In this document: piece after piece, positions 1 through 50,328 of the stretch
Numbering within the stretch: the stretch's first letter is position 1
Layout: every line of letters starts with the position of its first letter
IMG/VR virus record: IMGVR_UViG_3300024259_000003
Length of the DNA stretch: 50,328 bases
Direction: 5' to 3' (one strand)
DNA from: a virus
Notes under the pieces: model-generated
Told to the model about the DNA's origin: nothing
The model's database searches: none
What the model saw: the letters and a program-made list of their open reading frames with translations, nothing else
Program-made: the position numbers and the translations under genes

Positions 1-127
1 GCGCGACAATTATAACCGGATATTGATAAGAAGCGGTGAGGGAAATGCCTTTGATTTCGAGACTGTATCGGATCTTTACTTTGTGTTTGTTGCTGTTGAT
101 GATAGCAACGTCAAGTATTCAAGTGAT
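1..127. repeat. Terminal direct repeat, left copy (identical to 50202..50328); assembly overlap of a circular or circularly permuted genome
   Basis: Bases 1-127 (gcgcgacaattataaccgg...gtcaagtattcaagtgat) recur verbatim as the last 127 bases of the window. Confidence 0.95.
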
Positions 128-640
128 CCAGTATTCTCAAACATTTGGGGTCAAGGTCAAATCCCTCCAGATAGAGATGATCTTGGTGATGAGCTGGTTC
201 AATACGAAACTCTTTCAAATCCATCTTATCAAGCGGGAACGGCTGACGATGCTGTGGCTGCCGAGTTTAGTGCTGCTGATTTTAAGCAAAGCGATGTAAC
301 TCCAATTGTAAAAAAACGGATTATGTACAAGCATCGAACCGGATATCAAACACTTATTATAACGTGTGCGATAAAAATTGATGCTGACACTGGATATGTG
401 AAGGGATCTCTTACCACCAGAGGCGGGTCCGAGGTGTCCGGGAAAAACGCAACTGGATCAACAACAAACGCAAGTTACGAGGATGTTGTGCTTGAAATTG
501 ATGTTTCATCAGGGCTTACCGTTGGGACTCGATACGAGCTTGAAATCTTGATATGGAACTCCGATCCGACTCCGGGATCATTAACATTTTTAGAAGACGC
601 AGTTTCATTGGAAATTGTGAAAAACATCGAGGTGTACTAA
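2..640 (+). CDS. Tail fibre / receptor-binding protein, C-terminal part of the ORF that starts at 49282
   Basis: Same reading frame as 49282.. across the 127-bp repeat. Track ORF 23..640 is only the piece after an internal TTG. Confidence 0.7.
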   Translation, partial: RDNYNRILIRSGEGNAFDFETVSDLYFVFVAVDDSNVKYSSDPVFSNIWGQGQIPPDRDDLGDELVQYETLSNPSYQAGTADDAVAAEFSAADFKQSDVTPIVKKRIMYKHRTGYQTLIITCAIKIDADTGYVKGSLTTRGGSEVSGKNATGSTTNASYEDVVLEIDVSSGLTVGTRYELEILIWNSDPTPGSLTFLEDAVSLEIVKNIEVY

Positions 641-1369
641 ATGAAAAGACTGATTTTAACATTAACAATATTCGTGGCATTGATGCTGGTCTCCTCGATC
701 TCCGATTCCGCGACTCCGGTTAAAAATCCGAATGTTACCGAGTACCGCGAAGCCTTCATGATGGGTGGTGAACACTCCTATTTTTATTTTGAGGGGCAAG
801 ATACAATCAGTCCTGCCGGAGGTGTCGATTCAACCGGGTTCGATTCGATTATGACAACCGGACCGCTTAATGTTGGATGGCTGGATGCTGATTCTATGGG
901 TACTTATCCTAATTGGACAAAATTTGATTCAGTGACATGGCAAGATCCAACAATGTGCTGGCTATGGCTTCGGGCTGACTCGAACTCTTATGTCGACGGG
1001 ACTGTTACTGGATACGGGGAGTACATCCTTCCTGATGACCCTGATAGTGCTATTCCTGATAGTGTTGGATTTGCCAAAATAATAGTTCAGTATATGCTCA
1101 ATGTTGATGACTCTGATAATTCTTACTCTGCATGGTTCGCAGATACCTCAAATGTCGTGGCTCAGGACGGAAAGTGGAATTCAGAGGATTATGGGATATG
1201 GACATATGAAGAGCTTATCGGTCCTATCTCAACAGCAAGAATGATCGGGGCATGGTGGATATACAATATCAAGATCCCGCCATCGGGGATTATTGATATC
1301 ACAATTGAATCCGTTGACGACATGCGCGAGACACCAATCTACAAGTGGAGAGTAGTATGCGCTCATTAA
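641..1369 (+). CDS. Secreted protein of unknown function (Sec-type signal peptide)
   Basis: N-terminus MKRLILTLTIFVALMLVSSISDSA has a basic n-region, a hydrophobic core and small residues before a likely cleavage site. The ATG directly abuts the tail-fibre stop (taaATG). Confidence 0.6.
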   Translation: MKRLILTLTIFVALMLVSSISDSATPVKNPNVTEYREAFMMGGEHSYFYFEGQDTISPAGGVDSTGFDSIMTTGPLNVGWLDADSMGTYPNWTKFDSVTWQDPTMCWLWLRADSNSYVDGTVTGYGEYILPDDPDSAIPDSVGFAKIIVQYMLNVDDSDNSYSAWFADTSNVVAQDGKWNSEDYGIWTYEELIGPISTARMIGAWWIYNIKIPPSGIIDITIESVDDMRETPIYKWRVVCAH

Positions 1370-2355
1370 GAATTTGGACAATCATTCTCCTGTTGGTGAT
1401 AATAGCGTCGACCGGATTTGCACAGCGAGGTCAGCAGCTCAGGTATGGTCGAGGAGGTAATGGCCATCTCGTTCACCTCGGTAATCCATTAACGATCGAC
1501 GGAACGCTGTATCTCGTCTCTGATGGTGATACGGTCAGAATCGATCCCGGTACAGAGCTTAATATCTTGCAAGTGAATGTCAACGGGACAACGATGTTCT
1601 CTGTTGACACTACCGGAATTGTATATCTCGCCAGCAATCTGCAGATGGCTAATGATGTTTATCTGCAAGCCTACAACAATGCAGATGATGCTTGGCTTGA
1701 TATGATCAAGATCAATGCTTCGGATGAATTGGTCACCGGATCTGATCTAGTGATGGGATTGCTCGATATTGTACCGGGGTCTAATATCGCTCTTGCCAAC
1801 ATGGACACGTTGACTCAGGCTGGCGGTTCGGTCGCATTAGGAGAGTTGTCTTATCAGTTTAAGGTCGGGAACTCCGGACTGATTGAGATATATACTGCCT
1901 ACGATGGCGCGGGTGCGTTTGATAGCTCGCGGGTTGATATAAACACTATCCTTCATGTCACTGGTGATATCAGGAACAATGGAACATCGCACTTTACTGA
2001 CATCTATAATGTGGGCAAGTACATATCTACCCCTCCGACAGACAGCCTGTATCTCGCTGCTGAGACCATCATCTCTACGCATGAACTTGAGTTTATTGGA
2101 GGTTCTGGTGGAGCGGTAACAATGACATCTACTCCAACAATTGTCGCTGGAGTTGCAGCAGGTCAGGTGATTGAATTGATCGGGCTTGACGACGCGAACA
2201 CTATCACGCTTCAGGATGAAACTACTGTTGCCGGGACAACCCTTGAGATGGCAGGTGATGTGAGCTTCGCTTTAGGGATTAATGATGTCATTTCATTCCG
2301 GTGGACTGGTGCAGCTTGGGTCGAGAGGTATCGGTCAGATAACGATAACGATTAG
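1357..2355 (+). CDS. Secreted fibre-like protein (signal peptide, Gln at predicted +1)
   Basis: GGAG at 1347-1350 lies 6 nt before ATG 1357. N-terminus is MRSLRIWTIILLLVIIASTGFA|QRGQ. The rest is Gly/Thr/Asn/Val-rich with a repetitive beta-type composition. Confidence 0.6.
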   Translation: MRSLRIWTIILLLVIIASTGFAQRGQQLRYGRGGNGHLVHLGNPLTIDGTLYLVSDGDTVRIDPGTELNILQVNVNGTTMFSVDTTGIVYLASNLQMANDVYLQAYNNADDAWLDMIKINASDELVTGSDLVMGLLDIVPGSNIALANMDTLTQAGGSVALGELSYQFKVGNSGLIEIYTAYDGAGAFDSSRVDINTILHVTGDIRNNGTSHFTDIYNVGKYISTPPTDSLYLAAETIISTHELEFIGGSGGAVTMTSTPTIVAGVAAGQVIELIGLDDANTITLQDETTVAGTTLEMAGDVSFALGINDVISFRWTGAAWVERYRSDNDND

Positions 2356-2363
2356 GGGATGAG

Positions 2364-3131
2364 ATGAATAAATTACTCTTAATACTGCTAATCCCGATAA
2401 TTTGTTTCGGGCAGACCATTGGCGGTGCTGATGCTAACAATGATGTTGATCTCCCCGGGGATGTGAATATTGCTGGTGCGCTACATGTTACCGGCAATCA
2501 AGCATGTCATGGCGAGATGTGGATGTATGAATCATCGGGCGAATTGACGGTCGCAATAGCTAACCAATACTATGCGGTCAATGGTGTTCTTGAGGCTGGC
2601 GAACTGTGTGATTGGACATTTGTCGCTGGATCTAATGGATCAGGAGCCATAACAAACTCGGGTGGGACTGCGATTAATATTGCGGATACAGATCATGGTC
2701 TGATATCTGGTGATTACGTGAATGTTCAATCCGTGAATCACATGGGATCATCTGTTGTCACATACGTTGATGCGAACAATTTCACCGTCGCAATCGCCTA
2801 CGTCGGCGATGAGGCTTGCACATGGGACGAGGGTGATTACCTCCTTGCCGGGGCTACTGCTGCGGGGAGATATCTTATGAACATGAGTTTTTCTGGTAGT
2901 AGCGGAGCGCAACCATCTAAAGAGTACAAGATTGAAGGCGTGATCAATTCGACCCACATTGATGAGATTGCAATAGAAATTATCACAACCGCGAATCTCC
3001 ACAATGGCGCGGGATCTTCTGCACTTATTACGGTCGCTGCTGGTGATCGGGTGTGGACTCAGATTAAGAATACTCAAGACACGCAGAACTTCAGCTATGA
3101 ACATGCGAACATAAATTTGCACAGGATATAA
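2364..3131 (+). CDS. Secreted protein with a jelly-roll (C1q/TNF-like?) C-terminal pattern
   Basis: N-terminus is MNKLLLILLIPIICFG|QTIGG. The C-terminal ...AAGRYLMNMSFSG...ITVAAGDRVWTQIKN... resembles fibre-head jelly rolls (weak, by eye). Confidence 0.55.
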   Translation: MNKLLLILLIPIICFGQTIGGADANNDVDLPGDVNIAGALHVTGNQACHGEMWMYESSGELTVAIANQYYAVNGVLEAGELCDWTFVAGSNGSGAITNSGGTAINIADTDHGLISGDYVNVQSVNHMGSSVVTYVDANNFTVAIAYVGDEACTWDEGDYLLAGATAAGRYLMNMSFSGSSGAQPSKEYKIEGVINSTHIDEIAIEIITTANLHNGAGSSALITVAAGDRVWTQIKNTQDTQNFSYEHANINLHRI

Positions 3132-3132
3132 G

Positions 3133-3984
3133 ATGCGATATCTTAACCTAATACTGATCCTTGCACTATTCCTGCCGATCACAGCGACGGCTCAATATCG
3201 AGATATTGTAATTGATAACTCGAAGTCATTTGATGTTGTGGTTGCGAACGGGGCATATCAGGATGTTGTTGTTGGGTCATCGTTGGCATTTGTAAATGAG
3301 TACTCTTTGAACTTCGACTCGATAGATGACTTTGGTGACATCGTAACATTAACTTTAGATCTGTCAGGTACATCCGACTTTACTGTTCAGATGTGGGCTA
3401 AAATTCCTGTGGGCGAGGGCGACTACTTAATGGCTCAATCTCATGCAAACCCACCTTCTTACGCTACTGATTGGGGTTTAGCTGTTGGTGGGTCTATGTT
3501 CTGGATGAGATCGAAAACTGTTGGATTGGTTACTGATTATGATGATAATGCTTGGCATCACTTTGTAATGAGCTGGAACAAGAGCGCAGAGACTTTTGAA
3601 GGTTTCGTTGATGGATCTTCAAAAGGCACATCTGCTGTTGTTACTGGCTATGGTGGTATGTCTTCTGTCAAGGTATCTACTCGTGGCGACGGAACTTCTA
3701 GTTTCTCGGGAGGCAATGCTGACGAGATTGCTATTTGGACAGGTGTCGCATTGGGATTGAGCGAGGTGGTTGCATTGTATAATTCTGGAAATCCAACTGA
3801 CTTATCATCGAACTCTGGTAATTATGTTAGTTCTTCAAGCTTATTAGTTTGGCTAAGAAATGGTGATGGTACAGAAGGGGGAACAGGAGCAAAGGTTTAT
3901 GACATGTCAACCAATTCTTATGATTGCACTCTCAATAACATGGACAATTCGGATTATGAACTCGACGTTCCATCAAATCCATAA
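3133..3984 (+). CDS. Secreted LamG / concanavalin-A-like lectin domain protein
   Basis: Signal peptide MRYLNLILILALFLPITATA|QYRD. FTVQMWAK...NAWHHFVMSWN...FVDG...ADEIAIWTGVALGLSEVVALYNSGNP matches the Laminin_G_3-type pattern (W..v..t.., DE.rIw...Ls..Ei..ly). Confidence 0.7.
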   Translation: MRYLNLILILALFLPITATAQYRDIVIDNSKSFDVVVANGAYQDVVVGSSLAFVNEYSLNFDSIDDFGDIVTLTLDLSGTSDFTVQMWAKIPVGEGDYLMAQSHANPPSYATDWGLAVGGSMFWMRSKTVGLVTDYDDNAWHHFVMSWNKSAETFEGFVDGSSKGTSAVVTGYGGMSSVKVSTRGDGTSSFSGGNADEIAIWTGVALGLSEVVALYNSGNPTDLSSNSGNYVSSSSLLVWLRNGDGTEGGTGAKVYDMSTNSYDCTLNNMDNSDYELDVPSNP

Positions 3985-3993
3985 GGATACGCA

Positions 3994-4287
3994 ATGAAAC
4001 TAATTATAATGATACTCATATTGGCGGTTGTCTCAATTTCGTTGGCAGATGACACTACGGTATATCTAATTATTCCGACAGCCGATATCACCGATGAGAT
4101 GTATGTAAATTCGCACCAGAAGGATAATGGATCCGCAAGAGTTTCTATTGATGGAGTGCTGACGCTTTTTTCATATCGAGGTACTAGCATCCCTGAATGT
4201 TTTGTGATGTATAAAAGTTACTCAAAATTCGAGATGAGACTGATTGTAGATGATCCTGATGGTCGGTGGTATCGGGATGAAGAGTAA
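3994..4287 (+). CDS. Small secreted protein
   Basis: MKLIIMILILAVVSISLA|DD signal-like N-terminus; 97 aa. Confidence 0.5.
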   Translation: MKLIIMILILAVVSISLADDTTVYLIIPTADITDEMYVNSHQKDNGSARVSIDGVLTLFSYRGTSIPECFVMYKSYSKFEMRLIVDDPDGRWYRDEE

Positions 4288-4373
4288 CGATACCCGGTTG
4301 ACTATATGGTTATAAAGGTTGCATTTCAGATAGAACAGGTTCTTTATTCATTAAGTTTACAGGAGTGTATAAT

Positions 4374-5039
4374 ATGGGATTTAAAAGGATATTGTTGGTA
4401 GCAATACTTTTCCTTGCAGTATCAAATATTTGTTATTCAATAAGCTCTTTGGATTCGGAAACAGAGATTTCGATTCGCACTCCCAATCAAGATGATGTTA
4501 ATGTTTTCGATTGGTACGTTGCAAATGAGTTCCTGATCAATGTATCAGAAGATCGGTATGGGATTAATAAATTTTCATGCTCCTTGATGGGTGCCGTTGA
4601 GCGAGAGAATGGGATTGAATATTCTGAACACAAAGCACGGTTGACCTATCTGCTTCCATTCTATCTGATCAAATCAGAATTCCGGACCCATTACAAAGAA
4701 GCTCAGAAAATCGATGATCAAATCTTTACATTGGGATGGTCAGCGAGTTACATTAATAGTGCGCGTCGTGAAATTATATTTGGTGCAGGTCTTGGGGTAA
4801 AAGCAACATCGTACCGATCGCCCAATGTAGCCTTTGATTTAAGGATTCCAATGCCGGGAGAAGATGGAAGATGCAATCTCACATTGATTTATGGTGAAGC
4901 TCCTATATGGGATATCAATGTCGAAACGCTACCAGTGAAACGTGGTAAGGTCAAGCACAAAGTTGTCTTCAGGTATTACACGAGCGGAGACAAGCAAACA
5001 TACAGTCTTTCATACAAAATCGGGGTTCGATTACTATGA
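4374..5039 (+). CDS. Secreted protein, possible small outer-membrane beta-barrel (Lom/OmpX-like moron?)
   Basis: AGGAG at 4360-4364 lies 9 nt before ATG 4374. Signal peptide is MGFKRILLVAILFLAVSNICYS. Alternating hydrophobic strands occur throughout (FTLGWSASYI, IIFGAGLGVKATSY, CNLTLIYG, KVVFRYYTS, YSLSYKIGVRLL at the C-terminus). Confidence 0.4.
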   Translation: MGFKRILLVAILFLAVSNICYSISSLDSETEISIRTPNQDDVNVFDWYVANEFLINVSEDRYGINKFSCSLMGAVERENGIEYSEHKARLTYLLPFYLIKSEFRTHYKEAQKIDDQIFTLGWSASYINSARREIIFGAGLGVKATSYRSPNVAFDLRIPMPGEDGRCNLTLIYGEAPIWDINVETLPVKRGKVKHKVVFRYYTSGDKQTYSLSYKIGVRLL

Positions 5040-5392
5040 GCAATAAGCAAATGTGGTCGATGCTTGGTGGATTGACGGGCATACTTCTTCTCCTAATTGG
5101 GGTGTTGTGGTCGCAAACTAATGATTCACTCAAGACTCTTGAGGCAAAGAAGGCCAGTAAGGAGTTTGTTACCTCTACATATAAAGATGCGGTTGATCGA
5201 GATGGCGTAACGAAGTCTGTTGCACTCCATCTCGATCCAGTAAATGTCAAGATTAAAAACATTGAATCTGACATCACCGAGATCAAGGATGCACAGAACA
5301 AGCAGCACGATCAATTCAATGAGTTTCAAAAATCATTGAATAAAATGATGGGTATGATGGAGCGAATAGACGAGCGAACTAAAAAGGAGTGA
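5036..5392 (+). CDS. N-terminally membrane-anchored coiled-coil protein (i-spanin- or holin-associated candidate)
   Basis: One TM segment (LGGLTGILLLLIGVLW) followed by a charged, helical-looking tail. Lies upstream of the endolysin. Confidence 0.35.
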   Translation: MSNKQMWSMLGGLTGILLLLIGVLWSQTNDSLKTLEAKKASKEFVTSTYKDAVDRDGVTKSVALHLDPVNVKIKNIESDITEIKDAQNKQHDQFNEFQKSLNKMMGMMERIDERTKKE

Positions 5393-5395
5393 CCT

Positions 5396-5800
5396 ATGGA
5401 TTTATCCTTAATCAAAGAGCTGGTTTTGGGTATACCTGTTGTCGGGGATCTAGCCATTAATGATCCGTTGGCAGTCGGTGGTGGAGGCTTGTTATCTGTT
5501 GTGATTTTATTTGCGATCGCGAAGTTCTTGAATAGAAAAAAACTCCGTAGAGTGGCATATCGATTTATGTCCCGGATGAATAAACTACTCGGAGCATTTG
5601 ATATCCCTGTTATTTCTGGTAAAAGCGAGGAGTCAATTAAAAACGCATTCCGGACAACGATGGTGGATATCTCAATATCAATTATTGCTGCAAAGCTCAA
5701 TATCAATCCTGATCGTCTCTATGATTCAATAGTCAAAGGGTTGAAGGATCTACGTTTCAAAAGTACTGCCGAAGAAAAAAAATACAGGCTTAAGAAATGA
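5396..5800 (+). CDS. Membrane protein, holin candidate
   Basis: Hydrophobic segments LVLGIPVVGDLAI and GGGGLLSVVILFAIAKFL are followed by a basic stretch NRKKLRR. Good SD (aaaaggag) before the ATG. Confidence 0.35.
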   Translation: MDLSLIKELVLGIPVVGDLAINDPLAVGGGGLLSVVILFAIAKFLNRKKLRRVAYRFMSRMNKLLGAFDIPVISGKSEESIKNAFRTTMVDISISIIAAKLNINPDRLYDSIVKGLKDLRFKSTAEEKKYRLKK

Positions 5801-5991
5801 GAAACACATGGAACTGTTTAATTCCCTCAAAGGCCCCGCTACCAAACGAAGGGATACCAGTAAATTGTGCTGGTCACTCTTTTAAGGTAATGAGTGGAGT
5901 TTATAAATACGAATCAGGCGGGTGGTGGTGGCTGTCTGAGGGTGAGTGGGTGGAGTTTTCAAGCCCAATTTACTGGTCCTATTTACAATAG
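5797..5991 (+). CDS. Hypothetical Trp-rich small protein
   Basis: ORF overlaps the upstream stop (ATGA); no recognisable motif. Confidence 0.4.
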   Translation: MRNTWNCLIPSKAPLPNEGIPVNCAGHSFKVMSGVYKYESGGWWWLSEGEWVEFSSPIYWSYLQ

Positions 5992-6027
5992 ACCAAACGC
6001 AACATTAAAAAACGGAGGTTAAGTCAA

Positions 6028-6381
6028 ATGTCTACGTACCTAGACAGAATAATTGAGTCAGTGGATGAAGTAAGGAATTATTGGGAGAATTTGTTTACAG
6101 GTGAATTTAGTCTTAATGAGGTTACGGATCTCATTTCATCACTTGTTGAATCCGCAGAATCAATTATTATTGATCCCGGAAATGGCGAAGCAAAGCATGC
6201 GCTCGTAAAAGAGGCATTCAGTTACTTCGACAAGGAGTATAAACTGATTCAGCATATCGATGATATGATTTCGTTACCATTTTTCCTTGAACCATTTGAC
6301 GGGAAAGTTCTTGAATTGCTTGTTGATGCAATCATCACAGCAGCAGTATTAGTGTTTAATAAAACTATTTGGAAAAAGTGA
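6028..6381 (+). CDS. Hypothetical protein with a C-terminal hydrophobic segment (lysis-cassette member?)
   Basis: SD ggagg before the ATG. C-terminus is LLVDAIITAAVLVFNKTIW. Lies immediately upstream of the endolysin. Confidence 0.4.
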   Translation: MSTYLDRIIESVDEVRNYWENLFTGEFSLNEVTDLISSLVESAESIIIDPGNGEAKHALVKEAFSYFDKEYKLIQHIDDMISLPFFLEPFDGKVLELLVDAIITAAVLVFNKTIWKK

Positions 6382-6384
6382 ATA

Positions 6385-6870
6385 GTGAGGCGTATCGATT
6401 ACCTCATTTTTCATATCTCCGTTTCCGATTGTGGTGATGCTGATGAGATTCGTCGCTGGCATATCGATGGAAACGGATGGGATGATATCGGCTATCACTG
6501 GGTGATTCTGAATCCCTATAAGGATCAGGATTCATTTGTTAATAAAAGGCCAGTGATTCTTGATGATGGAAGAATCGAATCCGGTCGACCATTTAACACG
6601 CCCGGGGCGCACGTTGCTGGTTATAATTGGAACTCGATCGGAATTTGCTTTGTAGGGAAAGGGATGGTAACTGGAAGGCAATTGATATCAGCAAAGAATC
6701 TCATGTTCAGTTTGCTTCAGAAAGGGATAATTACCCCGGACACAAAAGTTATGGGCCACTACGAAATTGATGAACATAAAACGTGTCCGGACATTGACGC
6801 TGACATCCTTCGTGAAATGTTCCGTCAGGCTTGCGACGTACACAACCTGATTGCGAATAAAACGTCCTGA
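6385..6870 (+). CDS. Endolysin, N-acetylmuramoyl-L-alanine amidase (Amidase_2 / PGRP, T7-lysozyme-like)
   Basis: YLIFHISVS...IRRWH...GWDDIGYHWVI...GAHVAGYNWNSIGICFVGKG...GHYEID.HKTCP carries the Zn-ligand and fold pattern of Amidase_2. Confidence 0.85.
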   Translation: MRRIDYLIFHISVSDCGDADEIRRWHIDGNGWDDIGYHWVILNPYKDQDSFVNKRPVILDDGRIESGRPFNTPGAHVAGYNWNSIGICFVGKGMVTGRQLISAKNLMFSLLQKGIITPDTKVMGHYEIDEHKTCPDIDADILREMFRQACDVHNLIANKTS

Positions 6871-6936
6871 AGCGTATTGTTTCTCATCCCGAGCCGTTCG
6901 TTGCGTAGATATGCCTTAAAACGACGATCTGGTGCA

Positions 6937-6965
6937 TTGACAATTGAATGAATAATTGCTATATT
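6937..6965 (+). promoter_or_regulatory. Sigma70-type promoter for the tRNA (TTGACA-17 nt-TATATT)
   Basis: TTGACA at 6937-6942, a 17-nt spacer, TATATT at 6960-6965. The expected start site falls at or next to tRNA base 1 (6971). Confidence 0.6.
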
Positions 6966-6970
6966 TGATT

Positions 6971-7042
6971 TGCGGGGTAGAGCAGAGGTAGCTCACGAGG
7001 CTCATAACCTCGAGGTCGCTGGTTCGAATCCAGCCTCCGCAA
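6971..7042 (+). tRNA. tRNA with anticodon CAU (Met, or Ile2 if lysidinylated); no encoded CCA
   Basis: The cloverleaf folds by hand. Acceptor tgcgggg/ctccgca has 7 bp with one G-U. D arm is gagc-agaggta-gctc. Anticodon arm is cgagg-ctCATaa-cctcg. Variable loop is aggtc. T arm is gctgg-ttcgaat-ccagc, and the discriminator is A. The 3' flank is 'ca', not CCA. There is no run of three consecutive G-C pairs next to the anticodon loop, so it is not initiator-like. Confidence 0.9.
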
Positions 7043-7100
7043 CAAAGATTCTCCTTGCCAGAGATGGCACCTCCCGGTTCGGAGTGACGATCCGGACCAT

Positions 7101-7136
7101 GCCCCGGACTTGACCCGCCCGGGGCAACTTTTTTTC
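7101..7136 (+). terminator. Rho-independent terminator after the tRNA
   Basis: gccccgg(7101-7107)...ccggggc(7119-7125) stem followed by aacttttttt. Confidence 0.7.
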
Positions 7137-7165
7137 AAATATCGTGGCAAGTGAAGAATTATCTA

Positions 7166-7194
7166 TTGCATAGCACATTAAAAGATTGTATTTT
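7166..7194 (+). promoter_or_regulatory. Candidate promoter of the recombination/replication operon (TTGCAT-17-TATTTT)
   Basis: TTGCAT at 7166-7171, a 17-nt spacer, TATTTT at 7189-7194. Confidence 0.4.
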
Positions 7195-7199
7195 TAAGT

Positions 7200-7287
7200 G
7201 TCGATAACCAGTATACGCCTTACATACGTCATGTGAGGTAACTCCAAGTTTTCAAAGTCAAGCGCAATTTCCTCACTGGTTATCGAC
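7200..7287. repeat. 13-bp perfect inverted repeat (gtcgataaccagt / actggttatcgac) separated by 62 bp
   Basis: Arms at 7200-7212 and 7275-7287. Lies in the leader of the operon that starts at 7337. Confidence 0.8.
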
Positions 7288-7336
7288 CCCAACCTAAAGA
7301 GATGTTGCGCTTGTCTGATTTTAAAGGGGTCTAAGT

Positions 7337-8713
7337 ATGCCAATCGAAGGCACACATGTAATTGCTCTCAAGGTGGAAGGATTTTTAAGGCTCGAAGCTA
7401 TCGAGCTTGGGTTCTCCCCGGAGAGTGGGATTGTTCAAATAACTGGCAAAAACAAGCAAGGAAAATCATCGGTCGTGAAGTCGATGGTATACTTGCTCTC
7501 GGGCGGGAAGATCAAGCCTGATGATCCAGTTTATAAGGGCATGGACAAAGCGAAGCTCAGCGTCACGCTGGACGATAAAACGGAGATTGTGATCTCCTGC
7601 CCGAAGGACGGTAAGCAAACGCTCACCATCACGAATGCCAACAAAGCAAAGTATTCATCTCCACAAGCCCTCCTTAAAAAGCTCATCGGACCATCATCAT
7701 TTGATTTGAGGACTTTCTCTCAGGAAAATTCCAAAACTGCCGAGGGCAGACGGAAGCAGGTCGAACTCCTCCTTCAAGCGATCGGGAAGCGCGACGAGCT
7801 ATTTGAGATCGAGCAGAAGCAATCGCAAATCGATGAACAGCGAAAGCTCATCAATGCAGATCTGCGGTCACTCAATGCTCGGGTAGCTAAGCTCCCAACA
7901 CCTGATGAAGAAACGGACCCCGAGCTGAAATCAGCCGACAGTATTTTTGATCGGATGCAACAGGCTGAAAAGAAAAACGAAAGCAACAAGCGCATCCGGG
8001 ATGAGAAATCATCCGCATATGATAAGATGATCGAGCTTGGCGAGGATGTTACTTCCGATGAGGCAAAGGTATCGAATCTCGAAATCGCGCTGAAAGAAGC
8101 AAGAGATAGTCTGATTCAGGTAAAAGGGTACGCTGAGGATGCCTCAGAATATTACGAGATGATCTCCGCTGAAGCGAATGGGCTTGCCGATGACATTCCG
8201 ATCGATCCGATCCGCGAAGAGCTAAAAAACATCAACGCACTGAACGAACCGATCAGGCAGAAAATTGAATACCTCAAGCTCGTCGCTGAGGTTGAATCTG
8301 TTGATAAAAATTCAAAAGAGCATACAGCGAAGATCCGGAAGCTCAACGATGACAAAGCGAGATTACTCACTGATGAGAACTCCCCGGTTAAGGGACTCAC
8401 GCTTGATCCTGATGGTGATGGATTGCTATACAAACGAATCAGGCTTCAAAGTATAGCAGAATCGGAAAGTGTCTTGATCGGACTCGAGCTTGTGGTTAAA
8501 CAGGACCCGCAGATTAAAACGATTTTCATCGAGCGGGGAGAATCACTTGACTCTGAGACTATGGCCGGAATTGATGCTTTCTGTAAAGAAAATAATATTC
8601 AATGTATTGTCGAGCGGGTTGACGAGACTGGCAAGGTCGGGATCGTGATTGAAGCAGGAGCGGTCAAAGCAGACAACCGGGTTGAATCTTCAGAACTGAA
8701 ATTTAAGGATTAA
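7337..8713 (+). CDS. SMC/RecF/SbcC-like AAA ATPase with a coiled-coil middle
   Basis: N-terminal Walker A ITGKNKQGKSSVVKS, a long charged coiled-coil-like centre, and a C-terminal IKTIFIERGESLD Walker-B-like motif. Confidence 0.7.
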   Translation: MPIEGTHVIALKVEGFLRLEAIELGFSPESGIVQITGKNKQGKSSVVKSMVYLLSGGKIKPDDPVYKGMDKAKLSVTLDDKTEIVISCPKDGKQTLTITNANKAKYSSPQALLKKLIGPSSFDLRTFSQENSKTAEGRRKQVELLLQAIGKRDELFEIEQKQSQIDEQRKLINADLRSLNARVAKLPTPDEETDPELKSADSIFDRMQQAEKKNESNKRIRDEKSSAYDKMIELGEDVTSDEAKVSNLEIALKEARDSLIQVKGYAEDASEYYEMISAEANGLADDIPIDPIREELKNINALNEPIRQKIEYLKLVAEVESVDKNSKEHTAKIRKLNDDKARLLTDENSPVKGLTLDPDGDGLLYKRIRLQSIAESESVLIGLELVVKQDPQIKTIFIERGESLDSETMAGIDAFCKENNIQCIVERVDETGKVGIVIEAGAVKADNRVESSELKFKD

Positions 8714-8722
8714 GGGGTCGAT

Positions 8723-9346
8723 ATGAAAGATCGGTTGTTTGATATCACTGATGAAATGAAGTCCATCGAGGCTGTCTTGCTTGACAATGGAGGCGAGCTT
8801 ACCGAGGAGTTGATCGAAAGACTTGATGCCTCCGAGGAGAAGCTCGAGAAAAAGGTCGAGAATTACGTTTATGTTATCAATCATAACGACGCGCGAGCAA
8901 AGGAGGCTGGTGGTGAAGTTAAGCGGATATCAGCTCTGAAAAAAACGCGAGTCTCATTAGTTGATTCATTAAAAGCGAGGTTGCTTTATTACCTCGAGCT
9001 GGTCAAGAAAACCAAAGTTGAGACACCAACCGCCGTCGTATCGGTTGTGAACAATTCTCAGCCGAGTGTTGAATGGATGGGAACTGATCTTGATATCCCG
9101 GAAGCGATGAAGCTCGAGAAGGTCGAACTTGATAAAAAATATCTCGTCGCGCTGGTTATCGAGCATCTCGAATCAGTATTCAGACATCAAGATCTCAACA
9201 CGAAGATCGCGCAGATGAAAGAGAGCGGTGAAGACTGCACGAAGGAAGTAAGCGAGTTCAATATTCTCGGCAACGACTTAGAGGAAGCCGGGATTCCAAT
9301 TGATTATATTTGGGTCACGAAAGGCAAACATCTAAGGATTAGATAA
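8723..9346 (+). CDS. Siphovirus Gp157-like protein
   Basis: The coiled-coil N-terminus (ITDEMKSIEAVLLDNGGELTEELIERLD...) and the position between the ATPase and the ERF recombinase are typical of Gp157 family members (by eye). Confidence 0.45.
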   Translation: MKDRLFDITDEMKSIEAVLLDNGGELTEELIERLDASEEKLEKKVENYVYVINHNDARAKEAGGEVKRISALKKTRVSLVDSLKARLLYYLELVKKTKVETPTAVVSVVNNSQPSVEWMGTDLDIPEAMKLEKVELDKKYLVALVIEHLESVFRHQDLNTKIAQMKESGEDCTKEVSEFNILGNDLEEAGIPIDYIWVTKGKHLRIR

Positions 9347-10593
9347 TGGGAAAAAAGAAAATTGAAGAGAAAAACGATCCTGTCGACATTACTCCTGTCG
9401 CGGGATTAAATCTCTACCAGAAGCTCAACCGGATACAGGCGGAGATTGAAACCGCACCTCAAAGCGGTCACAATAAGTTTAGCGGGTATTATTACTCAAC
9501 CGAGGATGACATAATGAGTGTGTTGAGACCCCTGCTTATTAAGTACTCAATCGCCATTATCTGTACTCCAGTCAAGCACGGGACTTGGAGACAGGTAACA
9601 ACATCAAAGGGAAAAATTGAGTTTATTGAGGAGGTAAGACTCAAGGTCAAGATTGTTAACGCTGACAATCCGGAAGAGAAAGAGTCAATCGTTGTTTATG
9701 GATACGGTCAGGATGGCGGAGATAAAGGGACGTACATCGCATATACTGGCGCGAAAAAGTACGGGCTTTCAATGATGTTCCTTATCTCATCCGCGCTCGA
9801 TGTTGGACACGATAAGGAATCCGGAGACAATGTGAGTGGCAACAACACGCAACGACCACCGCAGAATCAGAACCAGCGACCACCAGCGCGGAAGCAACAA
9901 CAACAGCGTCCAGTTAATCAGATCAACAATCAACCACCATCTGCACCACCAGCGCAGCAACAACAGACTCCACCGCCAGCGCAGAAAACATTTGCTCCTC
10001 CGGTAGACCAGACTCCGGCTCAACCAGCGCGGACACCGTTCGATGTGCAGGGGTTTATTAACGAGGTGTTACGATCCCCAGACTTCGGGACATTTACGGT
10101 TAAGGAAGAATCTCTTCGCAACTTGGATGCTGCATTGAGCGGATCGATCATCGTTGACGATAAGAAAAAGATTGTTCAAACATTATCACAGCGAGCGCGC
10201 GACCTGATCCTTCAGGCTAAAACGTGGAACGAGATTGATGTTTGGGATCAATGGCTTGCATCTGAACCGACTCTGAAAATGTACTCAGAGCAATCAAGAA
10301 AGTTTATACAAAAAGCGGTTGATACAGTACATGCCGGATTTAATAACAAGTCAGGCGAGACTCCGGTTGAAAATCCAGCAGAGACTCCCGGACCTGATAC
10401 CGCAGACCAAAAGGTTGATCCCGGTCAGCCTACGTTTACAGATATCGCGACTAAGTTCAAATCAGCATCGGAGGCGGAGATAGCATCGTTATCTGAGGAG
10501 TATGGTGGTTTCATCTTCGCACTCGGAGATGCTGAATCTAAAAAACTGAATTCGATAATCGATATGCGGAAAAAGATTCTCGGAAAGATTTAA
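9346..10593 (+). CDS. ERF-family single-strand annealing protein with a Q/P-rich linker and a C-terminal extension
   Basis: LYQKLNRIQAEIE...GHNKFSGYYYSTEDDIMSVLRPLLIKYSIAI is the characteristic ERF N-terminal pattern. A low-complexity QRPPQNQNQRPP...QQQTPPPAQ stretch follows. Confidence 0.7.
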   Translation: MGKKKIEEKNDPVDITPVAGLNLYQKLNRIQAEIETAPQSGHNKFSGYYYSTEDDIMSVLRPLLIKYSIAIICTPVKHGTWRQVTTSKGKIEFIEEVRLKVKIVNADNPEEKESIVVYGYGQDGGDKGTYIAYTGAKKYGLSMMFLISSALDVGHDKESGDNVSGNNTQRPPQNQNQRPPARKQQQQRPVNQINNQPPSAPPAQQQQTPPPAQKTFAPPVDQTPAQPARTPFDVQGFINEVLRSPDFGTFTVKEESLRNLDAALSGSIIVDDKKKIVQTLSQRARDLILQAKTWNEIDVWDQWLASEPTLKMYSEQSRKFIQKAVDTVHAGFNNKSGETPVENPAETPGPDTADQKVDPGQPTFTDIATKFKSASEAEIASLSEEYGGFIFALGDAESKKLNSIIDMRKKILGKI

Positions 10594-10607
10594 GGAGGGA
10601 TGATTAA

Positions 10608-10868
10608 ATGTCAAACACCTTTGAATGCCCGAACGACTTTGTTTGTGACGGATGTAGGTTATCTCAATGTGATTTGCGGGATGAGCATTATCCAAATGTC
10701 CTTGAAATTATAGAAGAAATCTCGAATTTAAAAACACTGCAAGACGTTCGGGACCATCGCTCATGTAACGATACAACATTAGATGAGGTTGGTCCCATAG
10801 ATTCTTCTGAGATTCAATACCTATGGGACGAAAAGACAGTGCTACTGTTCATAAAAAAGGAGGATTAG
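10608..10868 (+). CDS. Hypothetical Cys-containing small protein
   Basis: SD aaggaggg before the ATG; CPNDFVCDGC motif. Confidence 0.45.
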   Translation: MSNTFECPNDFVCDGCRLSQCDLRDEHYPNVLEIIEEISNLKTLQDVRDHRSCNDTTLDEVGPIDSSEIQYLWDEKTVLLFIKKED

Positions 10869-11431
10869 TGCGGGACTTTACACTTATTCGGATCGATGGA
10901 GAAAAGGTGTGCCTGAAGTACTACGTTGAGCAACCTGATTTGACGGTTGTAAATTACACGTTAGAATCAAAGGGCGCACCTGATCCGCTGTTCAGGAAAA
11001 CGATGCACTCTCTCAACCAATATATTGCAGACTTGGTTGAGGTGAGTGAACAGGGATGGGACTCGGATATTGCTATCAAGGATGTAAGATTCAACCTTGA
11101 TGATGATATGGTTTTCGTTAGCTTTGTAGCGATCAAGCCAATGGCAAATTCATCTGAACCATTTGAATTTACAACACCGCAGAGACCTGTTGCTCGAGGT
11201 GTTAAATCAAAGCCGGAAGAATCTGGCGGACCATCCGACGAGGAGGCTGATGGTGATAATAAGACTCACTATCTCCCGCTCGAATGCGTCAAGATCCTTG
11301 CTCGACTTTGCAAGCGAGCCGAGGATTACATCGAGGGAAAGCGAGCGCAACTGACTCTCGATTTAGAGGTGATTCCAAACAAGCATAAATCTAAGGCTCA
11401 GATCGAGGACGAGCGCAAGGAAGTAGCTTGA
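10868..11431 (+). CDS. Hypothetical protein
   Basis: GGAGG at 10859-10863 lies 4 nt before GTG 10868, which overlaps the upstream stop. The track ORF begins earlier at 10823 inside the upstream gene. Confidence 0.45.
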   Translation: MRDFTLIRIDGEKVCLKYYVEQPDLTVVNYTLESKGAPDPLFRKTMHSLNQYIADLVEVSEQGWDSDIAIKDVRFNLDDDMVFVSFVAIKPMANSSEPFEFTTPQRPVARGVKSKPEESGGPSDEEADGDNKTHYLPLECVKILARLCKRAEDYIEGKRAQLTLDLEVIPNKHKSKAQIEDERKEVA

Positions 11432-13149
11432 TAATTTGTTTCGACAACGACAGGTATGTCGCTCAGTCTGATTTTCGTGAGCGACATACCTTGAAAGATG
11501 CGGGGTTTTATTGGGATGGCGATTCGAAACTCTGGTTCACTCGCGATCCTCGAAGAGCTGTTAAGCTGTTTGACTCCTGCGACGATACCTGCCGGGAGGT
11601 TCTCACCGGATTAGGAATAACACCAATCATTGAAAAGGAAAAAAAGATTGTATCATCCCGCGCACTGGATGCTGATGTTGATATCCCATCACCGAAAGGG
11701 CTTGTATACATGCCCTTTCAGCGAGCAGGGATAGACTTTATTAATAACCGGGGTAATGTACTCCTCGGGGATGAGATGGGATTGGGGAAGACTATTCAGG
11801 TCATCGGGTATATGAATTTGTGCGATGGTGAATTAAGCTCGGACATGAACTCTGATTCGTTTGATAAACTATATAAATATCCGGTGCTGATTATCTGCCC
11901 GGCATCACTGAAGCGGAACTGGTATAATGAAATTACAAAATGGATGGTGCGAAGGCACAGCATCGTTATTGTAGATTCGAAAATGAAGCGGATTCCGAAA
12001 GCGGAAATCGTGATCATTAATTATGACATCGTGAAGAAATTTCCAGAACAATTAAAAGCGTTCGATTGGGAGATGATAGTCTGCGACGAAGCGCATCGAT
12101 TGAAGAATTCTAAAACGGGATGGACCAAAGTAATCCTCGGGAAAAAGACTTTTGAATATAAGGGCGGGATTATTGAGGGTGATGCAAAGCTGGTTTATCT
12201 GACGGGGACTCCAATCCCTAACCGGGTGAAGGAGATCTGGACATTGATATCATCGCTCGATTCAGTACAATGGCGCAATCAGACGATATTTAAACGGAGG
12301 TATTGCGCAGCATATAAAAATGATTATGGTCAGTATGTCGATACAGGCGCATCTAACCTTGATGAATTGCAGGAAAAAATGAGGTCTTCGTTTATGATCA
12401 GGCGTTTGAAGTCTGAAGTATTGACCGATCTCCCGAGTAAGTTTAGACAGGTGATTGAGCTTGATTGTAACTCTCCAGAATGCAGAAGAGTTGTTGCTCA
12501 AGAGTTATTGGAGTATGATCGAAAAAAAGCTCGTATTAAATCTCTAGTAAGTAAGGTTGATTCTCTTCGGAAGTCTGATAATACAGATGCATACAAGGAC
12601 GCTGTGCAGAAACTTAATCAAGCTCGGTTGACTGATCTATCTAAAATGGCAGAGCTTCGTAAGGCTACCGCAGTCGCGAAACTCCCGCAAGTAATATCGC
12701 ATATAAAATCAGTATTGCTCGAGACTAAAAAGGTTGTCGTTTTCGCTCATCATCATGTGATACTGGATGAGCTGATCAGGCAATTTCCGGGAAGCGCGGT
12801 TCTCACTGGTAAAACATCAACATCCGGAAGTAAGAGGCAAGACAGCGTTGATTATTTTCAGGAAACCCCGGAATGTAGGGTATTCATCGGACAAATTCAG
12901 GCTGCAGGGGTGGGAATTACATTAACAGCATCCAACGTTGTTATATTTGCCGAGATGGACTGGACACATGCGAACATGGCGCAAGCTGAGGATCGATGCC
13001 ACCGGATCGGACAAACAAAAGGTGTGCTGGTTCAGTACTTGGTACTCGACGGAAGTCTGGATTCACATATGGCTAAAATGCTCGTTTCGAAAGAAGATAT
13101 CGCGAATCGGGCTTTAGATAAAAAACCAATGCAAGCAGAATTAATTTAA
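11428..13149 (+). CDS. SNF2-family helicase/translocase
   Basis: LGDEMGLGKTIQ (motif I), DEAHRLKN (II), LTGTPIPNR (III), QAEDRCHRIGQ (VI). Confidence 0.9.
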   Translation: MIICFDNDRYVAQSDFRERHTLKDAGFYWDGDSKLWFTRDPRRAVKLFDSCDDTCREVLTGLGITPIIEKEKKIVSSRALDADVDIPSPKGLVYMPFQRAGIDFINNRGNVLLGDEMGLGKTIQVIGYMNLCDGELSSDMNSDSFDKLYKYPVLIICPASLKRNWYNEITKWMVRRHSIVIVDSKMKRIPKAEIVIINYDIVKKFPEQLKAFDWEMIVCDEAHRLKNSKTGWTKVILGKKTFEYKGGIIEGDAKLVYLTGTPIPNRVKEIWTLISSLDSVQWRNQTIFKRRYCAAYKNDYGQYVDTGASNLDELQEKMRSSFMIRRLKSEVLTDLPSKFRQVIELDCNSPECRRVVAQELLEYDRKKARIKSLVSKVDSLRKSDNTDAYKDAVQKLNQARLTDLSKMAELRKATAVAKLPQVISHIKSVLLETKKVVVFAHHHVILDELIRQFPGSAVLTGKTSTSGSKRQDSVDYFQETPECRVFIGQIQAAGVGITLTASNVVIFAEMDWTHANMAQAEDRCHRIGQTKGVLVQYLVLDGSLDSHMAKMLVSKEDIANRALDKKPMQAELI

Positions 13150-13159
13150 GGGGTCGGAA

Positions 13160-13399
13160 ATGAGTAAGGTCGCAGGAATGCCAAGCGTCGTGACGTTTCA
13201 GGAAATAGAAGATAGGGAGTTGTTTGTAGATATTAATAATCATAAAATGATTCATTGCAAGCTCCCGTGGTTCGAGAATAGTAGTGGAGCAACATGTAAT
13301 GCAATCTGTGTTGACAGCTTTTCTCTCAAATGCTTTTCACATGATATGAAGGTTTATAGAGCAGAGCAGACGGTTGAGGCTTCGTACAAGATCGTTTAG
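13160..13399 (+). CDS. Hypothetical protein
   Basis: ORF preceded by the aaggggtcggaaATG motif. Confidence 0.45.
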   Translation: MSKVAGMPSVVTFQEIEDRELFVDINNHKMIHCKLPWFENSSGATCNAICVDSFSLKCFSHDMKVYRAEQTVEASYKIV

Positions 13400-13437
13400 A
13401 GCTTGATTTTGTGAAAGATTGGGTTTATATTATGATC

Positions 13438-13519
13438 GTTACCTTTGTACGATCAGTTTTAGTCAATGCCCCGGCTCGTCTTTCACATAAGTGCAAAGGT
13501 AACAGCGACCGGGGCATTG
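13438..13519 (+). other. Interleaved double-helix RNA/DNA element (pseudoknot topology or two alternative hairpins)
   Basis: Helix 1 pairs 13438-13450 (gttacctttgtac) with 13491-13503 (gtgcaaaggtaac): 13 bp with one G-U. Helix 2 pairs 13464-13474 (caatgccccgg) with 13509-13519 (ccggggcattg): 11 bp. The order of arms is 1-2-1'-2'. Confidence 0.55.
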
Positions 13520-13548
13520 CTGTTTATTAAATAAAGGGGTCGGATAAA

Positions 13549-13833
13549 ATGACATTACAGGAATTATCAGACATCACCAAAGCGCAGATAGAAATACTCA
13601 ACAGACCAACATCTTGCAGAGATATTTCGCGATGGTATGCTTCGTTTGAAAGCTCGGGTATAAAATGTGATAGTGTCCTAACTGCCACATTTGGCAATGG
13701 GAATACACCTGAAGAGGCTCTTGAGAATTATGCTGACAGTCTAAGGGGAAAAACTCTTGTTATTGGTGAATTGGGATGTAGCGGTAAAAATCGCAGAGAG
13801 TTTATTGTTCCCGTCACGTTAACTGCTTTTTAA
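13549..13833 (+). CDS. Hypothetical protein
   Basis: ORF preceded by aaaggggtcggataaaATG. Confidence 0.45.
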   Translation: MTLQELSDITKAQIEILNRPTSCRDISRWYASFESSGIKCDSVLTATFGNGNTPEEALENYADSLRGKTLVIGELGCSGKNRREFIVPVTLTAF

Positions 13834-13847
13834 CAAAAGAGAATCAG

Positions 13848-14039
13848 GTGATACAGATTAATCCAGAAGACAATCCCATCATCAAGACTCTTTACGATGA
13901 TGCGCGAAAAATCAAGCGCGATCGGTTGGCTGATCAGAAACCGATCGGATTCAAAAACAACTCAATTGAGAGTCAGAAAAATGCTGATGCAAATCAACAA
14001 TTCTTGATTCACCAGTGGGAAAGGAGCAGGGGATTATGA
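13848..14039 (+). CDS. Hypothetical protein
   Basis: ORF only (GTG start). Confidence 0.35.
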   Translation: MIQINPEDNPIIKTLYDDARKIKRDRLADQKPIGFKNNSIESQKNADANQQFLIHQWERSRGL

Positions 14040-14428
14040 AAGCAGTCTCAATCAGGCAACCATGGGGCTTTGCAATTCTTCACCTCGGAAAGGATATTGA
14101 GAATAGAACATGGAATACGCGCATCCGAGGTCGGGTACTTATTCACGTAGGAAAGCAACGGGATCTTCGGCATAATTTGCTGATCAGGAACGATCCTCGC
14201 TTTGATAACTTTCATTATGATTCGAAGGAGACCTCAGAATTAGCAAAGCGGGGAGGCATCATCGGCTCTGTTGAGATCATTGATTGTTTTCATTCCAGTG
14301 ATCCGAAAGTAAAAGATAACGTCTGGAATGATAGGGCGGGGTATTGTTGGCTATTAGCGAATCCGATAGCCCTGCCATTCAGAGAATTAAAAGGTCAGCA
14401 AATGTTTTTCGAGGTGCCAGATGAGTAA
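14036..14428 (+). CDS. ASCH-domain-like protein
   Basis: AAGGAG lies 9 nt before ATG 14036. MKAVSIRQPWGFAILHLGKDIENRTW..RGRVLIHVG matches the N-terminal pattern of phage ASCH/PUA-like proteins. Confidence 0.55.
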   Translation: MKAVSIRQPWGFAILHLGKDIENRTWNTRIRGRVLIHVGKQRDLRHNLLIRNDPRFDNFHYDSKETSELAKRGGIIGSVEIIDCFHSSDPKVKDNVWNDRAGYCWLLANPIALPFRELKGQQMFFEVPDE

Positions 14429-14573
14429 AACATACGGGGTGATAATCCTTTGGTTACTGATATCCGCTGTAATCATCACACATGCTTTTCAGCACGGCTA
14501 CGGAACTATCACTCTTAGTGCTTATGTGATAGCGGGATTTGTGAAGCATTTTAACCGCAAGAGTGGAATATGA
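14421..14573 (+). CDS. Small two-TM membrane protein (50 aa; below the ORF-track cutoff)
   Basis: MSKTYGVIILWLLISAVIITHAFQHGYGTITLSAYVIAGFVKHFNRKSGI. It overlaps the upstream gene by 8 nt and the downstream gene by ATGA, and it fills an otherwise empty 140-bp gap. Confidence 0.5.
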   Translation: MSKTYGVIILWLLISAVIITHAFQHGYGTITLSAYVIAGFVKHFNRKSGI

Positions 14574-15463
14574 ATAAAACTAATATCGAATGGACAGATG
14601 AGACATGGAACCCGGTGACAGGATGCACCAAGATATCAACGGGGTGCCTGAATTGCTACGCGAAGGAAATGGCGAATCGACTGAAGTTAATGGGCGCGAA
14701 GCATTATCAACATCACAATCCCTTCGGTGTCCGAGCGAATCTTGATTCTCTTTATAAACCGATCCGGGGCAAGAAAGGCAAAAGAATATTCGTCTGCTCT
14801 ATGGGAGATCTATTTCACGAAGGCATCGAAAGTCAATGGCGCGATCAGGTGATTCATTCCGTCGCAATACAGCCGAAGCATACATTTCAGGTACTTACTA
14901 AGCGATCTGGAAATATGTTTAATTACATGACGGGAGAGGGACAATTGGTTGCAGCCCGAGCGGGAGTTCAGTCTCCAATTCCGAATCTCTGGCTTGGCGT
15001 GACTGCCGAGAATCAAGATCGCGCTGATGTGCGAATTCCGCTACTACTAAAGACTCCGGCATCGGTTCGGTTTGTATCGGTTGAACCGATGCTGGAGAAG
15101 GTTAACATCCTTCCATATATCGGGTATAATGCCTATAAATGCTCATGTGGCTGGCATGAAACCGAAATGGACATAGATCTGACAGGTTCACACCAGAACA
15201 GAAGTACTCGTTGTTATAGGTGCGGAAGTGAGTGTGAAGGTTATATAGCTTGCGATTGGGTGATCGTTGGTTGCGAGTCCGGACCCAAGCGCAGAGAATG
15301 CAAGATCGAATGGATCAGAGAGATTGTAGCTCAGTGCAAATCTGCAGGAGTCGCTTGTTTCGTCAAGCAGGTTAGCATCGACGGGAAAGTGGTCAAGGAT
15401 TGGAACGATCCGCGATTCCCGGAAGATCTTAAGATAAGGGAATTTCCTAATGAGAATATCTAA
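14570..15463 (+). CDS. Phage Gp37/Gp68 family protein (DUF5131) with an inserted Cys-rich segment
   Basis: MNKTNIEWTDETWNPVTGCTKISTGCLNCYA is the family signature N-terminus, and ...VIVGCESGP... is the conserved C-terminal part. An extra segment, YKCSCGWHE...RCYRCGSEC, sits between them. Confidence 0.75.
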   Translation: MNKTNIEWTDETWNPVTGCTKISTGCLNCYAKEMANRLKLMGAKHYQHHNPFGVRANLDSLYKPIRGKKGKRIFVCSMGDLFHEGIESQWRDQVIHSVAIQPKHTFQVLTKRSGNMFNYMTGEGQLVAARAGVQSPIPNLWLGVTAENQDRADVRIPLLLKTPASVRFVSVEPMLEKVNILPYIGYNAYKCSCGWHETEMDIDLTGSHQNRSTRCYRCGSECEGYIACDWVIVGCESGPKRRECKIEWIREIVAQCKSAGVACFVKQVSIDGKVVKDWNDPRFPEDLKIREFPNENI

Positions 15464-15713
15464 TGCAGAGAAGAAGCGTCGCGAAATCCTCGCAATCAAA
15501 CTGCTGATCCTGCTGTTGGGGCAATTCAATTGCACCGGAGTCAGCTCTCAATACATAAAGAAACGCTTTGATGCTGAGGGGCTTTCAATGACCTACGCTT
15601 ATCGAGCGCGTAGGCGTATCTGTGAAGAGGTCATCGATATTGTGATAATAGGATCTGATCCTAAATATTATGCTTGGAAAATCGATATTCAAAGAAAAAT
15701 ACCGGGGTCCTGA
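15450..15713 (+). CDS. Hypothetical protein
   Basis: ORF overlaps both neighbours. Confidence 0.4.
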   Translation: MRISNAEKKRREILAIKLLILLLGQFNCTGVSSQYIKKRFDAEGLSMTYAYRARRRICEEVIDIVIIGSDPKYYAWKIDIQRKIPGS

Positions 15714-15925
15714 TGAAACTTAGACAGTGTAAGTGCGGAAGTGAGGATATACACCTTGTAGATGATGGTGATGCTGATGAGCGATGGTATGCTTATGAAT
15801 GTGGGTTGTGTGGATTTAAGCCACTATTTGCGTCATCGACTCTTTATGCTGGATTAAAATGGGACAAGGCTATGATTTGTGTCGCGATAAAAAGAGAGAA
15901 TCTCCAGCGTGAGGCTAATTTATAA
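15713..15925 (+). CDS. Small zinc-ribbon protein, Lar (restriction alleviation)-like
   Basis: ATG 15713 overlaps the upstream stop (TGATG). MKLRQCKCGSE...YECGLCGF...GLKWDKA resembles the Lar-family CxC...CxxC...W(N/D) pattern. Confidence 0.35.
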   Translation: MKLRQCKCGSEDIHLVDDGDADERWYAYECGLCGFKPLFASSTLYAGLKWDKAMICVAIKRENLQREANL

Positions 15926-16278
15926 TGAAATTATTCGAACACGACTTCAACCCAAAGACTCGAAAACTGGAGATAGTGTTATTCGGCAAAATAACGATCG
16001 CAGTCAAGATACCAGAGAAAAAGCGTGGTCAAATCCAATATCACCTCAGTACAGGGCGCAGGAGGTACTTGTGCGGGATCAGGCTATCGAAAAAGCATCG
16101 GATCTATCACGTCGATACGGTTCGCGAAGTGACGTGTCCGATGTGTGGCGAAAAGCTCTGTCCGAACTGTGCGGTGAATGGATGCACCTCGATTCTGGTC
16201 GATGGCGAATGTGAACTGTGTCTCGGGGTGATCAAGGATATAATTGAATTCGAGCGGGAGGTGGAGAGTGAAAAATAA
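15925..16278 (+). CDS. Cys-rich zinc-finger protein
   Basis: CPMCGEKLCPNCAVNGC...ECELC. Confidence 0.45.
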   Translation: MKLFEHDFNPKTRKLEIVLFGKITIAVKIPEKKRGQIQYHLSTGRRRYLCGIRLSKKHRIYHVDTVREVTCPMCGEKLCPNCAVNGCTSILVDGECELCLGVIKDIIEFEREVESEK

Positions 16279-16426
16279 GGATATCCTCATCATCGACATT
16301 TCTGATATTTATGTCAATCTGATTATGGGCGAGCCGATCAAAAAGAAGCGCAAGACAATTATTGATATTTCGGTGGAGGCAATTAGGAAGCCAGTGGAAA
16401 ATAAATCAGAACGAGGTGAAGAGTGA
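16268..16426 (+). CDS. Hypothetical small protein
   Basis: ggaggtggag lies before GTG 16268; start is uncertain (the track gives 16244). Confidence 0.3.
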   Translation: MKNKDILIIDISDIYVNLIMGEPIKKKRKTIIDISVEAIRKPVENKSERGEE

Positions 16427-16629
16427 AAGACGGTGAACTGGTTGACTTCAAGACACTGCATGCCATCGCGAAAGGGTGTAAATTGAGCGGGCTGATCGTA
16501 CTGGCGGTTAAAGATGATGCTGTCATTGATCTGAAGTTCTTGTCAAACGGGACGGAAACCCTCGACGTTGAAAAGATGGCCATTACCTTCGGTCTGCTCG
16601 TTGATAATCCGGAGGTGGTACTAAACTAA
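16423..16629 (+). CDS. Hypothetical protein
   Basis: ORF overlaps both neighbours. Confidence 0.4.
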   Translation: MKDGELVDFKTLHAIAKGCKLSGLIVLAVKDDAVIDLKFLSNGTETLDVEKMAITFGLLVDNPEVVLN

Positions 16630-16817
16630 TGATAATGCACAACATGAAAGAAATCGTTTTATCGCTTGCTATTGCAGCGGGATTCGATTATTATATAAGA
16701 GCGATCACTATATTAAATTCCGAGAACAAGTTTGTATTAACTCCCTTTTTTCGTACATCCCTCTCGGAGATGATCGCGGCGAAATCAGGGAGTTTTTCTT
16801 TTGGAGGGACATTGTGA
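16629..16817 (+). CDS. Hypothetical small protein
   Basis: ORF only. Confidence 0.35.
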   Translation: MIMHNMKEIVLSLAIAAGFDYYIRAITILNSENKFVLTPFFRTSLSEMIAAKSGSFSFGGTL

Positions 16818-16841
16818 TTATTCACGGATGGCGAGCAACTA

Positions 16842-17678
16842 ATGGCTCTTAACTCACTTTATTCTAATAAAAAATTCTTAAGGCTTATTAGGGATCTCGG
16901 CATATCTAAGGCTCAAACGCTTGGTCATCTTGAGCTGCTATGGCACTCGACATATTCGAACTGTGACCCCAATGTGGGTGACTTTATTGATATCGAGGTC
17001 GCTGCCGAATGGGAGGGTGAGTGCGGTGATTTCGCTAAAGCGTTAGAGACAAGAGGATTTATTGATAGAATTGGAGATTCAGACGAGTACGAAATTCATC
17101 AATGGAGTGAACATGCACCTCCCTATATCAAGCGAAAATTGCTAAGACAAAAGCCGTCATCGGTTAACAAATGTCCGACACTGACCGACAATTGTAAACC
17201 ATCGGTAAATAAAAGTGAACCTGAAGTGAAGAGAATAGAAGAGAAAGGAATAGAAGAGAAACAAACAACCGACTCCTCTGATTCTCAATCAAAACCCAAA
17301 TGGGATGAGTCAGAACATGATTCTTCGGTTGTGGCGATAGCAAGGCACTGGATAGATACTGTAATAAAAAAACGGTATCCCGGATCTAACTTTGAACTCA
17401 GGACTCAGGTTGATGCAATCGAAACTCTGATGAAACGGAGAGATTTTATCAATGCCGGTTATGATATCGAGACGATCAGGGAAGTATTGAAATATTTGAA
17501 GCGCGACGATATCGAGGAGATCCTAAAAGAGAACCATCGATCGATCGGATCTCTTCTGAAATTTTGGGAAGGGCGGGGCCGAATACAGTTTTATGAGATT
17601 CTTGACAAATCCCGGGGAGGTACGGATCTTTTATCTCCGCCAGTTAAGTCAGTCAATAAAATAATGACAACGAGGTAA
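16842..17678 (+). CDS. Putative replication initiator / replisome organiser
   Basis: Sits immediately upstream of the DnaC-like loader. Has an N-terminal winged-helix-like region and an acidic/Ser-rich linker. Assignment is by position only. Confidence 0.3.
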   Translation: MALNSLYSNKKFLRLIRDLGISKAQTLGHLELLWHSTYSNCDPNVGDFIDIEVAAEWEGECGDFAKALETRGFIDRIGDSDEYEIHQWSEHAPPYIKRKLLRQKPSSVNKCPTLTDNCKPSVNKSEPEVKRIEEKGIEEKQTTDSSDSQSKPKWDESEHDSSVVAIARHWIDTVIKKRYPGSNFELRTQVDAIETLMKRRDFINAGYDIETIREVLKYLKRDDIEEILKENHRSIGSLLKFWEGRGRIQFYEILDKSRGGTDLLSPPVKSVNKIMTTR

Positions 17679-17681
17679 TCT

Positions 17682-18266
17682 ATGAGTATTCACCAGATTC
17701 ACCAGCAAATGATGATCCCGCAGGTTTACCGGGGTTACACGATCAAGGACTTTAACGAATACAATGGTCGCTGGACCCCTGATGATGTCGCGAAATTTCA
17801 TCAACTCATCATTCAGTCAACTCACAATCGAAAAAATCTCGGTCTCTGCTCAACTAAGACGAAGCATGGAAAAACGATGTTAGCTGTTGCTTGGTTGACT
17901 GAGCTGTGGATTACTGACACGATTCATCACACTTGGAAAGATGAACCCGAACGCAGATTCCCATCGCTGTATAGATTCATCGACTGCACCGATCAGGGCG
18001 AGTTCGAGCAAGGGTTTGAGGCTGCCAAGCACTTCAAGGCTTTGACCAATAGCGCACGAGGGATCGTACTGGATGACTTAGGTCGCGAAGGGAAGTTCGC
18101 ATCGGATTGGTTTATGAGGATTATTTACTGGTGCCACAAGCGCGGTGTCCCGATCATGGTCACATCTAACATGCTCTCCGCGAAATTAGAATCACATTAC
18201 GGTCCGAACGTGATCAGGAGAATTGATGATAACGGGCTGATCGTTGACATGGAGGTTAAGGGATGA
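17682..18266 (+). CDS. DnaC/IstB-like AAA+ helicase loader
   Basis: Walker A TKTKHGKT; Walker B GIVLDDLGRE; about 190 aa. Confidence 0.55.
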   Translation: MSIHQIHQQMMIPQVYRGYTIKDFNEYNGRWTPDDVAKFHQLIIQSTHNRKNLGLCSTKTKHGKTMLAVAWLTELWITDTIHHTWKDEPERRFPSLYRFIDCTDQGEFEQGFEAAKHFKALTNSARGIVLDDLGREGKFASDWFMRIIYWCHKRGVPIMVTSNMLSAKLESHYGPNVIRRIDDNGLIVDMEVKG

Positions 18267-18976
18267 ATCACCTTGATTTGTTCACTGGCATCATGGGGTT
18301 TTCTATCGCAGCGCATCTCGCAGGGATAAAGACAGTTGCTGTATCGGAAATTGAACCCTACTGCTGCGAGCTGATCAAACTCAGGATGCCGGGGGTGCAG
18401 AATCTTGGGGATATTAAAAACTATGAGGAGTGGGCGATAGATGAGCCAATTGACATTATTACCGCCTCGCCTCCGTGTCAGCCATTCTCGGTTGCGGGGA
18501 AGCAAGCAGGGAAATCAGATGACCGAAATCTCTGGAAAGAAACTGTCGGAACTGCTATCAAGTTCAACGCCGATTGGATCATTATTGAAAATGTTGTTGG
18601 AATCGTCAAGATGGTTCTCGATGAGTGGATTGATGACTTGGAGAGTGTCGGTTACGAAGTCGGGACGATTGATATACAAGCTGCTTGTGTCGGGCTACCA
18701 ACGGTGGAACGGCACATTTGGATTATTGCCTCGTCCAACGGCATCAGACAAAAAAGGGGCATCTGCAAAGAGATTCAGAGAATCGGAACACAGTCATGGG
18801 AATTTCCGCGAGGTGATCAGGGAGAAACACAGCGATGGTCAATACCCGAGAGCAGAGTACGTCGAGTGGGTGAAGGGTTTTCCGGAGAAATGGACAGAGT
18901 TAAAGCACTCGGGAACGCTATCCCACCTCAGATTGCCTATGAAATAATGAGTTCCATAATGGAGGTTAACCAATGA
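18263..18976 (+). CDS. Compact DNA (cytosine-5)-methyltransferase
   Basis: Motif I DLFTGIMGFS, motif IV SPPCQPFSVAG, motif VI IIIENVVG, motif VIII GLPTVERHIWIIA, motif X RVKALGNAIPPQIA. Only 237 aa, so the target-recognition region is very short. Confidence 0.85.
   Translation: MNHLDLFTGIMGFSIAAHLAGIKTVAVSEIEPYCCELIKLRMPGVQNLGDIKNYEEWAIDEPIDIITASPPCQPFSVAGKQAGKSDDRNLWKETVGTAIKFNADWIIIENVVGIVKMVLDEWIDDLESVGYEVGTIDIQAACVGLPTVERHIWIIASSNGIRQKRGICKEIQRIGTQSWEFPRGDQGETQRWSIPESRVRRVGEGFSGEMDRVKALGNAIPPQIAYEIMSSIMEVNQ
18441..18947 (+). CDS. 168-codon alternative-frame (+1) ORF entirely inside the C5-MTase gene; possible overprinted gene or frameshift partner
   Basis: It is the longest same-strand ORF in this window that lies wholly inside another gene. 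Its translation contains ...SELLSSSTPIGSLLKMLLESS.W...TWRVSVTKSGRL...GLLPRPTASDKKG...EYVEWVKGFPEKWTEL. GGAG lies 10 nt before ATG 18441. Confidence 0.3.
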   Translation: MSQLTLLPPRLRVSHSRLRGSKQGNQMTEISGKKLSELLSSSTPIGSLLKMLLESSRWFSMSGLMTWRVSVTKSGRLIYKLLVSGYQRWNGTFGLLPRPTASDKKGASAKRFRESEHSHGNFREVIREKHSDGQYPRAEYVEWVKGFPEKWTELKHSGTLSHLRLPMK

Positions 18977-19197
18977 CATTTAGAAGATTCAGGCATGAGA
19001 GGATAGAGCGATTCGTGACTAAAGTGGACGGAACGATGCACGTCTATGAGCGGGTTGAGTTGATCCCGGAACATGCCGAGGGAAGAGACGGGCTTGTCAA
19101 GTGGTGTCGGTGTCGGTGGTATGGTCGCATCAGAATATTTGGGTCCGACGCGATAAGCAAACTTGAGATGTTAAGAATAGGAGATACTCCATTTTGA
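18973..19197 (+). CDS. Hypothetical protein
   Basis: ORF, ATGA overlap with the MTase gene. Confidence 0.4.
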   Translation: MTFRRFRHERIERFVTKVDGTMHVYERVELIPEHAEGRDGLVKWCRCRWYGRIRIFGSDAISKLEMLRIGDTPF

Positions 19198-19571
19198 ATA
19201 TATCCGTTCCAAGAAATCATCGCGATATAATGTTCGCGTTGCTACAAAAGGAATTGATAATCAACGTCTATGATATATTTGTTCCTAATCAGCCTTATGA
19301 TCCAAGTAAAGAGGGATACACGTTGAATCGTTTCAATATAGGTGATATTGAAACATCGACCAAGACGTTTGAAAATGTATGTCACCTCGGTTATATAAAA
19401 TCGGATCTCGTTATCGATGAGAATGACCAGACAGTGAGAGGAATTGACCTTGCTGTGAAGGCGGGTTTCTATAAATGTGGGTTGTCTAATCTTGGGGAAA
19501 AAATAATCAGATCATTCAGTAAAAGGGATCTGGAAAAAACTGGCACAGTCATATGTAGAGGGGTGGGGTAA
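19194..19571 (+). CDS. Hypothetical protein
   Basis: ORF (TTG start), overlaps both neighbours. Confidence 0.4.
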   Translation: MNISVPRNHRDIMFALLQKELIINVYDIFVPNQPYDPSKEGYTLNRFNIGDIETSTKTFENVCHLGYIKSDLVIDENDQTVRGIDLAVKAGFYKCGLSNLGEKIIRSFSKRDLEKTGTVICRGVG

Positions 19572-20284
19572 TGACAGAAGTCGAGCTTGGACGATGTATC
19601 TCAGATTGGTTACGAAGTGAGGGGTGGGATGTATATCAAGAGGTTAGTGCGGGATATGGTGGGGCGCGAGCTGATATTGTTGCAAGAAAGAAACGCCTGA
19701 TATGGGTGATTGAGCTTAAAACTTCAATGAGCTTAAAACTATTAGATCAGATAATCCCGTACAGGGAATTTGCGCATTTTATATCGATCGGATACATTAG
19801 TAAACATGGGCGATTGTCGGGCATACGGAATCGAAATGTTATGAATTATTTAAATTGCAGTCTTGGATTAGGGTGTTTCGGAGTAGAACCGGGAAGTGAT
19901 TATCAAGCTAGTTACGTCAGGGAGTATATTTCTCCTCGACATTACAGACCGCGCAATCCAGACGCTATAAATAAAGGTCTGTGTCCAGAGCACAAGAACA
20001 CTACTGATGCGGGATCAAATAAAGGTGGGTATCATACGCCATTTAGAGGTACTGTAAACACGTTGATTAATTATGTATCTTGCGTTCCGGGATGCACGAT
20101 TAAAGAAGCAATTGATTCAATCAATCATCACTACGCCAGTGATGCAACAGCAAAGGCATGTCTGTCTAAATTCATCGGAACTGATGTGATTCGTGACATT
20201 GTATTCGATGAAACGGTGAGACCGTACAAGCTTTATCTTAAAAAAGATTTTATCATTGGAAGCACAAAAGTGGAGAATAATTAG
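19571..20284 (+). CDS. PD-(D/E)XK nuclease-like protein (MmcB/Hjc-like) with a C-terminal extension
   Basis: E..(W..EGWDVYQEV)...ARADIVA...IWVIELKTS has the spacing of an E...D...ExK nuclease core. Confidence 0.4.
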   Translation: MTEVELGRCISDWLRSEGWDVYQEVSAGYGGARADIVARKKRLIWVIELKTSMSLKLLDQIIPYREFAHFISIGYISKHGRLSGIRNRNVMNYLNCSLGLGCFGVEPGSDYQASYVREYISPRHYRPRNPDAINKGLCPEHKNTTDAGSNKGGYHTPFRGTVNTLINYVSCVPGCTIKEAIDSINHHYASDATAKACLSKFIGTDVIRDIVFDETVRPYKLYLKKDFIIGSTKVENN

Positions 20285-20288
20285 CATA

Positions 20289-20510
20289 ATGAAGATCAAG
20301 AAAAAATCGCGGGAATCAACAACAACATTCACAGATGAGAAAGGCGGTGTATACGAGAGAAAATTATCTATTGGCGGTGAGATTACATGGTCAGATTGGG
20401 GTGTTGATAGCGACATGGTTTATCAATTCTTTCCAATAAAGTCTTTTGTGCTTATGACTGAGCTTGAGCGACAATATCAAGTAATCATTAAAGGAGAATC
20501 TAATGCCTAA
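20289..20510 (+). CDS. Hypothetical protein
   Basis: ORF; start uncertain (the track gives 20256). Confidence 0.35.
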   Translation: MKIKKKSRESTTTFTDEKGGVYERKLSIGGEITWSDWGVDSDMVYQFFPIKSFVLMTELERQYQVIIKGESNA

Positions 20511-20835
20511 TAATCCTTCAGTGCCGGAACTAACAACATCGCATCTCCAGATACTTGAGTTCGATGGCCTTTATTGCGACGGTCAATGTTGCTGCTCAAT
20601 AGAAAACATATCTCCGAACAATTGCATCAATGGGAGATGTAAGGCTGGTCACGCGATCCTCTGCATGCCGGATATGTGCGGGAAGCAGAGGATCATCGAT
20701 GGGATCGTCCGATCGGTCAGGCCTCGCTTATGCAAGGTTGACCAATGCCTCGGGATGGGTCATTCAGACAAAAAGCCCATGTGCAGGTTCATTGGACATT
20801 TTGTTCGAATCGAATCAAGGTGCGATGGTGAATGA
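20503..20835 (+). CDS. Cys-rich hypothetical protein (13 Cys in 110 aa)
   Basis: ORF; CDGQCCCS...C..GRCKAG...C..C pattern. Confidence 0.4.
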   Translation: MPNNPSVPELTTSHLQILEFDGLYCDGQCCCSIENISPNNCINGRCKAGHAILCMPDMCGKQRIIDGIVRSVRPRLCKVDQCLGMGHSDKKPMCRFIGHFVRIESRCDGE

Positions 20836-21094
20836 TTGCACCCTGACCGCTGAAGTCAACGAGTATCTGGAAATGATGGCAGACGAATTTAAATCCAAGC
20901 ATCAGGACTGGATTGAACTTGTCGAACAGTACATCAAAAGCAATCCAATTGGAGGATACAATCTATTTTCGATCAGGCGGAGTGTATACCGGAACGATAA
21001 AAAAGATTTGCACGGGGTCCTGAAGGTTCTGTACTCTCAAGGGATACTTGATCATTTTCTTAAATTTGTAAAGGAGGTGTCTAACAATGATTAA
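20825..21094 (+). CDS. Hypothetical protein
   Basis: ATG 20825 overlaps the upstream stop. The track ORF 20630..21094 is extended upstream through out-of-frame-looking sequence. Confidence 0.4.
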   Translation: MVNDCTLTAEVNEYLEMMADEFKSKHQDWIELVEQYIKSNPIGGYNLFSIRRSVYRNDKKDLHGVLKVLYSQGILDHFLKFVKEVSNND

Positions 21095-21236
21095 TCTCAG
21101 GGAGATCATTGGCGTTTCTATAATAATCCTCGGAGGCGGTTGTCTGGTGATGAGGATCGCTGAGGTGGTTATATTAAGCGCAAGAATTAGAAAAAATAAG
21201 TGTCGACTTCGGAAGATGCTTGAGGAGGATGTGTGA
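21087..21236 (+). CDS. Small membrane protein (49 aa; below the track cutoff)
   Basis: AGGAGG lies 9 nt before ATG 21087. Sequence is MINLREIIGVSIIILGGGCLVMRIAEVVILSARIRKNKCRLRKMLEEDV. Confidence 0.5.
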   Translation: MINLREIIGVSIIILGGGCLVMRIAEVVILSARIRKNKCRLRKMLEEDV

Positions 21237-21247
21237 AATATTTAATA

Positions 21248-21397
21248 ATGACCATCGTTGTTGTAGCTCTTGCTATTGTGTCAGTTTCTCTAGAGCAGAA
21301 TACACGAATAGATAACAACACTTTTTTCAAAGGGTCTATTTGGGGAATTTTTATAATAATCACAACTTCTGCTCTTTGTGTTTGGATGGCATTGTGA
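21248..21397 (+). CDS. Small two-TM membrane protein (49 aa; below the track cutoff)
   Basis: MTIVVVALAIVSVSLEQ...SIWGIFIIITTSALCVWMAL. Weak RBS. The stop overlaps GTG 21394 of the next gene. Confidence 0.35.
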   Translation: MTIVVVALAIVSVSLEQNTRIDNNTFFKGSIWGIFIIITTSALCVWMAL

Positions 21398-21861
21398 GTG
21401 TTGATAAGGATACCCTTAAATCATCGGTGAGTGAAGAAGTGCGCAGGATGAATCCCGGGCTGTTCGGTGATCCCGGACCAGTGAAAGAGCGATCGCGAGA
21501 GCTTGGAACTCATATTGATGTTCCAAAGAAAAAATCAACCAAGCGAGCTGACGGGTATAAATCACAACTCGAGGCTGACTATGCTGCTCGACTGAAGACA
21601 TTAGAGCTTGCTGGTATTGTTAAGCGGTGGAGATACGAACCTGTCAATATCCGGCTGGTCGACAAGAAAAAAGCTCAGAGTCATTACAATCCTGATTGGC
21701 TGGTTGAATACAATGACGGACGCTGGTTCTTTGATGAAACTAAGGGATATATGAGATCAACCGGGAGATTGAAGTTGTATTTAGCAGCAACAGACTTCCC
21801 GATGTTCAAGTTCAGGAAAGTGACTCGCGAAGATGGCGAGTGGAAAATTGTGGAAATTTAA
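21394..21861 (+). CDS. DUF1064-like protein (putative nuclease/resolvase fold)
   Basis: DGYKSQLEADYAARLKTLELAGIVKRWRYEP..I.L......YNPDWLVEYNDGRWFFDETKG follows the DUF1064 pattern (G..FdS.lEa.y...L......i......f.l.....Y.pDF.....dG....E.KG). Start uncertain (the track gives 21340). Confidence 0.5.
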   Translation: MSVDKDTLKSSVSEEVRRMNPGLFGDPGPVKERSRELGTHIDVPKKKSTKRADGYKSQLEADYAARLKTLELAGIVKRWRYEPVNIRLVDKKKAQSHYNPDWLVEYNDGRWFFDETKGYMRSTGRLKLYLAATDFPMFKFRKVTREDGEWKIVEI

Positions 21862-21876
21862 CAAAGTGAGGTCATT

Positions 21877-22104
21877 GTGGGAAATACTGAAAAAGTGGAA
21901 ATAGCTGAGGTGAGAAAGATTAAGGATGCTACGCTAAATTTTCTTATGAATGAACATGATTATGATGGAATAGTTGTGCTTGGATTTAAGATCGATGGCG
22001 AAAACGCAAACTGCGCGATTCAGGCATTTGGAAAGAGTGAAAATGACAATAGCAAAAGAATGCAGAATATTGTCGAAAAAATCACCAATGCGATGACTGA
22101 TTAG
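21877..22104 (+). CDS. Hypothetical protein
   Basis: ORF (GTG start after gtgagg). Confidence 0.4.
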   Translation: MGNTEKVEIAEVRKIKDATLNFLMNEHDYDGIVVLGFKIDGENANCAIQAFGKSENDNSKRMQNIVEKITNAMTD

Positions 22105-22150
22105 TAAATTCACAGCAACAGGCTTGCAGCGTTGCTGGTACGCTAAAGAG

Positions 22151-22190
22151 AAACGCCCCAAGATGTATAAGTTATCATCTTGGGGCGTTT
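22151..22190. terminator. Bidirectional terminator hairpin between the convergent + and - blocks
   Basis: A perfect 15-bp stem, aaacgccccaagatg (22151-22165) with catcttggggcgttt (22176-22190), and a 10-nt loop. A-rich before and T-rich after. Confidence 0.75.
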
Positions 22191-22206
22191 GTTCGTTACA
22201 ATCGAT

Positions 22207-22443
22207 TTATACGCGATTGTCTGCGGTTTTGATTTTCTTGTTCAACTTGCTTCCGAAAGTGTCGAGCGTGATGCGATCGATCTCCTCCGGGTGCGATTCG
22301 TTGATATGATTAAGCACTCCACTGATCGTTGCAAATTGCTTCCCGCATGACTTACAAAAGTACGGGAGCGGTTCTTTAACATCAAGGCCGCTGATTGTGT
22401 AGGTCTGTCGATATCTATCAAATGAAAGTTTATTATTGTCCAC
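22207..22443 (-). CDS. Classical C2H2 zinc-finger protein
   Basis: YFCKSCGKQFATISGVLNHINESH fits (F/Y)xCx2Cx3Fx5(L/V)x2Hx4H exactly. Confidence 0.6.
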   Translation of the reverse strand: MDNNKLSFDRYRQTYTISGLDVKEPLPYFCKSCGKQFATISGVLNHINESHPEEIDRITLDTFGSKLNKKIKTADNRV

Positions 22444-22588
22444 CGAACCCTCCGGATTTAATCAAATAGATTATAGTGATTGCGGTGAGTATGCTCGGAA
22501 GTAATAACCAGAACATAATCACAGTCTTTCCCCATCGTTCCCGCCTTTTCCATCCGGGCGATCCTCGGATATAATCGAATCGATACAT
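22433..22588 (-). CDS. Small membrane protein (51 aa; below the track cutoff)
   Basis: MYRFDYIRGSPGWKRRERWGKTVIMFWLLLPSILTAITIIYLIKSGGFGGQ. TAATG coupling to the upstream gene, and an 11-nt overlap with the downstream GTG start. Confidence 0.45.
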   Translation of the reverse strand: MYRFDYIRGSPGWKRRERWGKTVIMFWLLLPSILTAITIIYLIKSGGFGGQ

Positions 22589-22809
22589 TATATTTTCACC
22601 TTTGCTTTGTATTCTGCTTCAAGCGCGAGTATCTCCTTCCACTTGTAAGGTCTCCTTGTCCCTGTTCCCTTGATCCATCTCCACATTGTCGATCTAGACA
22701 CATCCAACCGATCAGCAAAAATGTCCTGTGCGCTTTTGGTGTCAACATCGTGATATTTTGCGATCCGATCAACAGTGTCGACTATCTTCTTTCTCCAGTT
22801 TATTGTCAT
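22588..22809 (-). CDS. Helix-turn-helix DNA-binding protein
   Basis: FADRLDVSRSTMWRWIKG is a typical HTH segment (excisionase/MerR/terminase-small style). Confidence 0.55.
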   Translation of the reverse strand: MTINWRKKIVDTVDRIAKYHDVDTKSAQDIFADRLDVSRSTMWRWIKGTGTRRPYKWKEILALEAEYKAKVKI

Positions 22810-22810
22810 A

Positions 22811-23155
22811 TCAGTATCCCATCGATCCCGCGAAATGATCGCGCTGTGAACTTTTAACCTTTTCCCAAGCAGGGTAGACGTTGCTCTGATGATTTATCGC
22901 ATCGAGACAATCAATCCGGCATTGTGATTCGTGATAACTTTCAAGCTTGCCATCACAATCAACTCCTCCTGTCATAGAATACCGCTCGATAACTCCCCAC
23001 TCGCGATATATCCATGTCTCAGACTCTTCGCTCCATCCTTCATCTGTATAGAAGAAGCGGTAATGCTCCAGCGTTTGACCCGGCTCGATGGTCAGCGTGA
23101 CAACATCCATATTAACAAAGTGGTTGAACCTTACATTAGGGAGATTGTTTCTCAT
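22811..23155 (-). CDS. Hypothetical protein
   Basis: ORF with an SD (ggaggtcagaaATG). The C-terminus ...SQRDHFAGSMGY resembles tails I recall from uncharacterised plasmid/phage proteins. Confidence 0.45.
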   Translation of the reverse strand: MRNNLPNVRFNHFVNMDVVTLTIEPGQTLEHYRFFYTDEGWSEESETWIYREWGVIERYSMTGGVDCDGKLESYHESQCRIDCLDAINHQSNVYPAWEKVKSSQRDHFAGSMGY

Positions 23156-23276
23156 TTCTGACCTCCATTTTTAAGACGTTAATTTATTAGCTTCCTAATT
23201 ATCCCGCTTCACAGCCGCGACACTGATCATCAACGGGATATTCACCCGGGTGCCATCCGGGATCATCAGTTAGGAA

Positions 23277-23897
23277 TTAAAAGTTGTAATCATAAAACTC
23301 GTATCTGCCGTGCGAGACTGATCCGAAACCCTTATGCTGTCCCTTCAATCTGAACCGCTTTTCGCTCGGTCTCCAAGTGCATTCGAATTTCTCACCTCCA
23401 AGATCCCTGGCGTAGTCATATTTGAGTTCGCTTTGGTTAGTGCAGTGTCCGGCAAACCCTCCTGATACGAATTCAGGATTGTTCCCCGGCTGATCCTTCA
23501 GCGTTGCTCTGTCCCGCTGAAGGATCAGTCTGGATTTCGATACGTCAATCACTGTGCATGCGACTGAATCAGATCCTCGCTGGATCGTTGCGCCTGCTCC
23601 TATCTTAAATGGCTGCGGGAGTGTGAACCTCGGTACGAAGCAATCTTTTAGCTTCCCTGTTTCGCGATCGATGTGGCAAGCGATACCTCTGACATCGTGA
23701 TAAACATCTGATATGCTGTTAGATGTTACCATCGCGTCAAGATCGAGTTTGTGGTGATTCAGGTGGCAAGCTATAATATCCATTCTCAGCTTTGGGATAT
23801 CAATGTCAATTTTAAGCTTCTTAAAAATTGGTTCTGATCTCTCGACGATCTGGTCGACCAGTTGATATTCTTTTTTACTTCCGTTCCAATCTATCAT
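23277..23897 (-). CDS. Hypothetical protein (two-part; plasmid/phage accessory type)
   Basis: ORF preceded by taaaggggtcggaaATG. Contains ...DIIACHLNHHKLDLDAM...YHDVRGIACHIDRETGKL.DCFVPRF... and ends in ...YDYNF. Confidence 0.45.
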   Translation of the reverse strand: MIDWNGSKKEYQLVDQIVERSEPIFKKLKIDIDIPKLRMDIIACHLNHHKLDLDAMVTSNSISDVYHDVRGIACHIDRETGKLKDCFVPRFTLPQPFKIGAGATIQRGSDSVACTVIDVSKSRLILQRDRATLKDQPGNNPEFVSGGFAGHCTNQSELKYDYARDLGGEKFECTWRPSEKRFRLKGQHKGFGSVSHGRYEFYDYNF

Positions 23898-24219
23898 TTC
23901 CGACCCCTTTATTAAGTTGTGGTGTGTTTCCGGTTAGCGACTGATTGAATGTCATCTCGCGACCATTGGATGTGGTGATGACCTTTCTGAGTTGTGATGA
24001 TGGATACCACAGCCCAATCGGGACACCATAAGGTCGAACATAATAAGATGTGTCCTCCTCACAGTAATTGTCAAAAGGTTCAGATCCTATTCTAATCCCA
24101 CTTATTATTCCCTGTACAGGATCGATTGACATGTCCTCTTTTAGTGTCACAAATTCATAAAACGTGAATTTGGTTGTCATTTCATCTCCGATATTGTGAT
24201 TTGTTTCGATACGATCCAC
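23875..24219 (-). CDS. Hypothetical protein
   Basis: ORF only. Confidence 0.4.
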   Translation of the reverse strand: MDRIETNHNIGDEMTTKFTFYEFVTLKEDMSIDPVQGIISGIRIGSEPFDNYCEEDTSYYVRPYGVPIGLWYPSSQLRKVITTSNGREMTFNQSLTGNTPQLNKGVGNDRLERK

Positions 24220-24404
24220 TCGCGGTCAAACGGCTTCTTGCCATCCATATGATCTCGGAGCGCGGTCGATGTTAAGATGTGGTCCCGTGCAGTCATTACC
24301 AGCTCACGAGTTGGATGATGCTGGTCGCTGAATTCATACTGGAAACCCTCATCCGGGATCTCCAGTATAACGTCAACTCTGAATGATTGTTTGATCTTCA
24401 TCAA
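24177..24404 (-). CDS. Hypothetical protein
   Basis: ORF only. Confidence 0.4.
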   Translation of the reverse strand: MMKIKQSFRVDVILEIPDEGFQYEFSDQHHPTRELVMTARDHILTSTALRDHMDGKKPFDREWIVSKQITISEMK

Positions 24405-24760
24405 TTCTCCTCGACTTCAAGTTCAACCGTCTGTGAAATATCAAACACTGATGCCATTCTGAAAAATGTTTCGTCAGGTTCGTTCTGCTCTACTTTCTTC
24501 TTGCATGGGATAAAAATAGTCAAACCAGACTGACCCTTACTTACAACTCGTCCAGCGCGTAACCATTGTTTGAACCCTCCGACAACGGTGCTGGTTTCTC
24601 TCTGATATATTACCATAAGAGTGTTTTTCACGCTGAGTGCGTGTCCTTCAATCGTTACAATACCACCGTGCTTTTCAATCAATGCTGCGCGTTCTTCATC
24701 ACTGAGTTGCTTGATCGTTGTTTGAAAGCTTCGGACTAACTGGCGTTTTTCTTCATTCAT
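24401..24760 (-). CDS. ArdC N-terminal-like (DUF1738-like) ssDNA-binding domain protein
   Basis: ...GGFKQWLRAGRVVSKGQSGLTIFIP... resembles the (T/G)FxQW...GR.V.KGeKG.i motif of the ArdC N-domain. Only 119 aa, with no metalloprotease part. Confidence 0.4.
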   Translation of the reverse strand: MNEEKRQLVRSFQTTIKQLSDEERAALIEKHGGIVTIEGHALSVKNTLMVIYQRETSTVVGGFKQWLRAGRVVSKGQSGLTIFIPCKKKVEQNEPDETFFRMASVFDISQTVELEVEEN

Positions 24761-24964
24761 GATTGACCCCTATTTTTTTGCTTGAGATGTGTTATATCAT
24801 GCTTCCTTTTAACTTTCTGTCTCGTAAAACGATTTTTAGAATTGCGACATGAAATTTGGTCATGTATTTGGTCGGGTGCAGAACGCAATCGCTCAAGTAT
24901 CTTGTGCTTTGGCGTTTAGCTAATCTCATATAATACTGGTGGCTGGTTAATGATGTCTTCAAAA

Positions 24965-25213
24965 TTAAGCCTCCTTGAAATATTCGAGCTTCATCAATTC
25001 AATAAAGCTTTCAGCTTTCTCTTCCAGCGTCTCCCCGGTTAACTGGTGGTCTGTTTTCCCGACGCGGTTGATGAGGCAGACTAAATGATCAAGATAATCC
25101 TCAATGCTCGCTCCCTTTTCGAAGTATGATTGAAATCGCATCTGCTCAATGATCTCAATCGCGGTGCCGACAAAGTAAGTGTCGCTATTTACAAGTTCGT
25201 GTTTTATTATCAT
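24965..25213 (-). CDS. Hypothetical protein
   Basis: ATG at 25213 overlaps the GGCT stop (ATGA). The track ORF extends to 25267 inside the upstream gene. Confidence 0.4.
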   Translation of the reverse strand: MIIKHELVNSDTYFVGTAIEIIEQMRFQSYFEKGASIEDYLDHLVCLINRVGKTDHQLTGETLEEKAESFIELMKLEYFKEA

Positions 25214-25668
25214 AAGGTCTCCATCTCGACGGGCTTGCATTTTGATGCAATGATTACGTCCCTGCAAATCTCTATTGGATATCCCCAGCTCTGAATCCCT
25301 GACAATATTGTGTTAAGATATCCCAAGTCCGGTCGAGATTGCCATCGGTGTTGGTCTGTCATCTGGTATGCTATCGCATCGATGGTCACGCCATCCTCGG
25401 TCGTTACCGATACTGTTTTCCTGATATACAAATGTGGATATCCCTCAAATCGATCAAGCGATCTCAGATGATCCTCGGAAATTTCATAAAGCGCGCCATG
25501 AACCAAGTCTCCGCGACTCGGGCAGATGTCCGCGACTCCTTTGAATACGAGCGCGTGGTTGTGAAGCACTCCCCTGCATAATGCATTATGACCGGGGCAT
25601 CGGTAATCCATCCCGTGGATGTCAAGATTTGCTCCGTAGGCAAAGTATATAATTTTATTTTCTGACAT
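25210..25668 (-). CDS. Gamma-glutamylcyclotransferase (AIG2/GGCT-like) protein
   Basis: IIYFAYGANL....M.YRCP......GVLHNHALVF.G...I.PS.GDLVHGALYEISEDHLRSLDRFEGYP.LY.R follows the GGCT/AIG2 pattern (YGSNL, EG..Y.R). Confidence 0.7.
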   Translation of the reverse strand: MSENKIIYFAYGANLDIHGMDYRCPGHNALCRGVLHNHALVFKGVADICPSRGDLVHGALYEISEDHLRSLDRFEGYPHLYIRKTVSVTTEDGVTIDAIAYQMTDQHRWQSRPDLGYLNTILSGIQSWGYPIEICRDVIIASKCKPVEMETL

Positions 25669-25685
25669 TTCGACTCCGTGTTAAT

Positions 25686-25919
25686 TTAAAATTGAGTGTA
25701 CATTAGTCCTGCGCCACAGTCGACCATCCATTCCAATCGCCTCATCTCGTTATGAGTCTCGTAATATTCTGTATCTCCAATCAGATCAAATATATGGTCT
25801 ATGAGGTTTTTGTGTTTTTTAGCTTTGATGTTCTCGAGTATCCAGATCAGGTAATCAATATCAATCTTGGCAATATCATCCACCTTTCTGCCTTTGTATT
25901 TCCCAAAATCTAAGGTCAT
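25686..25919 (-). CDS. DUF3820-like small protein
   Basis: The N-terminus MTLDFGKYKGRKVDDI...DYLIWILEN matches the FGKYKG...YL.W signature. Confidence 0.5.
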   Translation of the reverse strand: MTLDFGKYKGRKVDDIAKIDIDYLIWILENIKAKKHKNLIDHIFDLIGDTEYYETHNEMRRLEWMVDCGAGLMYTQF

Positions 25920-25923
25920 GTGA

Positions 25924-26133
25924 TCAATCCTCTTTTGTGGATGTTTGAATGACTCTGAAGCTGATTATGTTTTTTATGCTCAATCCCCTCTGCACAAACC
26001 CTTTGCCAAAAAATCTCCTCTGGTAAATCTCGCCTTCTACGATCTTCATGGCGGGGATGTCATAAAAGGCATCTCCGAACATAAATGTTGCTTTGAATAT
26101 GATATTATCGTCTGGCAGTTCGTTTCTTTTCAT
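25924..26133 (-). CDS. Hypothetical protein
   Basis: ORF preceded by cagggtcgaatcATG. Confidence 0.4.
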   Translation of the reverse strand: MKRNELPDDNIIFKATFMFGDAFYDIPAMKIVEGEIYQRRFFGKGFVQRGLSIKNIISFRVIQTSTKED

Positions 26134-26160
26134 GATTCGACCCTGTTAAAAATTGTTTAT

Positions 26161-26212
26161 CCCGGCTCTCTACCGGGCTTTTTTTAGCCTGCCCCGATCT
26201 CTCAGGGCAGGC
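26161..26212. terminator. Two adjacent GC hairpins; the first has a plus-strand U-tract
   Basis: cccgg-ctctcta-ccggg plus cttttttt (26161-26185), then gcctgccc (26187-26194) paired with gggcaggc (26205-26212). They lie between two minus-strand genes. Confidence 0.55.
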
Positions 26213-26226
26213 GCGTTTCTGTTATT

Positions 26227-27096
26227 TTAGTGTCCGGTTTTCCATGCGCTGTTTCCCTGCAGGTATCTGGTCAGGTGGTAGCGGGCGGTTTTGAATTCGT
26301 CACCTTTAAGGTTGAGTGTTGATACCAGCCAGACTCTGAAGTTATACTTCGGGTTGTCGGTTACTATTTTTTTATGCGAGGCTGATTTGGCTGTTAATGC
26401 GCGTTCCGATAAGGCTAAGCAGAATTGTATGTATGCTTTTACTTTGCCAGCGTGAAGGGTTGAGTTGAAATACCTGAATTCTATCGTTCCGAGGTCGCGC
26501 CAGATATTGTTGAGGTTGAGTCCGTGATATCTTTCTCCGTTGTAGTGCGATACTCTTGAGTGGAAGTTTCCAAACCATGATTCGTTAAGGTTGTCCTTTG
26601 TGTGCGTTCTGGTTTTCGATACCTTCTCAATGAATTCTGTTTTCATGCTTCTGGTGTATCCGAGTCTCGCTCCGTGAGTTTTCAGTGCGTCGAAAATCAG
26701 CTCTTCGTTTTTATATACCATCTTGGCGAGTATTGCGATTGACTTGGGCGTGTGTGGCTCCCCGTCGATGTGGATGTGTATTCCGCATTGTGGTGGGGTT
26801 TTGGCTCCGGTTGCTTTTACGCTTCTTACTACCTTCTGGAGAAGCTCTATGTCTTCGTTATTCAGTATCGGGGTTACTATTTCCGATCCTTCGTATCCGT
26901 TCCGTCTTGGTATTGAGCTGTCGTTCATTACCTTCCATGCTCTGCCTTGCTGGTCTGTTATTATCGTGCTATTGTATCCGTCTCTGCTGTTCGTCATGGT
27001 GATATTACCCTGAAGGGCGCGTGATACGGCTTCTGCTATTGCTGAGCGTGATACGCCAGCCAGTTCAATCTCTACTCCAAAATTCTGGTTTCTCAT
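26227..27096 (-). CDS. Amidoligase (glutamine-synthetase-like 'putative amidoligase enzyme' family)
   Basis: FGVEIELAG....A..V........GR.WKVMNDSSI....GSEIVTPIL...DIELLQKVVR.....GA.....CGIHIHID....RYHGLNL.N.....TIEFRYFNSTLHAGKVKAYIQFCLAL is the characteristic pattern of this family. Confidence 0.75.
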   Translation of the reverse strand: MRNQNFGVEIELAGVSRSAIAEAVSRALQGNITMTNSRDGYNSTIITDQQGRAWKVMNDSSIPRRNGYEGSEIVTPILNNEDIELLQKVVRSVKATGAKTPPQCGIHIHIDGEPHTPKSIAILAKMVYKNEELIFDALKTHGARLGYTRSMKTEFIEKVSKTRTHTKDNLNESWFGNFHSRVSHYNGERYHGLNLNNIWRDLGTIEFRYFNSTLHAGKVKAYIQFCLALSERALTAKSASHKKIVTDNPKYNFRVWLVSTLNLKGDEFKTARYHLTRYLQGNSAWKTGH

Positions 27097-27293
27097 GGTT
27101 CGACCCCTTTTTAATCCTGCGTTGTGTTTATGTTTGTTTATTTGCTTTCGGTCTGCGTCTGCGTTTGGTTCCCTTATTTGCCTGTGTCCTGCTTCAAATG
27201 TCCGTTTGCGTTTCTTTCTTGCTCCGGCTCTATGTCAATGTGCGTTAATCTTACTACACATAACATAACCAATTCGTGAGCAGAAACCAAGCA

Positions 27294-27326
27294 ACTTGCG
27301 ACAAACTTGCGACAAACTTGCGAAAA
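27294..27326. repeat. Three tandem 11-bp repeats (acttgcgacaa x2, acttgcgaaaa) in the divergent control region
   Basis: Read directly at 27294-27304, 27305-27315 and 27316-27326. They end 30 bp upstream of the -35 of the plus-strand promoter. Confidence 0.85.
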
Positions 27327-27355
27327 GTGTAGTTTTGTTTATTTTGTGCGAATAC

Positions 27356-27384
27356 TTGACAATGAAGAAATTACGATATATATT
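27356..27384 (+). promoter_or_regulatory. Near-consensus sigma70 promoter (TTGACA-17-TATATT) for the 27535.. operon
   Basis: TTGACA at 27356-27361, a 17-nt spacer, TATATT at 27379-27384. Confidence 0.6.
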
Positions 27385-27534
27385 GGAGGCGTGAACTGAT
27401 TACGCCTTTTGAAAGATCGCAATTTTTACGGAAGTCAAATTTATATCCTGCCGGGGCATCGATGGTTTTCCATCCACTCAATCAGTTCACAGTGATTGTT
27501 GATGTCCCGGCTCGAGTATTTATGGAGGTGTCGC

Positions 27535-28062
27535 ATGAGAATGAGTCCGATAACAGAGCTGATCCTTGAAAAGAAGCACGAGGAACTTTCCGATATTGAA
27601 AAGATCTGGATCTGTCTTGAGCAGGAGGGGTGGTGGTATGAGACGCAGAGAAGTGAATTTAACTGGAAATTTACATTCAAGGCAGGATCTGCAAATTATT
27701 ATGTAAATATTGTGATGTCTAATGAGGTGATGGAGTCTCAGTCTGGATCATGGAGAATACCAGTATTGAGTCAGTTGATTTCAGATATTCACCTCGGTCA
27801 AGGGCCAGACGTTTTTTATGACAATCACGAGGAGAACATCAATAGCGTCATCGCGAAGCTGCCGAGGATAGTTTATTACTCGTATCTTAATAAAATCGGA
27901 ACTGGTTGGTCAAGAACTGGGAGCAAGGCTGAGATAATCAAGCAATACACCGGAATCGATATTCGGACCAAGCACGATGCGCTCATTGAAGTGATATATG
28001 ACGCGCTGACCAAACAGAAAACACAAAAGGAGTCAACCGTTGAACGCGAAACAAAGGATTGA
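27535..28062 (+). CDS. Hypothetical protein
   Basis: GGAGG lies 7 nt before ATG 27535 (the track starts at 27496). Confidence 0.5.
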   Translation: MRMSPITELILEKKHEELSDIEKIWICLEQEGWWYETQRSEFNWKFTFKAGSANYYVNIVMSNEVMESQSGSWRIPVLSQLISDIHLGQGPDVFYDNHEENINSVIAKLPRIVYYSYLNKIGTGWSRTGSKAEIIKQYTGIDIRTKHDALIEVIYDALTKQKTQKESTVERETKD

Positions 28063-28759
28063 GTGGCATATCCGGCACGCGGTAGAGAAATACTCAGCGG
28101 GACAGATGACTCAAGACGACGTTAATGAGGTTATTGAAGATATCATAGCAAACGGATCGCTCGAAATTGTGATGCTTCAGGAGCAATTAAAAAAATGCAT
28201 CGACGAGGAATTCGATGCGCTGCATACTGTGACAGGGAATCAGGAGATTGGCGTGGGCGATCCTGAGCGCGACAAGAAAAATGCTTTTTTCGCGCCCGGG
28301 AGGTATTTCACGCCTGATGGAGATGTGGTTATTGAAGTAAATCACCAGTATCATTTCGCGCCAGTGGACACGAAAAACATCTTTCTTCAATTCGGAGATA
28401 TCCTGAAAATCGAAGCGCGGTTGTCTTCAAGCGAGACAATTGCCATCGCGTCGATATTTGGGAAGCACTTGTATCTTGACATCGATATCATCTCAACGAA
28501 TTTCACGATCGTTAGTCTCGATATGGTATCAGCAACAGACGAAGGCTGGATCGGACTGTCTCCAGATGTCGCAATTCCAAAGGTCAACCAGCCGATTATG
28601 TTGCGAAGCATCTACGGAAAAAGCATCATGGATGGTTTCTTCGCGAGCATAGGAGCAAAAAGTGGGGTGTTTTGCTTCAGAAAAAAACATGAGTCTGGTT
28701 ATCATCGGCTCAATATTCATATGAATCCAATGGTGTTCTGTTGGAAGCCTAATGAATAA
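28040..28759 (+). CDS. Hypothetical protein
   Basis: ORF (TTG start after aaggag). Confidence 0.45.
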   Translation: MNAKQRIEWHIRHAVEKYSAGQMTQDDVNEVIEDIIANGSLEIVMLQEQLKKCIDEEFDALHTVTGNQEIGVGDPERDKKNAFFAPGRYFTPDGDVVIEVNHQYHFAPVDTKNIFLQFGDILKIEARLSSSETIAIASIFGKHLYLDIDIISTNFTIVSLDMVSATDEGWIGLSPDVAIPKVNQPIMLRSIYGKSIMDGFFASIGAKSGVFCFRKKHESGYHRLNIHMNPMVFCWKPNE

Positions 28760-28940
28760 ATGCCAACGGATGATCAATCGCATTCTCAGGCGGATCGGGT
28801 TGCTCGCTGAAGGATCGTTTTCTCCTTTGCCATGCTGGATTGTAGGACACGCGGACGAGTATATCGGATTCCCGCGAAACGATTATTTTAATCACGCATT
28901 TACTTACCGATGCCAGAGATGCGGAAGAAAAAAACTGTAA
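28752..28940 (+). CDS. Small protein with a C-terminal CxxC zinc-ribbon half
   Basis: ...YRCQRCGRKKL terminus. Confidence 0.35.
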   Translation: MNKCQRMINRILRRIGLLAEGSFSPLPCWIVGHADEYIGFPRNDYFNHAFTYRCQRCGRKKL

Positions 28941-28985
28941 TAACTTTACACAAATAACACAAAACCTTACACGAGAGAGGCTGAA

Positions 28986-29297
28986 ATGAAGTTCGGTTTA
29001 ACGCCACTTGGAAAGCGCGTCATCGTCAAACCAGTTGAGATGGATCTTAACCAGCACAGGTTGATCCAGATTCAAGAGCGGGTGAAACAAATACCGCAAA
29101 CCGGGATTATAATGGCACTCGGTAAGCATCCCGAGGTCAGACGTACCCCGATCAAACCGGGTGACAAAGTTGTCTGGCGGAGGTACGGTGGAGGAACTCC
29201 AATAACGCACGATGGCGAGGATTATGTCATCGTGAAAATTAAAGAAGTGTATGCAAAATTGGTAGATCATGTGACAATTCATACGGAGCAGCGATGA
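28986..29297 (+). CDS. groES: GroES-like co-chaperonin (Cpn10)
   Basis: LTPLGKRVIVKPVE......I.I.......TGIIMALG........IKPGDKVVWRRYGG.....DGEDYVIVKIKEVYAKL parallels the GroES layout (PL.DRVlVk..e, mobile loop, GD.V.f..y.g, il). Confidence 0.6.
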   Translation: MKFGLTPLGKRVIVKPVEMDLNQHRLIQIQERVKQIPQTGIIMALGKHPEVRRTPIKPGDKVVWRRYGGGTPITHDGEDYVIVKIKEVYAKLVDHVTIHTEQR

Positions 29298-29620
29298 AAA
29301 ATCGCATGCCAGATATTAGTAGAAAAGAAATCACTGATTTTATAGTCAAACGATGTGGACATTTTGGGGATGGTCCAGTTGCTCAGGAGTTAAAGAATAT
29401 CTTAAATGTCATAAAGTCAGGATATTTTAATACTGATCAAGGCGGGATGAGTGATGCTAGTCAAATAATTGATTACATAAGGGTGTTGATGGGATCATCG
29501 GAGCCAGTTGTCGCTGACGCATTGAGAGATATACTTTGTGTTTTTGATGAATCAGATATCGACCGCGATTTGCTGATGGATTATATTAAACAATTCTCGA
29601 TTCTGATAACGAGACTCTGA
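29294..29620 (+). CDS. Hypothetical protein (internal two-fold repeat)
   Basis: ITDFIVKRCGHFGDGPVAQELKNILNVI resembles IIDYIRVLMGSSEPVVADALRDILCVF. Confidence 0.4.
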   Translation: MKNRMPDISRKEITDFIVKRCGHFGDGPVAQELKNILNVIKSGYFNTDQGGMSDASQIIDYIRVLMGSSEPVVADALRDILCVFDESDIDRDLLMDYIKQFSILITRL

Positions 29621-29746
29621 TTCGTAGAATTGAAGCGGGTGATTTCAGCATCCATTCAGTAAAAAGATCAAAAATAAAAACTCAACACTGTCAGTGGTTG
29701 AGGATGGATTGCCCCAGTGGTGGGGAAGAAAAAAAAGAGGGTCAAA

Positions 29747-30133
29747 ATGTACTTAGTAATATTTGACGAAAGCTCGGTCAGTCAGCAGGAGCATTTCATG
29801 GACGAAAGCGGAAAGATCGAGGATTCCGAATCATACGAGAGCTGGCGCGACGGGTTGTTGTGGGTTTTTAGATTCAATGCAAAGCTTGGGGTGTTCGAGG
29901 AGTGGTATCATCCAAGCCATGAGCATTTGAACCATATTGATCCGAGTCAATGGGAGGTTGATGAACGTGGTCGGTTGTGGATTCCCTGCGGGTTGTATGT
30001 TCCGAGTAACGATCATGGTCATTGCTCTAAGACCGAGATGCAAAATAAGATTGTCCGGTTTTTAAGGAAAAAAGAAGAGACGCAGAAGTTTATAAGTGCT
30101 TCTGCTCAAGATGACTTTCCGAGTAATTTGTGA
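29747..30133 (+). CDS. Hypothetical protein
   Basis: agagggtcaaaATG at 29747 (the track starts at GTG 29717). Confidence 0.45.
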   Translation: MYLVIFDESSVSQQEHFMDESGKIEDSESYESWRDGLLWVFRFNAKLGVFEEWYHPSHEHLNHIDPSQWEVDERGRLWIPCGLYVPSNDHGHCSKTEMQNKIVRFLRKKEETQKFISASAQDDFPSNL

Positions 30134-30816
30134 GTGAGGTCATGATAAACGCTGATAGCTACCAGATCATGCAGGGTGATTGCCGGGAGGTGACGAAATT
30201 GCTTCCCGGTGGGTCGGTGAATTTGATTGTTACTGATCCGCCATACAAGAAATACAAGACTAACCGGAGGAAGGATAAATCGCACAGGTTCTGCAAGCGG
30301 ATCAAGGGCGATACCGACAAACAGCTTATTATCGATATCATGCCCGAACTAAACCGGGTGATGAAACTAAACTCTGCGATGTATATGTTCTGCTCGTGGG
30401 ATCATGTGGATTTTTTCAAGCAGCAACTCGAGCGATTCTTCAAAATCAAGAACATGATAATCTGGAAAAAGAACTCGCATACTGCCGGAGACCTCTTCGG
30501 GGCTTTCGGATATCAGTACGAGATAATATTCCTTGTTCACAAAGGACGGACGCTCTATAATGGGAAGCGTCTGACCGATGTATGGGAGTTTGATCGGGTC
30601 GTGGGAAAAAAGCAGATTCACCAGAACCAGAAACCCGTCGACCTGCTGAAGCGGTGTATTGAGAAACACTCTGATGTCGGTGATATGGTATTCGATCCAT
30701 TTGCCGGGTCCGGTAGCACTCTCGTGGCCGCGAAGAGTCTCGACCGTCGATGCATCGGGATAGAGATTGAGCAGGGTGATGTGAAAATTTGCAAAGAACG
30801 ATTGTTAAATGAGTGA
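30130..30816 (+). CDS. DNA methyltransferase, N6-adenine/N4-cytosine type (N6_N4_Mtase, beta class)
   Basis: IVTDPPY (motif IV) lies N-terminal. HQNQKPVDLL...VFDPFAGSGSTLVAA..L.RRCIGIEIE (motif I) lies C-terminal. Confidence 0.9.
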   Translation: MSEVMINADSYQIMQGDCREVTKLLPGGSVNLIVTDPPYKKYKTNRRKDKSHRFCKRIKGDTDKQLIIDIMPELNRVMKLNSAMYMFCSWDHVDFFKQQLERFFKIKNMIIWKKNSHTAGDLFGAFGYQYEIIFLVHKGRTLYNGKRLTDVWEFDRVVGKKQIHQNQKPVDLLKRCIEKHSDVGDMVFDPFAGSGSTLVAAKSLDRRCIGIEIEQGDVKICKERLLNE

Positions 30817-31261
30817 CCACTGGCAAACCCCAAAAGATTTCTACGATAGGCTGGATAGGGAGTTTAGCTTCACACTGGATCCGTGTCCGCTTTCAGAGAA
30901 TCCGATCGTTGATGGATTGACGCGATCGTGGGTGGATGAGATCGTGTTCTGTAATCCACCATATTCAGCAATCGACAAATGGATTGAAAAAGCTCGCTAT
31001 GAATCACGGAAAAATAATGTTGTTGTAGTTATGCTTCTACCTGCAAACCGGACAGATCGCAAATGGTTTCATCGGTTTTGTATGGCTGCAGATGAGATAA
31101 GATTTGTTAATGGGCGAATCAATTTCGTGAGAAAAGGGGAACAACCGTCGAGGTCAAATCATCCAAGCATGCTGGTTATCTTTAACGGCAGTTCGCCAGA
31201 AAAGCTTAAAGTCTCATCCATGTGTGCCAAGACAGAAAAAAACGAGAGACTGAAGCTTTGA
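30809..31261 (+). CDS. Phage-type DNA N6-adenine methyltransferase (Dam, phage_N6A_met family)
   Basis: HWQTPKDFYDRLDREFSFTLDPC...W...VFCNPPYS....W..K.......VVMLLPA.T....FH. Overlaps the preceding MTase gene by 8 nt. Confidence 0.8.
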   Translation: MSDHWQTPKDFYDRLDREFSFTLDPCPLSENPIVDGLTRSWVDEIVFCNPPYSAIDKWIEKARYESRKNNVVVVMLLPANRTDRKWFHRFCMAADEIRFVNGRINFVRKGEQPSRSNHPSMLVIFNGSSPEKLKVSSMCAKTEKNERLKL

Positions 31262-31313
31262 TAGAGTGCCTTTGGCTGAATCAGGAATGTGTAAAACAAT
31301 TGGAGAAAAAGAA

Positions 31314-31670
31314 ATGAGTGTAGTTGACAAGAAGAAGTTGCTGGAGTGGGTGAAATCTCACGATTTTGATCAGTTCCCTGATGAGGATGATTGCAGGGTT
31401 ATTGGATTAGGTAGCATCATATACGCAATCGAATCGGGCGAACTTGACCCAGAACCTGAACCGAACAAAGTGGCTGTTGTACACCAAGTTAAAGCTGAGA
31501 CATTATGTTGTAGTTGTGAAAAGGGTAGAGGTATAATAGGTCTCACAGACGGCAATCACTACTTTGTGAAATGTAATTATTGCGACAGGGCGACGACATA
31601 CTTTGACACAAAATCTGAAGCCATTTACGATTGGACTGAAAACAACCCCCGTGCCGATTGCGAGGAATAA
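31314..31670 (+). CDS. Protein with a Lar-like zinc-ribbon C-terminal domain
   Basis: GGAG lies 8 nt before ATG 31314. The C-terminus is CCSCEKG...YFVKCNYCDRAT.YFDTKSEAIYDWTENN (CxxC...CxxC...eAi..Wn). Confidence 0.4.
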   Translation: MSVVDKKKLLEWVKSHDFDQFPDEDDCRVIGLGSIIYAIESGELDPEPEPNKVAVVHQVKAETLCCSCEKGRGIIGLTDGNHYFVKCNYCDRATTYFDTKSEAIYDWTENNPRADCEE

Positions 31671-31684
31671 AAAAAGGAGGAGTT

Positions 31685-31999
31685 GTGAGTAAGGAAATAC
31701 CCGAATTAATAGCACACGTCGATTATCCATTTGGGGATAACCAAACATCTTCAGGGATTATAAGAGTAATCTTTGACGATGTTATTGGTGAGGATGATCG
31801 TGAGAATATAAAAAGTGAATTCAAGGAGTTTGTTGAAAATATCACGGGTGAAAATGTGTGCGTTGGATGGGAAAATGAGTGTTTTATGTGTGATGGGAGA
31901 GATGGGGAGCACAACTCTAATTGTTGTGAACACCCTGATTTTAATCCAGAGTTATGTATAGAGTCAGAGAAAAATAACATCCCTGAAAACAGGGAATAA
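31685..31999 (+). CDS. Hypothetical acidic/Cys-containing protein
   Basis: AAGGAGG lies 4 nt before GTG 31685. Confidence 0.4.
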   Translation: MSKEIPELIAHVDYPFGDNQTSSGIIRVIFDDVIGEDDRENIKSEFKEFVENITGENVCVGWENECFMCDGRDGEHNSNCCEHPDFNPELCIESEKNNIPENRE

Positions 32000-32021
32000 C
32001 CATAAACCAATGAGGTAACGC

Positions 32022-32489
32022 ATGAGAAGATTGACCGTAGTATTCTGTTTGTTAATTATGATTGGAGTCGTCGGATGTTCGACAACTGATCCGATGAGCC
32101 CAACGGTAGACACTGGTATTGCCCGGGAAGCTGCACCATCTATCATCAAACCACAAGAAATTGATGTAGTGTACGATGGAGTAGCAAGGCTTGCGTGGTG
32201 GTGGCCAGTAGAAGACGAAATGGACGAAATTGAAACAGAACTTTTAGCCCTGATGGTGGAGACCCCGGGATTGGCCCCTATTGTGAAAGTTGATCCCCTA
32301 TCTACTGGATCTGTTGTGATTCATTGGGTTTCTGGAGATCAAACTTATACATCATTAGATTGGAGTACAACAGGTGTAATCAGTGAGGATGAAACAATTA
32401 GGTCACCGGGGTTGGACAGTCTTGACGATATTGTGTTCTACAACATGGATCTGGAAGATTGTTACTACTTCGGTCCAGATCCAGAATAG
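32022..32489 (+). CDS. Lipoprotein
   Basis: MRRLTVVFCLLIMIGVVGC|STT is a signal peptide with a lipobox-like VVGC. Confidence 0.6.
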   Translation: MRRLTVVFCLLIMIGVVGCSTTDPMSPTVDTGIAREAAPSIIKPQEIDVVYDGVARLAWWWPVEDEMDEIETELLALMVETPGLAPIVKVDPLSTGSVVIHWVSGDQTYTSLDWSTTGVISEDETIRSPGLDSLDDIVFYNMDLEDCYYFGPDPE

Positions 32490-32533
32490 GAGATTTATTT
32501 TCTGGACACAGTATTTCTTCAAACCCTTAAACT

Positions 32534-32578
32534 AAAGCAGTTTGTAGGATCTCCTCAGATCTTGCAAACTGCTTTTTC
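32534..32578 (+). terminator. Rho-independent terminator ending the early plus block
   Basis: aaagcagtttg (32534-32544) pairs with caaactgcttt (32565-32575), with inner gatc/gatc pairing, followed by tttt. Confidence 0.7.
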
Positions 32579-32589
32579 AGTTACCGCAC

Positions 32590-32618
32590 TTGACAGAAGC
32601 CGAAATAATTTGTAAATT
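32590..32618 (+). promoter_or_regulatory. Sigma70-type promoter (TTGACA-17-TAAATT) for the packaging/structural operon
   Basis: TTGACA at 32590-32595, a 17-nt spacer, TAAATT at 32613-32618. Confidence 0.55.
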
Positions 32619-32675
32619 CAAAGTATCTAAACGTTTCGTCACTTTCCAAACCGTCAACAAAAACCGGAGTCAAAT

Positions 32676-33926
32676 ATACCTAATCCTAAAAACCGGATCA
32701 AGGCGTATCGTACCGTTAAAGCATCCGAACTTATCGACAACCCTCTAAACTGGCGCAAGCATCCCGCGAAGCAAAAGACCGCGATGAAATCCATCCTCGG
32801 CGAGATCGGGTATGCAGATGCCATCAAGGTCGTTGAGACTCCCAAAGGGCTGATGATTATCGACGGGCATCTTCGGAAGGAAGTGTCAGCCGAGACTGAA
32901 GTGCCGATTCTTGTATTAGACCTCACCCCAGCCGAGCAGGACCTGATGCTGGCAACGTTTGACCCGATAGGGAGCATGGCGACAACAGACGATGACTTAT
33001 TGAAAGATCTTCTCGACAGTATAGATTCTGACAACAAAGATATTAATGATCTCATCGTGGATATTGCTCAGGACAACGATGTTATTGTCGGCATTTCATC
33101 GGGTGAGCAATCCAAAGATCCTGTCCCGCGCGTGGACAAAGCTGCCGAGCTGCAGGATACTTGGAAAACAGAATCCGGTCAGGTTTGGGAGATTGGGTCT
33201 GAATCCTGTAATGGATCGCATCGTATAATCTGTGGTGATTGCCGGGTTGATGCAGATGTTGATCTGTTAATGGCAGGCAAGAAAGCAGGGATGACTTTCA
33301 CCGATCCTCCGTACAATGTCAATTACGGATCTGACACAAATCACCCATCTTGGAATAACACGCCGGGCAGGACAATCGAAAACGATAAAATGAGCAGCAA
33401 GGATTTTGCTGAATTCATAAGGCAGTCATTCCAGAGTGTAAAGCGCGTGTGTGATGGTGTTATCTACTCATTCGGTGCGCAGGGTGCAGATGGTCGAATA
33501 ATGTTTACTGTCCTCGACAATATGTTCCACAACAGCGGGACCATTATATGGGTTAAAGATCGAATGGTTCTCGGACGAGGCAAATATCACACTAAATATG
33601 AGCCGTGCTGGTTTGGATGGAATAAGTCTGGATCAACGTTTACATCTGACCGGACGTTAACGAATGTGTGGGAGTGCAAAAGACCAAGTGTCAGCGAAAT
33701 GCATCCCACAATCAAGCCTGTTGAATTAATTGAAATGGGAATCAGGCATAATCCAAAAGCAAAGAGCGTGTTAGATCCATTCATCGGCTCAGGCAGCACG
33801 ATGGTCGCGTGTGAAAACAATTCTCGCATCTGTTACGGAATGGAGATCGACCCGAAATATGTTGCGGTGACTCTTCAACGAATGGCAGACATGGGATTAA
33901 CCCCGGTGCTGACCAATGGCAAATAA
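32676..33926 (+). CDS. ParB-like nuclease domain / DNA methyltransferase (N6_N4_Mtase) fusion; start codon non-canonical or unresolved
   Basis: The ParB-N pattern IKAYRTVKASELIDNPLNWRKHP..Q...M..SI.EIGY.D.I.V......IIDGHLRKE begins upstream of the first ATG (32784). MTase motifs are FTDPPYNVNY and HPTIKPVEL...VLDPFIGSGSTMVA...GMEID. The 5' end is set at ATA 32676 (GGAG lies 6 nt upstream) and is tentative. Confidence 0.8.
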   Translation: MPNPKNRIKAYRTVKASELIDNPLNWRKHPAKQKTAMKSILGEIGYADAIKVVETPKGLMIIDGHLRKEVSAETEVPILVLDLTPAEQDLMLATFDPIGSMATTDDDLLKDLLDSIDSDNKDINDLIVDIAQDNDVIVGISSGEQSKDPVPRVDKAAELQDTWKTESGQVWEIGSESCNGSHRIICGDCRVDADVDLLMAGKKAGMTFTDPPYNVNYGSDTNHPSWNNTPGRTIENDKMSSKDFAEFIRQSFQSVKRVCDGVIYSFGAQGADGRIMFTVLDNMFHNSGTIIWVKDRMVLGRGKYHTKYEPCWFGWNKSGSTFTSDRTLTNVWECKRPSVSEMHPTIKPVELIEMGIRHNPKAKSVLDPFIGSGSTMVACENNSRICYGMEIDPKYVAVTLQRMADMGLTPVLTNGK

Positions 33927-34347
33927 AGATCGCAAATTCACCAAGAAGAACAAGGACAATCTCGTCAAGGCGATTGTCGCAGGGAATTACATCACGACCG
34001 CGTGCGAATATGCCGGGGTAAATCACAACACTTTTTACGATTGGGACAGGAAAGGGAAGCGAGCTGTCGAAGAATCCGAGCGAGACGGGACGCTGCTGAG
34101 CAAGCATCCTCTGTATAAATACGCAAGGTTTAACGAGATGATGCAAAAGGCAATTGCTGACTCCGAGGTCGGGTTGGTTGCACAGGTCCGCAAGGAAGCG
34201 AAAGGCGACTGGCGAGCTGCGATTGCGATGTTAGAGCGACGATTCCCTGCCCGATGGGGTAAGCAGGACACTCACAATGTGAATTTGAAATCCAATTACT
34301 CGGTGTCTGAGCCAGATCCACCGGAAGATGCTGAAGAGGATGGCTAA
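33916..34347 (+). CDS. terS: Terminase small subunit (HTH-containing)
   Basis: Lies directly upstream of, and overlapping, terL. Has an N-terminal HTH (ITTACEYAGVNHNTFYDWDRKG); 143 aa. Confidence 0.55.
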   Translation: MANKDRKFTKKNKDNLVKAIVAGNYITTACEYAGVNHNTFYDWDRKGKRAVEESERDGTLLSKHPLYKYARFNEMMQKAIADSEVGLVAQVRKEAKGDWRAAIAMLERRFPARWGKQDTHNVNLKSNYSVSEPDPPEDAEEDG

Positions 34348-35560
34348 TCAAGATATACATGTAAGCTTTGACGATTTAGCCAATGTCTCGAATGATAAGT
34401 ATTACCCGTTATTCTGGAATAAGAAACCGTGGCTCGTGCTTATGGGTGGCGCGATGTCCGGGAAATCGGTGTTCGCTGCTGATAAGGTTGTCAAGCGGGT
34501 AATATGCGAGCCGAATCATAAGATTTTATGTCTGAGGAAGGTGGGCGCGACAATTCGCTACTCATCTTTTGCTCAGGTGCTGGATACTATACGACGATGG
34601 AACATGGAGACTCTGTTCTCGTATAACAAATCAGACATGACGATTACGTGTCTGTTGAATGACAATCAGATAATATTCTCCGGGCTGGATGACAGCGAAA
34701 AATTAAAATCTATTACGAACATCACCTCGATATGGGTTGAGGAAGCGACAGAGTTTTCAGCGCAGGATCTCGTCCAAGTCGACTTGAGACTTCGCGGAAG
34801 GACTAAATCATATAAGCAAATAATATTAACATTTAATCCGATATCTCGGATGCATCACCTGAAGAAGCGGTTCTTCGATAAGCATGATCCGAGATCGAAA
34901 GTACTTATAACAACATTTCTCGATAATAAATTTCTTGATCAGTCAGATATTGACAAGATTAATGACCTGAAACATCGAGATATTGAGTATTATGAGATTT
35001 ATGGTCTGGCTCAGTGGGGTGATTTAACCGGGATCATCTATGCACCTCCGACCTTACTGGCAAGCTATCCAGACTCGTTTGATGAGATCATATATGGGCT
35101 TGATTTCAACTATTCATTACCGATGGGATTGTGCAGGTATGGGCTGAAAGATGGGGCTGTTTACGTGGAGCAATTGGTATATCGACCCGGTTTAACCACA
35201 AAAGATTTAATTGATATGTTCCCATCGTTTGGAATTAAGTCTACCGAACCCATATATTGCGATAGTGCAGAGCCGGACCGAATTGAAACGATTTACAGAG
35301 CCGGATATAATGCGCATCCGGCAAACAAGGGTCCGGGATCTGTCAGGGCTGGCATTGACTTCGTTAAGACATTAGAGATCTATTCCCATGAAAGTAACAT
35401 TGATTACAACAATGAGAAAGAGACCTACAAGTGGAAAGTCGACAAAAACAAAAATCCGCTGGATGAACCATTGAAAGAACACGATCATTTAATGGACGGT
35501 GAGAGATACGCGTTATGGACCCATCTCGGCAAACCGCGCCAGAAGGCTTTCATATCATGA
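34328..35560 (+). CDS. terL: Terminase large subunit (PBSX/Terminase_3-like)
   Basis: Walker A LMGGAMSGKS; Walker B IWVEEATEF. Nuclease part is IYCDSAEPDRI...HLMDGERYAL. Start could also be ATG 34340. Confidence 0.9.
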   Translation: MLKRMANQDIHVSFDDLANVSNDKYYPLFWNKKPWLVLMGGAMSGKSVFAADKVVKRVICEPNHKILCLRKVGATIRYSSFAQVLDTIRRWNMETLFSYNKSDMTITCLLNDNQIIFSGLDDSEKLKSITNITSIWVEEATEFSAQDLVQVDLRLRGRTKSYKQIILTFNPISRMHHLKKRFFDKHDPRSKVLITTFLDNKFLDQSDIDKINDLKHRDIEYYEIYGLAQWGDLTGIIYAPPTLLASYPDSFDEIIYGLDFNYSLPMGLCRYGLKDGAVYVEQLVYRPGLTTKDLIDMFPSFGIKSTEPIYCDSAEPDRIETIYRAGYNAHPANKGPGSVRAGIDFVKTLEIYSHESNIDYNNEKETYKWKVDKNKNPLDEPLKEHDHLMDGERYALWTHLGKPRQKAFIS

Positions 35561-37701
35561 GTTTTTGGTCTTGGTTGGGCAAAAAAATCATCGAAGAAAA
35601 GGTGTCCGCTTCTTCGCGAGGTTCATCGGACATGTACTTCCCATCATCTCCGGGAAGCCAGATCGAACCAGTTAATTACTCGAGTGTATCCAAACAGGCA
35701 TATATGACTAATGTGCTGGTCAAGATCTGCATCGATGCCATCACTAATATATTCGTCGAGGGAAAACTCAGAGTCTATTCAAAAACCGATAATCAAGAGC
35801 TTCCGGATCACCAACTTCAAAACATCCTTAATGCCCCGAATGAATTCTCAACTCGCTATGAATTTTGGCGGGACTTTCTTTCTTATGGGCTGATCGCTGG
35901 AAATAAATATATTGAGAAGGTACGGTCGAGGGCGGGGAAGGTTGCGGAACTGTGGACTTTGAGACCGGATCGTGTAACGATAAAAACTTTAGATAGTGGG
36001 TTTATCAGTCACTATATTTACAAAGCGGGTCAGCGGACGCGAGATATACCGACAGAAAACATGATTCATTCCAAAACGTTTCATCCATTGGATGATTATT
36101 TCGGGATGTCTCCGGTCGAGCCGGGTTTTCATGAAGTGGATACAGATAATATTTCAACAGAATTTGTGCGGGTAGTCCTCGAGAATAAAGGTGTCGGACC
36201 CGGAACGATGGTTGAAGTGCCAGCGCGTGTCGGTGAGCTGACAGAGGATGAAATTACCCGGTTGAGAGCGCAGTGGTCAGCAAGGTTTGGTCAGGAGTCT
36301 CGCGGCAAGGTTGGATTTGTCGCTGAAGGAATGAAGGTCAGCTCTTTCGGTTTCAATATGCAAGAGCTTGAAATGAGCGAGTTGACAAATAAACTCGAGT
36401 CTCGTATCTGCGGGATGTTTCATGTCCCTCCCGGAACTGTGTTCGCGATGGTTGGATTGAAGTACAATACTTTTAATAATGCGAAGGAAGCCAGACGCGC
36501 TTTATATGAGGATGGTGTTGAGCCGATATACCGCGAGCTGGAGGATTTGCTGAATCAGCATCTCGTCCCGGATTTTGATGAAAATATATATCTGAAATAC
36601 GACACCTCCGATGTCACCGCGCTTGCTGAACAGCGCAAAACGATCCGAACCGAAGCTCGCGAAAACTTCACATCCGGAATTATGACACTAAATGAAGCAC
36701 GGACTGTTCAAGGTCTTGATCCTACAAAGAACGGTGATGCGTTCGTAAGGCCAATGAACCTCGTTCTCGTCCCGGCTGATGCTGTTGATTCCACTGCCAA
36801 TCAACTTGTCAGTGCATATGCGCGAAAATTCAAAGCAAGCGGAGTGAGTGCAATCTCCGATGTGGTCGGTCGACGCAATGCTGCCGAAGCGTGGAAAGGT
36901 AAGATCGAATCCGCGATGATCGATGAGTTCAATAGTGAAAAAGCAGATGTCACGAAGCTCGCGAGTGAAGTCGGGAAGCTCAGGAAAAAGGCTGATAGTA
37001 TAGATGAAATTGATAAGGTCCTCATAAAAGAGCTTGAGGGTCGCATCGATGGCTTATATGATGATTGGATCGAGGGAACGATTAAAAACCTGACTCCGGT
37101 ACTCGGTGGGGTACTGGACGAAGCTGCAACTCTGGCTGCTGCCGAGCTTGGAACTGTCTTTGATATAACAAACGCAACACAGCAAAAATTCGTTGATGAT
37201 TACGGGTTTAAATTCGCAAGAAAAATCACTGATACGTCCGATGAAGTGATTCGGAGATTAATCAAGGATGCGCTGGATAGTGATATATCATACAATGATC
37301 TGGTCAAGAAATTAAAAGCTCAGTTTGATGAATGGGTCGGGAAAGGACTGACAAAGAAAATCGCATTTCGCGCCGATATGGTGGCTCGTACCGAAACAAT
37401 AAGAGCTGTCAATCAAGGCGCGTTACAAGCTTATAAGAATGACGGGATCGAGGAGGTGGAGTGGGATGCTGCGGGAGATGCTTGCCCGTATTGCACCACA
37501 CTTGATGGGAAGTCAGTACCAACCGGAGACAACTTCATCGACTTAAATGCAGAGCTGGTCCCTGATCCTGTTGAAAAGGTAGTTGATGGAGTGGTGACAG
37601 AGGTTCCCGCGGGAGTGCCACCGCTCAAGGCTAATTACGAAGCGATCAATGCACCTCCAGCACATCCGAATTGTAGATGTGTCTTGAAACCTAAACTTTA
37701 A
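35557..37701 (+). CDS. Portal protein (HK97-type Phage_portal) fused to a MuF / SPP1 gp7-like head-morphogenesis domain
   Basis: ATG 35557 overlaps the terL stop (ATGA). The portal pattern is ...HQLQNILNAPN...GNKYIEKVR...ELWTLRPDRV...MSPVEP.... The C-terminus is RADMVARTETIRAVNQGALQAYKNDGIEEVEW.A.GDACPYCTTLDGK (MuF signature). Confidence 0.8.
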   Translation: MSFWSWLGKKIIEEKVSASSRGSSDMYFPSSPGSQIEPVNYSSVSKQAYMTNVLVKICIDAITNIFVEGKLRVYSKTDNQELPDHQLQNILNAPNEFSTRYEFWRDFLSYGLIAGNKYIEKVRSRAGKVAELWTLRPDRVTIKTLDSGFISHYIYKAGQRTRDIPTENMIHSKTFHPLDDYFGMSPVEPGFHEVDTDNISTEFVRVVLENKGVGPGTMVEVPARVGELTEDEITRLRAQWSARFGQESRGKVGFVAEGMKVSSFGFNMQELEMSELTNKLESRICGMFHVPPGTVFAMVGLKYNTFNNAKEARRALYEDGVEPIYRELEDLLNQHLVPDFDENIYLKYDTSDVTALAEQRKTIRTEARENFTSGIMTLNEARTVQGLDPTKNGDAFVRPMNLVLVPADAVDSTANQLVSAYARKFKASGVSAISDVVGRRNAAEAWKGKIESAMIDEFNSEKADVTKLASEVGKLRKKADSIDEIDKVLIKELEGRIDGLYDDWIEGTIKNLTPVLGGVLDEAATLAAAELGTVFDITNATQQKFVDDYGFKFARKITDTSDEVIRRLIKDALDSDISYNDLVKKLKAQFDEWVGKGLTKKIAFRADMVARTETIRAVNQGALQAYKNDGIEEVEWDAAGDACPYCTTLDGKSVPTGDNFIDLNAELVPDPVEKVVDGVVTEVPAGVPPLKANYEAINAPPAHPNCRCVLKPKL

Positions 37702-37715
37702 GAGAGGAAATTCTC

Positions 37716-38843
37716 ATGTCGGAACGAATATTTTTTCCATTCGAGATCAAAGCTAAGGGTCGAAGCGGAGAGCTTGGAGAAAACATGATCGCTGGTCATG
37801 GATCAGCATTTGATAATGTTGATTCGTATGGTGATGTCGTGAAGAAGGGCGCGTTTAAGAAAACTATCCGCGAGCGTGTGAATAAAGGGAAAGTCAAGTT
37901 GATGGATTCGCACGGGTGGAACATCTCTCGACTGTTGGGATCGATTACATTTGCGGAAGAAGACGAAAAAGGATTGTATTTTGAGGGATTATTCTCAGAG
38001 GTTCAGTCTGCTCAGGATGTGCGACAAAAGATAATGGAAGGACATGTCGCTGAGTTGTCGATCGGATACACCACCATCAAAGAGCATTACGGTGATCTGA
38101 AAAAGAATGAAAACCCTAATTACAGATACCTTGATGAGGTGAAGCTATATGAGATCTCGCCTGTTGTATTCGCTGCCAATGAGGATGCTGAGATTACTGC
38201 AATAAAATCGGCTGTTCCCTTTTTCGAGCTACCGATCGCGGATGTCAAAACTTCATGGGACCCTATTAGTGCAGAGGGACGTGTCCGCGAGTGGGCTGGT
38301 GCTGATGAAAAGCCGAACGCAAATTATCGCAAAGCATTCATCCTGTACGACTCAAATGATCCTCTGAATTTCGTGGCACATAAATTCCAGATCGCAGATG
38401 TTGTTGATGGAAAGCTGATGATTATCCCGGAAGCGATCAAGGCGGTGGCCACTGATATCTCAGCATATCACGAGAACAGACCTGAGCTTTCAATCAAGCA
38501 TGAGATGGCTGTTAAGGAAAAGATTGATTTTTATTCAGGAAAGATGGGTGATTGGTTTACTCCATCGTGGGACATGAAAGGATACGATCTGATCGTTGAG
38601 ATCGGGAAAACCGTATCACCGGACCAAAAGAAAATTATCGATGCGTGTAAGGGGTTGATTGAATCAGATCCCGAGCATAAATCGGAAATCATAAAAGCAT
38701 TATCTGACGGAGCCGAGCCGGATCATCACGATTCACTCACTAATGATGATAATCAAATCGATGAATCTGTTGAAAACACAAACAGATTATTGACCAGAGC
38801 CAGTTTAAGTCTGGCTGAAAATCATTTAGGAGTGATTAACTAA
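37716..38843 (+). CDS. Prohead protease (HK97 / S78 family) with a long C-terminal extension (scaffold-like?)
   Basis: IAGHGSAFDNVDSYGDVVKKGAFKKTI...VKLMDSHG...LG...EDEKGLYFEG......HVAELSIGY. About 200 extra C-terminal residues. Confidence 0.8.
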   Translation: MSERIFFPFEIKAKGRSGELGENMIAGHGSAFDNVDSYGDVVKKGAFKKTIRERVNKGKVKLMDSHGWNISRLLGSITFAEEDEKGLYFEGLFSEVQSAQDVRQKIMEGHVAELSIGYTTIKEHYGDLKKNENPNYRYLDEVKLYEISPVVFAANEDAEITAIKSAVPFFELPIADVKTSWDPISAEGRVREWAGADEKPNANYRKAFILYDSNDPLNFVAHKFQIADVVDGKLMIIPEAIKAVATDISAYHENRPELSIKHEMAVKEKIDFYSGKMGDWFTPSWDMKGYDLIVEIGKTVSPDQKKIIDACKGLIESDPEHKSEIIKALSDGAEPDHHDSLTNDDNQIDESVENTNRLLTRASLSLAENHLGVIN

Positions 38844-40102
38844 TGGACAAGTTCCAGAAAATGATTGAAGATCTGCAATTAAAGCAGAGAACATTGTTCG
38901 AGAAGGGACGGGACGCACTCGGGGAAGGGGGCACCATCACTGTCGAAGATCGAGCAAAGGCTGATGGATATCTTGCAGAATCGGTGCAAATTGGCGATAG
39001 CGTCAAGAAACTGATCGATGCGAAAGCAGGGCAAGATCTTACCGATAAATTCATGGATGAACCAGTTCGCGAATTCATCGCTGATCCTTCAGAAACGAAA
39101 TACAACGGTGAGATGCTTGAGGGTGAATTAAAACTCGCGAAGAAAGCTCTCGAGAAGTATTTCCGCGCACCGAATGCAGACGCATTCAGGCAGTCAGCAA
39201 CAGCGGAAGAGTACAAAACCATGTCCCGGTTGACTGATCCGGCTGGTGGTTATTTTGTTCATCCTGAGTTTTCAACCAGCATCATCACCAAATTGCGTGA
39301 TCGTGTATGGATTCGACAACTTGCGGATCTGTATACAATCGGATCAGCACAATTGAAGCTTCCAGTATGGGATCGCACCTATACTCTTCCTGCCGTCGCG
39401 GAGAAAGGGACGATTGCTGTTCAGTCAGCGGATACCGCGGGTCAAAAGACATTTACCCCGCATAAAAGATCTACGATTCTCCAGATTACACAGGAGCTTC
39501 TTGAGGATTCATTCTTCGATGTCGAGGCCAAGTTGCGCGAGATGGTTATTGAGCAAATTGCTGAGATTGAAGAACCATTATTCATTGAGGGTACCGGGGC
39601 AGGAGAACCTACTGGCATTTTGAATGCAACTGGAATCACCGCGCTTGATATCTTAACATCCGGATCAGGCGATATGGTTCCTGAAGACATTGTTAAGGTT
39701 CCTATGCAACTCACAGCTGCATATCGCAGAAACAAAGCAACCGTTCGGTGGGGAATACCGAGGGCGCAATTGCTGAAAATCATGCTGATGCGATCCAATG
39801 ATGATGGCGCGAATACTGGTGAATTCATGTGGAACCCCAATTTCGCAACGGGCAAACCCGCAGAGCTTCAGGGCTACGTTGTCGAAGAAACCGAATTTAT
39901 GACTGCTGCCTCTCAAGATGGCGATCCGCTGTTGTTCTTCGGTGATCTTCGCAAGTATGCCATCGTTGATCATGGCGGAATCTCTGTCCAGAAATTGATT
40001 GAGCTATATATACTCAATGAAATGGTTGGGCTGAAGTTCACCAAGCGGATGGATGCTGGCGTGACTGACGTAAATGGATTCGTGAGACTCAATCGTACAT
40101 AG
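38843..40102 (+). CDS. Major capsid protein, HK97 fold, with an N-terminal delta-like coiled-coil domain
   Basis: The position after the protease, the charged helical N-terminus, and ...LTDPAGGYFVHPEFSTSIITKLRDRVWIRQLA... are typical of the HK97 family. Confidence 0.85.
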   Translation: MDKFQKMIEDLQLKQRTLFEKGRDALGEGGTITVEDRAKADGYLAESVQIGDSVKKLIDAKAGQDLTDKFMDEPVREFIADPSETKYNGEMLEGELKLAKKALEKYFRAPNADAFRQSATAEEYKTMSRLTDPAGGYFVHPEFSTSIITKLRDRVWIRQLADLYTIGSAQLKLPVWDRTYTLPAVAEKGTIAVQSADTAGQKTFTPHKRSTILQITQELLEDSFFDVEAKLREMVIEQIAEIEEPLFIEGTGAGEPTGILNATGITALDILTSGSGDMVPEDIVKVPMQLTAAYRRNKATVRWGIPRAQLLKIMLMRSNDDGANTGEFMWNPNFATGKPAELQGYVVEETEFMTAASQDGDPLLFFGDLRKYAIVDHGGISVQKLIELYILNEMVGLKFTKRMDAGVTDVNGFVRLNRT

Positions 40103-40129
40103 AAATATTGTTCGATTTGATCTAGAACC

Positions 40130-40166
40130 AATTTGCAGGAGCGGGTCGATCCTTCTCCTGCAAATT
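40130..40166 (+). promoter_or_regulatory. Conserved 12-bp-stem hairpin, copy 1 (aatttgcaggag-N13-ctcctgcaaatt), 17 nt before the next start codon
   Basis: Read directly. Followed by gaaacttgaggtattttATG (ATG 40184). No U-tract. Confidence 0.7.
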
Positions 40167-40183
40167 GAAACTTGAGGTATTTT

Positions 40184-40663
40184 ATGGGCTTACGAAGATT
40201 AACAAAAACCGTCGCGCCCGGTGGACGTGTCGAGCAATCGCTCATTCCTGCCGTTTATGCAGGTAATGGTGACTCAACTGATTCGTCAACTCTTGATCTC
40301 GATGGATGGGCTGGTGGACTTTTTGTCATAGAAGTTGGAAACTCTGGTGATACGCTGGCTGCTGGTCTTGCAATAACATTAGTCCTTGAGCATTCGGACA
40401 CTGATACTGCCGGAGCTGCGGTTGACTCAAACGACTTAGTCGTGAATGATTTTGTCACTGAGGCAACTGGAGTGATCGCGCTAATTAATGCACCTGCGGA
40501 AGATTCAGCGGTGTTCACTGTCGAATACAAAGCGAATCATCCAAACGCAAAGCGTTACATTAATATCAGGATGGATCGAACCGGAAATCATGCAAATGGT
40601 ACTCCTGTATCAATAACGGGGATAAAACTCCATCCGATGCGGTCAAACGCTGACGGATATTAA
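40184..40663 (+). CDS. Putative head decoration / auxiliary capsid protein, paralogue 1
   Basis: GAGG lies 6 nt before ATG 40184. It follows the capsid gene and shares a pattern with the next ORF (..L.LEHSDTDTAGAAV.. compared with ..IILHDSDDDSTFAAV..; ..FTVEYKANHPNAKRY.. compared with ..YTVAYVGNKRY..). Confidence 0.4.
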   Translation: MGLRRLTKTVAPGGRVEQSLIPAVYAGNGDSTDSSTLDLDGWAGGLFVIEVGNSGDTLAAGLAITLVLEHSDTDTAGAAVDSNDLVVNDFVTEATGVIALINAPAEDSAVFTVEYKANHPNAKRYINIRMDRTGNHANGTPVSITGIKLHPMRSNADGY

Positions 40664-40723
40664 AAACATTCTTCAGTGATGTGTGAAACAAATTTTACTT
40701 TACATTAAAAGAGGACAATAATT

Positions 40724-41197
40724 ATGTTCAACGACCCATTGAACAATCAAAAAATCCAGATATCCCTTGCGCCCATTGTTCTGTCTGCGAGTGGGGCTCC
40801 CGTATCAATGGACAAGAAGGGTGCCGAGGCAACTGTTCACTCGGTGGCTGTTGGTGTGCTTGCGAATCCAGATGCATCGGATCATTTTCAAATCATTCTG
40901 CACGACTCGGATGATGATTCAACATTTGCTGCTGTCACTGATGTGAGTCAAGTGATTTTCAAGGTTGGAAACACAATCACGACTCCTGAAGCAATCGCTT
41001 CCGGGATCATGAAAAATCTTGACGATGCCGGAGACGCGGGTGAGGTTTATACCGTAGCTTATGTAGGGAATAAGCGGTACTCAAAGATCGTTCTGACAGA
41101 GGTTGTGTCGGCTGATGACGCAACTGCTGCGATTGGCGTTGTTTCTTACAATACCAATCTGACGAACGCTGGTGGGTCTGGCGTGATCGGAACCTAA
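40724..41197 (+). CDS. Putative head decoration / auxiliary capsid protein, paralogue 2
   Basis: agagga SD; similarity to 40184..40663 as described there. Confidence 0.4.
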   Translation: MFNDPLNNQKIQISLAPIVLSASGAPVSMDKKGAEATVHSVAVGVLANPDASDHFQIILHDSDDDSTFAAVTDVSQVIFKVGNTITTPEAIASGIMKNLDDAGDAGEVYTVAYVGNKRYSKIVLTEVVSADDATAAIGVVSYNTNLTNAGGSGVIGT

Positions 41198-41241
41198 GAC
41201 GAGATTTATTAGTGCAACGGGAATTTCGCTAATAATAAAAG

Positions 41242-41278
41242 GATTTGCAGGAGTGGATTAAATCTCCTCCTGCAAATC
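41242..41278 (+). promoter_or_regulatory. Conserved 12-bp-stem hairpin, copy 2 (gatttgcaggag-N13-ctcctgcaaatc)
   Basis: Followed by tcaacttgaggtaattATG (ATG 41295). The stem core, loop length and downstream acttgaggta box match copy 1. Confidence 0.7.
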
Positions 41279-41294
41279 TCAACTTGAGGTAATT

Positions 41295-41660
41295 ATGGGA
41301 CAAGACAGAAAGATCAAAATGTTGTGTACTTATACAACGGCTTCCGGGTTATATCAGTCAGGAAGAGTATATTCCGGGTCAGAGATGCCGAAAATTGTAG
41401 CTGATCGGTTCCTCAGGCTTGGTGTGGCTGAGGAGTTGATGATTAGACCCTCTGAGAACAAAATGGTCGTTCCTCCGGAGAAGAAGGCTGCCGACAAGAA
41501 AAACGATGCTGCTAAAGCGAAAAAAGAGGCTGCTAAAGCGAAAAAAGAGGCTGCAAAGGTTCACCTCGTTACCGCTACGCCCGAGAAACCAAAGGATGAT
41601 CCTCCAAAGACAGATGATGATGAAGATCTCAAACCGAAACGGCTAATCAACAATGGCTGA
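41295..41660 (+). CDS. Lys/Ala-rich hypothetical structural-module protein
   Basis: Contains AAKAKKEAAKAKKEAAK, encoded by a 21-bp tandem repeat (41508-41528 and 41529-41549). Confidence 0.45.
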   Translation: MGQDRKIKMLCTYTTASGLYQSGRVYSGSEMPKIVADRFLRLGVAEELMIRPSENKMVVPPEKKAADKKNDAAKAKKEAAKAKKEAAKVHLVTATPEKPKDDPPKTDDDEDLKPKRLINNG

Positions 41661-42582
41661 TGATCTGGTCACTACTGCCGAGGTGAAGGTTTATCTTGGT
41701 ATCTCGGTCAGCACATACGATGCTCTAATTGCTGCGCTCATTGGGTACGTCACAGGAGCGATCGAGACTTATTGCGGTCGAACGTGGACCCTTGGAGAGG
41801 TGATTGATTATCTTGATGGCGGTCGCGAGTATCTAATAGCAAAGACCATCCCTATTAGTGATGTGTTCGAAATATTAGATCTGTTTTCCGAGGGAGAGGA
41901 TCTGGTAGGTGATGAGCTGGTCGCAAACGGTGGCTTTGCTTCTGATTCTGATTGGACAAAGGGCGCGGGATGGTCAATCGCTGGAGGTGTAGCGGTCGCG
42001 ACAACATCAACTGCAAGCCTGACTCAATCGGGAATACTGACACTCGGAAGCATTTTCAAGGTCGTTTATACTATTTCCGGATACTCTGGTGGAACAATAA
42101 CAGCAAAGCTCGGAACAACGGCACTGACTACGCGACAAGCGGATGGTGAATTTACAGAAACCGGAAGATGCCTCGGAAACAAGGATTTCTCATTCGATGC
42201 GCTAACATCGCTGACTGCTAATGTCGATCTCGTATCTGTGAAAAAACTTGACTTCACATTTGAACCAGCAACAGGATTGATCTATCCTACGTGGGACGCG
42301 ACAACATTACAGACACCACTTCTTGATCGGATGTGCTGGTCTCCCGGGAAGCGTCGATTCAAAGTAACTTATAACGGTGGCACTAATACTGCACCCGCTG
42401 ACGTTAAACTGGCAGCGATTCAATCAGTCGCGGATTTATACCTTCATCGCGATCAGTCGTTACAGGCAGAGAAAATAGGGGATTACTCCTATACTCGAGG
42501 GAAGTCGGTATCGGCAGCGGATGAAGCGTTGACTCCTGCTGCAATATCATTGCTGAGCAAATACCGGGTGATTGCGATATGA
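41653..42582 (+). CDS. Head-tail connector (gp6-like adaptor) carrying an inserted beta-sandwich (CBM-like) domain
   Basis: N-terminus LVTTAEVKVYLGIS....DALIAALI..VTGAIETYCGR and C-terminus PADVKLAAIQSVADLYLHRD are gp6-like. Residues ~85-200 (ELVANGGFASDSDWTKGAGWSIAGG...) are extra. Confidence 0.6.
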   Translation: MADDLVTTAEVKVYLGISVSTYDALIAALIGYVTGAIETYCGRTWTLGEVIDYLDGGREYLIAKTIPISDVFEILDLFSEGEDLVGDELVANGGFASDSDWTKGAGWSIAGGVAVATTSTASLTQSGILTLGSIFKVVYTISGYSGGTITAKLGTTALTTRQADGEFTETGRCLGNKDFSFDALTSLTANVDLVSVKKLDFTFEPATGLIYPTWDATTLQTPLLDRMCWSPGKRRFKVTYNGGTNTAPADVKLAAIQSVADLYLHRDQSLQAEKIGDYSYTRGKSVSAADEALTPAAISLLSKYRVIAI

Positions 42583-42917
42583 TCCCTGCTGGATTAATGA
42601 ATCGTACCGTAACGATCAAGCGAAAATCCCGGACTAAAGATGGTCAGGGCGGTTTTACTTTTGCATGGGCCACATCATCGACAGTGCAGGGTCGGATCAG
42701 GCCAGCAAAATCCGGAGAGCGAGTTGTCGCTGGTAGAGAACAAGCTCAAATTACTCACGTAGCATATTTTGATCCCGGAACAGATGTTCAATTCGGTGAT
42801 CAGCTAGTTTCATCCGCGCCAACAGCGTTGACCGTTTATGTTGTCGGAGTGAGAGAACCGGGCGGGATCAATCATCACTTCGAAGTCGATTGTAACAATG
42901 AGCAACTCGAGCCATGA
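42579..42917 (+). CDS. Head closure / head-tail joining protein (SPP1 gp16-like)
   Basis: MNRTVTIKRKSRTKDGQGGFTFAW...VQGRIRP....E......Q..THV pattern; size and position fit. Confidence 0.65.
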   Translation: MIPAGLMNRTVTIKRKSRTKDGQGGFTFAWATSSTVQGRIRPAKSGERVVAGREQAQITHVAYFDPGTDVQFGDQLVSSAPTALTVYVVGVREPGGINHHFEVDCNNEQLEP

Positions 42918-43324
42918 GTTATGAGTCTAACCAAAAAAATCTCATGAAAGCAGTAAATAGGTTACTCGAGCGGAATATGATCAGAGCCACAGCACATGCA
43001 CAAGGGGAAATTGTGGATCTGATCAGCCGTTCCCAACCTACAAAACGTAGTGGTCAGAAAATGAGAGGACTGTCACCATCCAGACCGGGTCAGCCTCCAA
43101 AGGTTATTGCAGGACTGCTTCGGAATAATGTGAGCTATCAGGTTAAACGCAATATAAACGGAGTGAGCGGATTCGTCGGAATACGAAAAGGTGTTGCTGA
43201 TGGTTACGGACTTTATTTAGAGCTTGGTACTTCAAAAATGGAACCCCGTCCTTATATCAGGCGGGTGGTGATTGGGGATAGAAAGATAATATTGCGAATC
43301 ATCGCAACAGGGAAACGAATATGA
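42914..43324 (+). CDS. HK97 gp10-family tail-completion protein
   Basis: ...PSRPGQPPKV..G.L.N......YGLYLELGTSKMEPRPYIRR. Confidence 0.65.
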   Translation: MSYESNQKNLMKAVNRLLERNMIRATAHAQGEIVDLISRSQPTKRSGQKMRGLSPSRPGQPPKVIAGLLRNNVSYQVKRNINGVSGFVGIRKGVADGYGLYLELGTSKMEPRPYIRRVVIGDRKIILRIIATGKRI

Positions 43325-43749
43325 GTGTTTTTACTACTGGCATTTACAACAGGTTGAATAATGATGCGACACTCACATCATTGCTTGCTGATTATAGTGA
43401 TGATGTCCCGAATGCCGGGCATGCTATTTTTACAATTGAACCGATACCGGGTGATGCAATTTACCCATATATTATAATTTCAAAGGTGTCCGACACTTCG
43501 GACGATACTAAGCAGACTCGAGGGCGCGCAATAACGTGGGATATCCGCTGTTATACGTTACGAACCGGAAGCATGGTTGGTGTTGAAGCGATCGCAGAGC
43601 GAGTCAGAACTTTATTACACAGATTTTCTTTAGTAGTGACAGGATACACAACCATCGTGGCGGAGGCATCGGGTCCATTCCCTGCTCCTGTCGAGGATGG
43701 AGTTTATGGATTAATCGTAACATGTAGTTTTAGAATGGAGGCAGATTAA
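43321..43749 (+). CDS. Tail terminator (DUF3168-like)
   Basis: IYNRLNNDATLTSLL......IF....P.DA.YPYIIIS pattern; position before the major tail protein. Confidence 0.55.
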   Translation: MSVFTTGIYNRLNNDATLTSLLADYSDDVPNAGHAIFTIEPIPGDAIYPYIIISKVSDTSDDTKQTRGRAITWDIRCYTLRTGSMVGVEAIAERVRTLLHRFSLVVTGYTTIVAEASGPFPAPVEDGVYGLIVTCSFRMEAD

Positions 43750-44106
43750 ATGGCTGCAACAATATTGACTGTTCTTGATCTCGATGAAAGCGGGGTTGAA
43801 CCCGCATACACGGCTGCAACGGTTACTGAAGGTGATCAGTTCGCTAATGATGACCGGACGTTTGTTCATATCAAAAACGGGAGTGGTGGTTCGATAGACG
43901 CTGTAATTCAGGCTTCGGAATCGAGCGTGTTCATGAAGGGATTTGGTGACATCTTGCTTCCTGACGTTACCATCGCTATTCCAGCGGGTGAGGAGCGGAT
44001 GTTTCAATGTCCACCAGCAAGATTTAATAGCAGTGGAAAGTGCACTATCATATGCTCATCGGTCACAACAGTGACTATGGCAGCATTTAAGATGACAAAA
44101 GTTTAG
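43750..44106 (+). CDS. Hypothetical structural protein
   Basis: ORF abuts the upstream stop; lies within the tail module. Confidence 0.45.
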   Translation: MAATILTVLDLDESGVEPAYTAATVTEGDQFANDDRTFVHIKNGSGGSIDAVIQASESSVFMKGFGDILLPDVTIAIPAGEERMFQCPPARFNSSGKCTIICSSVTTVTMAAFKMTKV

Positions 44107-44114
44107 GAGAAATC

Positions 44115-44489
44115 GTGGCAGGAGTAAACGGATCGACAATTACCATCACCGTCGGTGGAGTAGCTGTTGCATCACAGCGGGATGTGTCTGTTGATGATGC
44201 TCTCGCATTCATTGACACTTCAACGAAAGATGCGCGACATGAGGACGGTCTTGGTGGACGTACCTCTGGAACGGTGACGCTGGATGCGTTATATATTTAT
44301 GACGATGCTGCACAACTTGCGGTACAATCAGCAAGGGAAAACGGCACAGAGGTCACATTGGTCAGGACTGATGCTGTGGGTACAAACTACACGGCCACAG
44401 CTTTGTGTACTGGTCTCACCGTTAATGCACCAGATCAAGATGTGGTGACGTGGAATGCAACATTCCAAAAAACTTCAGAGTGGGCTTAA
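44115..44489 (+). CDS. Major tail protein (TP901-1/phi13-like, small)
   Basis: aggag lies before GTG 44115. ...ITVGGVAVASQRDVSVDD....IDTSTKD.....GLGGRTSGTVTLDALY...TATALCTGL.VNAP..DVVTWNATFQ pattern. Lies upstream of the chaperone pair and the tape measure. Confidence 0.6.
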   Translation: MAGVNGSTITITVGGVAVASQRDVSVDDALAFIDTSTKDARHEDGLGGRTSGTVTLDALYIYDDAAQLAVQSARENGTEVTLVRTDAVGTNYTATALCTGLTVNAPDQDVVTWNATFQKTSEWA

Positions 44490-44803
44490 TGGAAACTAAA
44501 CATCGGGCAGTTGTTCAGTTAGGTAATTTGAAAATGCGGTTCGATCTCGACAAGCTTGCACAACTTGAGGAAGAACTTGAGATTGAGTCATATGTTCAGG
44601 TTTTTCAGAAAGCAGGAAGCGTCAGGTCTATAAGGAAAATCGTCGCGATTGGATGCGGTGTCACCGAGGATGAGGTTAATGACATTGATGTTCCGATCAA
44701 CGAAATGATCGGTCAGGTATCGCTTGCATTATCTCGAGCAATATTCGGAGCAGACGAACCTCCGAAAGTCGACGATAAAAAGGATGATACCAAACTCCCT
44801 TAG
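44489..44803 (+). CDS. Tail assembly chaperone (gpG-like)
   Basis: ATG 44489 overlaps the upstream stop (TAATG). Position before the tape measure; acidic C-terminus. Confidence 0.6.
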   Translation: METKHRAVVQLGNLKMRFDLDKLAQLEEELEIESYVQVFQKAGSVRSIRKIVAIGCGVTEDEVNDIDVPINEMIGQVSLALSRAIFGADEPPKVDDKKDDTKLP

Positions 44804-45117
44804 ATGCCTCCGGTGAATCCGGAGGCACAGGTTGGGATGATATAATTCGCGAGGGGTTGTTAGTCGGGTTGGGAATTGATCAAATCTGGTCATTGACTCC
44901 TCATGAATTGAGAATGGTGATAGAATCCTATTATGAGCGTGGGCGCAAAGAGCGTATTCATCTTGCTTGGTTGACTTCCAGCCTTATGAGGCAGAAAAAG
45001 ATTCCAGAACTTGATAAGCTCATCAATAAACCAAAACCATTGACAAAAGAGGACACCGAAACGTTGATAGACGCTGGCAAAAAAGCAGAGCAAATTTTGA
45101 GGGATCTCAATGCCTAA
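44788..45117 (+). CDS. Tail assembly chaperone -1 frame extension (gpT-like), probably made as a G-T fusion
   Basis: The -1 frame is open from 44788 and overlaps the last 5 codons of the gpG-like ORF. No well-spaced start or SD precedes the conserved GLGIDQIWSLTPHEL segment. The track ORF starts at TTG 44857. Confidence 0.5.
   Translation, partial: YQTPLDASGESGGTGWDDIIREGLLVGLGIDQIWSLTPHELRMVIESYYERGRKERIHLAWLTSSLMRQKKIPELDKLINKPKPLTKEDTETLIDAGKKAEQILRDLNA
44806..44826 (+). promoter_or_regulatory. 8-bp GC-rich hairpin just after the gpG stop (candidate frameshift stimulator)
   Basis: gcctccgg-tgaat-ccggaggc, beginning 2 nt after the TAG at 44801-44803. Confidence 0.5.
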
Positions 45118-46843
45118 TAATTTACCAGCATTAGGAAAAACTAAGGTTGAGATCGATGCCCCGACAAAAGGGTTGGCTCGTGACTTTAAGCGAGCTGAGA
45201 GCTTAACTAAAAAATCTACTGATCGGATGACCAGCCTCTTTAAAGCAGCGGGTGCGACGATCATTGCTGTTGGTGCGCTTAATTTTGCGAAGAAAGCGAT
45301 CTCTGTATTCGAAACTCAAGAGCAAGCCGTTCGACAATTAAACGCAGCTCTTGAATCAACCGGATATGTCGCTGGTGAAACATCCCGCGAGTTACAAGAT
45401 ATGGCAACTCATCTTCAGTCAGTAACCACCTTCGGGGATGAGGCTACAATTGGAATGCAAGCACTTCTGCTAACTTTCAAGAATATCAAAAGCGATGTTT
45501 TTGAAAGGACAACAGAGGCAATCCTTGATTTATCTACTGCAATGAATCAGGGATTAAAAGAAAGTGCAATCCAGTTAGGCAAAGCTCTTAATGATCCCGT
45601 TACTGGTATATCTGCGATGACTCGAGTCGGGATTACGTTTAGCAAAGAGCAAAAGAAAATGATTAAATTCTTTGCTGAGACGAATCAGATGTCTAAAGCT
45701 CAAAGTGTGATACTTGGCGAGCTTGAAAGTCAATTCGGTGGATCTGCCAGAGCAATGCGAGAAACATTTGGAGGGAAGCGTCAAGCGTTGCTTAATACGT
45801 TTGGCGATACAATGGAGTTGGTCGGTGGGTATATTGCTGGATCATTCTCAACGAGCGTTTCTGGTTTGTCGGATTTATTCGAGAATCTCAACGAGAGGCT
45901 CGATGCGAGTGTTAATAAACTTAGTAACTGGAAAAACGCTGTCGCTGAAGCTGTTGCCATCCTTCCTCCGATAACTAATGAAGTTTACGACTTGTCTGCT
46001 GCCATCGCTGAAGAGTCTAAAATGGCTGATAAGTCAATCAAAATTCATGGCGGGGTTGACGAGGCACTGGCTAAATTGGATTCTGGATTTATTGATGCTT
46101 CAGAATCGATAAGGATCTATGATTCTGCCGTTGGTGATGCTATTGGTGTATCGGGTGGACTCGAAGAAAAGCTCAATGAAGCTGGAAAAGCAATTGATGA
46201 TATAAAGAAAAAAGGTGATGATTTCTCGCTTGAGGACACGTTTGTTGTCCCGAAGATAAAAGACTTCACAGGAATATTTGCATTCAAGAATCTCGACAAT
46301 GCACCGGAACAACTCAGACCTCTTAATGATGCACTCACTATTATTTCTAATCAGGTAGATGATATCGGGGAAAGAAGTATTGTAACTTTTCAATCGATGC
46401 TCTCTTTCGGTGTTCAGGCTGCCAATTCATTATCAAGCGTTTTCGCTGGATGGGCCACCGGAACGATTAAGTCATTCGATGAGGTCTTAAAGTCATTCGG
46501 ATCAATGTTAGCTCAAATGGTTGCTGATTTGATTGCGAAATATGCTATCTTTGCAGCTATCAGTCTAATCTTTGGTGGTGGCGCACCGATCGCGCTTGCG
46601 TTAGGATCTCAATCAGGGTTTTCTCCTCTTAACACAGATCGAAGGTTTAGTACAGGGAATAGATTTTCTGATGCTGGATTGGGCGGAGATAGTGGATCGC
46701 AACAGACTGGATTCGGTGGGTCCGAAAGTATCTCCCCTAACATCAATGTTGATCAGCCATCCATCAATGTCACTATTGACGGGTATCAGCTTAGAACATA
46801 TATTCAATCCGAGGATGCTTTCGATTCAAGGAACCAAGCCTGA
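45110..46843 (+). CDS. Tail tape measure protein
   Basis: ...GDEATIGMQALLLTFKNI...LGKALNDPVTGISAMTRVGITFSKEQKKMI......AQSVILGELESQFGGSA is the tape-measure core pattern. There is a hydrophobic Gly-rich segment near the C-terminus; 577 aa. Confidence 0.85.
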   Translation: MPNNLPALGKTKVEIDAPTKGLARDFKRAESLTKKSTDRMTSLFKAAGATIIAVGALNFAKKAISVFETQEQAVRQLNAALESTGYVAGETSRELQDMATHLQSVTTFGDEATIGMQALLLTFKNIKSDVFERTTEAILDLSTAMNQGLKESAIQLGKALNDPVTGISAMTRVGITFSKEQKKMIKFFAETNQMSKAQSVILGELESQFGGSARAMRETFGGKRQALLNTFGDTMELVGGYIAGSFSTSVSGLSDLFENLNERLDASVNKLSNWKNAVAEAVAILPPITNEVYDLSAAIAEESKMADKSIKIHGGVDEALAKLDSGFIDASESIRIYDSAVGDAIGVSGGLEEKLNEAGKAIDDIKKKGDDFSLEDTFVVPKIKDFTGIFAFKNLDNAPEQLRPLNDALTIISNQVDDIGERSIVTFQSMLSFGVQAANSLSSVFAGWATGTIKSFDEVLKSFGSMLAQMVADLIAKYAIFAAISLIFGGGAPIALALGSQSGFSPLNTDRRFSTGNRFSDAGLGGDSGSQQTGFGGSESISPNINVDQPSINVTIDGYQLRTYIQSEDAFDSRNQA

Positions 46844-48753
46844 TGCGTCCGCAGATATATAAATCAGGTGAGTGGCGAAATATGTCGTACTCTCCCGGTC
46901 AATCTCCGATCGTAGTCAATCAGGTTGAAAATCAACTTCGCTTATTTGAATTTCAGGCATCTAAAGCGACTCTGAGAATTGACACGAATACAGAGCCGAG
47001 ATTCAGGGCTGAGGGTGATTGGGAAATCACACGGGGAGATGCGGTAAGGATCTATTCTGGTGATGTGAGGATATTTGAAGGGATTGTAGATCGCGATATC
47101 AGCCACGATGAAAAAAGTGGCACGATCTCCTTCCGCGCTTCAGGATGGATTGCGGAAATTAATCAATTACTCGCAGGTAGAATCATCGACGGTACGGAGG
47201 GTGAGTCGCTGTATCGGTACCAGAAGGAGGAGAATCTTTTAGATGATCTCGACACTGAGGATGTTGATGAGTCGGATCTGGAATATGAATATATAGCGAC
47301 TCCGGGCATATACGAGAACGATTGGAACGATGATTTGCCGAGACGGACCGGATATAATAAAGCATCAATATTTGATACGAGATCTTTGTTTTCTGATGGA
47401 ATATTTCAGTCTGAAAACAATGGATCGACCGGATTTGAACTCCTATTGCGCGGATCATCTTTCAGCAATTCTGTTTATCGCAAGATAATGCATGATGGGA
47501 AAAAGACAGGTACATTGTTTAATGTAAATTTGACGGATGTCATCTCAGAACTATTGACACAGATCAACATTACCAAGCCGGGATACTCTATTGGATCTAT
47601 CGATCTCGGTACCATCACGAGTGAGTTTGCGGTAGCGATACCGCTCGACGATCGACAGATGCGTTATGCTCATTTTATTCCAATGGATATCGGTGAAAGT
47701 ACAGAATTATTTTCATTACTCTGGAGTTATGAGGACGGGGTTCAGAACTCGACTCCCACATCAATTAAGATTGCTTATCTCGGTCGGGTTGTGTCTCAGT
47801 TTGATATCGAGGATATTGAGAGATTAGAGTTCACTGGTGATGTTTACGATTATTCCGGGATCAATGAAGAGCAACTCGGACGATTCTGGTCAAATCGGGT
47901 TTTTAGTATCGAAGATCGCATTATCATTCTCCAGATGTGGTCGACTAGAGGGCAAACAGGTAACACATACGATCTGAGGTATCAGGTTCAGTGGTATGTA
48001 TATGATCCAGTAACGGGTGATTTGTCTGATCGGTATGATCAATCAGATACCGAATCGCGAAATCTGATCTTTGGAGAGTATCCTAGTGCTGATCTATATA
48101 AATCAGTCACGTTCCCGAGATCCAGTAGAGATCCAAACGGAGATTTGATTCCTTATTCAGAAGGTTATTTTCCTGTGGTTTCTCCACAAACTGACCACTT
48201 TCCTCAAGATGAATATATTACGTATCAGGATGCAAACGGGATATATAGTTTAAGAAACAGGAAAGTAATTTTCACGGGATCGATCGTCATTGAGGAGATA
48301 TCGTTTGAATTCCTGAATACGAGAATTACAAAGATATTGGTTGAGATCTGTAAGCTCACTAATTCGGTTTTCTATATTGACGATGACAAGAAAATCAACA
48401 TTGTTTCCCGGGATTTCTTTAACAATGTCGCGGTGAAAACGATTACAGATATTGAATCATTCTCAAGGAAAGTGAAAGATAACTACGGAAATGAATCTCC
48501 TGTTGTTAGATCTGAGATCATAGCAAATGAAGCATTTAATACAATGCTTGAAAATTACTATATTAATTCGTACTTTGCAGAGAAAGAGGATCAGTGGGAG
48601 ATCGTGGCTGACCGTAACACAAATAATGTCTCCATCAATTTACTTGATAGAGTCACTTGGGGCGGGATATCGGGTGAACCTGCTATCGTGAGGAGTGTAC
48701 AAGTGAGAGAGAGTAATGTGATTATTAGCGTGACTCGATCGAGGGCTTCATAG
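46843..48753 (+). CDS. Tail tip / distal tail protein (Dit/Tal-region protein)
   Basis: ATGA-coupled to the tape measure; 636 aa. Assignment is by position. Confidence 0.45.
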   Translation: MRPQIYKSGEWRNMSYSPGQSPIVVNQVENQLRLFEFQASKATLRIDTNTEPRFRAEGDWEITRGDAVRIYSGDVRIFEGIVDRDISHDEKSGTISFRASGWIAEINQLLAGRIIDGTEGESLYRYQKEENLLDDLDTEDVDESDLEYEYIATPGIYENDWNDDLPRRTGYNKASIFDTRSLFSDGIFQSENNGSTGFELLLRGSSFSNSVYRKIMHDGKKTGTLFNVNLTDVISELLTQINITKPGYSIGSIDLGTITSEFAVAIPLDDRQMRYAHFIPMDIGESTELFSLLWSYEDGVQNSTPTSIKIAYLGRVVSQFDIEDIERLEFTGDVYDYSGINEEQLGRFWSNRVFSIEDRIIILQMWSTRGQTGNTYDLRYQVQWYVYDPVTGDLSDRYDQSDTESRNLIFGEYPSADLYKSVTFPRSSRDPNGDLIPYSEGYFPVVSPQTDHFPQDEYITYQDANGIYSLRNRKVIFTGSIVIEEISFEFLNTRITKILVEICKLTNSVFYIDDDKKINIVSRDFFNNVAVKTITDIESFSRKVKDNYGNESPVVRSEIIANEAFNTMLENYYINSYFAEKEDQWEIVADRNTNNVSINLLDRVTWGGISGEPAIVRSVQVRESNVIISVTRSRAS

Positions 48754-49271
48754 TGGCATATCCGAATTATGCTTTAGGTGGCGCAGGACAAATCCAGTTT
48801 CATCATGCTTGGTGGGCTGGTAATTATGAATTTCCTCATCCTGCTACGATAGACCTGACCTTTCGCGCAGAAAGATTTGATGGTGGGCCAACATCAAAAA
48901 CAGTGATTGAGTGGGATGAAAATGGAAATATGAAGAATCGCGTAATCAATACTCAGGATGGATGGAGACCAATTCTCACTTTGGGGTGGGGTCACATCGA
49001 TGCTGATGTTGCAAATCGATTGCGAGCTTTTATCAGCGTTTGCAATTTATCAACACTTCCGTTAAGGATACAGCCTCATGATGATGTCGAAGATGTTTAT
49101 AATATGATTTATGATACTTCCGCTGAGTTGAGGTTCGGATCTCCCGGTAATATGTATCTCGGGCATGCCCCTTCTGTGAGATTTATTGGGGTTGAATTGG
49201 TGACTGATATCTCAGGGGCGATCGGATCGGGTACGGCTCTTGCTGATGCAATTTATCCGTTAATTTTCTAA
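48753..49271 (+). CDS. Tail/baseplate-associated hypothetical protein
   Basis: GTG start overlaps the upstream stop; lies between the tail-tip and fibre genes. Confidence 0.4.
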   Translation: MAYPNYALGGAGQIQFHHAWWAGNYEFPHPATIDLTFRAERFDGGPTSKTVIEWDENGNMKNRVINTQDGWRPILTLGWGHIDADVANRLRAFISVCNLSTLPLRIQPHDDVEDVYNMIYDTSAELRFGSPGNMYLGHAPSVRFIGVELVTDISGAIGSGTALADAIYPLIF

Positions 49272-49281
49272 GGAATATACG

Positions 49282-50328
49282 ATGGCTACCAATGTAAAAA
49301 AGATATTCAGTTCAACAGAGCTAACGGGTTACGCTGTTCACTTATTCAGGTCGAGCGAGGCATGGCTTGATGATGTCCCGAATCATGTCGTTGGCGCATT
49401 CTCTGTAAATCAGTACGGTTTTACATACGACATTGATGACACAAACATATGGGACCCAACGGTAATATATAAAATAGTCAAATCTTCTGATGGTGGCACA
49501 ACAGAAACCATCATTCAAGACAATTTGATGCTTGCTGATATTAAAACAGCAACGGATCTCGAGACTCACATCGCTGACACAACGACTCATGGATCTGCTA
49601 CTGCGCTCGTTGGCGTTGATGAGACACAGACATTGACAGCAAAAGTAATCAATGCCCCGGACAACACGATCCAGAATCTTGATGGGTCTAATCACAAAGC
49701 AGACACATCCGGTAATGAGCATCCTGCAATGATGGTCAAGCCCGGATCTGATGATACTGTATTTCATATAGTCACGTCGACAACGACCGTATTGAGTATT
49801 CAGGCTGCTAATGCTGCCAAGAGCGCGAACCGGATATTCAGATTCATCGCGGGATCTATTGACATTCAAGATAAAGATGGCAATGATATCGTCATCACAG
49901 GACTCGCTGCAGCAACATTGACAAAAGAAGCTGTGCGATTTGACGAATTTGATGCTCTTAATACTCGCGTAACGAACCTTGAGGGCGGAGGTACATTCAC
50001 TGGATCTCCGGTTGTAAGTGGAAGTGTGACGATACAGCGACAGATCAGAGGTGTAAATAGGATCGTTTCAACAAGACTCCGACTCGGTTTTGAGATGGAT
50101 GTCACGAATCAAGGCAACCCTACTCGTTGGGAAATATTCAGCGGTGAAAGTCAGCCGAATGTTTCTGTTGGATCAATAACCGCTGCCGAGTTGGATTATC
50201 TGCGCGACAATTATAACCGGATATTGATAAGAAGCGGTGAGGGAAATGCCTTTGATTTCGAGACTGTATCGGATCTTTACTTTGTGTTTGTTGCTGTTGA
50301 TGATAGCAACGTCAAGTATTCAAGTGAT
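49282..50328 (+). CDS. Tail fibre / receptor-binding protein, N-terminal part; the ORF runs off the window end and continues at 128..640 (about 519 aa in total)
   Basis: ATG at 49282 just after the preceding tail gene. The frame is open for 349 codons to the last base. The last 42 codons equal codons 2..127, which read on to the stop at 638-640. It follows the tape measure and tail-tip genes. It is absent from the ORF track because there is no stop inside the window. Confidence 0.7.
   Translation, partial: MATNVKKIFSSTELTGYAVHLFRSSEAWLDDVPNHVVGAFSVNQYGFTYDIDDTNIWDPTVIYKIVKSSDGGTTETIIQDNLMLADIKTATDLETHIADTTTHGSATALVGVDETQTLTAKVINAPDNTIQNLDGSNHKADTSGNEHPAMMVKPGSDDTVFHIVTSTTTVLSIQAANAAKSANRIFRFIAGSIDIQDKDGNDIVITGLAAATLTKEAVRFDEFDALNTRVTNLEGGGTFTGSPVVSGSVTIQRQIRGVNRIVSTRLRLGFEMDVTNQGNPTRWEIFSGESQPNVSVGSITAAELDYLRDNYNRILIRSGEGNAFDFETVSDLYFVFVAVDDSNVKYSSD
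50202..50328. repeat. Terminal direct repeat, right copy (identical to 1..127)
   Basis: Verbatim identity with 1..127 read directly from the sequence; unique genome length is therefore 50201 bp. Confidence 0.95.

Follow-up and report, generated by a model that had tools for sequence, protein, structure and literature searches.

The genome of an uncultured, siphovirus-like tailed phage carries, between its tail genes and its endolysin gene, six consecutive genes (P1 to P6, all on the + strand) whose products each open with a Sec/signal-peptidase-I-type signal. These ORFs, at 641-1369, 1357-2355, 2364-3131, 3133-3984, 3994-4287 and 4374-5039, are the run that a first-pass annotation of the sequence had singled out. 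Judged from sequence, P1 to P5 are proteins built of fibre and lectin modules, and P6, which that annotation had counted in the same block, is a gene of the lysis cassette and not a tail accessory. From the signals we infer export, for which the support is good, and processing of all six products. The explanation as a whole, in which P1 to P5 would be exported late and work outside the cytoplasm while P6 would serve separately in the lysis module, is put forward tentatively, at somewhat less than even confidence.

Genome organization and the late operon

The window, meaning the whole stretch of 50,328 nucleotides analysed, was assembled as a circle: bases 1-127 recur at its end as a terminal repeat of 127 bp, and the circular genome measures 50.2 kb. 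A tape-measure gene (45110-46843) and two tail genes (46843-48753 and 48753-49271) are followed by a fibre-like tail gene whose two parts we joined from the translation and the terminal repeat: the 5' part (49282..50328, +) continues over the circular junction into 128-640, within the 3' part (1..640, +). Its 519-aa product has no signal peptide and gave no Pfam or PHROG match. The six genes had been placed between this tail fibre and the lysis cassette; the upstream neighbour is indeed fibre-like, running through the assembly junction, and the downstream border does not hold, P6 lying inside the cassette.

The six-gene run appears to be part of a late operon, co-transcribed with the tail and lysis genes. 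Its intergenic gaps range from -13 to +86 nt, its GC content is that of the rest of the genome, and sigma-70 promoter-like and terminator-like sites within it are not commoner than in shuffles. Independent gene callers found the same six products (242, 332, 255, 283, 97 and 221 aa) on a further 23 contigs from this phage.

Signal peptides on the six N-termini

Signal peptides were called by our own rule-based scoring together with reading of the sequences. All six N-termini show the n/h/c layout: the n-region is basic, the h-region is hydrophobic and free of charge over 12-18 residues, and the -3/-1 site has small residues. Their total length of 16-24 aa is typical of signal peptides. With predicted cleavage marked by a slash, the sites read SSISDSA/TP (alternatively VSS/IS) in P1 (signal at ~residues 1-24, 641-712), TGFA/QRGQQ in P2 (residues 1-22, 1357-1422), ICFG/QTIGG in P3 (residues 1-16, 2364-2411), ATA/QYRD in P4 (residues 1-20, 3133-3192), ISLA/DD in P5 (residues 1-18, 3994-4047) and ICYS/IS in P6 (residues 1-22, 4374-4439). 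The six proteins are otherwise unrelated, this layout and the small -3/-1 residues being all that they have in common.

When all six-frame ORFs of 60 aa or more (172 in number) were screened for hydrophobic N-termini, 12 were flagged, of which 8 are plausible genes: P1 to P6, the gene at 5036-5392 (membrane anchor plus coiled coil) and a lipobox lipoprotein gene at 32022-32489. Seven of the eight are adjacent in a genome of ~64 genes in total, and the chance that 8 flagged genes among 64 include six consecutive ones is ~2e-5 (59 x C(58,2)/C(64,8)). The first-pass annotation had named the lack of hydrophobic N-termini in related phages as evidence against its reading; the signals are kept in relatives at 30-58% identity (P0001, P0002, P0006-P0008 and the gene downstream of the P2 homologue on contig L002), so the reading stands on this point.

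Glutamine occupies the +1 position in three of the six proteins here and in 3-5 of the L001 signals (3 by automated site calls, up to 5 when alternative sites are read), against 0/19 proteins in seven proteobacterial-looking three-gene sets, whose sites are A/S, A/A or A/T. The +1 residue therefore varies by phage group, the host being identified for none of these phages. The Q-rule has been described for Bacteroidetes, Ignavibacterium and some Chlorobi (PMC5837995), and the +1 Gln pattern fits real processing by a host signal peptidase under that rule, for which Porphyromonas phages offer a precedent (PMC10367356). This argument is suggestive only: Shine-Dalgarno motifs are frequent in the genome and a search for a Bacteroidota-type promoter found none. 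Searches of the block for a T9SS C-terminal domain, a lipobox or a known defence or exclusion family were likewise negative.

Fibre and lectin modules in P1 to P5

P2 (1357..2355, 332 aa) is modular and fibre-like, as the first-pass annotation had proposed for part of the block. Its residues ~215-332 form a beta-sandwich of the PF25692 type, the 'phage depolymerase C-terminal beta-sandwich' family, and its C-terminal ~110 aa share 37-54% identity with the ends of phage fibre proteins, some of which have a signal peptide and some not. Signal peptides are present in the relatives P0001 (1001 aa) and P0002 (1026 aa) as well; signal-free fibres with the domain include the MW202898 tail fibre and those of L017, L021, L022, L025, L035 and L036. 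As a further point in favour of genuine signals, a conserved Cys pair is found in one subclade of signal-bearing C-terminal domains and in none of the fibre-type paralogues without a signal.

P4 (3133..3984, 283 aa) contains the expected LamG/ConA-like lectin domain at residues 73-204 (Pfam PF13385, 35.4 bits; cut-off 27.6), and its C-terminal part is common to PHROG 347. P1 (641..1369, 242 aa) has, likewise in favour of a genuine signal, 8 D[ST][AILVMT] sequons where 1.5 are expected, 6 of them positionally conserved in its one homologue (58% identity), which is encoded on ENA contig L002 directly upstream of the P2 homologue; downstream of the latter lies a gene with a P4-like N-terminus, signal peptide included. 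P3 (2364..3131, 255 aa) gave a weak match, below the cut-off, to the endosialidase beta-barrel domain PF12195 (E 7e-4), and a search for P3 homologues found none. P5 (3994..4287, 97 aa) is a small, predicted exported protein. No beta-helix or catalytic domain was detected in P1 to P5.

Recurrence in other phages

The first-pass annotation could map the arrangement to no described system; synteny comparison showed that it is not unique to this phage. We sampled 20 non-redundant IMG/VR loci having a gene with the P2-type C-terminal domain. Signal-like N-termini were present in 33/56 of the domain genes and next two genes (11/20 and 22/36, respectively) compared to 5/112 of the upstream genes, a 13-fold enrichment at this position (odds ratio 31, p = 6e-15); hardly any of the canonical tail and baseplate genes upstream had one. 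Signal-bearing fibre-like genes thus appear to occupy the distal end of the tail module in ~20 uncultured phage lineages, which suggests that maturation of some fibre-type phage proteins takes place outside the cytoplasm. A cultured relative, virion proteomics of any relative and a description in the searched literature were looked for and not found.

P6 and the lysis cassette

P6 (4374..5039, 221 aa) is predicted to form, after its signal, a 12-stranded outer-membrane beta-barrel. The AF2 model, of moderate confidence and built from 4 sequences, has 12 long strands (pLDDT 70, pTM 0.60), and all top Foldseek matches in PDB and BFVD are outer-membrane barrels (TM-scores 0.4-0.56), in agreement with the small barrel suggested at first pass.

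Only three P6 homologues were found among 1.84 billion representatives. All three lie in lysis cassettes, and on this ground P6 was assigned to the lysis module. In all four members of the family the neighbours are small membrane/coiled-coil proteins, holin-like genes or an Amidase_2 endolysin; gene order is rearranged and the lysis linkage is kept. Here the P6 stop overlaps by 4 nt the start of the next gene (5036..5392, +; 118 aa), whose product, an N-terminal membrane anchor plus coiled coil, is a candidate Rz-like i-spanin (a weak match to PHROG 739 'Rz-like spanin', E 2.9e-4, and coiled-coil Pfam matches) and has a homologue of 54% identity encoded directly upstream of the P6 homologue in L011. 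Then come a single-pass membrane protein of 134 aa (5396..5800, +), a holin candidate with homologues after the P6 homologues in L011 and L012; a 117-aa protein with a C-terminal membrane segment (6028..6381, +) and a weak holin match (PHROG 6918, E 0.004); and the endolysin, an N-acetylmuramoyl-L-alanine amidase (6385..6870, +; Pfam Amidase_2 3.3e-12, PHROG 822 3.9e-25) that is 41% identical to the amidase adjoining the P6 homologue in L013. No ORF with a lipobox was found between 4300 and 7000.

P6 would be translationally coupled to the Rz-like anchor/coiled-coil protein, and we give an even chance to its being the outer-membrane partner in the final lysis step, in a cassette without a lipoprotein o-spanin. 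Against such a partnership, a barrel offers little periplasmic mass to hold. Moreover, the coiled-coil proteins adjoining two of the three P6 homologues (L012 and L013) have a C-terminal membrane segment, which would leave the coiled coil in the cytoplasm and is a misfit with an i-spanin partner.

Possible roles of P1 to P5

Cleavable Sec/signal-peptidase-I signals would take the six products out of the cytoplasm, where virions are built. P1 to P5 would mature in the periplasm, where three of them would gain a new N-terminal Gln as in Q-rule organisms and P1 may become O-glycosylated. Since no outer-membrane export signal is detectable, they would probably stay periplasmic, held until holin and endolysin act, and would function outside the cytoplasm as glycan- or envelope-binding proteins. 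We lean, with some reserve, towards P1 to P5 binding envelope glycans or receptors on the infected cell and on debris from it; if this is true, receptors would be masked, or progeny shielded from re-adsorption. Proteins made late do not suit classical superinfection exclusion well, and the fibre modules, the 1000-aa signal-bearing relatives and the common N-terminal module found in other phages look more like docking fibres than like masking proteins.

Such docking, the next reading in order, is unlikely on our assessment: P1 to P5 would be virion fibres matured in the periplasm, joining finished tails only once the inner membrane has been opened by the holin, or just afterwards in the lysate. 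They contain tail-fibre modules, the P2 C-terminal domain being common to signal-free fibres; their genes occupy the usual receptor-binding protein locus, apparently co-transcribed with tail genes, in a phage with few other candidates for this role; and close relatives differ by module swaps and length (332 vs 1001 aa), in the manner of receptor-binding proteins. A mature N-terminal module of ~55 aa (66-70% identity), with the expected look of a docking site, is common to several different signal-bearing proteins of other phages, and in L014 one signal-bearing protein matches a PHROG annotated 'virion structural protein'. P1 to P5, however, have no such module in common with each other, docking would be confined to the brief gap between holin triggering and dilution of the lysate, and literature searches found no tailed-phage precedent for virion fibres maturing in the periplasm, nor do we know of one.

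It is less probable still that P1 to P5 are free glycan-active factors, soluble binders or degraders of capsule, EPS or other glycans that would accumulate in the periplasm and, once lysis sets them free, condition nearby cells or the biofilm matrix, in the manner of free phage depolymerases and WceF. The depolymerase-associated family of the P2 C-terminal domain, the weak endosialidase match of P3 and the LamG/glucanase-superfamily domain of P4 point this way, as does a signal-bearing protein with the P2 C-terminal domain in an Omnitrophica MAG, in a cellular context. WceF of Pantoea stewartii is itself a trimeric protein of tailspike fold that is exported by an N-terminal (Tat) signal peptide and acts on exopolysaccharide (PMC7949094). 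Against this, none of the five has a detectable catalytic domain or beta-helix, all are short for depolymerases, and the free depolymerases that are known leave the cell through lysis and have no need of Sec.

We consider it highly improbable that there is no export at all, with the hydrophobic N-termini acting as uncleaved anchors or structural helices of ordinary tail components assembled in the cytoplasm. The genes do sit among tail genes, and the h-regions of P1, P2, P4 and P6 (16-18 residues) are at the long end for signal peptides. The typical total lengths, the confinement of any likeness among six unrelated proteins to the signal itself, the +1 residues that vary by phage group with Gln sites matching the Q-rule of some bacterial lineages, the positional enrichment in the 20 loci and a predicted barrel fold in P6 that requires export all argue otherwise. 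The least likely reading makes the run a single secretion cassette, with P6 as a type-V-like or FapF-like 12-stranded translocator moving P1 to P5 across the outer membrane to the host surface: P6 lies directly downstream of five predicted Sec substrates and its top Foldseek matches include the autotransporters NalP, EspP and AIDA-I, intimin/invasin beta-domains and FapF, but by TM-score the 12-stranded porins KdgM and VhGalP are matches at least as good, P6 homologues are linked to lysis genes on contigs of only 1.6-2.5 kb, a VanZ-like membrane protein gene lies directly upstream of the one in L013, and 0/25 IMG/VR loci with signal-bearing fibre genes have a P6 relative.

Comparison with known systems

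Phage-encoded exported proteins are already known; a block of exported fibre/lectin-module proteins is not described in the literature we searched. Lom and Bor of lambda, Cor of T1/phi80/N15 and Llp of T5 are phage proteins exported to the envelope, from genes that lie alongside tail or receptor-binding genes; the role of Llp and Cor is to mask the receptor of their own phage, Lom is an 8-stranded barrel of the Ail family, and Llp, Cor and Bor are lipoproteins. Like P1 to P6, they are signal-peptide products of genes adjoining tail-fibre or receptor-binding genes, and they act in the host envelope. They are, however, single small genes, whereas this phage encodes five fibre/lectin-module proteins, none of them with a lipobox, in what appears to be a late operon without regulatory signals of its own, Lom and Bor being morons expressed from the prophage. 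P6 and Lom are both barrels, and P6 differs in having no Ail_Lom Pfam match, 12 predicted strands and a lysis linkage.

The tail-fibre-like PblA and PblB of Streptococcus mitis phage SM1, which are also bacterial surface adhesins, are a parallel in that phage fibre-type proteins work on the bacterial surface and not solely on virions; they have no signal peptide, reach the surface through holin/lysin permeabilization and belong to a Gram-positive host. WceF, unlike P1 to P5, is a cellular gene product, is exported by a Tat signal and has been demonstrated to be a beta-helix enzyme.

For P6, the nearest likeness is with Rz/Rz1 and other proteins by which phage lysis cassettes disrupt the outer membrane: the product of 5036-5392 has the i-spanin layout, its gene is in translational contact with that of P6, and relatives keep the two linked. 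O-spanins are small lipoproteins of the outer membrane and have a lipobox, whereas P6 is a predicted barrel of 200 aa with a signal-peptidase-I signal, and two P6 relatives are paired with C-terminally anchored proteins, unlike Rz/Rz1. In BFVD the P6 model matched many viral proteins predicted to form outer-membrane barrels (E 7e-6 to 1e-3, TM 0.4-0.55), from uncultured Caudovirales and from Cellulophaga phi17:2, Synechococcus S-CBWM1 and Vibrio nt-1, so phage-borne genes for such proteins are of a known kind, although none has detectable sequence similarity to P6. We know of no reported link between these barrels and lysis cassettes.

The Porphyromonas gingivalis phages (Nixviridae) encode functionally unassigned signal-peptidase-I proteins with an N-terminal Gln under the Q-rule (PMC10367356). 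Compared by description, and as far as the part of that paper used here extends, no fibre-module homology, contiguous block or tail-module position is mentioned for them. Like P2 to P4, they are phage-encoded, carry signal-peptidase-I signals and would expose an N-terminal Gln, and in the same part of the paper its authors interpret them as adapted to the Sec system of the host and as potentially modifying the outer membrane.

Six consecutive genes encode predicted, conserved Sec signal peptides

The first-pass annotation had described six consecutive signal-peptide ORFs in this region, and all of them were confirmed as ORFs, namely P1 (641-1369), P2 (1357-2355), P3 (2364-3131), P4 (3133-3984), P5 (3994-4287), and P6 (4374-5039). 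Each N-terminus contains 1 to 2 basic residues, 12 to 18 uncharged hydrophobic residues, and small residues at -3 and -1, with a total signal length of 16 to 24 residues. By rule-based scoring and reading by eye, as opposed to a trained-model score, 6 of 6 N-termini displayed the n/h/c architecture of Sec/signal peptidase I substrates (basic n-region, uncharged h-region of 7 to 15 or more residues, small -3/-1 residues, all within the first ~16 to 30 residues). A six-frame screen of all ORFs of at least 60 aa flagged 12 N-termini, 8 of them in plausible genes: P1 to P6, a membrane-anchored coiled-coil protein (5036-5392), and a lipobox lipoprotein (32022-32489). Given 8 such genes among ~64, we calculated the chance of six in a row as ~2e-5. 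Loss of the hydrophobic N-termini from relatives had been named beforehand as evidence against export signals; the signals were instead retained in every relative found, at 30% to 58% identity.

Gln is predicted at +1 in P2, P3, and P4 (3 of the 6), in the P2 relative on the ENA contig L002, and in 3 to 5 signals on the JGI contig L001, compared to 0 of 19 proteins in seven proteobacterial-looking three-gene sets. Gln at the signal peptidase I +1 position (the Q-rule) characterizes Bacteroidetes, Ignavibacterium, and some Chlorobi (PMC5837995), and +1 Gln has been noted in Porphyromonas phage proteins of unknown function (PMC10367356). Since such a lineage-typical cleavage-site pattern is otherwise hard to explain, these N-termini appear to be real signal peptidase substrates. 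Together, these results demonstrate that the signals of P1 to P6, as predicted from their N-termini, are real and conserved. The +1 Gln pattern would point, tentatively, to a host lineage that follows the Q-rule.

Several known classes of exported protein were rejected. The lipobox [LVI][ASTVI][GAS]C occurs in 0 of 6 proteins, arguing against signal peptidase II lipoproteins of the Llp/Cor/Bor type or o-spanins; the C-terminal sorting domains TIGR04183 and TIGR04131 of type IX secretion cargo were not found; and no PADLOC match at E ≤ 0.01 to a known anti-phage defence or exclusion family was obtained for P1 to P6 and three neighbours. NCBIfam searches at E ≤ 1 gave no matches for P1 to P6, for the signal-bearing P2 relatives P0001 and P0002, or for a 771-aa protein of L001.

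Other features of the genome, however, qualify the Q-rule reading of its host: about half of the genes have a Shine-Dalgarno-like motif in front of them, a near-consensus sigma-70 promoter lies ahead of the tRNA-Met gene, and the Bacteroidota-type promoter TTTG..TAnnTTTG had 0 matches in the window. The sequence AAGGGGTC occurs 6 times compared to 1.0 expected (7324, 8712, 13148, 13534, 23902 on the minus strand, and 27102 on the minus strand), is followed within a few bases by a start codon at 5 or more of the 6 sites, in the early/replication region, and probably serves as a favoured motif for ribosome binding or regulation. P1 (641-1369) contains eight D[ST][AILVMT] motifs, compared to 1.5 expected from shuffles, 6 of which are positionally conserved in the 58%-identical homologue on L002; this motif, the general O-glycosylation sequon of Bacteroidetes, is not enriched in P2 to P6. 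The sole canonical lipobox lipoprotein of the genome (32022-32489, plus strand; MRRLTVVFCLLIMIGVVG/C, the slash marking the cleavage site) has 155 aa and no family match, is distant from the lysis cassette, lies just upstream of a DNA methyltransferase gene and the terminase, and may act in exclusion or represent an o-spanin that has been displaced. L001 (JGI 3300033153, 10 kb) is an unrelated phage fragment encoding signal-bearing proteins of 1026, 771, 232, 139, and 185 aa, most signals having +1 Gln, with small membrane and coiled-coil, lysis-like proteins after or among them.

The signal-bearing genes belong to the late region of a siphovirus-like genome

Because its first 127 bases recur exactly at its end as a direct repeat (1-127 = 50202-50328), the window represents a circularly assembled genome of ~50.2 kb. 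PHROG and Pfam matches to structural genes give it a siphovirus-like character, with the large terminase subunit at 34328, portal at 35515, prohead protease at 37716, major capsid protein at 38843, a head-tail adaptor, tail tube at 44115, and tape measure at 45110. The tape measure is followed by two tail genes (46843-48753 and 48753-49271) and by a 519-aa fibre-like ORF that runs from 49282 across the circular junction to 640, all three without a family match.

No close relatives were found among GenBank phages, blastn of window 1-8000 giving tRNA matches only, and the portal protein is at most 31% identical to any database protein. A further 23 contigs, assembled from ENA, Logan, and JGI samples, contain the same phage with an identical P4, and independent gene callers returned the same six genes. 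No matches came from scans of IMG/VR and JGI in which the queries were the 636-aa tail protein and the alignments of P1 and P6. Among the matches listed for a search with the concatenated proteins, there were P2 relatives only (n = 2), which carries little information on P1, P3, and P5; searches with mature P2 and with a profile of its C-terminal domain returned few proteins each. By tblastn, P2, P4, and four IMG/VR proteins found one uncultured podovirus (MW202898) and nothing else beyond distant matches of a single IMG/VR protein. When genomes were scanned for related prophages, a Planctomycetales MAG and an Omnitrophica MAG were the only matches.

P1 starts 1 base past the stop of the fibre gene, spacing within P1 to P6 ranges from -13 to +86 nt, and the end of P6 shares 4 nt with the gene that follows. 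Promoter-like (sigma-70) sites numbered 21 compared to 18.4 in shuffles, terminator-like sites 5 compared to 5.0, and the GC content of the P1 to P6 region (0.39 to 0.47) resembles that of the rest of the genome. A moron is expected to have its own promoter and terminator, a deviant composition, and a temperate phage as carrier; the genes scanned, which cover part of the genome, included no integrase. A moron or lysogenic-conversion cassette was therefore rejected on the grounds of tight packing, no excess of promoter or terminator sites, and no deviant GC, and for the same reasons P1 to P6 are late genes, not morons with signals of their own.

Within 6937-7043, the near-consensus sigma-70 promoter (TTGACA-17-TATATT, extended TG) lies directly upstream of the sole tRNA-Met (6971-7043), at the boundary between lysis and early/replication genes. 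The genome also encodes an Amidoligase_2 protein (4.5e-55; 26227-27096, minus strand, within a minus-strand block) and three separate DNA methyltransferases (18263-18976, 30130-30816, and 32784-33926).

P6 is a predicted outer-membrane barrel of the lysis cassette

Exhaustive searching of 1.84 billion representatives with phmmer recovered no more than 3 homologues of P6, all with signal-like N-termini. On contig L011 the P6 homologue lies between homologues of the 5036-5392 protein (54% identical) and of the holin candidate at 5396-5800 (52%), in that order. On L012 it precedes a coiled-coil protein that has its membrane segment at the C-terminus and then a 5396-5800 homologue. On L013 it follows a VanZ-like membrane protein, and after it come another coiled-coil protein of this C-terminally anchored layout, a small membrane protein, and an Amidase_2 endolysin 41% identical to that at 6385-6870. 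Judged by gene neighbourhood, P6 is thus a lysis-cassette gene whose order has been rearranged and whose lysis linkage has been kept. The block had been described as lying between the tail fibre and the lysis cassette, which holds for P1 to P5, whereas P6 is within the cassette.

The suggestion that the last protein is an outer-membrane barrel was borne out by an AF2 model built from a four-sequence alignment, which has a signal helix and 12 long strands (pLDDT 70, pTM 0.60). Every Foldseek match in the PDB with E < 0.007 was an outer-membrane barrel, including NalP, intimin/invasin beta-domains, designed 12-strand barrels, and the KdgM and VhGalP porins (TMq 0.52 to 0.56), and many predicted phage outer-membrane proteins were matched in BFVD. 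Membership of the Lom/Ail family was rejected since there was no Pfam match at E ≤ 0.1 and the model has 12 strands compared to 8 in the family; Ail, OmpX, and OmpA align poorly (TMq 0.26 to 0.33). A type V translocator was likewise rejected: P6 has only 221 aa, no passenger, and no Autotransporter or IAT_beta Pfam match, and it resembles autotransporter and intimin beta-domains at the level of the fold only (E 1e-4 to 5e-4, TMq 0.41 to 0.47).

The protein encoded at 5036-5392 fits the layout of an i-spanin, a type II inner-membrane protein whose coiled coil is periplasmic (PHROG 739, Rz-like, E 2.9e-4). P6 was rejected as a member of a two-component spanin because an o-spanin is a small outer-membrane lipoprotein, encoded inside or beside the i-spanin gene, and P6 is a signal peptidase I barrel; P6 may nevertheless work like a spanin partner without belonging to the family. 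Because the cassette has an Rz-like protein but no lipobox ORF between 4300 and 7000, we propose that P6 could be the outer-membrane component for the last step of lysis. Against this role, the C-terminally anchored partners on L012 and L013 misfit the i-spanin topology, a barrel would offer little periplasmic mass for a partner to hold, and the confidence of the model is moderate. A barrel of the P6 type, conserved in lysis cassettes that have no o-spanin, is a candidate for the missing outer-membrane disruption where no spanin is found.

P1 to P5 are built from fibre and lectin modules

Residues 73-204 of P4 match the LamG/ConA-like family PF13385 (35.4 bits compared to a gathering threshold of 27.6; E 1.5e-8), in agreement with a weak pentraxin match in the PDB. 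P2 is modular. Its first ~90 residues, signal included, and its residues 95-206 match P0001, a signal-bearing protein of 1001 aa encoded on L002; its gene is flanked on one side by that of a P1 homologue (58% identical) and on the other by that of a protein with a signal peptide and a P4-like N-terminus. The final ~110 residues of P2 resemble the C-termini of P0002 (1026 aa, with a signal, on L001) and P0004 (463 aa, no signal), as well as that of the annotated tail fibre of the uncultured podovirus MW202898, which has an ordinary N-terminus and no signal. P2 alone scored 17 to 21 bits against PF25692 (Phage_depo_C), under the 25-bit gathering threshold, and this family was matched by 19 of 30 aligned relatives of the domain (best 7.6e-8), three database relatives having a precomputed match. 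These profile matches suggest that the C-terminal domain of P2 belongs to the PF25692 phage depolymerase C-terminal beta-sandwich. The AF2 model of P2 was poor (pLDDT 48.6). P3 gave only a sub-threshold match to an endosialidase beta-barrel; P1, P3, and P5 had no informative family or sequence matches in Pfam, PHROG, NCBIfam, the PDB, or the IMG/VR loci, and PDB sequence searches with P1 to P4 and the C-terminal-domain profile gave nothing significant. The combined results demonstrate, as far as domain content tells, that P1 to P5 are built from fibre and lectin modules. The P4 LamG domain and the C-terminal domain that P2 shares with tail fibres agree with the adhesin or receptor-binding character proposed for these proteins; P6 is a barrel of the lysis cassette.

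Signal-bearing fibre genes recur in uncultured phages

An IMG/VR scan with the C-terminal-domain alignment yielded 25 loci, 20 of them non-redundant, in which ORFs were called and N-termini scored uniformly. Signal-like N-termini were present in 11 of 20 genes with the C-terminal domain and in 22 of 36 of the next two genes, compared to 5 of 112 upstream genes (baseplate, fibre, and others), so that signals are concentrated at the recurrent position (Fisher's test, odds ratio 31, p = 6e-15). In the common layout, a signal-less fibre gene is followed by genes for signal-bearing proteins of 245 to 311 aa (with the C-terminal domain), 122 to 148 aa, and 680 to 750 aa, and then by holin- or spanin-like genes. 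A three-gene signal-bearing set follows the tail fibre at L016 7383-10647, L027 7401-10762, L032 4606-7864, L033 7344-10956, L034 7362-10877, L037 2923-6404, and L018 7518-8842.

Different signal-bearing proteins of these IMG/VR phages share the signal and a ~55-aa mature N-terminal module at 66% to 70% identity, which looks like a common docking module; P1 to P5 have no such shared mature module. Signal and module (motifs such as A/SSTRT and AA/TRTID) occur in the first two proteins of the set and also in other signal-bearing proteins, among them those at L026 8230, L035 8271, and L021 8243, and the third protein of the set starts with ..KIQ.

In phages whose signal-less fibre also ends in this domain, the fibre-type and signal-type copies cluster by type across phages, not by genome, and are thus old paralogues; the P2 domain is of the signal type. 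Because of this, it is unlikely that the exported proteins are decoys with the receptor-binding tip of the phage itself, and the 519-aa fibre of the window shows no similarity to P1 to P5. A Cys pair (..T(A/Q)CT..G and ..(L/V/H)CD..) is conserved in a signal-type subclade only (L018, L033, L037) and is absent from all paralogous signal-less fibre-type domains, as expected for an oxidising compartment.

Among GenBank phages, these protein families were found only in MW202898, and the literature searched contained no description of signal-bearing fibre genes. In MW202898.1 (9299-12052), a 918-aa 'caprin-2 domain protein' downstream of the tail fibre would have a signal-like N-terminus (MFNKILIAIVFIITCLNAFS) if translated from an internal start, which extends the theme to an uncultured podovirus. 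On L014, where the large protein has three LamG domains, a 530-aa protein (12384-13976) with a signal-like N-terminus (..CRVALA/QDN) matches PHROG 3287, 'virion structural protein' (2.8e-20), and resembles distantly 'phage stabilization protein' and 'structural protein' entries of Pelagibacter, Rhizobium, and other phages; its tblastn matches were distant only (22% to 30% identical), to structural or hypothetical proteins. In a Candidatus Omnitrophica MAG (L040 7629-8312), a signal-bearing 227-aa protein with the C-terminal domain of the P2 family follows three other signal-bearing proteins and adjoins genes with panC- and uvrA-like N-termini, a cellular context implying that the domain is also found on cellular secreted proteins.

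Possible destinations of P1 to P5

Tailed-phage virions are taken to be built wholly in the cytoplasm, and under established Sec biology P1 to P5, once translocated and cleaved, could not join virions assembling there. As their sequences suggest, P1 to P5 would be exported by Sec with removal of the signal, and they would be held in the periplasm until lysis because no route across the outer membrane was seen. The destination that we infer, and only tentatively prefer, is the envelope: P1 to P5 may bind receptors or envelope glycans, both on the infected cell and on its debris. Parsimony is the main reason for favouring this reading; late timing and fibre architecture argue against it. If it is true, phages routinely send fibre-like glycan binders to the host envelope or into the lysate, a neglected layer of receptor masking, re-adsorption protection, or matrix conditioning.

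The module architecture and gene position of P1 to P5, the shared N-terminal modules in relatives, and the 'virion structural protein' PHROG match of one signal-bearing L014 protein favour P1 to P5 docking onto tails once the holin opens the inner membrane; we know of no precedent for this and consider it somewhat unlikely. If it is true, part of the adsorption apparatus joins the virion after export. Extended to other tailed phages, it would mean that in some of them a portion of the receptor-binding apparatus matures beyond the cytoplasm, through Sec export, periplasmic folding, and post-holin tail docking, which we regard as rather unlikely; two-compartment virion assembly is, to our knowledge, without example in Caudoviricetes. 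The fibres concerned would be P1 to P5 and the signal-bearing fibre genes of ~20 IMG/VR lineages, they would acquire pyroglutamate caps, disulfides, and possibly O-glycans in the periplasm, and the shared N-terminal modules of those lineages would be their docking domains.

Release as free glycan-active factors is distinctly unlikely: the exported tailspike-like enzyme WceF and the cellular protein of the Omnitrophica MAG, which has both a signal and the P2-type C-terminal domain, show that such proteins can be secreted effectors, but no catalytic domain was found in P1 to P5. It is very unlikely that P1 to P5 are not exported at all, and highly improbable that P6 is their outer-membrane translocator.

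Many unrelated uncultured phages thus carry export signals on fibre/lectin-module genes at the receptor-binding gene position of the late operon. Whether P1 to P5 end in the envelope and lysate or on the tail, either outcome alters how such genomes are read. If they join the tail after export, pipelines that label every post-tape-measure gene 'tail fibre' would mislabel the signal-bearing genes, which any forecast of host range based on receptor-binding proteins would have to consider. The first-pass annotation could not map the arrangement to a described system, and this stands for the variant, since a recurrent late-operon block of signal-bearing fibre/lectin-module proteins together with a barrel in the lysis cassette is undescribed in the literature searched. 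It does not stand for the kind, since phage-encoded exported envelope proteins are known, most of them small factors for exclusion or conversion that occur singly, and envelope or debris binding by P1 to P5 would work in the same manner as Llp and Cor.

What the first reader, a model, noticed from the sequence alone, without database searches (positions are those of the whole stretch)
18441..18947. A 168-codon ORF in the +1 frame, entirely inside a compact C5-methyltransferase gene, whose product itself looks methylase-related
Frame A (18263..18976) carries the full ordered C5-MTase motif set across the whole gene: DLFTGIMGFS, PPCQPFS, IIENV, GLPTVERHIWIIA and RVKALGNAIPPQIA. The +1 frame stays open for 168 codons over the same DNA. 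This is the longest fully embedded same-strand ORF in the window.

Its translation reads ...SELLSSSTPIGSLLKMLLESSRW...LMTWRVSVTKSGRL...FGLLPRPTASDKKG...AEYVEWVKGFPEKWTEL. From memory, not from a search, these resemble motifs found in the variable or C-terminal region of some phage and prophage cytosine methylases (LLPTPTAxD, and EW(L/M)MG(F/W)PxGWT just before motif X).

The frame-B GLLPRPTASD overlaps frame-A motif VIII, and the frame-B GFPEKWT overlaps the frame-A approach to motif X. The two readings therefore cannot be joined in series by one shift. The options are:
- true dual coding (overprinting);
- two isoforms linked by slippage;
- coincidence, helped by the L/S/R richness that is normal for off-frame translations.

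Possible frame-exchange points are the A6G4 run at 18750-18759 and the UUA-AAG at about 18897-18902. GGAG lies 10 nt before ATG 18441.
Basis: partly seen in the sequence, partly recalled or inferred. Interest (0 to 1): 0.8.

Follow-up and report, generated by a model that had tools for sequence, protein, structure and literature searches.

The report
Two-subunit cytosine methylase in overlapping frames
One stretch of phage-like DNA is read in two frames to make the two halves of a DNA cytosine methylase, a rare arrangement first described in 1995 for the E. coli enzyme M.EcoHK31I and shown here to be conserved in hundreds of genomes.

Summary
ORF 18441..18947 (168 codons, +1 frame) lies wholly inside the C5-methyltransferase gene 18263..18976.

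It is a genuine second gene, not a chance ORF.
- Every relative examined (88 loci from phages, prophages and bacteria of many phyla; 9 of 9 loci chosen only by similarity to the outer protein) has a homologous ORF in the same +1 frame.
- Third-codon-position variation of the outer gene collapses exactly between the start and stop of the inner ORF (entropy 1.72 to 1.14 to 1.66 bits).
- Over the outer gene's 'variable region' the codon-position pattern is that of the inner frame.
- A Shine-Dalgarno sequence plus start codon is conserved at the inner start.

[quoted passage not shown] The inner protein (beta, PHROG 1008, no Pfam or NCBIfam family) carries the variable PTP-motif region and a motif-IX-like 'EWxxGFPxxWT'.

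The best reading is a two-subunit methylase of the M.EcoHK31I type, where beta is encoded inside alpha in another frame and both are needed for activity. Frameshifting, coincidence and sequencing error are not supported.

This is a new member of a known but rarely recognised kind. Direct homology to M.EcoHK31I could not be tested.

The parts
18263..18976 (+). alpha gene (frame 0, 237 aa): the catalytic large-domain subunit of a C5 DNA methyltransferase, carrying motifs I, IV, VI, VIII and X
   Evidence: Pfam PF00145 E=4.6e-33 over residues 1-164. phrog_363 E=1.2e-52. AF2 pLDDT is above 90 for residues 1-160 and 220-237. The top Foldseek hit is M.HhaI, rmsd 1.7 A over 166 columns, TM-score on the target 0.45.
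18441..18947 (+). beta gene (frame +1, 168 aa), fully embedded in alpha: the putative small-domain subunit (target recognition plus motif IX)
   Evidence: phrog_1008 E=6.7e-15. tblastn gives 39% identity and E=1e-23 to phage Lily gp63, annotated 'g62 internal gene'. There are 1252 database relatives. It is in the +1 frame in 88 of 88 related loci. Alpha third-position entropy drops over exactly this span.
18425..18430 (+). Shine-Dalgarno-like GAGGAG, 10 nt upstream of the beta ATG at 18441, lying inside alpha codons 55-56 (E-E)
   Evidence: Read directly from the sequence. An SD-like core plus start codon upstream of the beta 'QLTLF' motif occurs in 45 of 74 relatives, against 17% of control windows; for cores of at least 5 nt the figures are 38% against 2.6%.
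18275..18304 (+). alpha motif I, DLFTGIMGFS (AdoMet-binding loop; M11 replaces a near-invariant G)
18470..18490 (+). alpha motif IV, PPCQPFS (catalytic Cys72); the same DNA reads PRLRVSH in beta
   Evidence: P71, C72 and Q73 are invariant
18581..18595 (+). alpha motif VI, IIENV; the same DNA reads LLKML in beta
   Evidence: The third position of V111 has entropy 0.35 bits, against about 1.9 at comparable four-fold sites outside the overlap.
18692..18730 (+). alpha motif VIII variant, GLPTVERHIWIIA; the same DNA reads YQRWNGTFGLL in beta, a string conserved in the closest beta relatives
   Evidence: L013 has the same variant
18743..18898 (+). alpha residues 161-212: a predicted disordered linker where the small domain (TRD plus motif IX) of single-chain enzymes would sit. 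Here the beta frame is the one under selection.
   Evidence: AF2 pLDDT is below 50 for residues 162-170 and 180-212, with no secondary structure. Codon-position entropy for alpha positions 1/2/3 is 1.49/1.02/1.28, so alpha position 1 (= beta position 3) is the freest.
18723..18749 (+). beta LLPRPTASD (residues 95-103): the 'hPTPxAxD' motif that recurs 1-4 times in longer beta proteins
18840..18896 (+). beta residues 134-152, QYPRAEYVEWVKGFPEKWT: the motif-IX-like element
   Evidence: hhalign of the beta profile against M.HhaI gives a single match, beta 134-152 to HhaI 272-290 (RKLHPRECARVMGYPDSYK, which is motif IX), E=0.059. E142, G146, P148, W151 and T152 are invariant. AF2 places a helix at 138-145 with pLDDT around 85-90.
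18896..18937 (+). alpha motif X, RVKALGNAIPPQIA. It begins where beta conservation ends, and third-position freedom returns from codon 215.

Best explanation
The 714-bp locus encodes a two-subunit DNA (cytosine-5) methyltransferase in two overlapping reading frames of one mRNA.

Alpha (frame 0, 237 aa) is the AdoMet-binding and catalytic large domain. It holds motifs I-VIII, then a roughly 50-residue unstructured linker, then the motif X helix that packs back onto the large domain.

Beta (frame +1, 168 aa) is translated independently from ATG 18441, using the GAGGAG ribosome-binding site embedded in alpha codons 55-56. It supplies what alpha lacks: the small-domain functions, namely target recognition (the hPTPxAxD region) and motif IX (EWxxGFPxxWT).

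The two polypeptides assemble non-covalently into the active enzyme. This was shown experimentally for M.EcoHK31I, whose beta chain is likewise encoded entirely inside alpha in another frame.

In a phage replication-module operon the enzyme most likely protects phage DNA from host restriction.

Shown here: both frames are under purifying selection, the internal start signal is conserved, alpha lacks a small domain, and beta is a conserved family. Inferred: physical association, the requirement for both chains, beta's role in sequence recognition, and the biological role.
For: 1. Architecture is conserved. Beta is in the +1 frame of a C5-MTase ORF in 88 of 88 loci having both hits, and is fully embedded in about 76 of them. 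These loci come from phages (Paenibacillus, Lactobacillus, Bacteroides), IMG/VR contigs and at least 329 bacterial genome loci across many phyla. All 9 loci chosen only by alpha similarity carry it.
2. Selection acts on both frames. Alpha codon-position-3 entropy is 1.72 bits before the overlap, 1.14 within it and 1.66 after it. The switches fall at codons about 62 and about 215, which are the beta boundaries. At four-fold sites of conserved alpha residues the values are 1.85 outside against 1.13 inside, p=0.001.
3. Beta is as conserved as alpha. Against phage Lily, alpha is 35% and beta 39% identical; against L013, 43% and 46%.
4. An internal SD plus start codon is enriched at the beta start: 61% of loci against 17% of control windows.
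5. In the alpha model the linker 162-212 is disordered and the rest superposes on the M.HhaI large domain only.
6. In longer relatives the alpha 'variable region' reads as low-complexity sequence rich in R, G, E and N. The beta frame over the same DNA reads as repeated hPTPxAxD units ending in EWLMGFPxGWT.
7. The only hhalign match of the beta profile on M.HhaI is motif IX.
8. There is a precedent. M.EcoHK31I has beta encoded wholly within alpha in another frame, alpha carrying motifs I-VIII and X, beta carrying motif IX, and both required for activity (PMC2836561; PMC3404938).
9. GenBank annotators of phage Lily recorded the homologous ORF as 'g62 internal gene'.
Against: - There is no direct evidence of translation of beta or of an alpha-beta complex for this sequence.
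- The motif IX assignment rests on a 19-residue hhalign match with weak statistics (E=0.059, probability below 1%).
- Pfam does not recognise beta, nor even the beta variants that carry motif X in frame.
- Beta modelled alone is only moderately confident (pLDDT 69, pTM 0.39) and has no fold match in the PDB.
- The literature places the TRD of M.EcoHK31I in alpha, whereas here it appears to be in beta.
- Homology to M.EcoHK31I itself could not be checked.
- The window's alpha departs from near-invariant residues (G11M, G69S, and PTVERH in motif VIII in place of PHRRDR), so its activity is not guaranteed. Relatives share some of these changes (L004 has GILGF; L013 has PTVERHIW).
- Most comparative loci were found through beta similarity, which biases toward beta conservation. 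This is mitigated by the 9 alpha-ascertained loci.
Confidence: 0.8

Rival explanations
1. Beta is a real, conserved protein but not a methylase subunit. It could be a regulator of alpha expression or activity, or an independent DNA-binding or anti-restriction factor that merely shares the DNA.
For: Beta has no Pfam or NCBIfam family and no PDB sequence or fold match. Its link to motif IX is statistically weak.
Against: Beta was never found apart from alpha in the loci examined, and always in the same frame. Alpha lacks motif IX and a small domain, so something must supply them. In some relatives the beta frame runs on into motif X itself (L049, L066, L072, P0055, P0102), which ties beta to the methylase fold. 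M.EcoHK31I beta is required for methylation.
Confidence: 0.1
2. Programmed ribosomal frameshifting produces a single chain. This would be either a 0 to +1 shift after motif VIII followed by a +1 to 0 shift before motif X, or isoforms joined at the A6G4 run or at UUA-AAG.
For: The composite A(1-156) + B(95-152) + A(212-237) reads colinearly like a single-chain enzyme and scores slightly better on Pfam (118.0 against 115.5 bits). In some relatives a single shift would join motifs I-VIII to TRD-IX-X.
Against: Two shifts in opposite directions would be required. The +1 frame is kept open and under selection for about 95 codons upstream of motif VIII, starting at a conserved SD plus start codon; this is unnecessary if beta were entered by frameshifting. 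The A6G4 run is not conserved, since relatives read SDSKG, SDAKG or SDHKG. No X_XXY_YYZ heptamer lies at either junction.
Confidence: 0.05
3. The ORF is a coincidence, an untranslated open frame favoured by the composition of the gene.
For: Off-frame translations are rich in L, S and R. The shuffle null gives a mean +1 stop-free run as long as 72-78 codons, with p of about 0.002 rather than something astronomically small.
Against: The frame is open in essentially all relatives at 30-45% alpha identity, beta identity equals or exceeds alpha identity, and synonymous variation is suppressed exactly over the ORF.
Confidence: 0.02
4. The overlap is an artefact: two compensating indel errors or a decaying pseudogene imitate an overlap in what is really a single-frame methylase.
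For: Homopolymer runs lie near both notional junctions (TTT at 18717-18719, AAA at 18888-18890).
Against: The same two-frame layout appears in more than 85 independent assemblies, including finished phage genomes and complete chromosomes. The exact alpha protein is found on 11 contigs from three sources.
Confidence: 0.01

Closest known systems
M.EcoHK31I (E. coli HK31, YGGCCR): a C5-methyltransferase made of polypeptides alpha and beta (Lee, Kam & Shaw 1995, as described in PMC2836561 and PMC3404938)
   Same: Beta is encoded entirely within the alpha gene in a different reading frame. Alpha carries motifs I-VIII and X. Beta carries motif IX. Beta starts internally, and in EcoHK31I both chains are needed for activity.
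   Different: Sequence homology could not be tested: the EcoHK31I sequence is not in any reachable collection, and there was no E. coli or plasmid match. The literature assigns the TRD of EcoHK31I to alpha. Here alpha has only a disordered 50-residue linker, and selection in that region acts on the beta frame, so recognition is probably in beta. The window's enzyme is phage-borne, with no adjacent restriction gene identified.
M.AquI (Agmenellum quadruplicatum, CYCGRG): a two-subunit C5-methyltransferase (Karreman & de Waard 1990, via PMC3404938)
   Same: It is a natural split within the variable region into a catalytic piece and a C-terminal piece. Some relatives of the window gene (L049, L066, L072, P0055, P0102) have this layout: alpha stops after motif VIII and beta carries TRD, IX and X.
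   Different: In the window motif X is in alpha, not beta, and beta is completely embedded rather than overlapping only at its start.
Paenibacillus larvae phage Lily gp62/gp63 and PHROG 1008
   Same: This is the same gene pair. gp63 ('g62 internal gene') is in the +1 frame inside the C5-MTase gp62, and is 39% identical to the window's beta. All beta sequences tested hit phrog_1008.
   Different: It exists only as database annotation. The genomic survey of these phages that was read (PMC6070908) lists two 'DNA-cytosine methyltransferases' without comment on the overlap. No functional work was found.
Single-chain C5-methyltransferases such as M.HhaI and M.HaeIII
   Same: Alpha superposes on their large domain (rmsd 1.7 A). 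Beta residues 134-152 align with M.HhaI motif IX.
   Different: Their TRD and motif IX lie in-line between motifs VIII and X in one frame. Here that segment is read from the +1 frame as a separate protein with an extra roughly 95-residue N-terminal part overprinted on motifs IV-VIII.

Membership tests
DNA (cytosine-5) methyltransferase, Pfam PF00145 (alpha) | Motifs I (FxGxG), IV (PCQ), VI (ENV), VIII and X (GNxxP) in order | tested here: met
   PF00145 E=4.6e-33, 115.5 bits against a cut-off of 22. P71, C72, Q73, E109, N110, G217 and N218 are invariant in the family alignment. Motif I has M in place of the second-last G, and motif VIII is a PTVERH variant.
DNA (cytosine-5) methyltransferase, Pfam PF00145 (alpha) | TRD and motif IX lie between motifs VIII and X in the same polypeptide | tested here: not met
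   The Pfam match stops at profile position 168 of 324. Alpha residues 162-212 are predicted disordered. Foldseek covers only about half of M.HhaI (TM-score on target 0.45).
M.EcoHK31I-type overlapping two-polypeptide C5-MTase | The beta ORF lies wholly inside the alpha ORF, on the same strand, in a different frame | tested here: met
   18441..18947 lies within 18263..18976 in the +1 frame. The layout is conserved in relatives.
M.EcoHK31I-type overlapping two-polypeptide C5-MTase | Alpha has motifs I-VIII and X; motif IX is on beta | tested here: inconclusive
   The alpha part is met. The beta motif IX assignment rests on the pattern LxPxxxExxMGFPxxW and one hhalign match to M.HhaI 272-290 with E=0.059.
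M.EcoHK31I-type overlapping two-polypeptide C5-MTase | Both polypeptides are required for methylation and they associate physically | not testable with these tools
   This needs expression and methylation assays, or at least a multimer structure prediction. Only single chains could be modelled.
M.EcoHK31I-type overlapping two-polypeptide C5-MTase | Sequence homology to M.EcoHK31I alpha and beta | not tested
   The sequence could not be obtained. The original paper (PMC306636) is not held. There was no match in E. coli genomes or plasmids.
PHROG 1008 (beta) | Significant match to the family profile | tested here: met
   E=6.7e-15 for the window's beta. 11 of 11 aligned beta sequences match, best E=5.8e-44.
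M.AquI-type split C5-MTase | Alpha carries motifs I-VIII only; beta carries motifs IX and X | tested here: not met
   In the window motif X (RVKALGNAIPPQIA) is in the alpha frame. The layout is met in relatives L049, L066 and L072.
Programmed ribosomal frameshift gene | A conserved slippery site at the frame junction, with no independent start for the second frame | tested here: not met
   The A6G4 run is not conserved at the protein-alignment level. A conserved internal SD plus start codon is present, and selection on the +1 frame begins about 95 codons before the junction.

The most novel reading that the evidence does not exclude
In this very large, mostly phage- and prophage-borne family the DNA-recognition module is not in alpha, as the literature states for M.EcoHK31I. 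It sits in the overprinted beta protein, built from a variable number of about 25-30-residue 'hPTPxAxD' units. The alpha 'variable region' is then only a passenger linker whose length is dictated by beta.

The family would have arisen from a single-chain methylase by a frameshift after motif VIII, rescued by internal initiation in an upstream +1 ORF overprinted on motifs IV-VIII (the M.AquI-like stage still seen in L049, L066 and L072). A second shift would then have returned motif X to alpha.

That would make it one of the most widespread and ancient long same-strand gene overlaps in prokaryotic viruses. It is largely invisible to gene callers: the exact beta sequence is absent from a 15-billion-protein collection, and no Pfam or NCBIfam model exists.
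Probability: 0.4. Interest if true: 0.65.

Novelty: new member of a known kind. Interest (0 to 1): 0.5.

Why it matters
Long same-strand overlaps in which both products are conserved, functional proteins are rare in bacteria and phages, and gene finders systematically miss them. Here 71% of a gene is read in two frames.

Three practical consequences follow.
- Thousands of 'short Dcm' genes in phage and prophage annotations are probably only half of an enzyme. Their specificity cannot be predicted, and they cannot be expressed correctly, without the hidden beta ORF.
- Beta has no Pfam or NCBIfam model, so a profile built from the alignments made here would recover it.
- The pair is a natural heterodimeric methylase platform of minimal size (27 + 19 kDa). 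M.EcoHK31I has already been used in this way for targeted methylation (PMC2836561).

The family also offers a well-sampled case for studying how two proteins co-evolve on one DNA sequence.

Tried and rejected
- Pfam on beta, on its C-terminal half, on long beta relatives, and on beta variants that include motif X gave no hits even at E up to 10.
- NCBIfam on beta gave nothing.
- The beta profile against PDB sequences gave nothing meaningful.
- The AF2 model of beta alone was mediocre (pLDDT 69, pTM 0.39) and had no Foldseek match in the PDB. This is expected for a subunit that folds against a partner, so the result is uninformative.
- A composite A-B-A protein raised the Pfam score by only 2.5 bits. 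That is not enough to argue for a fused product.
- A megablast search of the neighbourhood against phages found no match, so the source phage is not in GenBank phages.
- Attempts to reach the M.EcoHK31I sequence failed. The original paper is not held, tblastn of beta against plasmids found only Bacillus, Paenibacillus, Lacticaseibacillus and Bacteroides records, and blastn against E. coli genomes found no match.
- An exact look-up of P0054 (the Bacillus paralicheniformis beta) found no record.
- Literature searches for a description of this family beyond EcoHK31I and AquI found none.
- I first considered that the locus was a doubly frameshifted single-chain gene (A to B to A). I rejected this once the N-terminal 95 codons of beta proved to be conserved and under selection.
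Full report
**1. Observation**

The window holds an ATG..TGA ORF at 18263..18976 (237 aa, called alpha here). Inside it, in the +1 frame, lies an ATG..TAA ORF at 18441..18947 (168 aa, called beta). GAGGAG sits at 18425-18430, 10 nt before the beta ATG. The A6G4 run is at 18750-18759.

Alpha starts on the stop codon of the preceding ORF (ATGA at 18263-18266). The next ORF starts on alpha's stop codon (ATGA at 18973-18976), so the genes form a tight operon.

The embedded ORF is by far the longest in the window; the next longest alternative-frame open run is 93 codons. Under synonymous-codon permutation of alpha, a +1 open run of at least 168 codons occurs with probability about 0.002.

**2. What each frame matches**

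Alpha hits Pfam DNA_methylase (E=4.6e-33), but only residues 1-164 align, to profile positions 1-168 of 324. Motifs I, IV, VI, VIII and X are present and motif IX is not.

Beta has no Pfam or NCBIfam hit. It does hit PHROG 1008, 'DNA methyltransferase', at E=6.7e-15.

tblastn of beta against GenBank phages finds 70 records. The best is Paenibacillus phage Lily, with 39% identity over residues 1-160 and E=1e-23. It lies in the +1 frame inside the C5-methyltransferase gp62. The same layout is unannotated in phages Lilo and Lc-Nu.

**3. How widespread the arrangement is**

- A profile of beta sequences retrieves 1252 proteins from metagenomes and genomes. Of the 120 listed, only one, a frameshift chimera, has a Pfam domain.
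- A beta-based scan of one genome per species returns at least 329 loci. They include Bacillota, Bacteroidota, Alpha- and Gammaproteobacteria, Desulfobacterota, Cloacimonadota and Parcubacteria.
- In all 88 loci where both alpha and beta can be located, beta is in the +1 frame of a C5-MTase ORF. In about 76 of them it is fully embedded.
- This set was found through beta, so I also checked loci ascertained only by alpha. Five IMG/VR loci and four loci taken at ranks 6, 46, 79 and 113 of an alpha protein search all carry the +1 ORF with the beta hallmarks. Their +2 frames are open for only 30-83 codons.

**4. Selection on both frames**

I built a codon alignment of 74 non-identical alpha genes and measured mean entropy at alpha codon positions 1, 2 and 3.

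| Alpha codons | Relation to beta | Position 1 | Position 2 | Position 3 |
|---|---|---|---|---|
| 1-59 | before beta | 0.96 | 0.82 | 1.72 |
| 60-160 | overlap, motifs IV-VIII | 0.91 | 0.64 | 1.14 |
| 161-212 | overlap, 'variable region' | 1.49 | 1.02 | 1.28 |
| 213-237 | after beta | 1.01 | 0.72 | 1.66 |

The drop in position 3 begins at codon 62 and ends at codon 215, which are the beta boundaries.

In the variable region the freest position is alpha position 1, which is beta position 3. The codon periodicity there is that of beta.

I then restricted the comparison to four-fold degenerate codons of alpha residues conserved in at least 85% of sequences. Third-base entropy is 1.85 bits outside the overlap and 1.13 inside it (Mann-Whitney p=0.001).

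Beta is as conserved as alpha between the window and its relatives. Against Lily, alpha is 35% and beta 39% identical. Against L013, the figures are 43% and 46%.

**5. Independent initiation of beta**

A start codon preceded by a Shine-Dalgarno core of at least 4 nt lies within 20 codons upstream of the conserved beta 'QLTLF' motif in 45 of 74 loci. The rate in control windows of the same genes is 17%. For cores of at least 5 nt the rates are 38% and 2.6%. Many Bacillota loci read AAAGGAG-N7-ATG.

This signal, together with selection on the +1 frame for about 95 codons upstream of motif VIII, argues against entry into the beta frame by ribosomal frameshifting.

**6. What each protein is**

The AlphaFold model of alpha (120-sequence alignment) has pLDDT above 90 for residues 1-160 and 220-237. 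It falls below 50, with no secondary structure, for residues 162-170 and 180-212. Foldseek places the model on M.HhaI and M.HaeIII with rmsd 1.7-1.9 A over about 165 columns. The TM-score normalised to the target is only 0.45, meaning only the large domain is matched. Alpha is therefore a large catalytic domain whose small domain is replaced by a linker.

In relatives with longer genes, the alpha translation of this segment is low-complexity sequence rich in R, G, E and N. The beta translation of the same DNA is a series of hPTPxAxD units ending in LNPxFVEWLMGFPxGWT. The number of units tracks beta length (r=0.57).

I recalled the M.HhaI sequence from memory and verified it as identical to PDB 10mh_A. 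hhalign of the beta profile against it gives one match: beta 134-152 (QYPRAEYVEWVKGFPEKWT) on HhaI 272-290 (RKLHPRECARVMGYPDSYK). That HhaI segment is motif IX. The statistics are weak (E=0.059) but the position is exact.

The beta model alone is mediocre (pLDDT 69). Its best-defined part is residues 100-150, with a helix at 138-145 over the motif IX core. It has no PDB fold match, as expected for a chain that needs a partner.

**7. Mechanism proposed**

Alpha and beta are made from one mRNA and assemble into a C5-methyltransferase. Alpha binds AdoMet and performs catalysis. Beta supplies the motif IX element and probably target recognition.

This is inferred from the anatomy described above and from the characterised precedent. 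[quoted passage not shown] There alpha has motifs I-VIII and X, beta has motif IX, and the two chains must associate for activity. Truncating the beta N-terminus weakens association (PMC2836561; PMC3404938).

The biological role is an inference from context: the locus sits in a phage-like replication module. The exact alpha protein occurs on 11 metagenomic contigs, the longest 50,342 nt. Protection of phage DNA against host restriction is the most likely function.

**8. Variants in relatives**

- In L049, L066 and L072, and in proteins P0055 and P0102, alpha stops just after motif VIII and the beta frame continues through motif IX into motif X. This is the M.AquI layout.
- These variants show that TRD, motif IX and motif X can share the +1 frame. 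They suggest an evolutionary route from a frameshifted single-chain enzyme. That route is speculation.
- L042 and L060 have interrupted beta frames.
- L046 and L050 have a TGA just before the catalytic Cys of alpha.

**9. Rivals**

- Coincidence and sequencing artefact are excluded by the comparative data.
- Frameshift-fused isoforms are unlikely. They would need two opposite shifts, no slippery site is conserved, and there is a conserved internal start with upstream selection.
- The idea that beta is a functional protein unrelated to methylation cannot be excluded without experiments. It fits poorly with alpha's missing small domain and with beta carrying motif X in some relatives.

**10. Novelty**

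The architecture is known, from M.EcoHK31I (1995). The homologous ORF is annotated in a few phage records and forms PHROG 1008, so this is a new member of a known kind.

In the literature reachable here I found no description of three points:
- the size and phylogenetic breadth of the family;
- the absence of any Pfam or NCBIfam model for beta;
- the evidence that the recognition region lies in beta rather than alpha.

I could not test whether M.EcoHK31I is a sequence homologue of this family.

Noticed in passing
L046:1503-1556 and L050:1467-1520 (relatives; Paenibacillus sinensis and an Oscillospiraceae MAG): Both carry the same 6-nt insertion in alpha motif IV (CCTTG[ACCATG]CCA). It gives 'FP-TGA-PCQ', an in-frame stop just before the catalytic Cys, and adds two residues (L-D) to beta. 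Protein P0002 has the same L-D insertion in its beta. This could be a shared inactivating allele, a read-through site or a further split of alpha. It remains unexplained.
   Followed up: partly
L049:1272-2418, L066:1221-2523, L072:1230-2310; proteins P0055 and P0102: In these relatives alpha ends right after motif VIII, and the +1 (beta) frame runs through the TRD and motif IX and on into motif X (..GWTD..R.K.CGNAVVP..). This is an M.AquI-like split within the same family.
   Followed up: partly
window 18275-18304, 18464-18472, 18692-18730: The window's alpha departs from near-invariant family residues. Motif I is GIMG instead of GIGG (G11M). 'ASP' precedes PCQ instead of 'GGF' (G69S). Motif VIII is PTVERH instead of PHRRDR. 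L004 shares GILGF and L013 shares PTVERHIW, so these look like subclade variants rather than decay.
   Followed up: partly
beta proteins of L004, L007, L008, L012 and P0008: Long beta proteins contain 3-5 repeats of a hydrophobic-PTPxAxD/E unit (for example LLPTPQTQG, LLPSPVASD, LLPTPNASE, LLPTPQTRD). Copy number correlates with beta length (r=0.57). This may be a modular recognition domain.
   Followed up: partly
L001 (phage Lily) 871-1302; L003 (Lc-Nu) 2083-2790; L093 1-429: The alpha/beta pair is often adjacent to a second, unrelated methyltransferase gene: an N6-adenine MTase gp61 in Lily, 'putative methylase' ORF41 in Lc-Nu, and a PF01555 N6_N4_Mtase in L093. No such neighbour was recognised in the window.
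   Followed up: no
window 17682-18266: The upstream ORF (194 aa) overlaps the alpha start by ATGA. It has only sub-threshold similarity to PRK08116/PRK06835 ATP-binding proteins (NCBIfam E=9e-6 and 5e-3), which I take to be DnaC/IstB-like. The flanking ORFs 16842-17678, 18973-19197, 19194-19571 and 19571-20284 have no NCBIfam hit.
   Followed up: partly
window 18441-18944: The exact beta protein is absent from a collection of about 15 billion predicted proteins, although the exact alpha protein is present on 11 contigs. Gene callers therefore did not call this embedded gene here.
   Followed up: yes
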